From a virus (taxonomy: Duplodnaviria; Caudoviricetes), in IMG/VR virus record IMGVR_UViG_3300048890_000088, positions 1 through 39,091 of that record: a DNA stretch of 39,091 nt; one strand, written 5' to 3'. The position numbers were made by a program, and so were the translations under genes. Under the pieces are notes generated by a model. The model made no database searches, was not told the DNA's origin, and saw only the letters and a program-made list of their open reading frames with translations. This document shows positions 1 to 39,091 of this stretch, in pieces (the stretch's first letter is position 1; the number at the start of each line of letters is the position of its first letter).

Positions 1-127
1 CCTGGTGCATGGCCTTCGTGAGCGCGGTGGGGCGCCAGGCGGTCGGGGCCGCGTGGCCCCTGCCCCGGCTCGCCGGCGTGCAGCTGATGGTCGACCACGC
101 GAACGCGGCCGGGCTCCTGCCGGTGGA
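1..127. repeat. 127-bp terminal direct repeat (copy 1); circular-assembly overlap
   Basis: 1-127 is identical to 38965-39091. 127 is a common assembler k-mer, and the endolysin ORF reads through the junction. Confidence 0.95.
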
Positions 128-356
128 GACGCCGGCGATCGGGGATCTCCTGGTGGTCTGGCATGAGGAGCAGCAGCGGTTCGCGCACGTCGGCGTGGTG
201 GCCGAGGTGAAGGACGGCCTCTTCCGTTCCTGGGAGGGGAACACGAACGACAACGGGTCCCGCGAGGGGACCCGGGTGCTGCTGCAGAAGCCGCGGCGGC
301 CTGGGCCGCGGTTCAAGTTCGTCCGGTGGACCGCACTGCTGAAGGAGGTTGCCTAA
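1..356 (+). CDS. CHAP-domain endolysin, 3' part (gene starts at GTG 38820 and wraps the origin)
   Basis: Joined protein has PWCMAFV, HVGVV and EGNTN, the CHAP Cys/His motifs; it follows holin-like genes. Confidence 0.85.
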   Translation, partial: WCMAFVSAVGRQAVGAAWPLPRLAGVQLMVDHANAAGLLPVETPAIGDLLVVWHEEQQRFAHVGVVAEVKDGLFRSWEGNTNDNGSREGTRVLLQKPRRPGPRFKFVRWTALLKEVA

Positions 357-637
357 TGGCATGGCGACTCCGGTGGTTCAAGGGCGATGGAGATGCCGAC
401 GCCGCGGGGTGGCCGGTGGGGGGAATCTGGCGCAGCGGTGCTTCCCTGCTCCTTATCACACCAGTCGGCCTCGCCGACATCGCGCGATGGGAACAGATCG
501 GTCCGGATGAGAAGCTCACCACCCGTCCCTCGATCCTCTGTCAGGGTGAGGGTGTCTATCACGGCTATGTCACCGACGGCGTCCTCACGGACGACTGCGA
601 GGGCCGACTCTTTCCCGATCATCCGGCGACCGCATGA
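356..637 (+). CDS. small protein, DUF6527-like
   Basis: ATG overlaps the endolysin TAA; motif LTTRPSIL...YHGYVTDG. Confidence 0.5.
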   Translation: MAWRLRWFKGDGDADAAGWPVGGIWRSGASLLLITPVGLADIARWEQIGPDEKLTTRPSILCQGEGVYHGYVTDGVLTDDCEGRLFPDHPATA

Positions 638-1194
638 AATATCTCCGGCTCTTCGCCCTCGGGGCCTTCGCCGGCGTCGCGCTGCTGCTCTGGCTGCAGG
701 TCCGCTCGAGCGCCACCCAGTCTCAGGAGATCGCCTCGCTCGAGTCCTGGGAGAAGGGCGCCCGACTGCGGCTCTCGCATGCCCTCACGCGGCAGAGCAC
801 GACGCGCGAGGCCGCGGTCTCCCTTCGCGGACGCTACCGGGCCTTCCACGCCGATACGCTCTATCTACCGGGGAAGCCGGACACTGTCTGCGTCCCGATC
901 GCTCTGATCGCCACCGCCGATTCGACGATCAATGCCGACAGCACCGACCAAACCGCGAGCGACACTGTCGTCGCGATCGCGGTTCCCCTGGCCGACTCGG
1001 CCGACCGTAGGGCGGACCTTGAGAAGAAGCGAGCAAAGGGACCGTGGATCCGCTCCTATGCTGAGCTGCTCTTCTCGGGATCCCATCCCCGCGCGGCCGC
1101 ACAGCTCGAGGCGGGCCGCCGGCTCTCTGCCGTGGCCCGCCTCGAGATCGACACCCTGCCCCGGATCTGGGCAGGGCTCCGCTATCAGTTCTAG
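634..1194 (+). CDS. envelope protein at the spanin position (N-terminal hydrophobic helix, C-terminal beta-strands ending WAGLRYQF)
   Basis: ATGA overlap; last gene of the lysis cassette; hydrophobic residues 5-23; terminal aromatic beta-signal. Confidence 0.6.
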   Translation: MKYLRLFALGAFAGVALLLWLQVRSSATQSQEIASLESWEKGARLRLSHALTRQSTTREAAVSLRGRYRAFHADTLYLPGKPDTVCVPIALIATADSTINADSTDQTASDTVVAIAVPLADSADRRADLEKKRAKGPWIRSYAELLFSGSHPRAAAQLEAGRRLSAVARLEIDTLPRIWAGLRYQF

Positions 1195-1195
1195 T

Positions 1196-1537
1196 CTATC
1201 GCGTAAGCCAGGCACACCGAACCATGGTGATCTTACTGACAAGGGCCTCCCACCCCGGGGGGCCGTTTGCTTCGTCAATCTCCCCTATTTCAATCTTGAC
1301 GAGCTCCTCCACGTCGAAGGTGAACCAGCGCCTTCGGTACTCCTCACGGAAGCTCTCGTCGGTGACCCATGCCACCAGCCCCCATCCTACTTCACCGTCT
1401 ACGAGCCCCCGCCCTAGGCAATACGGCTTCACTTCGAAGGGACCCCAATCGTATGAGAACCGCAACAGACGACGCTCTCTGATTGCCTGACAGAGCAAGT
1501 CGAGCGTGGGCGGATCCGCGGGGCGCTCGGGCCTCAC
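1196..1537 (-). CDS. stand-alone WYL-domain protein (~113 aa)
   Basis: GTG overlaps the upstream TGA. AIRERRLLRFSY...EVKPYCL...WGLVAW...RRWFTFDVEEL matches the WYL pattern (AI..r..l.f.Y; v.Py.l; wYL.a; r.Fr.dri). Confidence 0.7.
   Translation of the reverse strand: MRPERPADPPTLDLLCQAIRERRLLRFSYDWGPFEVKPYCLGRGLVDGEVGWGLVAWVTDESFREEYRRRWFTFDVEELVKIEIGEIDEANGPPGWEALVSKITMVRCAWLTR
1244..1272 (+). terminator. putative intrinsic terminator of the late/lysis transcript
   Basis: GGCCTCCC-ACCCC-GGGGGGCC hairpin followed by GTTTGCTT. Confidence 0.4.
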
Positions 1538-1947
1538 CTGCGGACGGCCGCGGTCCGGCTCCTGCGTGCCCCCGCAGTCGCCGGCTTCCCGCTCGGGGCG
1601 CGGTTGTCCAGATAGTTCCACAGCTCTGCGCGCGCGACCTCCCACTGGCGGCCGCGCTTCCGGCCCTTCAGGCGCTTCGCGTTCAGGAGCACCCGGAGGG
1701 TCGCCGTCGCGATCCCCCCTTCCTTCGCCGCCTCGGCCAGAGTGAGCCACTCGGCCGCAGGCAGGGCGTTCTCGACCACGTCGCGCCCGTACTTGGCACT
1801 CGCCTCGAGGATCTCGACGCTGAGCAGGCGCCCGCTCGCATCGAGATCGGCGAACGTGTCGGGGGTGAGCTCGATGGTCTGCGTCGAGCGGCCGGCGAGC
1901 AGCTCGACGTTCAGGGCGTCGGTCTCGGGGTCATAGGTCAGCTTCAT
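1534..1947 (-). CDS. DUF2283 antitoxin-like domain fused to an HTH_17 (excisionase-like) DNA-binding domain
   Basis: MKLTYDPETDALNVEL...DLDASGRLLSVEILEAS is DUF2283-like; WLTLAEAA..GIATATLRVL...LKGRKRGRQWEV is HTH_17-like. Confidence 0.85.
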   Translation of the reverse strand: MKLTYDPETDALNVELLAGRSTQTIELTPDTFADLDASGRLLSVEILEASAKYGRDVVENALPAAEWLTLAEAAKEGGIATATLRVLLNAKRLKGRKRGRQWEVARAELWNYLDNRAPSGKPATAGARRSRTAAVRR

Positions 1948-2008
1948 GGGGATCACTCCTCGGCCCAGGGGCCGTTGATGCGTCAGAGAAAGTAAGGCGG
2001 GGGCGGGG

Positions 2009-2251
2009 TTACCGCCCCCCCCTGATGTGGGCCGAGATGACTTTGATGTAGCTGGGGTGGTCCGCGAAGATGACTCGGAGGTGCCGCCCTTTCACTTCCC
2101 CGTCGACTTGCCACCGCTGGGAGACGGCGGTCCAGAGGTTCTTGGTTGGGGTGGCGGTGTGGAGCAGCCACCGGATGTCCGCGCGGTTGATGCCGCGCTC
2201 CTTGAGCTTCTTGGCGGTGTGGTCACCGATGAGGATTGGCTTGGTCGTCAT
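2009..2251 (-). CDS. DUF4258-family putative RNase toxin (BECR/RelE-like fold)
   Basis: HTAKKLKERGINRADI...GRHLRVIF...IKVISA; directly upstream of DUF2283. Confidence 0.75.
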   Translation of the reverse strand: MTTKPILIGDHTAKKLKERGINRADIRWLLHTATPTKNLWTAVSQRWQVDGEVKGRHLRVIFADHPSYIKVISAHIRGGR

Positions 2252-2257
2252 GGATTG

Positions 2258-2285
2258 AATATAAGCGATAGCGTTTATATGTCAA
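2258..2285 (-). promoter_or_regulatory. sigma70-type promoter of the toxin operon with an operator-like inverted repeat; probably leaderless mRNA
   Basis: TTGACA-16-TATATT, then 6 nt to the ATG; TATAAGCG-ATAG-CGTTTATA at 2260-2279. Confidence 0.7.
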
Positions 2286-2298
2286 TACCCCTAGAATA

Positions 2299-2402
2299 GG
2301 GGGTGTACGGCCGTTGGCCCCGAGAATAGCGGCTCAGCCGACCTCCCCCGGCTTTTGTTCGGGAACGGCCGGACGGCATCGTGCCGAACTCCGGATACCC
2401 CC
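2299..2402 (+). ncRNA. candidate structured small RNA
   Basis: Nested stems GGGGGTGT/ATACCCCC, CGGCCGTT/AACGGCCG, CCCGAG/TTCGGG, AGCCG/CGGCT and CGGCA/TGCCG; -10 TAGAAT at 2292-2297. Confidence 0.45.
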
Positions 2403-2430
2403 ACCCTTGACGCCCTCCCCTTCGAGGCCC

Positions 2431-2469
2431 AAGATAAAGGCGCGCGGCGGCAACTTGCCACCACGCGCC
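2431..2469 (-). terminator. intrinsic terminator downstream of tRNA-Thr
   Basis: Minus strand GGCGCGTGGTGGCAA-G-TTGCCGCCGCGCGCC (G-U pairs favour this strand), followed by TTTATCTT. Confidence 0.75.
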
Positions 2470-2482
2470 CCAGGTTAGTATG

Positions 2483-2556
2483 TGCCCCCGGCGGGATTTG
2501 AACCCGCATCCTTCACTTTACGAGAGTGGCGCTCGATCCAATCGAGCTGCGGGGGC
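2483..2556 (-). tRNA. tRNA-Thr(CGT), atypical D-arm, CCA not encoded
   Basis: Acceptor GCCCCCG/CGGGGGC; D-stem GCTC/GAGC; anticodon loop CT-CGT-AA; T-arm GCGGG-TTCAAAT-CCCGC. Confidence 0.8.
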
Positions 2557-2605
2557 GGGGAGGACCAGGGAGTCGCGCAAACGTCTCCCTGATCCAACTA
2601 CAGGA

Positions 2606-2620
2606 CTACGGCGGCTTCAT
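2606..2620 (-). other. SD-led minigene Met-Lys-Pro-Pro-stop
   Basis: AAAGGAGGT (2627-2635), 6-nt spacer, ATG AAG CCG CCG TAG. Confidence 0.5.
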
Positions 2621-2987
2621 CGTCGTACCTCCTTTCAGGTTCCAGGAGTCACCGCCGGACCGTCCCCACGGTCATCCCGGCGGTGATTCCGCTTTCAGGT
2701 ATCTGTTACCTGACACTCTATCTATGTCGGTCTGGACTGGCGGTCAAGCATCAAGAGTGCTAACCGAAAATTCCCCTTCTCCCTCTTGACGTGAGCAGAA
2801 CAGGCCAACTACCGGCAATTACCCGAACATTTGACCCCCTCGACTGCCACCATCCTAAGCTCACGATGGACACGTTCCCACGCAACGTTCGGTCTAACCC
2901 AGCAACGGTGCGGCGGATTGGGGTTTAGGTCACAAAAGTGACATGGCCCCCGATCTCGGGGGCCATAGGGTCCAACTGGGCAGGGTA

Positions 2988-3209
2988 TCAGCGCCCGGGA
3001 GGCACCATCACCGCGACGCGGTACATAACCCAGCCCAAACCGAGCGAGATCAGCCCTGGAACCAGAAAGACACCAACGTTCACGAGCAAACCGAAACCTC
3101 CGACCCCGCCCCGCAGGTCGCCGTTCCCTTGCATCCCTGCAAGGTTGCCCACACCCAAGATGACCAGCACCATCCCCATTAGCAGGAAGCCTGCGGCCGC
3201 GTAGCGCAT
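2988..3209 (-). CDS. small two-TM membrane protein
   Basis: MRYAAAGFLLMGMVLVILGV...GLLVNVGVFLVPGLISLGLGWVMY; SD GGAGAG. Confidence 0.7.
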   Translation of the reverse strand: MRYAAAGFLLMGMVLVILGVGNLAGMQGNGDLRGGVGGFGLLVNVGVFLVPGLISLGLGWVMYRVAVMVPPGR

Positions 3210-3222
3210 TCGGTCTCTCCGT

Positions 3223-3543
3223 TCAGCGAAGTGGGTGCTGGAGGTCCGCCGCTTCGGCGGCCGCGCGGGCGAACCCATCCGGATCGTCCGGGCCCAGCTC
3301 GAGCTGGTACTCGTCGACCGGGACGCCGGGCTGACCCGGCTCGAGGAGGACCAGCCATTGGCGGCGCTCGCCGTCGAGGGAACGCAACTCCCCCTCGACC
3401 GGATACCAGACTCCGGCCGCGAGGGGGTAGGGACAGGCTCCGACCGCCTCCGATCGGAGGCGCACGGTCGTCGGATAGAGATGCCCTGGCACGGGAATGC
3501 CACCGCCATCGACCAGGCGGAGGTGCTCCGGGTTCAGGGTCAC
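3223..3543 (-). CDS. hypothetical protein
   Basis: GTG overlaps the lipoprotein stop; protein-like composition. Confidence 0.55.
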   Translation of the reverse strand: MTLNPEHLRLVDGGGIPVPGHLYPTTVRLRSEAVGACPYPLAAGVWYPVEGELRSLDGERRQWLVLLEPGQPGVPVDEYQLELGPDDPDGFARAAAEAADLQHPLR

Positions 3544-4598
3544 GGCGCGATGACCAGTGTGCCGCTGACAGGCGTCGCGGTCCAGCCAGGCTGGAGCGCG
3601 GTGTAGTGCCACCCTGCCCCATCGCGGCTCGCGAGCGCGAGCTCCATCCAGCCCCATGTCGGCAGCCACATCCAGATATGGCGCGGATCCTCGAGGTCGG
3701 AGCAGCCGCCGACGGTCGTCCCAACCCCGCCGCTCGAGAGCGTGTCGACGGCCGCGGTCGACCGAATGACCCAGAGCGCAGTGGCGTGATAGATCATTGC
3801 AGGAGCGCTCGCGCCATCACAGGACTGCACCCCGGAGGTGATGTAGGCCCCGCTCACGCTCCAGGTGGTGTCCCCGATCGTCGCCTGCCAGGTGTAGGTG
3901 CCCTTTGGAGCATGGACCATCAGCGTCAGCGTATCGGAGCCGAGCACGAAGCGTTGCCGCCCGGGCACGGAGGCCGTCGCCCGCCAGGATCCCGCGACCA
4001 GCTGCGCGCCGAGGCTATCGATCCCGGCGACGCCGGCCACGGCGATCGGGTTGTTGAAAGCGTCGTGCGCGAAGACTGGCAGGGTGACCACCGAGTCGCC
4101 GGTCACGCGGAGCGTGTCGACCGCGAAGCCCTGGGCGGTGATCGGCCCTGGGATCCCCGTTGCGCAGACCTGTGCAAACGTCAGGGGCTCCCCGGTCTCC
4201 TGATCGACGGCGCGGGCCTCGAGGCACTGCGCGCCGGCCGTCGGACCCAGCGTCCAGAGCTCCTGCGCCCGCCCAATCGAGTCGGTGAGCGCCGCCCCTG
4301 CGAAGACATGCCCACCACCCGAGACGACCACGAAATTCACGAGCTGCCCTGGCACGGGGACCGGCGTACCGCCGGCCGCCTCGGCGCGCGAGCCAGTCGG
4401 CCCGGGGGTCGTATCGAGGACCTGGATGCGGATCGCGGTCGGGAGCTGCTGGCCGACCGTATCGACCTGGCCACTCCCCTGCAGGATCTCGACCCGTGAG
4501 GCCACCAGCTTCGGAGGAGTCGTCGAGGGCCCGGTGGAATCTGAACCGCAGCCGGCGAGGAGCGCGGCCGCCAAGACGAAGAGGTATCGGTGGGTCAT
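3540..4598 (-). CDS. Ig-like (Big-type) surface lipoprotein
   Basis: Lipobox LLAG-C; ILQGSGQVDTVGQQLPTAIRIQV...VPGQLVNFVV..GGG...TDSIGRAQELWTLG is an Ig-like repeat. Confidence 0.8.
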   Translation of the reverse strand: MTHRYLFVLAAALLAGCGSDSTGPSTTPPKLVASRVEILQGSGQVDTVGQQLPTAIRIQVLDTTPGPTGSRAEAAGGTPVPVPGQLVNFVVVSGGGHVFAGAALTDSIGRAQELWTLGPTAGAQCLEARAVDQETGEPLTFAQVCATGIPGPITAQGFAVDTLRVTGDSVVTLPVFAHDAFNNPIAVAGVAGIDSLGAQLVAGSWRATASVPGRQRFVLGSDTLTLMVHAPKGTYTWQATIGDTTWSVSGAYITSGVQSCDGASAPAMIYHATALWVIRSTAAVDTLSSGGVGTTVGGCSDLEDPRHIWMWLPTWGWMELALASRDGAGWHYTALQPGWTATPVSGTLVIAP

Positions 4599-4695
4599 TT
4601 GACGGTCCGTTGATGGTGGTCGCCTACCTTGCCGCCCCCGGCTTGCCGGGTCGAGTACTCCCCCCTAACTTCGGCATTCCTTCGGGAGGAATCCA

Positions 4696-4995
4696 GTGCC
4701 CCTGCTCCCCTACACCTTTTTGGTCACCCGCGACGACCCTGGCTTCAAGCTCAAGGCGGGCGATCGGGTCATTCTGGACTTCGCCAACCTGGAGGCGCCA
4801 ATCGTCTCGGTGCGCTCCCTCGGCCGGAACTATGGGCGCCTCCTCAACCTCCTCGAGCTCGGGATCCTCGTCGACCTCAACGAGGACCAGCCCGTCGAAC
4901 CGCTCCGTCAGGCTGCGCTCGCTTCTTCCCTGCCCCCCGCTCGGATGCCAGGTGCGCGGCCAATCCGCGCCCGCCGCCGGCTGCACCTCCTGTGA
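4696..4995 (+). CDS. hypothetical protein convergent with the repressor
   Basis: SD GGGAGGA before the GTG; candidate promoter TTGCCG-17-TAACTT. Confidence 0.55.
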   Translation: MPLLPYTFLVTRDDPGFKLKAGDRVILDFANLEAPIVSVRSLGRNYGRLLNLLELGILVDLNEDQPVEPLRQAALASSLPPARMPGARPIRARRRLHLL

Positions 4996-5332
4996 CCTCC
5001 GCCCGGAGCTGATCCAGGACCTCGGCCATCCGGCCCGCGGCCTCGAGCATCCCCGCCCGCACCGCCTCCGCATCGCCGACCGCCCGGGCCTTCCGCCGGG
5101 TCAGCGCCCACTCGAGCTCGATCCCCAGCAGCTGACAGGTGCGTAGCCCCGCGTAGGCGTCCGGGATCACTCCCATCGTCATCCAGTTGCTGACCGTCGT
5201 CTGGGAGATCACGACGCCGGCGGCTTTCAAATGCGCCCGGAGCTCCTGCTGGTTCCAGCCCCGGTCCTGCAGCCCTTGGATCAGCGCGAGCCGCCAGTGC
5301 TCGCGCACGTGGGGGTGCTCAATGCGTGCCAT
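4877..5332 (-). CDS. XRE-family HTH repressor (CI-like, no visible S24 peptidase domain)
   Basis: RGWNQQELRAHL...ISQTTVSNW...IP HTH; divergent from the early operon. Confidence 0.8.
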   Translation of the reverse strand: MARIEHPHVREHWRLALIQGLQDRGWNQQELRAHLKAAGVVISQTTVSNWMTMGVIPDAYAGLRTCQLLGIELEWALTRRKARAVGDAEAVRAGMLEAAGRMAEVLDQLRAEVTGGAAGGGRGLAAHLASERGAGKKRAQPDGAVRRAGPR

Positions 5333-5346
5333 GTCGGGCCCCTCTC

Positions 5347-5388
5347 TTGACAGGATACCAGTTATCGGATATCATACCCGGTAACTTG
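5347..5388 (+). promoter_or_regulatory. rightward early promoter with an overlapping operator pair
   Basis: TTGACA (5347-5352)-17-TATCAT (5370-5375); inverted motif CAGTTATCGG...CCGGTAACTT. Confidence 0.8.
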
Positions 5389-5409
5389 ATGCGCCTCAGG
5401 GGCCCCGGA

Positions 5410-5850
5410 ATGGAACCCACAATGATGCCTGCAGCCCAGCCGGCCAACCGGCAGAAGAACGCTTCGGCGGATGTTCGGCTGGGTTTGGCGATCGGGGTGA
5501 AGCCCGCGACCGCCAAGAACATGCTGACCGACCCGGAGACGGGCCTCTGTCATCGCACCAAAGAGGCCCTCGCGGCCCTGCGACTGGCCGGCAACGACGC
5601 GGAGGCGGCGCGGTGGGTCGCGGAGTTCCATGCGGCCGCCACCTTGAACGACGGGGCGGGTCCCCTGCTCGCGCAGCTGCAGCCGAAGGCGATCGCCGAT
5701 GCCGGCGAGGATTGCGCCCGCCAGGCCTTCCTGCTCAACCCCAGCGCGGTCACCGCGAAGCGCCTGGTCTCGGAACTCTGGCTCGAGGCCGGTCGCGCCG
5801 AGCTGACCGCCTTAGCGCTCGAGGCCGAATACGGCCTCCGGGGCCGCTGA
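5410..5850 (+). CDS. Cro/CII-like regulator (putative)
   Basis: First gene opposite the repressor; LGLAIGVKPATAKNML is HTH-like. Confidence 0.5.
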   Translation: MEPTMMPAAQPANRQKNASADVRLGLAIGVKPATAKNMLTDPETGLCHRTKEALAALRLAGNDAEAARWVAEFHAAATLNDGAGPLLAQLQPKAIADAGEDCARQAFLLNPSAVTAKRLVSELWLEAGRAELTALALEAEYGLRGR

Positions 5851-5898
5851 CACCCCCTCTATAGATACCAGTTATCCGGTAACCGGAAAAGGAGCCTG

Positions 5899-6099
5899 AT
5901 GCCCGCCACCGCCGCCGTCGCCCAGCTGGGCCTGAAAGTCGATCCCCAGGAGAAGGGCCTGGTCGACCAGTACCTCGCCCACCGCAACGTCGAGCGGGCG
6001 GCGCAGGGCCAGCCGAAGCAATACGCGCAGGACCACCTCCGCGGCGCGTGGGCGAAGCTCGTCCGCGAGGCGCAGCAGTGGAAGGCGCAGCAGAAGTAG
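5899..6099 (+). CDS. hypothetical protein
   Basis: SD AAGGAG; 66 aa. Confidence 0.65.
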   Translation: MPATAAVAQLGLKVDPQEKGLVDQYLAHRNVERAAQGQPKQYAQDHLRGAWAKLVREAQQWKAQQK

Positions 6100-6131
6100 A
6101 CCGCATCACCAACCCCCTCGAGGAGGGACAG

Positions 6132-7064
6132 ATGGGAGCCGCAGTCATTCCTGAAGCTGAGATGGGCACGAAGGGCGCCGCCGGCGATGTGCCGGCCGGT
6201 GAAGTGGGAACGAGGAGCGCCGCACTGACGCTCGTCCGGCCGATCGCGAAGCCGGCCGCGCTGGTCGAGGCGCACAAGGAAGTCTCCGCGTTGATCACCA
6301 GCGCGCTCGAGAAGGACCGGGATTATGGGACCGTCCCGGGCACCAACAAGCCGACCCTCCTGAAGCCGGGCGCGGAACGTCTCGCCTTGGCCTTCGGCGC
6401 GGTGCCGAAGTATGCGATCATCGAGCAGGAGCGCGAGCACGACCGCGTCGTCCCCTGGACGAAGCAGAAGAAGGTGTGGGCGAACAAGTTCAAGGGCGAT
6501 CGCGAGTTCACTCTGCAGGCGGAATCCGGGGAGAGCCTCGGCCTCTACCGCTACGTGGTCCGCTGCACCCTGATCCAGCGCGAGACCGACATCGTGCTGG
6601 GCGAGGGGATCGCGTCCTGCTCGACCCTCGAGTCGAAGTACATCGATCGGCCGCGCGATTGCGAGAACACCACGCTCAAGATGGCCCAGAAGCGGGCCTT
6701 CGTCGCTGCGGTGCTCAACGCCTTCGCGCTCTCCGATCGCTTCACCCAGGACATGGAGGAGGCCGGGCCCGCCGCCGCGGCAGCCGAGCATGAGGACGGG
6801 AAGCCGAAGACGGCCCTCGAGATCGCGCTCGACATCCCGCTGCCCGGGAAGGAGACCTCCTTCGATGGGTGGGGGCGGAAGCCCCTGGGTTCGGTGCCGT
6901 CGAAGGTGATGAAGCAGGCGAAGGAGTGGCTGGAGAAGAAGCTCGCGAGCGGGCCCGCCGACGCGTATACCGACGCGAACAAGATGGCGGTGGACGGCAT
7001 GCGGTTGATCCTCGAGGCGCGAAGCACCGGCGAACTCGATGAGCCGCCGACCAAGGAGGGCTGA
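6132..7064 (+). CDS. single-strand annealing/recombination protein (putative)
   Basis: KPTLLKPGAERL and NTTLKMAQKRAFVAAVL motifs of phage SSAP-like proteins; next to Gp157. Confidence 0.65.
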   Translation: MGAAVIPEAEMGTKGAAGDVPAGEVGTRSAALTLVRPIAKPAALVEAHKEVSALITSALEKDRDYGTVPGTNKPTLLKPGAERLALAFGAVPKYAIIEQEREHDRVVPWTKQKKVWANKFKGDREFTLQAESGESLGLYRYVVRCTLIQRETDIVLGEGIASCSTLESKYIDRPRDCENTTLKMAQKRAFVAAVLNAFALSDRFTQDMEEAGPAAAAAEHEDGKPKTALEIALDIPLPGKETSFDGWGRKPLGSVPSKVMKQAKEWLEKKLASGPADAYTDANKMAVDGMRLILEARSTGELDEPPTKEG

Positions 7065-7067
7065 GCG

Positions 7068-7604
7068 ATGTCCGGTCTCAAGCTCTATGAGGCGACCGAA
7101 GCCCTCCTGATCGTCGACCAGTGGCTCGACGAGCACGCGGACGAGATCATCGCGAGCGGTGGGGAGCTGCCGCCCGAGCTGGCCGCGCTGATCGACCAGG
7201 CGACGGCCCAGCTCGAGGGGAAGGTCGAGAAGGTGGCGCTCAAGGTCCGCGAGCTGCTCGCGACCGCCGGCGCGATCGCACTCGAGGCGAAGCGCCTCAG
7301 CCAGCGGGCGAAGGCCTGCGAGAATGGAGCCGAAGCGCTTAAGGCCTACCTCAAGGCGCAGCTCGAGCGCGCCGGCCAGACCAAGGTCGAGGGGAAGCTC
7401 GCCACCGTCGCGATCCAGAAGAACGGCCAGCCGAGCATCACCGTCACGAAGCCGATCGAGGATCTGCCGAAGGCCTGGCGGTACCAGCCGCCGGCACCGG
7501 CACCGATACTCAATCGGGACGCTGTCCTCACCGCGCTCAAGTTGGGGGAGGAGATCCCGGAGGGGATCGAGGTCGTCACCGGGACGCACCTGAGGATCCG
7601 CTGA
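7068..7604 (+). CDS. siphovirus Gp157-family protein
   Basis: LYE...coiled coil...EAKRLSQRAK...LKAYL...KN..PS...IPEGIEVVTGTHLRIR. Confidence 0.85.
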   Translation: MSGLKLYEATEALLIVDQWLDEHADEIIASGGELPPELAALIDQATAQLEGKVEKVALKVRELLATAGAIALEAKRLSQRAKACENGAEALKAYLKAQLERAGQTKVEGKLATVAIQKNGQPSITVTKPIEDLPKAWRYQPPAPAPILNRDAVLTALKLGEEIPEGIEVVTGTHLRIR

Positions 7605-7808
7605 ATGAGCTACGTCTACAAGCAAACCGAGAAGCACGAATTCGGCGGGCTCTGGACAGTCGGATTCTATGATCCGTCGGGGAAGTGGGAACCCGAGAGC
7701 GACCACGATGCCCCGAATAAGGCCGCGCAGCGGGTGGCCTACCTCAATGGTCGCAACCCTTCCCTCGACGAGGCGCTGAATAGCGGCGATGGGAGCTACC
7801 GGCCATGA
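7605..7808 (+). CDS. hypothetical protein
   Basis: Abuts Gp157; LWTVGFYDPSGKWEPESDH...VAYLNG. Confidence 0.7.
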   Translation: MSYVYKQTEKHEFGGLWTVGFYDPSGKWEPESDHDAPNKAAQRVAYLNGRNPSLDEALNSGDGSYRP

Positions 7809-8068
7809 TGGACCGCCAGCGCGCCTATCTCCCCTGCCCCGGCAACAACTGCGGGGATCCGATCGAGGTCACCCTCGAGCGCGAGGCGCCCGCCGCTGCG
7901 CCCCTGGTCGTCGTGGCCGAGGTGCGTTGTCGCAGCTGCGGCGCGCATGTAGGGCTCGGTCACGGCTGGCCGGCGGCGGAGCGGCAGGCCGCCTGGGACG
8001 AATCCCAGGCGCACGAGGCGATGGACGGGGCGGTCGCCATCGCCGGCGAAATCGACGAGGAATGCTGA
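7805..8068 (+). CDS. zinc-ribbon protein
   Basis: CPGNNC...CRSC; ATGA overlap. Confidence 0.6.
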   Translation: MMDRQRAYLPCPGNNCGDPIEVTLEREAPAAAPLVVVAEVRCRSCGAHVGLGHGWPAAERQAAWDESQAHEAMDGAVAIAGEIDEEC

Positions 8069-8418
8069 TGCACCGCGTCGGCACGGAGGACCTCGCGCTC
8101 TGGTTCCCCCCGGTGGAGAAGGCCCTCCCCCTCCCCGCCGCGCCGGCCGAGACCAGTCAGGCGGCGGCGAAGGCCTTCGGGTCGAAGGCCGGCACCGCGC
8201 GAGCCATCGTCTATCGCGCCATCCTCGAGCATCGGGGTCTGGCCTGCTTCCAGATCGAAGCGATCACCGACCTCGACGGCAACACGGTGCGGCCGCGGCT
8301 CCGCGAGCTCGAGCAGCTCGCGATGATCCACAAGAGCCCGACGCGGACCGCGCTCACCGCGGCGGGACTCGCGGCGGCGGTCTATGAGGTCGGTCCGCCC
8401 CCTTCGCCGTGCCCGTAA
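8068..8418 (+). CDS. winged-HTH protein
   Basis: TSQAAA...GLACFQIEAITDLDGNTVRPRLREL. Confidence 0.65.
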   Translation: MHRVGTEDLALWFPPVEKALPLPAAPAETSQAAAKAFGSKAGTARAIVYRAILEHRGLACFQIEAITDLDGNTVRPRLRELEQLAMIHKSPTRTALTAAGLAAAVYEVGPPPSPCP

Positions 8419-8513
8419 ATATCCGATAGCTGGTCAAACATCCGATAACTTGTTACTGTGGTGGCCCCGAGCCCGTGGCGGTTCGGAGGCCTCCCAACTC
8501 CCCAGGTGATCTA

Positions 8514-8732
8514 GTGCGCGAGTCGCACCCGCAGATCCAGCGCATCATCCGCATGAAGGCGACCGCCGGTCCCGGGTCGCCCACCTACCTCCTCAACGGG
8601 TTCGCGATCGCCGCCTGGCTCCGCCGCGCGGCCGAGACCGCCCTCGAGTCGAAGACCGACCACATCCTCATCACGCCGGGCCTGGCACGCCGGATCGCCG
8701 ACCATCTCGACCAGGCCGAGGGGAAGGCGTGA
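8514..8732 (+). CDS. hypothetical protein
   Basis: SD AGGTGA before the GTG; stop overlaps the next start. Confidence 0.5.
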   Translation: MRESHPQIQRIIRMKATAGPGSPTYLLNGFAIAAWLRRAAETALESKTDHILITPGLARRIADHLDQAEGKA

Positions 8733-9259
8733 GGATCCGGTCGGTCGTGCCCGCCTTCTGGTCGAGCCTCACGCTGGCGAAGGTGCCGCGGGATCTGCGG
8801 CTCTTCTTCATCGGCCTCTGGAGTTGCGCGGATGACCACGGCCGCGGGCTGGCGGATCCGCGCTGGCTCAAGGGGCAGCTCTTCTCCTTCGACGACGATG
8901 TGACGCCGGCGACGCTACAGGACTGGCTCACGCGCCTCGCGGATCCCGACGTGGGCGTGATCGTGCTCTACCAGGGACCGAAGGGCCAGCCGCTCTATGC
9001 GATCCCCTCCTGGGCGGAACATCAGCACCCCCAGAAGAAGAAGGACTCGAAGCTCCCGTCGCCTCCGGACGGTAGCGGTCTGTCCGCGTCCTCCCCCCAA
9101 GGCGATACCGGTACGGTACGCGTACCGGAGGCGTCCAGCGACCGCCCGCCGCGGGCGCGCGAACGGTCCGGTCAGGAGGGGAGGGGAAAGGAGAGGAGTG
9201 GAGAGGGAGGGAATTCCCCTTCTAGGGGGAATTCCCTCCCTCGGGGGAAGGCGCCATGA
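8729..9259 (+). CDS. phage replication initiator-like protein (N-terminal wHTH)
   Basis: RIRSVVPAFW...RLFFIGLWSCADDHGR...WAEHQ; upstream of DnaB. Confidence 0.75.
   Translation: MRIRSVVPAFWSSLTLAKVPRDLRLFFIGLWSCADDHGRGLADPRWLKGQLFSFDDDVTPATLQDWLTRLADPDVGVIVLYQGPKGQPLYAIPSWAEHQHPQKKKDSKLPSPPDGSGLSASSPQGDTGTVRVPEASSDRPPRARERSGQEGRGKERSGEGGNSPSRGNSLPRGKAP
9203..9242. repeat. perfect 17-bp inverted repeat; candidate replication-origin element
   Basis: GAGGGAGGGAATTCCCC-TTCTAG-GGGGAATTCCCTCCCTC. Confidence 0.85.
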
Positions 9260-10644
9260 CGACCAACCCGCTCATCAACCCCGAAGCCGAGCAGGCGGTC
9301 CTCGGCTCGCTGATGCTCGACGCCACGCCGGCGCAGATCCACGAGGTGCGCGAGCTCCTGCCGATCCCCGAATGCTTCGGGGCTCCGGAACGCCGGCACG
9401 CCTTCACCGCCATCACGGGCCTCCTCGAGCGCGGGATCGCGGCCGACCCGCTCACGGTCCGTGACGAGCTCCAGCGGCTGGGCCTGCCGTTCGACGTGGA
9501 CCAGATCGCACAGTTCGCCGACATGGCACCAACCGCGGCGAACCTGGTCTTTCACGCGAAGATCGTCCGCGAGCGCTGGCTGCGCCGCACCCTCGCGAGC
9601 CAGGGGGAGAAGGCGAAGCTGCGCGCCCATGCGCTCGATGTCGAGATCAACGACGCCTTCGCGGAGACGGTGACGGAGCTGGTCCAGGCGGCCGCGCCGG
9701 CGCTGGTGTCGGCGCCGCGGCCGGCGAAGGCGTTCCTGTGGGAGGCGATGGAGCGGATCGAGGAGCGCGAGCGGAAGGGGGAGACCCTCGAGGGCCTCAC
9801 CTCGGGGCTCCGGGATCTCGATCGCCACCTCGGCGGCTGGATGCCCGGGCGCCTGGTGATCGGCGCCGCGCGGCCCGGCGTCGGCAAGACCTCCTTCGCG
9901 ATCCACGCGGCGGTCGCGGCCGCGGCGAAGGGGAAGCCGGTCTACTTCAACTCGCTCGAGATGAGCGAGCCCGAGCTCGTCGAGCGGATGATCGCAGCCG
10001 AGGCGGGTGTCTCGCTGCGCCGGCTCGGCGTGAAGAAGCTGAGCGACCAGGACTACACCGAGCTCGCCCGCGCGGCCGGCTTCCTCGCCACGCTCCCGAT
10101 CACCCTCGACACCACGGCCGAGACGCCGGGGCAGCTGCGGCTCGCGCTGCAGCACTTCCTGAGTCTCCACCCCGAGGGGATCGGCCTCGTCGTCGTCGAC
10201 TACCTCGGGCTGATGCGCTGGCCGTCGAAGGTCGACAACCGGAACGACGAGGTCGGGAAGCTCACGCGCGCCCTCAAGCGCGACGTGGCCCGCGCCCTCA
10301 ACGTGCCGGTCCTCTGTCTGGCGCAGCTCTCGCGGAAGAGCGTCGAGACGGGGAAGCCGCGGCCGCCCCAGCTCGCCGACCTCCGCGACTCCGGGAACAT
10401 CGAGCAGGACGCCGACCAGGTCGTGATGCTGCACTACGCCGGCCACGAGTCGGGTCTCGGCTCGACGGAGGAGTGGGGCTCGTCGCGGCGGACCGAGGTC
10501 TACATCCGCAAGAACCGCCACGGCCCCGGCGGGCAATTCGACGCGTACTACGACCGGCCGACCGGCCAGTGGAACGACTTCGTCGCCGAGCCGGTGTACG
10601 ACGACGCCCCGGTCGACCAGGGGGAGCGGGAGTTCAGCCGATGA
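9256..10644 (+). CDS. dnaB: replicative DNA helicase
   Basis: EAEQAVLGSL, AARPGVGKT, SLEMS, VVDYL, AQLSR, DLRDSGNIEQDAD, KNRHG. Confidence 0.97.
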   Translation: MTTNPLINPEAEQAVLGSLMLDATPAQIHEVRELLPIPECFGAPERRHAFTAITGLLERGIAADPLTVRDELQRLGLPFDVDQIAQFADMAPTAANLVFHAKIVRERWLRRTLASQGEKAKLRAHALDVEINDAFAETVTELVQAAAPALVSAPRPAKAFLWEAMERIEERERKGETLEGLTSGLRDLDRHLGGWMPGRLVIGAARPGVGKTSFAIHAAVAAAAKGKPVYFNSLEMSEPELVERMIAAEAGVSLRRLGVKKLSDQDYTELARAAGFLATLPITLDTTAETPGQLRLALQHFLSLHPEGIGLVVVDYLGLMRWPSKVDNRNDEVGKLTRALKRDVARALNVPVLCLAQLSRKSVETGKPRPPQLADLRDSGNIEQDADQVVMLHYAGHESGLGSTEEWGSSRRTEVYIRKNRHGPGGQFDAYYDRPTGQWNDFVAEPVYDDAPVDQGEREFSR

Positions 10645-10823
10645 CCACCGACCCCCGGTTTGTCCGCGAATGCGGCCGCAAGAAGAAGTACCCGACCGAA
10701 GCGATCGCGGAGAAGGTCCGGCAGGACTGTGAGGTCCTCCGCGGCGTCGCGCTCCGCATCTACCAGTGCTCCTGGTGCCAGCTCTGGCACCTCTCGTCCT
10801 CTCCCCGCGCCCAGGACTCCTGA
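10641..10823 (+). CDS. small Cys/His zinc-binding phage protein
   Basis: C..KKKY...IYQCSWCQLWHLSS. Confidence 0.7.
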   Translation: MTTDPRFVRECGRKKKYPTEAIAEKVRQDCEVLRGVALRIYQCSWCQLWHLSSSPRAQDS

Positions 10824-11257
10824 TGGCTGTCACCCTGACCCCCGAGCAACGCGCCTACGGTCTCCGGTCGGTCCGCCTCTTCGCGAAGCTGGCCGCGGAT
10901 GCGAAGAAGAAGCTCGCGATCCTCGGCCTCGAGTTCCCGAAACTCGACGGGATCGAGCAGCACACGCACGACCTCGAGGTGAAGCTCGACCCGATGCACA
11001 CCGACGTGTGCACCCTGGCCGATGATCTCACCGGCGAGACCCGGCTCCTGGCTGACTGCTGCAGCGTGTTGCTGGCGGCGCTGGGCAAGGTCGAGGAGAA
11101 GCAGCTCGAGCTCGGCGTCGCGATCCCGGCCGACACGCGGCGGGTCGAGAACCAGCTCCGCGACATGATCGACATGCTGCGCGGCCAGCGCAGCCTCCCC
11201 TTCCCTGCCCCCGCCGCGGAGCCCGCCCGTCGCGGCCGCGCCACCTCCCGCACCTGA
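10823..11257 (+). CDS. hypothetical protein
   Basis: TGATG overlap; helical composition. Confidence 0.65.
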   Translation: MAVTLTPEQRAYGLRSVRLFAKLAADAKKKLAILGLEFPKLDGIEQHTHDLEVKLDPMHTDVCTLADDLTGETRLLADCCSVLLAALGKVEEKQLELGVAIPADTRRVENQLRDMIDMLRGQRSLPFPAPAAEPARRGRATSRT

Positions 11258-11267
11258 GGATCGACCT

Positions 11268-12851
11268 ATGACCGCCACCATGTTGCCCAGCTTCGCCACG
11301 ATCGCGCTGGGATTGCTCGAGCCCCACCCCGACAACCGGAAGCACTTCGACAAGGCGAAACTCGAGGAGCTGACGAAGAGCATCCGCGCCTCGGGGGTCT
11401 TCACGCCGCTCCTGGTCCGCGAGCTGCCAGAGGAGCGGTATCAGATCATCGCCGGCGCCCGCCGCTGGAAGGCGGCGCGGGAGGCGGGACTCAAGGAGCT
11501 GCCCTGCATCGTCCGCGAACTCAGCGACGACGAGGCCCTCGAGCTGCTCCTGACCGAGAACCTGCAGCGCGAGGATCCGCACCCCCTCGAGGAGGCGGCC
11601 ACGTTCCAGGTATGGCTCGATCGGACCGGCCACGATGTGAATGGGCTCGCGGCGAAGATCGGGAAGTCGACGGGGTACATCTACCAGCGGCTCCAGCTGC
11701 AGAAGCTCTCGGAGGCGGGGAAGAAGATGCTCTGGGCCGAGGAGCTCCCGCTCACCTTGGCGCTGCTGCTCTCGCGGGAACCGGAAGAGACGCAGAAGAA
11801 GCATCTCGGCGACATGAAGCGGAATATGCAGTGGCGCGGCCTGCCGACGACCGCTGATCTCGCGCACGACCTGCAGCGCGATCACAAGGATCTCGCGAAG
11901 GCGCCTTTCTCGACCAACGCCGCTGACCTGGTGACCGAGGCGGGCTCCTGCGTCGCTTGTCCCAAGCGGACCGGGTTCACCCCCGAGCTGTTCCCGGAGA
12001 TCGCGAAGAAGGCCGACCACTGCACCGATGGCACCTGCTTCGCGAAGAAGTTGCAGGCCCACCTCAAGCTCGAGGAGACCCGGCTGCGGAAGGAGCATCC
12101 GGATCTGGTCCTGGTGAGTCAGGGATACAACCACCAGCCGCCGAAGGTGGGACAGCCGATCACCCAACCCCACTGGCGGACGGTGAAGAAGACCGAGAAG
12201 GGCGCGAAGCTCGCCCTCCACGTCGACGGCGAGCATATCGGCACCACCGGCTGGGTTGAGGTCGGGAAGGCGAAGGCCCACAGCAGCAGCCGCGCACCGG
12301 CGCGGCCCAGCGCGCCGAAGGTCGACGCGGCGAAGAATCGCCTCAAGCTGCGCCGGGAGATCGGGCGTCGCGGGGCGGTGCTGAAGGCGGTGCTCGACGC
12401 GGTCGGCAAGGGGATCGATCGTCACCTCCTGCTCCCGATCCTCGCGCTCGAGCTGGACATGGGCGATTTCGACCGGGACCATTTCGCTGCGGTGACCGGC
12501 CTCAAGGTGCGGCCTGGCTTCCGGCCCACGGCGTCCACGCTCGACAAACTCACCGAGCGTCAGCTCAACCAGATCATGGTGCTCCTCGATGTGCAGTTCG
12601 AGCCATCGAGTGCCGCCGGCACCCCCGCGCACCTCCTGGCGCTCGCGAAGACCGTGAAGGTGAACGCGAAGGCCGTGGGTGATCGCTTCGAGGTCGCCGC
12701 CAAGAAGGGACTCAAGGGGGTCTGCTCGAAGTGCCTCTGCACCACTTCGGACCCGTGCGACAAGGGCGGGAAGAAGTGCGCCTGGACGAACAAGGACGAG
12801 ACGCTCTGCTCGCACTGCGCCGACGCTCCGAAGAAGGCGGCGAAGAAGTGA
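11268..12851 (+). CDS. ParB/RepB/Spo0J-family protein with long Cys-containing C-terminus
   Basis: LEELTKSIRASGVFTPLLVR, IIAGARRWKAA, ENLQREDPHPLEEA, HTH, C..CPKR..C....CF. Confidence 0.9.
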   Translation: MTATMLPSFATIALGLLEPHPDNRKHFDKAKLEELTKSIRASGVFTPLLVRELPEERYQIIAGARRWKAAREAGLKELPCIVRELSDDEALELLLTENLQREDPHPLEEAATFQVWLDRTGHDVNGLAAKIGKSTGYIYQRLQLQKLSEAGKKMLWAEELPLTLALLLSREPEETQKKHLGDMKRNMQWRGLPTTADLAHDLQRDHKDLAKAPFSTNAADLVTEAGSCVACPKRTGFTPELFPEIAKKADHCTDGTCFAKKLQAHLKLEETRLRKEHPDLVLVSQGYNHQPPKVGQPITQPHWRTVKKTEKGAKLALHVDGEHIGTTGWVEVGKAKAHSSSRAPARPSAPKVDAAKNRLKLRREIGRRGAVLKAVLDAVGKGIDRHLLLPILALELDMGDFDRDHFAAVTGLKVRPGFRPTASTLDKLTERQLNQIMVLLDVQFEPSSAAGTPAHLLALAKTVKVNAKAVGDRFEVAAKKGLKGVCSKCLCTTSDPCDKGGKKCAWTNKDETLCSHCADAPKKAAKK

Positions 12852-13045
12852 CCGCCGTCGCCGTCAACCCCGAGCGGGCGCGGGCGCCGCTCGCACGGGA
12901 GCTCTGCCGGATCGCGCGCGCCGCGATCCAGTCCGCCCGCGAGCTGCGGGACCTAGGGGAGTCGACCCAGGCCTCGCGGTGCGTCCAGGAGGCTCGGCGC
13001 ATGGTGCGCTTGGCCCGTTTCCACGATCGCCAGGAGCCCCGCTGA
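12848..13045 (+). CDS. hypothetical protein
   Basis: Overlapping start and stop at both ends. Confidence 0.5.
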   Translation: MTAVAVNPERARAPLARELCRIARAAIQSARELRDLGESTQASRCVQEARRMVRLARFHDRQEPR

Positions 13046-13519
13046 TGCGTCACATCACGAAGACCCATGCCGTCGAGGCCTTCCGCCTCCCACCGAAGCA
13101 CACCCTCGCGCTGACCGTCGACGGGAAGAAGACGCTCGGCGCCTCCGGCGACTGGCTCACGGTGACCGCCACGCATCCTCCGGCGTTCGCGCTCGTGAGC
13201 GACAAGGAGTTCGCCGACCGCTTCGAGCCGGCCGTTGTCGCCGTGGAGCTCGGTGCGCCGACGAAGCGCCGCGGCCCCGCGCCAGGGAAGACACGGGGGG
13301 GGGGGCAGGCCCCGGAAAGCGATCGCGCCGCCGCCCACCGTCCGCTCGCGCGTCGGCAGCAGCGTCCGCGCGCTCCCGAGTGAGGCGCTTCGCGAGGACT
13401 GCCGGAAGCTCTTCGAGGAGGACGGCATGAAGCTCAGTGAGATCGCGACCAAGAAGGGCGTGAAATACGCGACGCTCTACAACTGGCGCACCAACGGCGA
13501 CTGGGAGCCGAAGGCATGA
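13045..13519 (+). pseudogene. HTH DNA-binding gene split by a G11 tract (phase-variable or frameshifted)
   Basis: The frame from 13045 joins the GRPRK...LSEIATKKGVKYATLYNW HTH frame if 13295-13305 is G10. Confidence 0.65.
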
Positions 13520-13770
13520 ACCACCTCCGCACGATCCGGGCGGCGAGCGAGGACCTCGCCGCCGCCGAGAAGGGCCTCCGCGAGGGGAGCGGGAAGCTCG
13601 AGCTGAGCCCCGACTCCGCCCTGCCGGACCTGGTGAAGGCCCGGAACGCCGCCCTGCGCGCCGCCTCGGCGCTCGACCTCCTCGCGCGGACCGCCCTGGA
13701 CGGGATCCGCCCGGCCTCCGCGGCCGAGCTCAGCCGGATGGCGATCCTTGGCGCGCACGCAGGGAACTGA
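13516..13770 (+). CDS. hypothetical protein
   Basis: Overlapping start and stop at both ends. Confidence 0.55.
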   Translation: MNHLRTIRAASEDLAAAEKGLREGSGKLELSPDSALPDLVKARNAALRAASALDLLARTALDGIRPASAAELSRMAILGAHAGN

Positions 13771-14600
13771 TGGCTGAGAAGACTGCGATCTCCTGGGCTG
13801 ACGCTACTTGGAACCCTTGGGTGGGTTGTGAGAAGGTGAGCCCTGGGTGCGCCCACTGCTACATGTTCCGCGAGCAGGAGCGGTACAAGCAGGACCCGAC
13901 GAAGGTCCGGCGGACGGCGCCGGCAACGTTCGGTTCCCCGCTGCGGTGGAAGGCGCCACGGCTGATCTTCACCTGCAGCTGGTCGGACTTCTTCCATATC
14001 GACGCCGACAATTGGCGCGCAGAGGCGTGGGACATCATCCGGCGGACGCCCCACCACACCTACCAGGTCCTCACCAAGCGCCCGGAGCGGATCCTCGAGC
14101 ACCTTCCTGCGGACTGGGGTGAGGGCTACCCCAACGTGTGGCTCGGCACCAGTGTCGAAAACCAGCGGTGGGTGACCAGGGTCCCCCTACTGCTGGCGGT
14201 GCCGGCGCGTGTGCACTGGATCAGCGCCGAGCCGCTCCTCGGCCCGCTCTCGCTCGCCGAGTGGATGACACCGCCGATGCGCGTGAGCTACGGCAACCCC
14301 GACGTGCCGCCTTCGCAGCGCGAGAAGCCCGGTGCGGAGATCCTGGCGGCACTACAGCAGGTCGGCCGCGCCGCGCTCAAGCAGGTGGGCCACCATCTGA
14401 TCGATTGGGTCGTGGTCGGTGGCGAGAGTGGGCCAGAGCACCGGCCGATGAAGCTGGAATGGGCACGGCAGGTGCGTGACGACTGTGTCCGCACCGGCAC
14501 CGCCTTCCACTTCAAGCAGGTCGGCGGTGTGAAGCCGACGGATGGTGGCCGACTTCTCGACGGCCGTGAGTGGAACGACTTTCCGCCGGCGTCTGAATGA
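13770..14600 (+). CDS. DUF5131 / phage Gp37-Gp68 family (radical-SAM-like)
   Basis: TAISWADATWNPWVGCEKVSPGCAHCY, SDFFH, LTKRPER, SAEPLLG, WVVVGGESG, FKQ.GG. Confidence 0.93.
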   Translation: MAEKTAISWADATWNPWVGCEKVSPGCAHCYMFREQERYKQDPTKVRRTAPATFGSPLRWKAPRLIFTCSWSDFFHIDADNWRAEAWDIIRRTPHHTYQVLTKRPERILEHLPADWGEGYPNVWLGTSVENQRWVTRVPLLLAVPARVHWISAEPLLGPLSLAEWMTPPMRVSYGNPDVPPSQREKPGAEILAALQQVGRAALKQVGHHLIDWVVVGGESGPEHRPMKLEWARQVRDDCVRTGTAFHFKQVGGVKPTDGGRLLDGREWNDFPPASE

Positions 14601-14767
14601 AGTCGCCGCGGCGCGGCTCTCGCACCCCCTTCCCCGCCGTCACCACAACGCCGGGGACGGAGGTGCTGGACCTGCGTGGCTGGTCGGCGCTGCTCGTCGA
14701 TTGTATCCTTCGGCTCGAAGGCTCCCCCGTCGTGCGCGAGACCGCCCCGCGCGAGGAGACTGCGTGA
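14597..14767 (+). CDS. 56-aa ORF coupled to the recombinase (not in the ORF track)
   Basis: ATGA overlap with DUF5131 and GTGA overlap with the recombinase; MKSPRRGSR...LDLRGWSALLVDCILRLEG. Confidence 0.55.
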   Translation: MKSPRRGSRTPFPAVTTTPGTEVLDLRGWSALLVDCILRLEGSPVVRETAPREETA

Positions 14768-16503
14768 CGCTGCGCCGCGAGCCGGCCGCTGCCCCGATCG
14801 CCCTCGGTTACCTCCGCGTCTCAACGGAGGACCAGGCGCGCGACGATCGCGCCTCCCTCGGCCAGCAGGAGGCGGCGATCCGCGCGCTCGCGACCCGCCG
14901 CGGCTTCACCCTGGCCCAGCTCTTCACGGATCCCGGCGCGTCGGGCGGCTCGGCCGACCGCCCCGCCTTCCAAGCCCTCCTTGCCTACTGCGCGCAGCAC
15001 CCTTGCACTGATACGGTGCCAGGGTACGTCCTCGTCCTCAACGATTCCCGCTGGGGACGGTTCGAGCATCCGGAGGAAGCGACCTACTGGCGCGAGCATC
15101 TGCGCCGCGCGGGCTGGCTCGTCCGCTTCACCGAAGGCGATGACTCCGACGAGCTGATGACCCGCGGCGTGCTCCGCGCGATCCACTCGAGCACGGCCAG
15201 CGCCTACCGGGAGCAGATCAAGGCGACGGCGAAGCGGGGCGCCCGCGGCTCGGCCGCCGAAGGGTTCTGGCAGAACGAGGCCCCGATCGGCTACCGCCGG
15301 CGCGAGCTCGCGCCCGACGGGACCTGGGGCCGCACGCTCGAGCACGGGCAGCGGAAGTCGGATGGCGTCCGCGTGAAGCTCACGCCCGGCCCGCGCCCGG
15401 AGCTCGAGTTGATCCTCTGGCTCTTCGAGGCCTACGCCGCCGGCGACCTGGGGCTCTGGCAGCTCGCGCGCCTGGCGCACGCGCGGTGGCCCGAGAAGCG
15501 GTGGAGCTCCACGGTGGTGCGGCACATCCTCACCAACCGCGCCTATGCCGGCGAGGTCGTGTGGTGTCGGCGGCCGCACGACGGCCCCGAGCGCCGGCGG
15601 ACCCCCGTGCGATCGCCAGACGCGTGGGTCGTCGTGATCGATGCCCACCCGGCGCTCATCCCCACCGATCTCTTCGCGGCCGTACAAGCCCGCCTGGCCT
15701 CGCGGCCGGTCGCGGTGCGTCCCAAGACGCCCTACCTCCTGACGGGGCTCCTGCGGTGCCAGCACTGCGGCGACACCTACGCTGCCGGCGGCACGTCGAA
15801 GGTCCGCCATGGGAGCGTCGAGCGGCTCCGATTCTATCTCCATCGCCAGGCGTCTTGGATCCCCGAGCGGCGGGATCCCTCGATCGCGGCGTGCCCGGAG
15901 CTGATGCTGACGCTCAACCAGCCCAAGCTCGAAGCCGCGGTGACGGAGGCGATCGCTCAAGCGGCCTCGCAGCCGGCCGTGCGTCTCGCGATCGGGCAGG
16001 CCTTCGACGCGGCAGTACTCGAAGCGCGCGAACGTCCCGTCCCCGCGCGGGAGACGGCCCGACGCCGGCGCGCCGAGCTGCAGCGCCAGCGCACGCGCCT
16101 GGTCGCGGCGGTGGGCGACGGCACGATGACGAACGAGGACGCGCGCCCCGCCCTCGAGCAGAACCGGCTCGCGCTCGAGGCGGTCGACGCCGAGCTGCAG
16201 CGCGGCCGCTTCGGGGACCGGCGCGTCGACGCCCTGGCCGCCCAGCGCGCCCAGGTCCTCCAGTGGGCCGAGGATCTCCCCGCGCTCCTCCCCCGGCTCC
16301 CGATTCTCGATCGCCGGAAGCTCCTCGGCGCCTGGCTGCAGACCGCTACGGTCGACCGCGCCGGCGGGGCGCTGCAGATCGCGCTCCGCTCCATCCCTGC
16401 TTTGGAGATGGGAGGCCGGCCGGGGCTGATGTCTCAACTCCAAGGCGCTCCGCTCCTCGCGCTCACCCTTCCCCTCCCTGCCCCCCGGCGCCGCCATGCC
16501 TGA
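14764..16503 (+). CDS. large serine recombinase (integrase-like)
   Basis: GYLRVSTEDQ catalytic motif, GASGGSADRPAF, DSRWGR, APIGY, ILTNRAYAG, HPALI, LLTGLLRCQHCG, coiled coil. Confidence 0.93.
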   Translation: MTLRREPAAAPIALGYLRVSTEDQARDDRASLGQQEAAIRALATRRGFTLAQLFTDPGASGGSADRPAFQALLAYCAQHPCTDTVPGYVLVLNDSRWGRFEHPEEATYWREHLRRAGWLVRFTEGDDSDELMTRGVLRAIHSSTASAYREQIKATAKRGARGSAAEGFWQNEAPIGYRRRELAPDGTWGRTLEHGQRKSDGVRVKLTPGPRPELELILWLFEAYAAGDLGLWQLARLAHARWPEKRWSSTVVRHILTNRAYAGEVVWCRRPHDGPERRRTPVRSPDAWVVVIDAHPALIPTDLFAAVQARLASRPVAVRPKTPYLLTGLLRCQHCGDTYAAGGTSKVRHGSVERLRFYLHRQASWIPERRDPSIAACPELMLTLNQPKLEAAVTEAIAQAASQPAVRLAIGQAFDAAVLEARERPVPARETARRRRAELQRQRTRLVAAVGDGTMTNEDARPALEQNRLALEAVDAELQRGRFGDRRVDALAAQRAQVLQWAEDLPALLPRLPILDRRKLLGAWLQTATVDRAGGALQIALRSIPALEMGGRPGLMSQLQGAPLLALTLPLPAPRRRHA

Positions 16504-16927
16504 ACCGATGCGCTCCGAAGCCGAGATCCAGCGCGACGTGATCCGCCTCCTCACCCTCGCCGGGTTCGTCGTCTACAACACCTCCCAGGGCTACCGGAAG
16601 GAGCCCGGCGGCACGCGGATGACGCGCGGCCTCGCCGACCTCATCCTCTTCCACCCGATCCTCAAGCGATTCGGGGCCTTCGAAGTGAAGACTACACTCG
16701 GGCTCAAGCTCCATGAGCGCGGGATCCTCTGCCAGGGCCAGCCGAAGGACATCCTCCGCGCCCAGGGGCAGCAACGGTTCGGCCGCCACTGCACGACCTG
16801 CGGTGGCGTCTACGCGATCGGCGGGATGGCCGAAGCGTGGAAGTTGTTGGAATCACTTGGCTTGGCCGAGCCGGAGGCGACCTCGATCACCGGGTACCGC
16901 CTACGCGTTCCACGTGAAACCCGATAA
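16496..16927 (+). CDS. VRR-NUC family nuclease
   Basis: SEAEIQRDV, GLADLIL, FEVKT, QQRF. Confidence 0.8.
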   Translation: MPEPMRSEAEIQRDVIRLLTLAGFVVYNTSQGYRKEPGGTRMTRGLADLILFHPILKRFGAFEVKTTLGLKLHERGILCQGQPKDILRAQGQQRFGRHCTTCGGVYAIGGMAEAWKLLESLGLAEPEATSITGYRLRVPRETR

Positions 16928-17001
16928 CCTGTCACGAACCCGATAACTTGACACCGGCCCCCGCCCTGCCGAGGTTGGGACGGGCCCTCCAGGAGGAGCA
17001 C

Positions 17002-17214
17002 ATGTCGTTGCGATCGATGGCGGCTCAGCTGCGGAACGCTCTAGCCGACCAACCCGGCTTCACCCGCACCCCGACCTGCGTCAGCTGCCAGGAGCCCTTC
17101 ACCCCGCCGAAGGACCGGCAGGGCCTCCCGCTCCCGGTGCTCGCCGCCGGCGCCGTCTGTCCCAGCTGCAACGGGGCACCGGTGGCTGGCGCGACCCTCG
17201 GCGAGGAGGTCTGA
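17002..17214 (+). CDS. small zinc-finger protein
   Basis: SD AGGAGG; CVSC...CPSC. Confidence 0.65.
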   Translation: MSLRSMAAQLRNALADQPGFTRTPTCVSCQEPFTPPKDRQGLPLPVLAAGAVCPSCNGAPVAGATLGEEV

Positions 17215-17414
17215 TGCGCCTCGTGATCCTCGGCCTGCTCTCGCTCCTGCTCGCCTTCGCCGCGGGCGGACTGGCCGGCTACCGGCAGGCGATCATCGAC
17301 TACGCCTTCACCCCGATGCCGGAGATCCTCACCGGCCCGATCGCCTCGCGCCTCCTCGGCGGCTTGGCGATCGCGTTCTTCGCGCTCGGCATCTGGCTCG
17401 CGACGGTCGGATGA
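17214..17414 (+). CDS. small two-TM membrane protein
   Basis: Two hydrophobic segments; SD GAGGAGG. Confidence 0.65.
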   Translation: MRLVILGLLSLLLAFAAGGLAGYRQAIIDYAFTPMPEILTGPIASRLLGGLAIAFFALGIWLATVG

Positions 17415-17671
17415 AGCCGACGGCGCCGCTCCTGCCGGGCGCCGAACGCGCCGGCCTCCTCATCCTGGCGCTGGTCCTGATCTCCTGGCTCCTGGTCGGC
17501 ACGATCGGGTACGTCGTCGGCTGGTTCACCCACGGCACCGAGATCAGCCAGGAGCAGCGCGTGCTCGCGCACCGCCTCGACTCCCTCGACACCTCGGCCG
17601 CGCAGCTCCACAACGTCGATTCGCTCCTCTGCTCCGTCCCGGCCGTTCACCTTCGCCCAGGTACCCGCTGA
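17411..17671 (+). CDS. single-TM membrane protein
   Basis: GLLILALVLISWLLVGTIGYVVGWF. Confidence 0.6.
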   Translation: MKPTAPLLPGAERAGLLILALVLISWLLVGTIGYVVGWFTHGTEISQEQRVLAHRLDSLDTSAAQLHNVDSLLCSVPAVHLRPGTR

Positions 17672-17946
17672 TGTCCCTCGGTCGCAGCCCCATGGTCCGT
17701 TCGCTCGGTCTGATGGCCGCGCTCGTCGCCGCCATGCCGGCCGCCAATCTCGCCAGCGCCCAGAACAAGGCCGTCATCCCCTCGGCGATGATGGCCACGG
17801 GCCAAGTGGCCGGGGATCCGTGGCGTGCCTCCGGCGCCAGTGGTCGCGGGCGGAAGAACGGCGGCCCTAGTCACGTCAAGCGGAACGCCGGCCGTTCGCA
17901 GATGGCGAAGAAGCGGCAACGGCGCCACCGCCGGAGCTGGCGATGA
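17671..17946 (+). CDS. small basic protein
   Basis: Hydrophobic N-terminus, Arg/Lys-rich tail, overlapping start and stop. Confidence 0.5.
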   Translation: MSLGRSPMVRSLGLMAALVAAMPAANLASAQNKAVIPSAMMATGQVAGDPWRASGASGRGRKNGGPSHVKRNAGRSQMAKKRQRRHRRSWR

Positions 17947-18125
17947 CCGGTCTGCTCAGCTTCTGCGCCGGTGTGCTCACGCTCCTGCTCGTGATCATCG
18001 CGCGCGGCCGCGCGCTCGAGCGACGCTGGTGGGCTCAACGCGCGGCGGCGCTGGCGAAGGAGAATGAGAAGTTCTTGAACGCTGGGGCCCGCCGCCGCCT
18101 CCGGAAACAGCGAGCTGGCAAGTGA
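17943..18125 (+). CDS. small membrane-anchored protein
   Basis: N-terminal TM segment and basic tail. Confidence 0.5.
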   Translation: MTGLLSFCAGVLTLLLVIIARGRALERRWWAQRAAALAKENEKFLNAGARRRLRKQRAGK

Positions 18126-18322
18126 CCTGGCTCTCGCGCGCGATCGCGATCGTCGCCTTCGGGGGGATCCTCCTCGTGGCCCTCGCGCGGCTCGCAATCT
18201 GGATCCGGTGGCGGGTGCGGAGCTGTCGCCCGCGTGCGCGGGTGTGCTTCCGGTGCGGCGTCACGGTCGAGACGGGGACGCTGCCAGCGGTCCGCGTGCT
18301 CTGCCCCACCTGCATCCCGTGA
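18122..18322 (+). CDS. membrane-anchored zinc-finger protein
   Basis: TM segment, then CFRC...CPTC. Confidence 0.5.
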   Translation: MTWLSRAIAIVAFGGILLVALARLAIWIRWRVRSCRPRARVCFRCGVTVETGTLPAVRVLCPTCIP

Positions 18323-18735
18323 GGACCTTCGCGATCCGGATGCTCACCGCCGACGGCCTCCAGCTCGTCGCGGTCCTCCCCGCCCTCGATGGACCGGCCG
18401 CGATCGATGCCTTGAAGCAGCTGATTCCGCACTCACCTGGCATCGCAGCCTTCCACGCCACGCCTTGCGAGCTCGTCCCGGATCCGATCCTCGGCGCGCG
18501 CATGGGATGGACGATTCATCGCAGCCCCGACATCTCGCGATGCCCGTACTGTGGGAAGGCGCTGGAGAAGCCGCTCGAGGGGCACCTCGTCGCCGTGCGG
18601 ATCTGGGGCCACCCCGAAGCCGAGACCACCATCGGCGGCCACTCGCGCCTCGCGTGTTCCAAATGCAATGGCTGGGTCGAAGTCGTCACGAAGGTCGACG
18701 CCGACACCATCACGCTGGCGCTCCAGCGCAACTAG
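18319..18735 (+). CDS. zinc-ribbon protein (Com-like C-terminus), candidate late regulator
   Basis: RCPYCGKAL...ACSKCNGWVEV; last gene before the late region. Confidence 0.5.
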   Translation: MRTFAIRMLTADGLQLVAVLPALDGPAAIDALKQLIPHSPGIAAFHATPCELVPDPILGARMGWTIHRSPDISRCPYCGKALEKPLEGHLVAVRIWGHPEAETTIGGHSRLACSKCNGWVEVVTKVDADTITLALQRN

Positions 18736-18760
18736 CGATACTTTAGCTCAGCAGGCCCCT

Positions 18761-18803
18761 CGCGGCCCTCCTCCCTGATCGGGAGCGGGGCCGCGTTTCG
18801 TTT
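18761..18803 (+). terminator. terminator/attenuator before terS
   Basis: CGCGGCCC..CTCCC-TGATC-GGGAG..GGGCCGCG followed by TTTCGTTT. Confidence 0.7.
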
Positions 18804-18821
18804 CCAGAGCACGGAGCTGCA

Positions 18822-19415
18822 ATGCCACGACGCCGGCCCCGAGCGGGCGCGTCTGACGCCGGTCCGGCCGAAGGCCTCACCGACGCGCAGGACCGCTTCT
18901 GTCAAGAGTACCTGGTCGACCTGAACGCCACACGGGCGTACCTGACGGCCTATCCGAAAGTGAAGCGCACGACCGCCTCGGCGAACGGGTCGCGATTGCT
19001 TGCAAACGCTAAGGTCGCCGCGCGCGTGCAGCAGCTGCAGTTGGCCCGCTGCGCCCGCCTCGGAATCACGGCTGACGACGTGGTGCGTGAGCTCGCCGCG
19101 GTGGGGATGAGCGACGTGGAGGATCTCGCCTTCGCGCAGGACGGCCGCCTGATGGTGCGCCCCGGTGGCAATCCCCTGGCGCGGCGCGCGGTGGCCTCGG
19201 TGAAGTTCAGCCGCGTGAAAGGGAAGCGCGGGGAGCTCCAGCTCGAGAACGCCGAGATCCGCCTGTGGAGCAAGCCCGAGGCGCTCCGGATGCTGGCCCT
19301 GCATACCGGCGTGCTGAAGGAACAGGTCGACGTGACGCATCGCTTCGTCGCCGAGGTCCCGCCGACCGCCGAGAGCGCGGCCGCATGGCAGCAGCAGCAC
19401 GCCCCGAAGAAGTAA
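18822..19415 (+). CDS. terS: terminase small subunit
   Basis: LTDAQDRFCQEYLVDLNATRAY...ANGSRLL...ITADDVVREL...SKPEALRML. Confidence 0.92.
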   Translation: MPRRRPRAGASDAGPAEGLTDAQDRFCQEYLVDLNATRAYLTAYPKVKRTTASANGSRLLANAKVAARVQQLQLARCARLGITADDVVRELAAVGMSDVEDLAFAQDGRLMVRPGGNPLARRAVASVKFSRVKGKRGELQLENAEIRLWSKPEALRMLALHTGVLKEQVDVTHRFVAEVPPTAESAAAWQQQHAPKK

Positions 19416-20806
19416 TCTGGCGGCCGCAGCCCGGCCCGCAGACCGCCCTCCTGGCCTGTCCCGTCGCCGATGTGTTCTACGGCGGCGCGATGGGCGGCGG
19501 CAAGACCGACGGCCTCCTGGGCGACTGGCTGAAGCACGCCGGGAAGTACGGCCAGCACGCGAGCGGGGTGCTCTTCCGGAAGTCGTATCCCCAGCTCGAG
19601 CGGATCGAGGAGCGGGCGCGCGAGATCTTCGCCCCGCTCGGGGCGCGCGAGAATCGCCAGAAGCACGCCTGGCACTTCCCGAATGGCGCGGTCCTCCGGT
19701 TCCGGATCCTCGAGAAGGACAAGGACGCGGAGAAGTACCAGGGCGATGCCTACACCTGGATGGGGTTCGACGAGCTCACCAACTGGGCCTCCCCGAAGCC
19801 GATCGACAAACTCTTCGCGCGCCTCCGCTCGGTCCACGGGATTCCCTGCGTGCGACGCGCGGCTGGCAACCCGGGGGGCGTCGGCCACAACTGGGTGAAG
19901 GCGCGGTACATCGACCCGGCCCCGCCCTTCCACCCGCACCAGTACCAACCGCAACCCGAAGTCCGGCCCGACCTCTGGGTGCAGGCGGTGTTCATCCCCG
20001 CCAAGCTCGAGGACAACCAGATCCTGATGCGCGGCGATCCGGAGTATGAAGCCCGCCAGGCGGTGGCCGCAGATTCGCCCGAGCTCTTCCGGGCCTGGCG
20101 GTATGGCGACTGGGACATCGTGGCCGGCGGGATGTTCGATGACGTGTGGCGACGGGACAAGCACCTCCTGCGCCCGTTCGCGATCCCGCGGAGCTGGAAG
20201 ATCGACCGGGCGTTCGACTGGGGCAGCTCACATCCCTTCTCGGTCGGCTGGTGGGCCGAGAGCGATGGCACCCCGGCGAAGATGGCCGATGGGACCGATC
20301 GCCACTTCCCTCGGAAGTCGCTGATCCGGATCGCGGAGTGGTATGGCTGGAACGGGAAGCCGAACGAAGGCACGAAGCTCACCGACACGGAGATCGCGCG
20401 CGGGATCCTGCAGCGGGAGCGGGAGATGGAGCTCCAGGGCCGCGTGCAGGTCGGACCGGCGGACGCCTCGATCTTCGACATCGAGAACGGCAACAGCCCC
20501 GCGGCGATGCAGGCGCTGCTCGGCGTGCAGTGGGAGCGGGCCGACAAGAGCTCGGGGAGTCGGAAGCAGGGGTGGGCCGCGATCCGCACCCGGCTCAAGG
20601 AGGCGCTGAAGGACCGGCCGGAGGATCCCGGCCTCTGGATCTTCGCCACCTGCGTGCAGTGGATCCGCACCGTCCCCGTGCTCCCCCGGCACGCCGTGAA
20701 GCTCGATGATGTCGATAGCGACGCCGAGGATCACATTGGCGACGAAACGCGGTACAGAGTCCTGGCACCGGACCGGACGCTCAGGACAGGGACTTTCAGG
20801 ACTTGA
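19385..20806 (+). CDS. terL: terminase large subunit
   Basis: Walker A YGGAMGGGKT, Walker B FDELT, NPGG.GH.WVK, FDWG nuclease motif, DH..DETRY. Confidence 0.95.
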   Translation: MAAAARPEEVIWRPQPGPQTALLACPVADVFYGGAMGGGKTDGLLGDWLKHAGKYGQHASGVLFRKSYPQLERIEERAREIFAPLGARENRQKHAWHFPNGAVLRFRILEKDKDAEKYQGDAYTWMGFDELTNWASPKPIDKLFARLRSVHGIPCVRRAAGNPGGVGHNWVKARYIDPAPPFHPHQYQPQPEVRPDLWVQAVFIPAKLEDNQILMRGDPEYEARQAVAADSPELFRAWRYGDWDIVAGGMFDDVWRRDKHLLRPFAIPRSWKIDRAFDWGSSHPFSVGWWAESDGTPAKMADGTDRHFPRKSLIRIAEWYGWNGKPNEGTKLTDTEIARGILQREREMELQGRVQVGPADASIFDIENGNSPAAMQALLGVQWERADKSSGSRKQGWAAIRTRLKEALKDRPEDPGLWIFATCVQWIRTVPVLPRHAVKLDDVDSDAEDHIGDETRYRVLAPDRTLRTGTFRT

Positions 20807-20813
20807 GGTCACG

Positions 20814-22331
20814 ATGACGCAGACCCTCCAGACCGACCAGCAGGCCGACCAGCCGACCTTTGAGCATCCGACCTACCGCGCGAACAAGGACGCCTGGGCC
20901 CTGATCAACGACCTCCTCGCCGGCACGCGCGCGATGCGCGACCAGGCGGCGGTCTATCTCCCCAAGGCCGAAAAGGAGCCGCTGAATGCCTGGAGGTTGC
21001 GCGTCAATCGCACCGAACTCTTCAACGGTTTCGCCCAGACCGTCGAGGTGCTGATCAGCATCATCTTGCGGAAGCCCCCCCAGCTCGGCCAGGCGACGCC
21101 ACAGGCCCTGCTCGACGACGCCGAAGACATCGACCTGCAGGGCACGCACGTCGATGTGTTCACCCGCCAGGTGGCCGAGGACGGTCTCGCCAAGGGGTTC
21201 GCCGGGATCCTGATCGACATGCCCGACGCGCCGGCGGTGATCTCGAAGGCTGACGAGGAGGTGATGGGGATCCGCCCCTACTGGGTGCACATCCGCGCGG
21301 AGGACGTGATCAACTGGCGGGTCGAGCGCATCGGCGGCCGCCTCGAGTACACGCTGCTCGTCTTCAAGGAGTCGGCGACCGTCCCGACGGAGACCTTCGG
21401 CCAGGTCACCAAGGCGCGGTTCCGTGTCTTCCGCCTCGACGTGGCGCGGGACGCCGACGGCACGGTGCTCTCGCGGACGGTGCGCTGGGAGCTCTGGCAG
21501 CTGAACGAGGACAAGAAGACGGCCACCAAGCTCAAGGAGGGCCTGCTGGTCGGTGTCGACCGCATCCCCTTCGTGGTCTTCTATGCCGGCACCAAGAACG
21601 CGCAGCTCAACATCAAGCCGCCGCTCGAGGACCTGGCGCACACCACGATCGCGCACTTCCAAGTGCGCTCGGACCGCCGGTACGCCCTCCACATCAGCGA
21701 CGTGCCGCTCCTGGTGATCATCGGGTCACAGAAGGCCGAAGGCGAGGAGGTCTACGTCGGGCCGAACTCCTCGATCAACGTCCCGCTCGGCGGCGATGTG
21801 CAGTGGCGCTCGCCGAACGCGCCGCTCGAGCAGACCCGGCAGGAGCTGCAGGATCTCATCCAGGAGATGGCCTCCTACGGCCTCGCCTTCATGACGCGCG
21901 AGACCCGCGCGGCCGAGACGGCCGAAGCGAAGCGGATGGACAAGGAGGGGCAGAGCTCACGGCTGGCGGTGACGGGCCGCGGCCTGCAGGATGCGCTCGA
22001 GGGGGCGTGGGGCTTCCACGCGGCCTTCCGCAAGGTGGAGGCGAAGGTCGAGGTGCAGCTGGACCTGGACTTCGAGCGCCTCTCGATCGATGCGGCCACT
22101 CTGGTGGCCTACCAGCAGCTCGTCGCGGCCGGCGATCTCTCGCGCCAGACCTTCTGGCAGATCCTCAAGCTCAACCGCGCGCTGCCCGACGATTTCGACG
22201 CCGACGCCGAGCTGCAGATGCTCGCGGACGAGGCGCTCACGCTCGGGAAGGACCCCACCCCGGCCCTGCCGAATCCGGATCCGAACAAGGCTAACCCCGC
22301 GCCGGCGGCCGACGGAGTCGGCGATGCCTGA
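20814..22331 (+). CDS. portal protein (DUF4055-like)
   Basis: Follows terL; YLPK...E, RPYW, IPFV, PPL.DLA, G.LSRQTF. Confidence 0.85.
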   Translation: MTQTLQTDQQADQPTFEHPTYRANKDAWALINDLLAGTRAMRDQAAVYLPKAEKEPLNAWRLRVNRTELFNGFAQTVEVLISIILRKPPQLGQATPQALLDDAEDIDLQGTHVDVFTRQVAEDGLAKGFAGILIDMPDAPAVISKADEEVMGIRPYWVHIRAEDVINWRVERIGGRLEYTLLVFKESATVPTETFGQVTKARFRVFRLDVARDADGTVLSRTVRWELWQLNEDKKTATKLKEGLLVGVDRIPFVVFYAGTKNAQLNIKPPLEDLAHTTIAHFQVRSDRRYALHISDVPLLVIIGSQKAEGEEVYVGPNSSINVPLGGDVQWRSPNAPLEQTRQELQDLIQEMASYGLAFMTRETRAAETAEAKRMDKEGQSSRLAVTGRGLQDALEGAWGFHAAFRKVEAKVEVQLDLDFERLSIDAATLVAYQQLVAAGDLSRQTFWQILKLNRALPDDFDADAELQMLADEALTLGKDPTPALPNPDPNKANPAPAADGVGDA

Positions 22332-22563
22332 GCCGCTCCTCTCGGCCGACGCCTTGGTGCGGTGGGCGGAGTACTGCGCGCAGTTCCGCGCCGAGGTCTA
22401 TCCGATCTTCGCGGCTGCCGGCCTGACGTTCGGGGAGGCGCTCCTCGTCTTCAAGATGAACGAAGTGCGGAATGAGCTGATCGAGCAGAACGAGAGGCTC
22501 GGCGACGATGACCCCGATCGGGACGCGCCCTGGCGCCGGCCCCGTGACGCCGGCGGCGGCTGA
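22324..22563 (+). CDS. hypothetical protein
   Basis: SD GGAG; overlaps the portal stop and the next start. Confidence 0.6.
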   Translation: MPEPLLSADALVRWAEYCAQFRAEVYPIFAAAGLTFGEALLVFKMNEVRNELIEQNERLGDDDPDRDAPWRRPRDAGGG

Positions 22564-23606
22564 TGCCCACGCCGATCACCCGCCTCGAGCTCGATGCGGT
22601 CGGCCGAGGCCTCCGCACGGCCGTCCTGTTGCGCCGCTATGAGAACACGCTCGCCGCGCGCGCGAGGAGCGTCCTCACCGACGCGCGGGACAAGCTCGTC
22701 GCGCTGCTGCTCAACCAGGACCCGACCGACGTGTCGGCGGGCCGCGTGCCGCGCCGGCTGCGCTCCCTGCAGCGCCAGGCCGACGACATTCTCACCTCAG
22801 CCTATCGGGATCTGAACGAAGTCACGCGCGAGGCCCTGGTCGAGCTCGCCTCCGTGCGCGCCCAGGGCGCCGGCGCCGAGATCGCCCGCGCGGTGAACCA
22901 GGTTATGGTCGACGCCACCGCCGAGGTCCAGCTCCCGTCGCGGGCGATGCTCCGCGCGATCGTGACCGAGCAGCCGGTCCGCGGGGCGGTGATGTACGAC
23001 TGGTGGAAGCAGCAGCGGCTACAGACAAGGCTCCGCTTCCAGACGGAGATCCGGATCGGCCTTACGAACGGCGAGTCGACGGACGACCTGGTCCGGCGCG
23101 TGCGTGGCCGCTCGATCGGCGGCGGGCGGTACGATGGCGGGATCCTCGACGTGTCGACGCGCCAGGCCGAGGCGCTGGTCCGCACTTCCGTCACGCAGGT
23201 CGCGAACCGCGCCGCCTTCGACACCTATGCCGCGAACGACGATCTCACCCAGGAGTACGAGTACGTCGCCGTGCTCGATGATCGCACCACGGAGATCTGC
23301 GCGAATCTCGATGGCGAGCGGTATCGCTACGACGATCCGGCCGGCAAGCGGCCGCCGCAGCACTGGAACTGCCGTTCTACCATCATTCCGGTCGTCAACT
23401 ACCAGGGACTCGGCCTGAAGCCGCCGGCCGAGGAGCCGCGGCAGCTCTACCCCGACTGGTTCGACGCGCAGAGCGCCTCAGTGCAGGACAGCATTCTCGG
23501 CCCTGGGCGCGCCGCACTGGTGCGGGACGGCTCGGCGACGCTCGGCGACATGGTCCGTCAGGACGGCTCGCGGGTGCCGCTCAGCGACCTCGAGGACGCC
23601 GGTTAA
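22563..23606 (+). CDS. minor head protein (SPP1 gp7/MuF family)
   Basis: AEALVRT, AVLDDRTTEIC..LDG, PPQHWNCRS. Confidence 0.92.
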   Translation: MPTPITRLELDAVGRGLRTAVLLRRYENTLAARARSVLTDARDKLVALLLNQDPTDVSAGRVPRRLRSLQRQADDILTSAYRDLNEVTREALVELASVRAQGAGAEIARAVNQVMVDATAEVQLPSRAMLRAIVTEQPVRGAVMYDWWKQQRLQTRLRFQTEIRIGLTNGESTDDLVRRVRGRSIGGGRYDGGILDVSTRQAEALVRTSVTQVANRAAFDTYAANDDLTQEYEYVAVLDDRTTEICANLDGERYRYDDPAGKRPPQHWNCRSTIIPVVNYQGLGLKPPAEEPRQLYPDWFDAQSASVQDSILGPGRAALVRDGSATLGDMVRQDGSRVPLSDLEDAG

Positions 23607-23664
23607 GGCCCTCCCTCTTGCGCGGACGCTGGGAACCCGTAGATTGACCGGCAGCTGGCCCACC

Positions 23665-23700
23665 GCGGCCCGCCCCTCCCGGGGTGGGCCGCTTGTCGTT
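23665..23700 (+). terminator. terminator/attenuator in the scaffold leader
   Basis: GCGGCCCGCCCC-TCCC-GGGGTGGGCCGC followed by TTGTCGTT; upstream TTGCGC-16-TAGATT. Confidence 0.55.
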
Positions 23701-23749
23701 GTGTCCCGCTCAGCGATGCTGAGCCGCGCCGAGAGCGCGAGGAGATCCG

Positions 23750-24508
23750 GTGGCGAAGATCAAGTCGGTGTACGCGAAGAAGGACGAGATCCCGGCCGGC
23801 AAGGAGGACCTCTTCACCGAGCAGGACGGACAGTGGGTCCTTGATGCGGAAGTCGAAGAGCATCCTGCGGTGGCGGGGCTGCGATCGGCCTACGCGAAGG
23901 AGTCGCAGCGCCGGAAGGACCAGGGCGCGCGGCTGAAGCTCTTCGAGGCCTTGGGGCATGAGCCGGACGACCTCGAGAAGGTGATCGAGATGGCGGAGAA
24001 CGCCGCCGGCGGGAAGAAGGGCGCGACCGACCTGGCGACGTGGAAGGAAGCGACCGTCAAGGCGCACAAGGCGCAGGTCGACAAGCTCACCCTCGGGATC
24101 CAGAAGCGCGACGAGGTCCTCGGCACGATCCTCGGCGAGAACGAACTCCGGAAGGAGTTGGGCCCCAAGGCCCTCTCGATGACCGCCCTGCTCGCGATCG
24201 CGAAGCCGCTGGTCAAGGTGGAGTTCGATGAGGCGACCGGCCAGGCGACCGTCGCCGTGATCGACGACAAGGGAAAGGCCCGCGTGGCCAACGGCCAGGG
24301 GCAGCCCTTCACGATCAAGGACCTGGTCGCGGAGCTCGAGACCAAGGACGACCTCAAGGCGCTCTTCAAGGGCACCGATGCCCGCGGCAGTGGGGCGAGC
24401 GGCGAGAAGGGTCAGGCCGCTGCCTCGAAGACCATCGCCCAGGGCGACACCAAGGCCTTCCTCGCGAATCTCGACGGGATCTCGAAGGGCGAGGTCGCAG
24501 TCCAGTAG
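23750..24508 (+). CDS. capsid scaffolding protein
   Basis: Charged coiled coil before the capsid gene; C-terminal LF...GSGA. Confidence 0.8.
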   Translation: MAKIKSVYAKKDEIPAGKEDLFTEQDGQWVLDAEVEEHPAVAGLRSAYAKESQRRKDQGARLKLFEALGHEPDDLEKVIEMAENAAGGKKGATDLATWKEATVKAHKAQVDKLTLGIQKRDEVLGTILGENELRKELGPKALSMTALLAIAKPLVKVEFDEATGQATVAVIDDKGKARVANGQGQPFTIKDLVAELETKDDLKALFKGTDARGSGASGEKGQAAASKTIAQGDTKAFLANLDGISKGEVAVQ

Positions 24509-24629
24509 CGCAGTGTCTGGCGGGTCCGCGATCGGATCCGCCATCCCCACCCGGAGCGACGCTCCCCCAAGACCCCGCCGGCAGCGCGAGTCGCCAACGG
24601 CCTACCCACGGTTTCCGTGAGAGGTATCA

Positions 24630-25784
24630 ATGGCGAATACCAACTTCCTCGACCAGCTGATCGCGAAGGCCCTGATCACGCTCCGTGAGCAGTGCATCAT
24701 GCCGCGGATGGTCAACACCGATTTCAAGGACACCCCGTCCGGCATCGGCGACACGATCTCGGTGACGATCCCGACCGCGGTCGCCACCACGGACGTGACC
24801 GCCGCCGCGACCCAGACCCAGGGCGCCGACTTCGTGAACGCGAAGGCGCAGGTCGTCCTGAGCCAGTGGAAGAAGAACGGCTACTACTTCACCGACAAGG
24901 AACGCGGTGAGCTCAACGACGGCCAGAAGCTCCGCCAGCAGGACGAGTGCATCCGCTCCCTGGCGAACACCGTCAACGCGTACATCCTGTCGATGTACAA
25001 GGGCTTCTACGGGATCTCCGGCGCGGCCGGCACGACCCCGTTCGCCTCGAACGACCTGACGCCCGCCAAGGTTGCGCGGCGGATCCTCAACCAGCAGATC
25101 TGCCCGATCGCGGGCCGGAACATCGTGCTGGATCCCCTCGCGGAAGCCAACGCGGCCTTCCTCGACAACTTCGTGCGCGCAAGCTACCGCGGCGACCAGG
25201 GCGGCATCCTGGCCGGCCAGATCGGCGAGAAGGTCGGCTTCAACTGGTTCATGGACCAGCAGGTCCCGACCCACACCTCGACCGCCCTCACCGCGGGCGC
25301 CTGCACCGCCAACGGCGTGAACGCCATCAGTGCCGGCTCGACCGACGGCGGGCGCACCGGCACGATCTCGATCGCGAAGGCCACCAACACCAGCCCCCTG
25401 GTGAAGGGTGATGTGCTCACGGTGACGGGCGACGCCCAGACCTACGTGGTCACCGCGGACACCACGCTCGCCGTCGGCAACACCTCGGTGCCAATCGCGC
25501 CGGCCCTGAAGAAGGCCACCGCGGGCGGTGAAGTGATCGTCCTCACGGCCACCCACACCGCGAACCTCGCGTTCCACCCGGATGCGATCGCCTTCGCGAG
25601 CCGCCGGCTCGCGAGCGAGGTGCCGAGCGCGCAGGCCAACTCCCGCGTCATCGCCGACCCCGTCTCGGGCCTCGTGCTCCGGATGGAAATGGTCCGGCAG
25701 AACAAGCAGGACTATGTCGAGTTCGACATCCTGTACGGCGCCGTGAACGCGCGGCCCGAGTTCGGGATGCGGATCCTCGGCTGA
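24630..25784 (+). CDS. major capsid protein (P22 coat-like, with insertion domain)
   Basis: GDTISVTIP, GF.WFMDQ, NLAFHPDAIAFASR, FDILYG...RPE. Confidence 0.92.
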   Translation: MANTNFLDQLIAKALITLREQCIMPRMVNTDFKDTPSGIGDTISVTIPTAVATTDVTAAATQTQGADFVNAKAQVVLSQWKKNGYYFTDKERGELNDGQKLRQQDECIRSLANTVNAYILSMYKGFYGISGAAGTTPFASNDLTPAKVARRILNQQICPIAGRNIVLDPLAEANAAFLDNFVRASYRGDQGGILAGQIGEKVGFNWFMDQQVPTHTSTALTAGACTANGVNAISAGSTDGGRTGTISIAKATNTSPLVKGDVLTVTGDAQTYVVTADTTLAVGNTSVPIAPALKKATAGGEVIVLTATHTANLAFHPDAIAFASRRLASEVPSAQANSRVIADPVSGLVLRMEMVRQNKQDYVEFDILYGAVNARPEFGMRILG

Positions 25785-25857
25785 GCACGATGGGCCCGGG
25801 CTCCCCGCCCGGGTCCGTCGGTTGTACTCCCCTGGCGGGCGGCTCCCCAGGGGACAT

Positions 25858-25932
25858 CGCAGGGTAGCGCAGCCCGGTCAGCGCGCCGGATTCATAATCC
25901 GGAGGTCGGGGGTTCGAATCCCTCCCCTGCTA
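25858..25932 (+). tRNA. tRNA-Met(CAT), initiator-like, CCA not encoded
   Basis: CGCAGGG/CCCTGCT with a 1:72 mismatch; D-loop AGCCCGGTCA; anticodon CAT at 25893-25895; TTCGAAT. Confidence 0.9.
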
Positions 25933-25958
25933 TTGCAGTCCCCAACCCCAGGAGCGTT

Positions 25959-26129
25959 ATGCCGGAGATCATCGAGACCGTTCGCATCAAGCACGACGAA
26001 GTGCCCGGAGGCATGGTGATCGAGAAGAAGGACTTCGATCCCAAGGTCCACGAGCTCTTCGACGCGCCGGCCGAGGGCGAAGCGCCCAAGGCGAAGAAGG
26101 CCAAGGGCAAGAAGGGCGAGGGCGAATAG
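25959..26129 (+). CDS. small head-associated protein (not in the ORF track)
   Basis: SD AGGAG; MPEIIETVRIK...IEKKDFDPKVHELF. Confidence 0.7.
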   Translation: MPEIIETVRIKHDEVPGGMVIEKKDFDPKVHELFDAPAEGEAPKAKKAKGKKGEGE

Positions 26130-26132
26130 TCG

Positions 26133-26645
26133 ATGGCGCTGACCCTCGACGCGACGATCGGTGGGGCGGCCGCGAATGCCTATGCGGACCGCGCCACCGC
26201 CAACGCGTACTTCGATGGTCGGCCCGGGAACGACGCCTGGCTCGCCGCCTCAGACATCGCGGGCGGCGGGCGGGAGCAGGCGCTGGTGGCGGCCACGAGC
26301 CGCCTCGAGCAGGAGCGGTACAAGGGGATGAAAATCGGCACGACGCAACGCCTGCAATGGCCGCGGTCGGGCACCTATGACCCGGACGGGTACTTCTACC
26401 CCCTCACCGCCATCCCGCGTCCGGTCCAGGAGGCCTGCTTCGAGCTCGCGCTCGCGATCCTGAAGTCGAACGCGCTGCTCAGCGGGAACAGCCTGGCGCA
26501 ATTCGCCGACCTGAGTGTCGGCCCGATCAAGCTCTCGCTCCGCGAGGGACCGACCAACGAGGACAAGCTCCCCGCGCCGGTGATCCGGTTGCTGCGGGAC
26601 CTGCGGGAGTGGGGCGCGAACGTCTCGCGCATCGTGCGGACGTGA
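26133..26645 (+). CDS. head-tail adaptor (DnaT-like ssDNA-binding family)
   Basis: ANAY...A.AYF..R, QRLQWPR, IP..V.EA..ELAL, VGPI. Confidence 0.85.
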   Translation: MALTLDATIGGAAANAYADRATANAYFDGRPGNDAWLAASDIAGGGREQALVAATSRLEQERYKGMKIGTTQRLQWPRSGTYDPDGYFYPLTAIPRPVQEACFELALAILKSNALLSGNSLAQFADLSVGPIKLSLREGPTNEDKLPAPVIRLLRDLREWGANVSRIVRT

Positions 26646-27052
26646 CGATCACCACCGACCTCCGGGTGGCGCTCCAGGGGCCGCTCGACACCCTGCTCAC
26701 GGAATTCGGCGTCACCGCGACGCTGCGCCGACCCGCCACCAGCCGGGCGGCCGACAACACGGGCGTGACGATCACGCCGGCGGTCGGTGGCGCCCCGAGC
26801 CCGACGCAGCTCCTGATCGTGAGCCAGAAGAAGGTTGATGTGCAGAAAGTGTTCGGCCAGGAGACGGACGCAGAGCTCCTCGCGATCGTGCGGGACAACG
26901 TTCCCGTGCAGATGAAGGACCGCTTCGAGATCACGTCTGGCACGTCCGCCTCGAGCACCGTGCACTACCAGGTGAATGAGATCGAAGGCGTCGACGCCGG
27001 CGGGATCTGGCAACTCGGGTTGACGCTCGTCCCTGCCCTGCCGGCCAGCTGA
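26642..27052 (+). CDS. head closure protein (putative)
   Basis: Synteny; beta-rich, 136 aa. Confidence 0.6.
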   Translation: MTITTDLRVALQGPLDTLLTEFGVTATLRRPATSRAADNTGVTITPAVGGAPSPTQLLIVSQKKVDVQKVFGQETDAELLAIVRDNVPVQMKDRFEITSGTSASSTVHYQVNEIEGVDAGGIWQLGLTLVPALPAS

Positions 27053-27507
27053 TGGCGATCGATATGCTGAACGATCCGGATGGCTTCCGGAAGAGCGCCG
27101 GGAAGCTCGAGGCACTGATGGCCGATGTCGCGGGCGGATCCTCGCCGACGGTGCGCCTCGCGGGCCTCGAGCTGGTCCGGGCCGCGAAGCTCGAGCTCTC
27201 ACAGCCGGGCAGCGGCCGGACCTACCGGAAGGGGAAGCACACCCACGTCGCCTCGGCGCCAGGCGAACCCCCCGCGGTCGACACGGGCGCCCTACGAAAC
27301 TCGATCGACATGGAGACGGTGGGCGGTGTGCTCCGGGTCGGGTCGGGACTGGAGAAGGCGCCGGGCCTCGAGTTCGGCACGATCGAAGATGGGGGCCACA
27401 TCGCGCCGCGGCCGTTCATGCGGCCCGCGCTCGCGAAGGCGAAGGACAAGATGGGCGGCGTGATGGTGACCGACCTGCGCCGGCATTCCTCAGACCTGGG
27501 AGCATAG
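27052..27507 (+). CDS. HK97 gp10-like tail completion protein
   Basis: ASAPGEPPAVDTGALRNSI...LEFGT...PRPFMRPA. Confidence 0.85.
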   Translation: MAIDMLNDPDGFRKSAGKLEALMADVAGGSSPTVRLAGLELVRAAKLELSQPGSGRTYRKGKHTHVASAPGEPPAVDTGALRNSIDMETVGGVLRVGSGLEKAPGLEFGTIEDGGHIAPRPFMRPALAKAKDKMGGVMVTDLRRHSSDLGA

Positions 27508-27509
27508 CG

Positions 27510-27944
27510 ATGGCCGACCTCCAGCAGACCATGAACGAGGCGCACGTCTCGATCCTCGACGCGGACGCGGGGGTGCGGGCGCTCACGGGGCGCAACAGCG
27601 GCAACTGCCTCCCCTGGACCGACACGACCGACGCCCAGCTCCCGACCCTGATGTACCAGCCGGTCACCCTGGTCCTCGAGAAGGGCGGGATCCCGAACCA
27701 CTGGCACGCCGACTTCCAGCTGGACGCCTTCGCGACCGGCAACGGGGCGGCCAAGAAGGTGAACGACCTCATCGACGCGGCGCTGAAGGCGCTCACTCCG
27801 GCCGCCCTGAAGGCGGCGGGTGTCGACGGCACGATCCTGCGCTACGTGCGGCAGGCGTGGCCCCCGCAGGACCAGAAGTCCAAGAGCAGCTCGCGGCTGA
27901 CGGCCCGGGCGACGCTGACCATCACCTATCGCGTCTTCGCCTAG
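27510..27944 (+). CDS. tail terminator (putative)
   Basis: Synteny; L..D..V.AL.G, FQLDAF. Confidence 0.65.
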   Translation: MADLQQTMNEAHVSILDADAGVRALTGRNSGNCLPWTDTTDAQLPTLMYQPVTLVLEKGGIPNHWHADFQLDAFATGNGAAKKVNDLIDAALKALTPAALKAAGVDGTILRYVRQAWPPQDQKSKSSSRLTARATLTITYRVFA

Positions 27945-27953
27945 GAGGCCCCC

Positions 27954-28697
27954 ATGCCACGCACCAATGACGGGACTGAAGTTGTCCAGCAGCTGAACAC
28001 GCTGCAGATCGCGAGGCTCCTCACCGCCTCGCCCTTCGTGCAGGCCATCACCGCGCCGCTGGCCCGCGCCGCGACCACCGCCACCGTGGCCGCGACCACC
28101 AACGCGACCACCGGCGACCCGGTCTTCATCACGGGCGACGGCGGGACCGAGCTCAACGCGCTCGGCGTCCCGGCGACCACGATGCCGCTCAAGTATAAGG
28201 CGGAATTCGCGCAGTCGACCGGCGCGCTGATCAAGGAGGCGACCCTCGCCGCCCTCGGGCACATCGGGCTCGACACCGCGATCACCTTCCGCGGGAGCCG
28301 CGACCTGGTGCCGATCATCTCGGCGCTGGCCCGGGCCCCGATCAAGTATGTCCAGTCGGGCGTCGCGGACCTGAGCCTGAGCTTCGACCTGGTCCTCTGG
28401 AACAACCTGAACCTCGCGCTGATGTTCGGGCAGGACGAGACCCTCGAGCAGGGCACCGGCGTCCTGGCCACCGACCCGTACCAGATCGGCGTCGGGCTCA
28501 CCTCGATCGGGAACTACACCGGCCTGCAGGCGATCCGCGCGAGCGGGACCTTCACGGACGGGCGGACCTGCCAGGTCGACTTCAACGACGTGGTGGTCCG
28601 GGTGAACGGCGAGGTCCGGATCGGTGGGCGGCCCGACCAGTTCAAGGTGCCGATCACCATGGGCTTCACCAGCATGATCCAGCGCATCGGCACCTGA
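27954..28697 (+). CDS. tail tube protein (putative)
   Basis: Synteny; SD AGGAGG; beta-rich. Confidence 0.65.
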   Translation: MPRTNDGTEVVQQLNTLQIARLLTASPFVQAITAPLARAATTATVAATTNATTGDPVFITGDGGTELNALGVPATTMPLKYKAEFAQSTGALIKEATLAALGHIGLDTAITFRGSRDLVPIISALARAPIKYVQSGVADLSLSFDLVLWNNLNLALMFGQDETLEQGTGVLATDPYQIGVGLTSIGNYTGLQAIRASGTFTDGRTCQVDFNDVVVRVNGEVRIGGRPDQFKVPITMGFTSMIQRIGT

Positions 28698-28700
28698 GAG

Positions 28701-29579
28701 ATGCCGTCCCGGACTGACTCCTGGTCGGTCCGCGGGCTCAAGGAACGCTGCGAGCTTCTCCAGACCGACCTCGAGGCCCGACGCCTCGCGACCGCGGAGG
28801 AGCTCGCCGCGTACTGGCCCGGCGGGAAGAACAACACCGCCGAGCCAGGCCGGGGCCAGTGGATCTTCTGCTACGCCAACTTCGTCCGCTTCCGCGGCCG
28901 CTCGGAGCATCGGGAGGCTGCGGCGTCGGGCGCGGAAGGGGTAGCGCTGGCCATTCTCGCCATTGAGCCGGAGGTGATCGCGACTTCCGGCCTGCCGCTG
29001 GGGGCGCCCGGCCCCCTGGCGGTGCACCAGAAGTCTCTGTGGGCCTTGGGGCACCTCGCGGCCCATGACACCGTCCTCGCGCAGCTGCAGGCGGGTGTGG
29101 CGGCGCTGCGCGGCTCGCGGGAGCCGGCCGACGTGAAGCTCGTCGCCCAGGCCCAGGCCCGCATCGCCGAGGAGCTCACGCTCTGCGTTTGGGCCGCGCT
29201 GCATCCCGGCCCACTGCTCCCCTGGGATCCGAATGGCCCCCTGCCGGAGGCGCCGGACTGGGTCCGGTCGCTCGACGGCTATGTCGTGCTCCGGATCCAG
29301 CGGGCGTACCAGCGCGTCAACGGCACCAACCTCGCCGCGATCCGCGTGCTCCTGGCCCCGGATCCCGACGCCGGCGGCGGGGACACTCCCCTCACGCTGT
29401 TCGCGGGGATCCTGTCGGGCACGAAGGCGGACCTCGGCTTCACGCCCGAGCGGATGATCCGGGAGCGGCCCCTGCTCCAGTTCCTGGCGCAGATCCAGCT
29501 GCGGGCCAGCGCCGTGCGCGAGGCCTACGCCGCAGCCGAGGTGAAGGCGGAGCGGAAGGCCGCCCGGGAACGGCGATGA
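28701..29579 (+). CDS. tail assembly chaperone (putative)
   Basis: Only ORF between the tube and tape measure genes. Confidence 0.5.
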   Translation: MPSRTDSWSVRGLKERCELLQTDLEARRLATAEELAAYWPGGKNNTAEPGRGQWIFCYANFVRFRGRSEHREAAASGAEGVALAILAIEPEVIATSGLPLGAPGPLAVHQKSLWALGHLAAHDTVLAQLQAGVAALRGSREPADVKLVAQAQARIAEELTLCVWAALHPGPLLPWDPNGPLPEAPDWVRSLDGYVVLRIQRAYQRVNGTNLAAIRVLLAPDPDAGGGDTPLTLFAGILSGTKADLGFTPERMIRERPLLQFLAQIQLRASAVREAYAAAEVKAERKAARERR

Positions 29580-32500
29580 GCGTCAAGATCGATGAGCTCT
29601 TCTATGAGCTCAATGTCCGCACCAGCGGCGTGAAGGATGGCCTCGACAACGCCGAGCGCTCGCTCGGCCGCTTCACGAGCTTTGTGAAGGCGAACCCGAT
29701 GGCCTCGATGGCGGCCCTCGCGGCGGCAATAGGGGCGGTCGGCTACAAGGCCACGTCGATGGCGGCTGATGTGGAGCGCGCCGGCGCCCGGGTCAACGCG
29801 GTTTTCCCTGGGATCGCAGTTACCGCGCGGGCCCTCTCGAACGAGTTCGGGGTCGCGCAGACGACCGTGCTCCAGCTCTTCGACACCATCGAGAAGAACG
29901 GCGAGAAGAGCCGCCGTGGCCTCGAGACCACGGCGGTGGCCGCCCTCAAGCTCAATCAGGCCCTCCATGGCGCCCCGGAGGATGTGAGTTCCGTCGCGGC
30001 CGCGCTGAAGAACACGCTCGACCTCTTCCACCTGAACAGCGACGCCGCCGAAGGGGTCGCCGCGCGCCTCTTCCAGATCTCGGCCGGCAAGGTGCCGCTC
30101 GACCAGCTGGTCGAGGCCCTGCATCACTCGGCGACGATCATCCAGACCAATCGGATCGGCTTTGACCAGGCGGCGGTCGCCCTCGCGCGGATCGTCGGCT
30201 CGGGCGTGCCGGCGCGCCAGGCGGTGCAGCAGCTCGCCACCGAGATCGGCCGCGGGAAGGCCTCGTTCGATCGCTTCACGGCCGGGGCCGGCGACGCCAG
30301 CCAGGCGACCGCCGCCTTCGAGGCCCGCGTGACCGCCCTCGGGGATTCGGCCGATGTGAACGAGGCCAAGATCAAGACGCGCCTGAACAACGCCCTCGTG
30401 GACCTCGGACAGCGGATCCTGCCGATCGTGAACGCCGAGATGGAGGGCCTGGTGGGCCTGCTCGACCAGGCGAGCGGGAAGTCAGGGGCGTTCCGCGCGA
30501 TCGACCAGCTCGGCGACCTGGCCGACCGGGCGCGCGCCGGCGCCACCCCCACGAGCCAGGAGCGATTCTTCGCCGAGCGCGGTGTCCTCGACATCGCGCA
30601 GCAGGCGAAGGAAGGGGACCTGCGGCTCGCGGACCTCGATCCGAGCCATCTCCAGAGCCTCACCCGGACGCTCCAGGACCTCAACACGGTTATCCAGAAT
30701 CCGACGGCGGAGGCGGCGCGGGTGCGCCTGCTGCAGCAGCTGCATCAGCTCGCGCAGCCGGCGCCGGCCAGTCAGGCTGGGCCGACCGGGTCGACGCCCG
30801 AGCAGCTCGCGGCCGGGCACACGATCATCGCTGACATCCAGAAGACGCTGGCGAGCTTCACCACGTCACTCGCCGACGATACCTCGGCGGCGCTCGAGGC
30901 GTTCCGCGCGAAGGTGAGCGATGCGGCCGGGAAGATCCCCCCCGAGCTCGCCGCGCAGTTCAAGGCGGCGACCGATGCCGTCATCGCGAACTACATCCAG
31001 CGGATCGCCGACATCAAGAGTGGCCTGCAGGCGATCAAGGAGACCGAGCCGATCGGCGGGCACCCGCTGGTGACGCCGACCACGCAGGACCAGCGGGAAC
31101 GGACCGCGGACCAGCTGCTCAATACGATCCCGAACAAGGCCCAGGCCGACACGGCCCGCTTCACCGCGGCGGCCGATCGGTATGCGGCGGCCCGCCAGGC
31201 CGCCAGCGATGCCGCCGGCAAGGACCTCGAGGCCACGCTCGCCACGGCGCGGCTCATCGACCAGGCCGTGCAGGGCGCCCTCGACCTGGGCACTGCCTTC
31301 GGCGTGATCGATCAGACCACCGCGTCCATCTTCTCGAATATCTCGCAGGTCGCCACGGGGATCGGGCCGATGGTGAAGGCGATCAAGGAGCTCAAGGCCG
31401 GCACGGGCGGGGTGGGCTCGGTCGTCGCGACCGCGCTGCCGGTGATCGGGGGGATCGCCCAGCTCGCCGCCTCGCTCTTCGGTCCGAGCCCCCAGGATGA
31501 GGCGCTGCGGAAGGCGATGGAGAAGACGGCCGATGCCGTGGACGCGCTCACCAAGCAGATCGGCAACCTCGGGAACCTGAGCATCACCGGGAATACGCTC
31601 GCCTCGGCGATCGCCGGCATTGCCGCCTTCAACCGCGTTGATACCACATCGGGGACGACCGGTATCGGTGTCGAGCTGCAGACGGGGCGGGCGTTCCGCG
31701 GCGAGACCGGGGTGAATCGACTGAATGCCGCCCTCAAGGGCGCCGGCACTTCGTTGGCCGAGCTGCAGGACCTCGCCGACGGCTTCGGCCTCTCGGTCGA
31801 CTTCACCAGTGGCAACCTGCAGGAGGTCGAGCGGGCGTTCAAGGCGCTCAACGAGGCGATCCAGGCGGCCGAGCTCACTAAGTTCGCGCAGACCTTCTCG
31901 GGGCAGCTGGACGCCCTCCAGGCCCGGTTCAAGCTGTTCCACATCACCGACCCCGTCGCCCAGGCCCAGGCGCTCCTCGCGCTGCAGGGGAAGACCGTGA
32001 CGGATGGCCAGGGGAATACGTCGAACCTCGGCTCCCCCACGATCGCGAATGCGCTCGGCGGCGTCGACCTGTCGACCGCGGGCGGCCAGGCGGCGGCCGA
32101 GAAGATCATCCAGGGGCTCTTCGACCAACTCAACTCGGCCGACAAGCTCTCCCCTGATCAGCAGGCGGCGTTCCTCGGCGGCCTCACGGCCCAGCAGTTC
32201 CTCGATACCCTCCTGCAGCTGCAGGCGCTCCTCGACCAGGCGCAGTCGCAGGGCGGCACGGGTCAGACCGAAGGGTTCGCCGTCTCGCGGACGATCACCG
32301 AGGTCACCGGCGATCGCCTGGCGGGGATCCTCACCTCCTCGGATGCCCGGCTCCAGGAGCTGGTCGACATCGGGAACGCGCAGCTGGCCCTGCTCGGCGG
32401 CGGGAGCATCACCGCCGGTGTGAGTGCCGCAGCGGCCAGCCTCAGTGCACCCGGGGTCGGGGGCGGCGGTGACGTGAACATCGACTCGGTCTCGGTCAGC

Positions 32501-32641
32501 GTGGGCATGGCGGGGGCGACCGACCCGGTCAGCGCCGGCCAGCAGGCCGCGAAGGCGTTCGTGTCGAGCATTGATGCGGCGCTGGGCCGTCGGGCCCGGG
32601 CTAAGCTCCGCCAGTTCGGCAACCCCCTGGTGCGGAGCTAA
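29576..32641 (+). CDS. tape measure protein (1021 aa)
   Basis: MSVKIDELFYEL start; long Ala/Gly/Leu helical protein; precedes Dit. Confidence 0.9.
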   Translation: MSVKIDELFYELNVRTSGVKDGLDNAERSLGRFTSFVKANPMASMAALAAAIGAVGYKATSMAADVERAGARVNAVFPGIAVTARALSNEFGVAQTTVLQLFDTIEKNGEKSRRGLETTAVAALKLNQALHGAPEDVSSVAAALKNTLDLFHLNSDAAEGVAARLFQISAGKVPLDQLVEALHHSATIIQTNRIGFDQAAVALARIVGSGVPARQAVQQLATEIGRGKASFDRFTAGAGDASQATAAFEARVTALGDSADVNEAKIKTRLNNALVDLGQRILPIVNAEMEGLVGLLDQASGKSGAFRAIDQLGDLADRARAGATPTSQERFFAERGVLDIAQQAKEGDLRLADLDPSHLQSLTRTLQDLNTVIQNPTAEAARVRLLQQLHQLAQPAPASQAGPTGSTPEQLAAGHTIIADIQKTLASFTTSLADDTSAALEAFRAKVSDAAGKIPPELAAQFKAATDAVIANYIQRIADIKSGLQAIKETEPIGGHPLVTPTTQDQRERTADQLLNTIPNKAQADTARFTAAADRYAAARQAASDAAGKDLEATLATARLIDQAVQGALDLGTAFGVIDQTTASIFSNISQVATGIGPMVKAIKELKAGTGGVGSVVATALPVIGGIAQLAASLFGPSPQDEALRKAMEKTADAVDALTKQIGNLGNLSITGNTLASAIAGIAAFNRVDTTSGTTGIGVELQTGRAFRGETGVNRLNAALKGAGTSLAELQDLADGFGLSVDFTSGNLQEVERAFKALNEAIQAAELTKFAQTFSGQLDALQARFKLFHITDPVAQAQALLALQGKTVTDGQGNTSNLGSPTIANALGGVDLSTAGGQAAAEKIIQGLFDQLNSADKLSPDQQAAFLGGLTAQQFLDTLLQLQALLDQAQSQGGTGQTEGFAVSRTITEVTGDRLAGILTSSDARLQELVDIGNAQLALLGGGSITAGVSAAAASLSAPGVGGGGDVNIDSVSVSVGMAGATDPVSAGQQAAKAFVSSIDAALGRRARAKLRQFGNPLVRS

Positions 32642-32644
32642 GAC

Positions 32645-33439
32645 ATGGGGATCCCCGCTACCGTCTTCCTGAATGACTATGACCTCGCCGGGCTGGGCGT
32701 CGCCGTCGAGGTCATCGACGGGCTGCGCGCCGCGCCGGCGCAGCGCTGGGTGAGCACGCCGGTCACGGGACGAATGGGCGAGCTCCTGCTCTCTGGGCGG
32801 CCGACGGTCCAATCGCGGGGTCTCACGCTCCATGGGAAGGTCCTTGCCGACACGCAGCTGGCGCTCGAGGCGGCGGTCGACGGGTTCAAGTCGCGCCTCC
32901 TGCAGGGGGCGATTGAGCTCCGGACGGTGGCCCAGCCGGGGCGGGTGCTGCTCTGTCGCCTCACGGGGTTCACGGAGCAGCCGTGGACGCCCCAGATGCT
33001 CTCCCCGCAGTTCGGATTCGCCGCCGACCTCGAGGCGGTGAGCCCAGCCTGGTACGACCGGGATCCCTTCCTCCTCACCGGGGCCGCGACGGTGCGCGTC
33101 GCCTGCCCGGTCGGGGATCTGCCGGTCGCGCCGCTCGTGCAGATCCTGGGCGCCGTCACGAATCCGGTCCTCACGCTGCGCGCGGCGAATGGCGACACCC
33201 GTTCCTCGATGGCCTTCACGGTCACGCTCGCCGCGACCGACTATCTCGAGATCGACATGGATGCCAAGACGGTCACGCGGTATGCGAGCGGCACCGCGAC
33301 CAATGGATTGAGCCTGCTCACGAGCGGGGATTTCCTCGCGCTCTCACCCGAGGATGGCGACGAGCTCGTGGGCGCCTCTCCTGCACTCGATGTGAGCGGC
33401 GGGTCCCTGGTGGTCGCCTATGCACGGCGGTGGGCCTGA
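32645..33439 (+). CDS. distal tail protein (Dit-like)
   Basis: Follows the tape measure; P.WY, G...NP, LEID...KTV, GDFLAL.P. Confidence 0.75.
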   Translation: MGIPATVFLNDYDLAGLGVAVEVIDGLRAAPAQRWVSTPVTGRMGELLLSGRPTVQSRGLTLHGKVLADTQLALEAAVDGFKSRLLQGAIELRTVAQPGRVLLCRLTGFTEQPWTPQMLSPQFGFAADLEAVSPAWYDRDPFLLTGAATVRVACPVGDLPVAPLVQILGAVTNPVLTLRAANGDTRSSMAFTVTLAATDYLEIDMDAKTVTRYASGTATNGLSLLTSGDFLALSPEDGDELVGASPALDVSGGSLVVAYARRWA

Positions 33440-34761
33440 TGCCGATCCTCCCGGGTCTCCTCGGCTCCCCGACGCTGAACAAGCTCACGCGGCGGAGCCG
33501 CCTGCTCTTCCACTGGCGCGCCCGCGACCTGTCCCTGGCGCCTCTGACGGGGCAGAGCCCGACCTTCAGCCGTGCCAGCGCGGGCGGGGCGATCACCGAT
33601 CGGAATGGCGGCCTCTTCGTCCCTGTCCACAGTCAGCCCCGATTCCAGATGATGGATACGGATGGGGATGGCATTCTCGACGGGGCGGGCCTGCTCCTCG
33701 AGTACGCCCGGACCAACCTCGCGCTCTGGTCCTGCGACTTCTCGCAGGCGTCATGGGCGGGCGGGGCCGACTTCACGCAGAGCAACGTCACCTCGCTCCT
33801 GCCGGGGCAGGTCGGGCGGAAGATGGTCAACCTGAATGCGCTCGCGGCGCGTTCGCGCTCGCAGGCGATCGGCACCCTGTCCGCCGCCGGGGATGTCGTC
33901 TTCGTGATCGTCGAGAATATCAACGCGGACACGACCGACATCTCGCTCTTCGACACCACGGGGGCCGCGCACGTCTGCCGCGGCACGTTCACCTGGGCCA
34001 CCCGCAGTATGGCCATCGGTGCCGGCAGCGGGACCCTCTTCGCAGTGAAGCTGGCGGAAGTCGGTCCCAATGGAGGACCGACCTACTTGCTCGGCGCCGC
34101 CGGCCTCGGCTCGGCCGGCAACACCCGGACCCTGTTGTTCTACCCGACCGGGGTCACGCAGAACGGGAAAGCGGTCATCGTCCATCATGCGCAGCTCGAG
34201 GGGGGGTTGATCTACCCGAGCTCGCCGATCGTCACCGGCGCCGGCTCGGTGGCCCGGTCGACCGATCGCCTCACCTATCCCTTGAATCTCGGTCCCCTCG
34301 CGGCCGGGACCGACGATTTCACCTTCTATGCGCGATTCGCCCGGCCGACGCATGCCGATGCGAGCGGCAACATCGTTGATCTCCCTGGGATCCTGAGCCT
34401 CGGTGGGGCCCAGGCCGACCTGCGGCTGTACTTCAACAATTCCTCGCGGATCCTTCAGGCGGTCGCCCGGGATGGAGCCGGCGTGACCGCCATTGCGGGG
34501 CCGAACATCCCCGCCGGCGCGGTCCTCGAGGTCCTCGCCCAGTTCAAGGACCTGACCACCAACCCCGCCGTCGCGACGGACACCGGCTCTGGCCTCTCGG
34601 CCTATGTCACGAACAGCCTCGCCCCGATCGCGTCGTTCGGGACGCCCTTGATCGGTGTCGGCGAGATGAACAATGGCGCGCAGAAGCTCGGGGCGCCGTT
34701 CTTCTCGGCGAAGATCGCGAACGCGCTGCTCACGATGGACCAGATGCGGCAGGCCTTCTGA
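33439..34761 (+). CDS. fiber/spike protein with a carbohydrate-binding-like fold
   Basis: TFSRAS...QPRF...GLLLE..RTNL.L.S.DF...AQLE.G..PSS.I.T, typical of phage spike/fiber proteins. Confidence 0.6.
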   Translation: MPILPGLLGSPTLNKLTRRSRLLFHWRARDLSLAPLTGQSPTFSRASAGGAITDRNGGLFVPVHSQPRFQMMDTDGDGILDGAGLLLEYARTNLALWSCDFSQASWAGGADFTQSNVTSLLPGQVGRKMVNLNALAARSRSQAIGTLSAAGDVVFVIVENINADTTDISLFDTTGAAHVCRGTFTWATRSMAIGAGSGTLFAVKLAEVGPNGGPTYLLGAAGLGSAGNTRTLLFYPTGVTQNGKAVIVHHAQLEGGLIYPSSPIVTGAGSVARSTDRLTYPLNLGPLAAGTDDFTFYARFARPTHADASGNIVDLPGILSLGGAQADLRLYFNNSSRILQAVARDGAGVTAIAGPNIPAGAVLEVLAQFKDLTTNPAVATDTGSGLSAYVTNSLAPIASFGTPLIGVGEMNNGAQKLGAPFFSAKIANALLTMDQMRQAF

Positions 34762-35039
34762 TGCGCGCGTTCTACCGTCTCCCGCTGCAGGTCCTCGAGG
34801 GCGTGCTCCCCTCGCTGACGGAGATTGCCGGCGGCGTGGTGCTGTCGAGCACGGCGTCGACGGCCTGGCTGCTCGCGGAAGTCGACCCGAGCCTGGTCCT
34901 CGAGGTTCTCGGGGCCGTGCGCCTCGGCGCGCGGCTGTCGGAGCTCGACCCCGGCGATCGCGCGGCCTGTGAGAACCCGGACCAGCCTGGCGTCCCGCGC
35001 ACGATCTTCGCCGGGGACGCGCTCGAGGACTACACCTGA
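34761..35039 (+). CDS. hypothetical tail-associated protein
   Basis: Overlapping start and stop at both ends. Confidence 0.6.
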   Translation: MRAFYRLPLQVLEGVLPSLTEIAGGVVLSSTASTAWLLAEVDPSLVLEVLGAVRLGARLSELDPGDRAACENPDQPGVPRTIFAGDALEDYT

Positions 35040-38000
35040 TGCTGCTCGCGCGCCGGGTTGAAATCTGGGACAATCGGCAGTCCGCCGGCGGCGCCCGCCT
35101 GGCCGTCATCCCCGACGATATCGTCGTGCAGGAGACCCGGAGCGTGGCGGCCGAGGAGTCGCTGGCCTGCACCATTCCGATCCTGTCGGCCGCCGCGAGC
35201 GCGCTCCTCGAGCGGCGGATCCTCCGGTGCGACTATAGCGATACGGTCTTCGATGAATGGCGGATCAGCCAGATAACCGAGCGTCGCACCGCGGCCGGCG
35301 AGCTCCTCCTCGACGTGACTGGTGTGCCGATCCTCCAGGACCTGGCCGAGGACTGCGTCGTCGGTCGCGCGGAGGCCGATGGTTCCGTCGTCTATGATTT
35401 CGAGGCGCTGAGCCTCACTCCCACGCAGATCATCAACACCTTCATCCTCCCGGCCCTGACGGCCGAGGGGATCACCGACGTGGCGCTCGGCACGATCGAT
35501 CCGACCGCGGCCGTCGACGTGGTCTTCAGCTGGGACACCCCGCTCTCGGCGCTGCGGAAGCTCGCCCAGGTCACGAGCTGCGAGCTGCGCCTGCGCCGGA
35601 ATGGGACGAGCCAGTACCTCGTCGACCTCCTCGTCCAGATCGGTGCCGGTGCCACGGTGCCGGATCTCCGGTTCGGGAAGAACCTTCCCTGGCTCACGCG
35701 CGATCGGAATACGGTGGACTTTGCGACTCGCTGCCAGCCGCAGGGGGCGCAGACGGATTCGCTGTATGCCTCGATGGCCGGGGCGCGCTGGAAGGTCACG
35801 GCGATCGCAGGCACCGATATCACCCTGGCGGATCCGGCGGGCGGGGATCCCCCGATCGCGTTCGACAACCAGCTCAACGGCGCCTACCTCCGAACCGTCG
35901 GCGGGTCGCTGACCCTGATCTCCGCGTCCGTGGCCTCGACTCAGAAGGTCACCGTTGCCTCGGCGGCCGGCATCACCGTCAACGATATCATCGAGTTCCG
36001 CAAGGATTCAGCCGGTACGGCGCTGACCTGGCTTACCAACCCGGCCGCGGTGACGCTCTACGGGCGTCGCGTCCAAGTCCTCCCCCGCCCCGATCTCCCG
36101 CCCACGATCAACCTGATCGCCAACCCGGCCGAGCGGAACTATGCCGGCGCGTCGTCTGCGCCGGATGGCTTCGAGACGCTTGGCGCCCCGACGCTCACGC
36201 GCACCTCGACGCCGGCGCGATGGCGGGTGGGCGGCTTCTCCTGCCGGATCCAGGGGACGAATGACGGCGATGGCATCGGGACGGCGTACACCACCTTCGC
36301 GCCGACCGCGACGCTCCCCTACTTCTCGGGCTTCGTGAGCTTCTGGCTCGAGGCCGGCCGGGTGCGGGTCGAACTGATCGCCGCGGCGGCCACCCAGAGC
36401 GTCACGCTGACCCGCAGCGGGACCACGGTCACAGTGGCCTATGGCGGGGCGCATGGCCTCACCGCGGGCCGCCTGGTCGAGATCCTGGGCGCGAACGAGA
36501 CCCAGTACAACGGGATCTGGGTGATCCTCGCCGTCCCGACCAGCTCGACCCTCACCTATACGATCGCCACGACGCCGGCCACGCCGGCCACGGGCACGAT
36601 CACGGCGGCCGAGGTCTGGCGGCTCCCGAACGGCACCGAGGGACGGGCCTGGAGCGACCAGACCAAGACGTGGGTCGATCTCGGCGTCGCCGGGATCGAT
36701 CTCAATGCGTTGGCAGCCACCCGCGCGAAGCTCCGCGTGATGCAGGATGGCACCACCGCCACGGATTGCTATGCCGACGACTTCCAGCTCACCCAGTCGG
36801 ACGGCCAGCAGTCGTTCCTCGAGGGCGCGGGACCGACGAAACTCTGGCAGGCCGCGAACGCCTATCTCGTGTTGCATCAGCAGCCGGCGATCGCCTACTC
36901 CTGCGCCTGGCTCGACCTCTTCCAGCTCGATCCGACGGTCTGGGCGTTCGAGGACCTGACACTCGGCGGGGCGGTCAACATCCGGGACGAGGCGCTCAAT
37001 ATCACGGCCGCGACCCGAGTGTTGGGCTATCAGCGCGACGTGCGGCTCCCCGGCACGGTGCAGCTCGTCCTCTCGACACAGCCGGAGGACTACACCGACC
37101 AGCAGCTGAAGCCGCGCCTCCCCCCGCGCAAGATCGCGGACGCGACGATCGATCAGGCCCTGCGTGCATCGGCGCTCCTCCTGCCGCTCGCGTCGACGCC
37201 GACGGTCGTCCAGGCGCGCCTCGCGGCGAACGTGCCGAGCGCAACGCTGTACTACTGGCTCGGGGACCTGGGCGAGCTTCCGCCGCCGCTCACGACGGTC
37301 CAGGCGGGCAGTCCCACCGGCACGATCTGGGGGACTTATAGTGCGCCATTCACGATCAATCGCAATCAGAGCGTGGACCTGATGCTGCACGTCTACGCGC
37401 GGCGGGGCAACCAGCGGAGCGAGGTGTACACCGTCGTGATCGACCGCGATTCCACCCCGAGCGCCACGTTGACCCTCAGTGAGCCGGTCGGCGGCACGCT
37501 CCGCACTTCCTTTGATCCCGACGATGACACGGTCTGGATCGAGGTCTATCGCAAGAAGAATGGCGCCGGGAACGGGTACCCGACGACCGACAACAACAGT
37601 ACTGGGCCGCTCGATACCGCCCAGAAGGTGGCGAGCATCAGCGTCAGCGTCGATGGCGGCGGCGTCGACAAGAGTGGCAACGCGATCGCCGGCGCCGCGG
37701 TCCCGGATGAGACCGGCTATGTCAACACCGATGTGGTGAAAGTGATCCTGGTCCCGATGGACCGCCTCGGGAACGTCGGTGCGCGCGTGCTGGCGACGCG
37801 CACGATGGCTGGGGCCGTCTCGCCGGTATTGACGGCCCGTTCGGTCTCGCGCACGAACAGCGGCTCGGCCTGCGACACCACCAACGGGGTGCAGTACACG
37901 TTCACCTGGACGCCGAACGCCGGCGTCACGAACGTCGGCAATGACGTTGTGGTCTCGGCCATGGTCAATGGGACCGATGAGTATACGGCGACCGAGGCCT

Positions 38001-38173
38001 CGCCGGTCACGAATACCTCGAAGACACTGCGGATCCCCTACAAGACCTCCTCGGGGAAGTTTGATCCGACCATCTCGGTCGCGCTCTCGATCCGCCTCCT
38101 CGACTCTGGAGGCTCCGTGATTCAGACTGAGGCGATAACCACCGATGCCTTCCAATCCATTTGCGGGCTTTAG
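35039..38173 (+). CDS. baseplate hub/Tal-like tail-tip protein with multiple beta domains
   Basis: N-terminal hub region (FGKNL..L.R...T...TR..P.G), AHGL..G..V.I.G....YNG domain, Thr-rich beta C-terminus. Confidence 0.75.
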   Translation: MLLARRVEIWDNRQSAGGARLAVIPDDIVVQETRSVAAEESLACTIPILSAAASALLERRILRCDYSDTVFDEWRISQITERRTAAGELLLDVTGVPILQDLAEDCVVGRAEADGSVVYDFEALSLTPTQIINTFILPALTAEGITDVALGTIDPTAAVDVVFSWDTPLSALRKLAQVTSCELRLRRNGTSQYLVDLLVQIGAGATVPDLRFGKNLPWLTRDRNTVDFATRCQPQGAQTDSLYASMAGARWKVTAIAGTDITLADPAGGDPPIAFDNQLNGAYLRTVGGSLTLISASVASTQKVTVASAAGITVNDIIEFRKDSAGTALTWLTNPAAVTLYGRRVQVLPRPDLPPTINLIANPAERNYAGASSAPDGFETLGAPTLTRTSTPARWRVGGFSCRIQGTNDGDGIGTAYTTFAPTATLPYFSGFVSFWLEAGRVRVELIAAAATQSVTLTRSGTTVTVAYGGAHGLTAGRLVEILGANETQYNGIWVILAVPTSSTLTYTIATTPATPATGTITAAEVWRLPNGTEGRAWSDQTKTWVDLGVAGIDLNALAATRAKLRVMQDGTTATDCYADDFQLTQSDGQQSFLEGAGPTKLWQAANAYLVLHQQPAIAYSCAWLDLFQLDPTVWAFEDLTLGGAVNIRDEALNITAATRVLGYQRDVRLPGTVQLVLSTQPEDYTDQQLKPRLPPRKIADATIDQALRASALLLPLASTPTVVQARLAANVPSATLYYWLGDLGELPPPLTTVQAGSPTGTIWGTYSAPFTINRNQSVDLMLHVYARRGNQRSEVYTVVIDRDSTPSATLTLSEPVGGTLRTSFDPDDDTVWIEVYRKKNGAGNGYPTTDNNSTGPLDTAQKVASISVSVDGGGVDKSGNAIAGAAVPDETGYVNTDVVKVILVPMDRLGNVGARVLATRTMAGAVSPVLTARSVSRTNSGSACDTTNGVQYTFTWTPNAGVTNVGNDVVVSAMVNGTDEYTATEASPVTNTSKTLRIPYKTSSGKFDPTISVALSIRLLDSGGSVIQTEAITTDAFQSICGL

Positions 38174-38185
38174 AAAGGAGGCACG

Positions 38186-38503
38186 ATGGCTGAAGGCGAG
38201 ATGGTCCCGCGGAACGAGTTCAACAACGCGATGCACGCCTACCGGCGCAGCCTCGAGGATCTCAAGGACAGCCTCACCGAGCGGCTTACCCGCATCGAGG
38301 CGAAGCAGGACAGTGGGGCGGCCGACAAGCTCACCGAGGCCGAGGAGCGCGGTCGGACGAAGCAGCGTCTCGACGACCTCGAGAGGCGCGAGGCGGCCCG
38401 CGATCGGAAGGTCTGGGCGCTGATCCTCCTCGGGCTCACCGGGGCCCTGGCGGGTCTCAAGGTCTGGCTCGCCTCGGTGTTCGCCCGCGGAGGCGCTCCA
38501 TGA
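38186..38503 (+). CDS. coiled-coil protein with C-terminal TM (holin/antiholin-like)
   Basis: SD AAAGGAGG; TM VWALILLGLTGALAGLKVWL. Confidence 0.6.
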   Translation: MAEGEMVPRNEFNNAMHAYRRSLEDLKDSLTERLTRIEAKQDSGAADKLTEAEERGRTKQRLDDLERREAARDRKVWALILLGLTGALAGLKVWLASVFARGGAP

Positions 38504-38823
38504 AGCTGCCTTGGCTCCTCCAGCTCGTCTGGGATCCCCCGACCGCTCTGGATATGCGCGATCGCCGCGGCCGGGTCGACCACGGGAAGGTGATCGGCTT
38601 CGTCGGCTTCCTGGCGATGTACATCCTGATCTGGTTCGGGCTCCTGCCATCGATCGGGCATACGATCGCGCTCCTCTCGGCGATCTTCGGCTGGGCGGCG
38701 TGGCGGACCTTCCTGGCGTCCAAGGCGGTGACCAGCTCCGAGACGGTCACCCGCGATGTGAAGGAAGTCCTCCAGCGCCGGGCGGTCGACGGCGACGGCG
38801 TCACCTCGGAGCCCAGCCCGTGA
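38500..38823 (+). CDS. holin (putative)
   Basis: Two TM segments and a charged C-terminus; directly before the endolysin. Confidence 0.6.
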   Translation: MKLPWLLQLVWDPPTALDMRDRRGRVDHGKVIGFVGFLAMYILIWFGLLPSIGHTIALLSAIFGWAAWRTFLASKAVTSSETVTRDVKEVLQRRAVDGDGVTSEPSP

Positions 38824-39091
38824 CCGTCACGATCGCGGATCCCATCGCGGCGCTCCTGGCCGAGTGCGCGCGGTACGCCAAGGTGGTCGAGGCCACCCCG
38901 AACCGGGGGGTCGAGATCGACTACTGGGTCAGGGAGGCCGGGCTGGATCCCGCCGGCCGCTTCCCCTGGTGCATGGCCTTCGTGAGCGCGGTGGGGCGCC
39001 AGGCGGTCGGGGCCGCGTGGCCCCTGCCCCGGCTCGCCGGCGTGCAGCTGATGGTCGACCACGCGAACGCGGCCGGGCTCCTGCCGGTGGA
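38820..39091 (+). CDS. CHAP-domain endolysin, 5' part (continues to 356)
   Basis: GTG overlaps the holin stop; EATPNRGVEIDYW...PWCMAFV. Confidence 0.85.
   Translation, partial: MTVTIADPIAALLAECARYAKVVEATPNRGVEIDYWVREAGLDPAGRFPWCMAFVSAVGRQAVGAAWPLPRLAGVQLMVDHANAAGLLPV
38965..39091. repeat. 127-bp terminal direct repeat (copy 2)
   Basis: Identical to 1-127. Confidence 0.95.

Follow-up and report, generated by a model that had tools for sequence, protein, structure and literature searches.

The window analysed here, IMG/VR record IMGVR_UViG_3300048890_000088 with a length of 39,091 nucleotides, is the circular 38,964-bp genome of a siphophage from soil. A lysis cassette of five genes begins at 38186, wraps over the window ends and finishes with the candidate gene considered in this study (Table 1). 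Two holin-like genes are followed by a CHAP endolysin, a DUF6527-like gene and the candidate, with neighbours overlapping by 1-4 bases at four start/stop overlaps. The first-pass annotation had described the candidate as the last lysis gene, and it does end this five-gene overlapping chain; a terminator-like hairpin follows at 1244-1264, past which the genes lie on the opposite strand. Terminator-like sites in positions 1-3000 number 6, against 2.1 +/- 1.7 in shuffled sequences. The lysis context of the candidate is known from one genome alone. No obvious ribosome-binding site was found upstream of the candidate, and its GC content by codon position is 0.67/0.53/0.84 in a genome of 68.9% GC.

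Table 1. Positions of the features discussed in the text, in window coordinates
Feature	Position	Strand	Basis
Direct terminal repeat, 127 nt	1..127, identical to 38965-39091	.	sequence comparison
Holin- or antiholin-like, 105 aa; coiled coil and C-terminal hydrophobic segment	38186..38503	+	weak matches to phrog_689 holin (E 0.087) and XhlA (E 0.12)
Holin-like, 107 aa, two hydrophobic segments	38500..38823	+	phrog_785 holin E 0.095, weak
CHAP endolysin, 166 aa, GTG start at 38820, spans the circular junction	38820..39091 and 1..356	+	PF05257, phrog_9589
DUF6527/BubE-like small protein, overlaps endolysin stop and candidate start	356..637	+	PF20137 E 0.012 (below cut-off); phrog_33338 E 1.4e-6
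Candidate single-gene spanin, 186 aa	634..1194	+	ORF; 14 homologues at 27-70% identity
Hydrophobic helix at the N-terminus (aa 4-21), putative inner-membrane anchor predicted not to be cleaved	643..696	+	hydropathy, conservation
Stalk predicted to be periplasmic: a helix up to aa 69, a linker (70-88) with Cys86 as its single cysteine and a second helix (89-135)	697..1038	+	AlphaFold2
Four amphipathic beta-strands (aa 139-148, 151-161, 164-172 and 176-186) ending G-x-x-Y-x-F, predicted outer-membrane anchor	1039..1191	+	AlphaFold2, conservation
Intrinsic-terminator-like hairpin closing the late operon	1244..1274	+	consensus match only
Ig-like lipoprotein, 352 aa, LAGC lipobox; only credible lipoprotein gene in genome	3540-4598	-	lipobox scan

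In the endolysin, the 3' part (1..356) matches PF05257 with an E value of 1.7e-5 (25.7 bits against a cut-off of 26) and the phrog_9589 endolysin family with an E value of 1e-10, and the 5' part (38820..39091) matches phrog_9589 at E 0.031. The DUF6527-like protein carries Ser59 and His69 at a spacing equal to that of S92 and H102 in BubE, reported as a Ser-His protease (bioRxiv 10.1101/2024.11.21.623953); it holds just two cysteines and therefore does not contain a C4 zinc finger. This protein may serve as a small protease during lysis.

The ends of the window are classed as direct terminal repeats by IMG/VR, the CheckV completeness estimate for the record is 62%, and the circle is closed by one contig of metagenome run X1; the stretch is present in two soil metagenome runs, one of which may be where it comes from. 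Pfam searches identified a terminase, a DUF4055 portal, a P22-type coat protein, a tail tube, Dit-like and tail proteins, DnaB, ParB and a large serine recombinase, and from this gene set we take the phage to be a siphophage that is probably temperate. The recombinase (Resolvase, Recombinase and zinc ribbon domains; 14542-16503, plus strand) lies among the middle genes, and alignment of contigs from runs X1 and X2 to positions 1-20000 gave no convincing integration joint. A tRNA-Thr(cgt) occupies 2482-2556 on the minus strand and a tRNA-Met(cat) 25857-25933 on the plus strand, the latter directly after the coat gene. Just downstream of the late operon, a BrnT/DUF4258-like ORF (2009-2251, minus strand, E 0.001) is followed by an ORF with DUF2283 and HTH_17 matches (1534-1956, minus strand), and the two resemble a toxin-antitoxin pair by sequence; a WYL-like ORF (E 0.009), also on the minus strand, ends at 1196.

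Among 25 matches to the Ig-like lipoprotein of the phage, the sole one named to an organism is a Gemmatimonadetes genome (E 3.7e-9, coverage 16%), and a Gemmatimonadota genus has been described as Gram-negative with ~69% GC (PMC11271474). The host probably belongs to the Gemmatimonadota, a weak assignment made from one lipoprotein match and a GC content of 69%, and is likely diderm. Against this assignment, Streptomyces phages account for 21 of the 26 annotated-phage records matched by the endolysin (33-38% identity), the terminase matches Proteobacteria phages at 46%, and a capsid scan that returned 67 loci at 26-35% identity, mostly Clostridia prophages (~30%), did not identify a host.

The candidate itself matches no Pfam or PHROG family, and its best NCBIfam match reaches only E 0.19. 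A search of 5.8 billion and 1.84 billion proteins, with length limits of 0.55-1.75 times the query that are far wider than the size range observed, returned 14 homologues of 179-191 aa, and a profile search brought no additional ones. Counts of 15 given below refer to the query together with these homologues. At E values up to 1, all 15 members match 0 Pfam families, and their PHROG matches are weak, the best being an unnamed family at E 0.008. Six residues are invariant across the family (D96, V167, R169, E171, G181 and F186).

The N-terminal hydrophobic helix noted at first pass spans residues 4-23, with a best 18-residue Kyte-Doolittle (KD) mean of 2.16, and an equivalent stretch (KD 1.64-2.35) is present in 15/15 sequences. 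The first-pass annotation had raised the question of an anchor versus cleavage at SSA. Small/small sites were compared across the family by a simple rule rather than by SignalP. The query has two such sites, VRS/SA and SSA/TQ; some site occurs in 6/15 sequences at differing positions, the SSA site is seen in the query alone, and none of the seven closest homologues has a site of this kind. Thus no signal-peptidase site is conserved across the 15 sequences. The N-terminus, on the other hand, is strongly conserved: in five homologues (P0003-P0007), identity to the query is 76-100% over residues 1-21 and 82-86% over the beta-domain, against 25-29% over the stalk. Such conservation is unusual for a discarded signal peptide. 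As the N-terminus is strongly conserved and lacks a conserved peptidase site, the helix more likely serves as an uncleaved anchor than as a signal peptide that is removed, and is probably retained in the mature protein.

The stalk between helix and beta-domain keeps a length of 107-115 residues in 15/15 sequences although its sequence drifts, and a spacer of constant length between two conserved ends is what would be expected of a periplasm-spanning tether. Cysteines beyond the transmembrane helix are found in 13/15 members, with a Cx6C motif in 10/15 and one linker cysteine in the query; periplasmic cysteines have been reported in 507/528 two-component spanins (PMC6139136). No cysteine precedes residue 86 in the query, and no lipobox cysteine is conserved in the 15 sequences.

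A lipoprotein partner was sought in two ways. A six-frame scan of 1-1500 found no lipobox ORF, in agreement with the first-pass statement that the overlapping frames hold no lipobox o-spanin. A looser scan of the whole circle, covering 1606 start codons, gave seven matches, none within the cassette; six are short or off-frame ORFs over other genes or regions, and one is a credible gene, the Ig-like lipoprotein, which lies 2.3 kb from the candidate on the opposite strand and outside the cassette. It has a homologue at 74% identity, located on a contig equal in length to that of the candidate homologue P0003, and is a probable lysogenic-conversion gene. A separate lipoprotein spanin, which would have spoken against the proposal, was thus not found in the cassette, and the whole-circle scan showed no small lipoprotein in the genome.

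Conservation of gene order around the homologues was approached by several routes. Profile scans of viral, metagenome and genome contigs found no related locus, nor did endolysin, tail, holin and lipoprotein scans of viral contigs or a tblastn search of P0005 and P0011 against 50,697 phage records. A degenerate C-terminal DNA pattern had 6 viral matches, none homologous by HMM, and the one inspected was off-frame within another gene. The 28 metagenome loci found via the lipoprotein contained no candidate homologue (best E 0.15), and five genomes examined gave no match to the candidate. Four of the homologues P0002-P0015 are on contigs of 21-39 kb. For two candidate homologues the longest contig equals in length that of lipoprotein homologues (38,856 and 21,054 bases), which hints at sibling phages.

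We then considered the predicted structure. An AlphaFold2 model built from the 15 sequences (mean pLDDT 71.7, pTM 0.33) shows a helix at residues 2-69, an extended low-confidence segment at 70-88, a second helix at 89-135 and strands at 139-148, 151-161, 164-172 and 176-184, and the last 65 residues modelled alone give the same four strands (pLDDT 85.6, pTM 0.58). The model matches the helical middle and the four C-terminal strands ending in Phe that had been read from the sequence, and its helix-linker-helix stalk is Rz-like. Hydrophobicity with a period of 3.5 peaks in helix 2 (0.87) and is weak in helix 1 (0.37), and by simple arithmetic the stalk would reach ~14-20 nm end to end.

The strands of the tail are strongly two-faced. 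Their outward face is 90% hydrophobic and 1% charged, the former figure arising partly by construction because the in/out parity was chosen per strand from the alignment. The 17 inward positions (255 alignment cells) are 47% D/E/K/R and 24% G/A/S, and include R140, E144, R153, Q157, E159, R169, E171, R177, R183 and Q185. Two features of the tail speak against the spanin reading, namely an outward face rich in Ala (30% G/A/S) and short strands of 9-11 residues. The last strand reads I-W-A-G-L-R-Y-Q-F. Under the beta-signal spacing rule, in which positions are counted back from the C-terminus, Phe occupies -1 in 15/15 sequences and the full pattern with Gly at -6 is present in 12/15. Among 240 six-frame ORFs of >=60 aa, 6 end in F or W, and the candidate alone adds hydrophobic residues at -3/-5/-7/-9 and the Gly at -6. 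The outer-membrane-type C-terminus first suggested by the terminal Phe is therefore conserved in the family and unique among the ORFs of this genome. A conserved Gly in the last strand has been described before (PMC3093317).

Structure comparisons point, with limited weight, to the anchors of trimeric autotransporters. Searching the PDB with the full model by Foldseek, the best rows were the Hia anchor (E 0.013) and the AtaA anchor (E 0.027), none reaching E 0.001; when the query was cut down to the tail, proteins named as YadA-like anchors or adhesins made up 9 of the 12 best viral rows (E 0.003-0.009, TMq ~0.6). VIA superposed the tail on the AtaA anchor with an rmsd of 1.9 A over 51 residues at Z 5.0, but no tail Z score exceeds 5.5, which lies in the range expected by chance, and AtaA is tied with soluble sheets and pore-forming proteins/gasdermins. 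The predicted fold of the tail is thus consistent with an autotransporter anchor, but weakly so. With the full model, VIA returned generic coiled coils (Z at most 10.5), and a PDB sequence search gave a best E of 0.14. Complex prediction with 3 copies of residues 85-186 and a 15-row alignment scored 0.18 and 0.00 against a mark of 0.42, the partner fold being uncertain, and so weighs neither for nor against a trimer.

The top viral fold match of the full model, A0A6B9LGU8 (E 2.1e-4, TMq 0.24), was identified by its 180-aa length as tant8-1 gp019; this protein has no membrane helix, is encoded far from the lysis genes and was dismissed as a chance match. In the atlas, look-alikes by language-model features (0.92-0.94) are unnamed clusters that are 71-100% viral, some of which carry DUF6808 (PF20647) on 12-15% of their members. 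The candidate has no PF20647 match, the likeness to DUF6808 is one of language-model features only, and no paper on DUF6808 was found in the full-text literature covered. The three best atlas matches to the tail alone are viral proteins of 71-109 aa, which may either be fragments or represent a two-gene version in which the outer-membrane partner is encoded separately.

How does the candidate compare with known systems? Like T1 gp11 (PMC6139136), it is a single gene placed last in the lysis cassette, in this one genome, and one chain is predicted to sit in both membranes. As described there, gp11 has an N-terminal outer-membrane lipid anchor, a beta-rich periplasmic part and a C-terminal inner-membrane helix, whereas the candidate has no lipobox, its helix is N-terminal, its stalk is helical and its outer anchor is predicted to be made of beta-strands. 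C-terminal 19-residue KD windows are at most 0.3, with strands rather than a transmembrane helix predicted, and no sequence similarity to gp11 was found. With lambda Rz, for which a CC1-linker-CC2 layout has been described (PMC6139136), it shares a membrane helix at the N-terminus, a pair of helices with a linker between them and periplasmic cysteines. It is predicted to be a type II protein with a helical coiled-coil domain, as far as cleavage can be judged by the simple rule, but it has a four-strand tail in place of a linked Rz1-type lipoprotein gene, and the best link to the Rz-like spanin family phrog_89 is E 0.24 in 1/15 sequences.

The anchors of YadA, Hia (3emo/2gr8) and AtaA (9vnj) share with the candidate a helix followed by four antiparallel strands and a terminal aromatic residue (rmsd 1.9-2.7 A over 51-53 residues). 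In trimeric autotransporters, four strands per chain form a 12-stranded barrel whose small lumen residues, mostly Gly/Ala, let the passenger through (PMC3297439, PMC7247746). The candidate has an Arg/Glu-rich lumen face, no adhesin head and an N-terminal helix that is probably uncleaved, and no PF03895 (YadA_anchor) match was obtained for any of the 15 members at E up to 1 or elsewhere in the genome. Given an Arg/Glu-rich lumen with only 24% G/A/S, we conclude that it is not an autotransporter, and the direct analogy drawn at first pass is not supported. A further likeness, by description, is to the TamB/TamA system (PMC12800296), in which an inner-membrane-anchored, periplasm-spanning chain also reaches an outer-membrane barrel with its last strand; TamB, the partner of TamA, is a large lipid conduit built as a beta-helix, whereas the candidate is a short helical phage protein. 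By analogy, the candidate would work most like a fused Rz in which Rz1 is replaced by an autotransporter-style anchor.

The balance of the evidence leans, by a little, towards a lipid-free single-chain spanin with a topology reversed relative to gp11, which would form an oligomeric mini-barrel in the outer membrane and drive fusion after removal of the wall. This reading draws on the cassette position, the four overlaps, the terminator-like hairpin and the lack of a small lipoprotein. It is also favoured by a 115-residue stalk within the 62-300 range of two-component spanins and by the fact that, in the close group, both ends of the protein are more conserved than the stalk between them. In the proposed sequence of events, the protein would be made late by translational coupling behind the holins and endolysin, as the gene overlaps suggest, and inserted uncleaved by Sec in an N-in/C-out orientation, consistent with the conserved N-terminus. 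The G-x-x-Y-x-F tail may then be taken up by BAM or a paralogue, and 2-4 chains would close an 8- to 16-stranded barrel with a lumen plugged by Arg/Glu side chains. Nothing could then be exported through so filled a lumen and the stalk would be kept in the periplasm, which helps the spanin reading. Since a charged lumen frees the number of chains, a disulfide-linked dimer of eight strands appears as plausible as a trimer, and the stalk cysteines would link chains as in Rz. Once the endolysin has removed the wall, the stalk would fold back and draw the membranes together until they fuse, by analogy to the Rz/Rz1 proposal. For an anchor in the inner membrane combined with a last strand that engages an Omp85 barrel, TamB offers a precedent (PMC12800296).

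Four other readings have to be weighed. We attach a small, though not trivial, probability to a protein of the cell surface or outer membrane that loses its signal peptide by cleavage and, although encoded at the end of the late operon, has no lysis role, i.e., an autotransporter-like protein or a Lom-like conversion or superinfection-exclusion factor. The phage is probably temperate, judging from its serine recombinase, and carries another envelope moron, the Ig-like lipoprotein; lambda Lom and Bor are precedents for phage-encoded envelope morons of this kind. The tail is predicted to fold like the YadA, Hia and AtaA anchors and the query offers a possible peptidase site at SSA/TQ, but the lumen positions are bulky and charged, a head or adhesin domain is absent, and the seven closest homologues lack a peptidase site while the N-terminal 21 residues are far better kept than the stalk in the five homologues compared above. 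Moreover, such a protein would leave the phage without any spanin.

It is rather unlikely that the candidate acts in lysis as an i-spanin-like protein whose tail pairs with host BamA/TamA or another outer-membrane protein and builds no barrel of its own. The last strand of TamB makes a hybrid barrel with TamA, its C-terminal domain folding inside (PMC12800296), a tethered four-strand substrate may resist release, and the charged face of the tail could pack on a protein. Against this, the other face of all four strands is only 1% charged, which fits lipid contact along the whole sheet, and four strands with short turns are a known unit of self-assembling barrels.

We consider it improbable that the candidate is a conventional i-spanin whose periplasmic beta-domain is soluble and whose o-spanin escaped notice; that partner would be a protein with a non-canonical lipobox, the Ig-like lipoprotein or the DUF6527 protein. 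In favour of this reading, i-spanins are likewise characterised by type II topology, coiled coils and cysteines, separated o-spanins up to ~1 kb away exist (PMC6139136), and lipoboxes of the host phylum may escape the rule applied here. The loose all-frame scan was nevertheless empty across the cassette, the lipoprotein is a distant Ig-like protein of 352 aa on the other strand, no signal peptide was seen by eye in the DUF6527 ORF, and the invariant terminal Phe and Gly would be left unexplained. Finally, a virion or non-envelope protein (a coiled-coil fibre capped by a trimerising beta-sheet), or a phage of a monoderm host needing no spanin, is very improbable: tail fibres or gpJ straight-fibre domains are among the viral fold rows, and the endolysin and capsid have relatives in monoderm phages, but the N-terminal hydrophobic helix is kept throughout the family, the gene sits after the endolysin rather than among the tail genes, and the C-terminus is of outer-membrane type.

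In the survey of Kongari 2018 (PMC6139136), 91/677 phage genomes are without a spanin, their route across the outer membrane is left open, and it is remarked that 'an OMP could act as an o-spanin'. The first-pass claim of a new class is in this light somewhat too strong, as the idea of an outer-membrane protein serving as o-spanin was already voiced there; what stands is that the candidate lacks defining features of both the gp11 type and the Rz pair. In the literature covered (titles and the beginnings of abstracts; the SpaninDB supplements may list similar proteins), a beta-barrel-anchored spanin is not described.

We compared four cultured Bacteroidota phages, B124-14, P2559S, P2559Y and tant8-1, three of which are listed as spanin-less (PMC6139136). 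In all four, a protein with an N-terminal hydrophobic stretch is encoded directly after the endolysin; by eye, a similar four-strand tail is present in P2559Y_0023 only. This product of gene 23 of Croceibacter phage P2559Y (KC688701, 22998-23621), a phage listed as spanin-less, is 207 aa long and encoded directly after the amidase. A hydrophobic stretch at its N-terminus and four alternating strands towards its C-terminus can be made out by eye; it ends in ...FDLKK and carries a possible lipobox Cys25. It shows no profile similarity to the candidate (hhalign probability 0.8%) and no other relative among 50,697 phage records, and is a possible cultured test case. In Bacteroides phage B124-14, also listed as spanin-less, ORF016 (HE608841, 6765-7370) matches DUF6549 (E 8.5e-29) and lies directly after an M15 endolysin; it has an N-terminal hydrophobic helix and a coiled coil, and no terminal aromatic residue.

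It is tempting to speculate, with somewhat less than even confidence, that an inner-membrane helix joined to a self-assembling, BAM-inserted oligomeric mini-barrel represents a third spanin architecture, present in many unrelated families of phages with non-Proteobacteria hosts. A 2025 survey defines spanins by helix and lipobox filters only (PMC12596118), and annotation on that basis would overlook a lipid-free type. If the proposal is correct, it would explain part of the 'spanin-less' phages and provide a search rule, i.e., an N-terminal helix, a stalk of ~110 residues and a beta-signal, encoded beside an endolysin, and the 186-residue gene would be directly testable in the standard lambda Rz/Rz1-null assay. 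It would also represent a minimal fusogen anchored by a beta-barrel, and would imply that a tether in the inner membrane does not keep BAM from building chains into an oligomeric barrel, these chains being a natural BAM substrate that then drives membrane fusion. The outer membrane would in this case be broken by a putative route, predicted to operate without a lipid anchor.

Follow-up and report, generated by a model that had tools for sequence, protein, structure and literature searches.

A CreT-like proline-codon minigene fused to an irregular tRNA on a temperate phage: a candidate RNA toxin

Very short ORFs can be toxic, as is known from the lambda bar minigenes, which are promoter-mutant minigenes and not a conserved hairpin-capped RNA gene. 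In Pseudomonas aeruginosa, the toxin CreT needs a Shine-Dalgarno (SD) sequence, a 15-nt ORF ending in Pro-Pro-stop and a downstream hairpin, and it tolerates synonymous proline codons as well as a 15-nt spacer before the hairpin, according to the accessible part of a 2026 preprint (10.64898/2026.06.02.729485). There it is also described as bacteriostatic and as blocking translation in vitro. In the same part, the authors regard the proline-codon toxin as apparently specific to the type I-F CRISPR loci of P. aeruginosa and leave its mechanism open; the accessible part of a further report (10.1101/2024.10.29.618823) mentions CreT in a Pseudomonas setting only. The haloarchaeal CreT is presented, in the excerpts available (PMC8501985), as a mini-ORF with two identical consecutive codons and a downstream stem-loop, which requires efficient initiation and sequesters a rare tRNA through rare codons; its activity is lost on synonymous change and it is repressed by CreA-Cascade. 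A Pro-Pro at the C terminus arrests termination and leaves peptidyl-tRNA-Pro in the P site, as stated in excerpts on the YbeL-PP arrest (PMC3834316). Excerpts on irregular allo-tRNAs and irregular-tRNA polycistrons (PMC5389517) report that G3-U70 gives Ala charging and that missense allo-tRNAs kill E. coli and are found near toxin-antitoxin (TA) systems and transposons.

The window, that is the whole stretch of 39,091 nucleotides analysed here, is a complete 39 kb virus record and represents a temperate tailed phage, rich in GC, that encodes integrase, replication, head and tail functions. Two soil DNA runs contain it; run X1 is identical over the stretch and possibly the one from which the record derives, with a 21-nt joint that is too short for use, and run X2 has no coverage at 2473-2700. 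No RNA run was found among the listed sequencing runs holding the window. A lipoprotein encoded at 3540-4598 has a Gemmatimonadetes protein as its sole named relative (E 3.7e-9, one of 22 matches), which is a weak hint at the phage host. A second tRNA, Met(CAT), lies at 25857-25933 (+) directly after the major capsid gene. The proline-codon unit sits in a leftward accessory region, upstream of a DUF4258/DUF2283-HTH pair and a WYL-like ORF, and the features of unit and neighbours are as follows.

2747-2719 (-), weak promoter candidate TTGACC-17-TAGATA; the sequence is present, its function is presumed
2720-2715 (-), alternative -10 sequence TAGAGT overlapping the promoter candidate
2695..2713 (-), perfect 7-bp palindrome TCAGGTA-N5-TACCTGA, by arm check
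2645..2690 (-), 5' GC-rich hairpin just before the SD (z = -3.2)
2627..2636 (-), extended and perfect SD GAAAGGAGGT, 6 nt before the ATG
2606..2620 (-), 15-nt mini-ORF ATG AAG CCG CCG TAG (MKPP-stop)
2562..2595 (-), 3' GC-rich hairpin (z = -3.7)
2482..2556 (-), irregular tRNA-Thr(CGU), 55 bits
2431..2469 (-), hairpin (arms 2439-2469) followed by the T-rich tail TTTATCTT
2009..2251 (-), DUF4258 protein, by a 72% identical homolog that carries PF14076
1534..1956 (-), DUF2283 + HTH_17 protein (Pfam E 1.3e-11 and 4e-6)
1196-1513 (-), small WYL-like ORF (weak WYL match, E 1.7e-4)

On the minus strand, the unit is thus a row of 5' hairpin, perfect SD, MKPP-stop, 3' hairpin and irregular tRNA-Thr(CGU). 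The three hairpins that a sequence-only reading had placed at 2562-2595, 2645-2690 and 2695-2713 have the arms it gave them, and the whole leader (2557-2760, minus strand) folds at z = -3.2; Rfam gave no match for the leader upstream of the tRNA. The same reading had pointed to GAAAGGAGGT-6 nt-ATG AAG CCG CCG TAG about 50 nt before the tRNA. This arrangement (2636-2606) is present, ends 49 nt before the tRNA and had no match in 100 shuffles, and it is the sole AGGAGG+ATG frame of fewer than ten codons in the window. When the frame is read through its TAG, the next stop follows 30 codons on, within the tRNA, and the TAG position is kept as a stop in relatives; therefore, MKPP-stop is not a longer gene broken by a recent nonsense mutation. 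CCG is the commonest proline codon of the phage, with 176 of the 299 proline codons in ten large genes. The word ACCTGAAAG does occur twice on the minus strand (2632-2640 and 2692-2700; two matches against 0.09 expected for a word chosen post hoc), of which the first on that strand is a hairpin arm and the second the leading part of the SD, and the pair is not kept in whole-unit relatives. The promoter proposed at 2747-2719 exists as a sequence, but the promoter scan made no call there. Hairpin and T-rich tail at 2431-2469 are likely the terminator of the unit, although a terminator scan made no call at this position. A structured stretch on the plus strand (2860-2972, z = -2.8), divergent from the unit, holds a 20-codon frame and shows no strong pairing to the mini-ORF.

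The neighbouring DUF4258 and DUF2283-HTH_17 proteins are, judged by their domains, likely a protein TA pair with DUF4258 as the toxin half and DUF2283-HTH_17 as the antitoxin. The pair has a strong promoter of its own in the promoter scan (TTGACA-16-TATATT, 2285-2258). Within the region 1534-2302, an inverted repeat at 2259-2280 overlaps this promoter and is likely an autoregulatory operator; a further palindrome lies beside the pair at 2288-2302. The relatives of the WYL-like ORF, five matches, are all unnamed.

Compared by described anatomy in the accessible text, CreT1 and CreT2 resemble the unit in the strong SD, the 15-nt Pro-Pro-stop mini-ORF, the GC-rich 3' hairpin and the use of common codons, so that SD spacing, Pro-Pro-stop ORF and 3' hairpin of this toxin type are all found in the window. 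Unlike them, the unit is carried by a phage without a cas gene or CreA, it has an additional 5' hairpin and a fused irregular tRNA, and its relatives are found next to IS1/IS1595 transposases or within type I-E loci. No Cas match was obtained among the window ORFs scanned, which were a part of all ORFs. CRISPR repeat families had no match at gathering score in the window and none at E <= 10 in 2200-3000. A search for a creA mini-array gave no fitting direct repeat, a result that leaves room for very degenerate repeats or a host-encoded guide. The unit is not a member of CreTA because these scans showed neither a cas gene nor a CRISPR repeat on the phage. With the haloarchaeal CreT, as far as it is described in the excerpts (PMC8501985), it shares the mini-ORF with two identical consecutive codons, the downstream stem-loop and the strong initiation signal that efficient initiation needs, but not the rare codons, CCG being common in this phage. 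The YbeL-PP arrest, in the part of the source available (PMC3834316), is likewise a Pro-Pro-stop with peptidyl-tRNA-Pro, but it is a reporter construct and not a conserved hairpin-capped gene.

Alignment with the window extends over the whole unit, 5' hairpin through tRNA, in four loci (L501, L540, L559 and L525). These whole-unit relatives keep Pro-Pro-stop with synonymous changes, and compensatory change was seen in 19 of 39 predicted pairs, namely, twelve in the tRNA and seven in the two hairpins (three in 2645-2690 and four in 2562-2595). GenBank phages showed similarity to the tRNA part only and not to the whole unit, and plasmids gave no whole-unit match and two tRNA-only matches. A virus scan for SD-MKPP-stop, the check on related phages that the sequence-only reading had suggested, gave two loci, of which one was false (TGG) and the other, L002, lies 9 nt before an odd tRNA. 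A codon-free virus scan for an SD, a four-codon frame with stop and a tRNA found 136 loci whose peptides were scattered; only two contigs had x-P-P, L002 and L095 (MPPP-stop before a tRNA), and these share flanking elements. In the same material, the groups L005-L010 and L079-L088 are phage clades with a conserved SD + MEGD-stop and SD + MSMF-stop, respectively, before a tRNA.

The pattern GAAAGGAGG-N4-8-ATG-NNN-CCN-CCN-TAR was found at 61 metagenome loci. All four proline codons occur at both positions, with CCA and CCG dominating, and this free use of codons therefore points to selection on the peptide. In control scans, CCN was replaced by any of CCN, CGN, GCN and GGN (16 dipeptides), and the input was the complete set of 19 virus loci together with 120 of some 230 genome loci. 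After matches with an early stop had been dropped and the rest clustered by flanks, the PP set comprised 81 loci (55 clusters) and the set of other dipeptides 115 loci (95 clusters). Counted by cluster, no dipeptide preceded the stop as often as PP (4 of 14 clusters in viruses and 15 of 100 in genomes), although about six of the 15 genome PP clusters are to be expected by chance. By locus, PP reached 16 of 119 (p = 0.003) and was surpassed by GP with 21 because of one MNGP-stop repeat family. This family of SD + MNGP-stop, another Pro-stop minigene, comprises 16 loci (L588-L590, L603, L606, L607, L609, L611, L616, L647, L653, L654, L658, L680, L695 and L696), is multi-copy in Planctomycetota MAGs, occurs once in an Ignavibacteriaceae MAG and is often followed by a repeat.

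PP and control clusters were then compared for their surroundings, in collections that are imperfectly matched (61 of the 81 PP loci are metagenomic, 101 of the 115 control loci genomic): hairpins with z < -2 were found downstream in 24/55 PP versus 14/94 control clusters (p = 5e-4) and upstream in 23/54 versus 7/94 (p = 3e-7), a downstream tRNA by default ARAGORN in 6/55 versus 0/95 (p = 0.002), and a downstream tRNA or T-loop motif in 9/55 versus 0/95 (p = 8e-5). Within one collection, the tRNA link amounted to 2/4 versus 0/10 clusters in viruses and 1/15 versus 0/85 in genomes. The M-x-P-P-stop observation is right and not due to chance. Three further candidates were dropped. A scan with a weaker SD returned mostly chance matches (tRNA downstream in 2 of 95 distinct matches, 120 sampled of about 250), TCAAGT..ACTTGA failed as a family signature (x-P-P-stop after 0 of 103 distinct sampled matches), and a GCAATC hairpin scan recovered L095 alone among 120 sampled. 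In 401 Gemmatimonadota genomes, the pattern was absent as a true stop (two TGG matches, three control matches).

As regards genomic setting, IS1-family transposase ORFs flank eight loci and IS1595-family ORFs six (Pfam matches, extended by similarity), and these counts, like those of cas and integrase neighbours, are minima because the flanks span only 0.3-1.5 kb and the ORFs scanned were a selection (79, then 89 of 114). Eight MKPP-stop loci form a group adjoining an integrase-like ORF. In L554, SD + M-x-P-P-stop lies between cas3 and cas8e of a type I-E system, and in L509/L512 upstream of a type I-E cas8e, which is an intergenic slot like that of CreT; by sequence, these loci would extend proline-codon CreT beyond type I-F. 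Two degenerate repeat-like hairpins, noted by eye upstream of the L554 match, are likely CreA. In L528 (448-483), SD + MHPP-stop is a spacer between CRISPR-DR10-like repeats of a 7-repeat array; either a CRISPR spacer there matches an element of this kind, or the match is due to chance. The L510 group is flanked by an Mrr_N/DUF5343-like protein; none of the 12 loci found through that protein had the minigene, and it is therefore not required as a partner.

The window tRNA has C8 and G14 in place of U8 and A14, a D arm able to form 7 bp, a C-A atop the anticodon stem, no encoded CCA, a 7/5 acceptor/T branch and a 5-nt variable loop. The UGG triplet of its D loop was considered as a proline triplet and is merely the usual G18-G19. 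Its G1-C72, C2-G71, G35 and U36 point to cognate Thr charging by tRNA identity rules, and therefore no mistranslation is expected from it. By its body it groups with relatives carrying ACU and GCU, and it reads ACG. Sixteen relatives have a tRNA or tRNA-like structure after the stop (15 by script, with L555/L566 counted once, and L542 by eye). In ten of them, on two unrelated bodies, the loop of the anticodon arm carries the proline triplet UGG; the other six have ACU, ACU, GCU, GCU, CGC and GUC. Four of the UGG bodies (L532, L533, L542 and L597) have a long arm and an invariant TGG between paired stems; in a search of 301 genomes, the L532 tRNA matched ordinary tRNA-Leu(UAG) and tRNA-Leu(CAA) best, and the T arm of L542 is shortened. 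LeuRS ignores the anticodon. The remaining six (L510, L515, L521, L523, L553 and L544) all have G3-U70, carry TGG without variation in their central arm, lack a D stem, branch 7/5 (L510 group) and gave no Rfam match; their anticodon loop was placed by eye, the top pick of the script being different. The L521 unit was absent from 401 Actinomycetota genomes. L555 combines a G3-U70 body with GUC, and the ACU/GCU tRNAs of L501, L540 and L525 have, by the corresponding rules for Arg, Arg-type bodies. An Arg-type GCU tRNA also occurs in L709/L710 (1112-1186), divergent from an Mrr_N-like gene and without a minigene; since, in addition, most PP loci are without a tRNA, the two modules are separable. 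Upstream of the minigene and within irregular-tRNA clusters, L518 (917-988), L555 (862-934) and L002 (245-318) hold minimal tmRNA-like tRNA domains (G3-U70, no mRNA part), with weak tmRNA matches for L518 and L555; L002 also contains a tRNA-Sec-like gene.

Allo-tRNAs and irregular-tRNA polycistrons resemble the window relatives: they too are irregular, frequently of missense type, and lie close to TA systems and transposons (PMC5389517, in the part available). The window tRNA differs from them with its 7/5 branch and short loop instead of an 8/4 or 9/3 branch and a long variable arm. The available part of that paper describes neither an upstream SD-minigene nor a pairing of one with a proline anticodon; its Figure S6 may include some of the loci described here.

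We consider it rather probable, by analogy with CreT, that the unit is a proline-codon RNA toxin that jams ribosomes, here without the CRISPR control under which such toxins have been known. This reading is favoured because SD, 15-nt Pro-Pro-stop ORF and 3' hairpin match the three needs of CreT and because a C-terminal Pro-Pro arrests termination. Transcription from about 2713 to 2431 would give a single RNA of about 280 nt, which RNase P would cut at the 5' end of the tRNA to free an RNA of 135-157 nt that hairpins at both ends would protect; the 3' hairpin likely stabilises the mini-ORF RNA, as the CreT analogy suggests. Ribosomes would load on the mini-ORF and stall at Pro-Pro-stop, and the stalling would keep ribosomes and proline tRNA occupied until growth stops. 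In the accessory region, beside the protein TA pair, the unit could serve as an abortive-defence or maintenance module. In the lysogen, it would have to be repressed, most likely at the promoter. The palindrome at 2695-2713, which has no good second copy anywhere in the window, may be the first hairpin of the RNA or, in the DNA, an operator that covers the likely start site, and repression at this candidate operator is our best guess for the off-state. No antisense partner of the mini-ORF stood out within the window. Occlusion of the SD (about 10.5 kcal/mol in the window) was rejected as a conserved off-switch (10.2 in PP loci versus 9.4 in controls, p = 0.065); it could also weaken ribosome loading. 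From the sequence-only reading, the ribosome-loading, stalling Pro-Pro-stop minigene joined to an odd tRNA is borne out by conservation and by the tested P. aeruginosa analogue, and its 'ribosome sponge' fits best, as a toxin; for a translation sensor or a control on tRNA processing, no positive evidence emerged.

The fused tRNA might instead be the antidote of an RNA-only TA system whose toxin is the mini-ORF, which is unlikely at the window locus and less so for the UGG relatives. If a proline anticodon were combined with Leu or Ala charging, the tRNA would decode the proline codons, escape the stall and replace sequestered tRNA-Pro. The UGG triplet on two unrelated bodies in ten of 16 tRNA-linked relatives, one set long-armed with L532 nearest to tRNA-Leu and the other with G3-U70 in six of six, a pair that gives Ala charging (PMC5389517, in part), hints at such a recoding antidote. 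Non-synonymous changes of the proline codons kill CreT toxicity and other CreTs are relieved by extra cognate tRNA, according to the accessible parts of both sources (10.64898/2026.06.02.729485; PMC8501985). The anticodon of the window tRNA is not UGG but CGU, which differs at one base from CGG, the triplet that would read the unit's own CCG CCG codons, and does not itself read CCG; on this reading, the window would hold a copy that has drifted or is tuned differently. The six relatives with other anticodons, the missing D stem and Rfam match and by-eye loop of the G3-U70 group, the shortened T arm of L542 and the GCU tRNA without a minigene in L709/L710 also speak against it, and a co-transcribed toxin and antidote would need uncoupling.

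The jamming of ribosomes need not be toxic if the minigene is a cis element whose stalled ribosome shields the transcript or controls when the tRNA is released, depending on the levels of EF-P, release factor or Pro-tRNA. Leaders with proline codons, for instance mgtL/mgtP, offer a parallel. The tRNAs of L002 and L525, which begin only 7-9 nt after the stop and hence within the ribosome footprint, and the failure to find an antitoxin in the window agree with this. We nevertheless regard it as decidedly unlikely: 46 of 55 PP clusters have no downstream tRNA or T-loop, so that the ORF does not need the tRNA, a hairpin and 49 nt separate mini-ORF and tRNA in the window, and the same anatomy is toxic in CreT (10.64898/2026.06.02.729485, in part).

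Rather than excluding a toxic minigene, a two-toxin cassette would extend it, with mini-ORF and mistranslating tRNA both toxic under one repressed promoter. Many fused tRNAs do resemble missense suppressors (L555 with G3-U70/GUC; L501, L540 and L525 with Arg-type bodies and ACU/GCU), and the missense allo-tRNAs that kill E. coli also adjoin TA systems and transposons (PMC5389517, in part). The window tRNA, however, with its presumed cognate Thr charging, makes this quite improbable here. Chance, an incidental Pro-Pro reading of CCTCC in an anti-SD hairpin (the CCT CCG of L002 and L095 can pair with GGAGG, and about one in 16 control-type matches is PP by chance) or the 16S-tail mimic once proposed for the plus strand is highly improbable and largely refuted by the CCG CCG codons of the window, the dominance of CCA and CCG across the 61 loci, the empty shuffles and the whole-unit homologs, the mimic being merely the reverse complement of the SD on a strand where no promoter was found.

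In its boldest form, which we hold only tentatively and consider doubtful, the toxin reading would widen to a CRISPR-independent, all-RNA TA class that is widespread on phages and IS1/IS1595 elements. One transcript would yield a ribosome-trapping M-x-P-P-stop RNA and a chimeric tRNA that, with a proline anticodon on a Leu or Ala body in most tRNA-linked copies found, acts as antitoxin by deliberate mistranslation; the CRISPR-associated CreT would be a domesticated offshoot.

The CreT1/2 toxin and irregular tRNAs on mobile DNA were known already; new is a CreT-like proline-codon unit on a phage, fused to a tRNA and without cas or CRISPR. In the literature outside subscription journals, no report was found of a phage-borne, transposase-linked, non-CRISPR or tRNA-fused proline-codon toxin. 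With a coding sequence of 15 nt, such a toxin is missed by gene callers. If the reading is true, the proline-codon toxin would become a general mobile RNA toxin, with a form capped by hairpins and fused to a tRNA that occurs on a phage, next to transposases and within type I-E loci, and the mobile form would point to the origin of CreT. It would also give orphan irregular tRNAs on mobile DNA a testable function. The repeated pairing with Leu- or Ala-type tRNAs bearing a proline anticodon makes a new antitoxin logic directly testable, and the natural tRNA variants would help to ask whether ribosomes or tRNA-Pro are trapped by the toxin.
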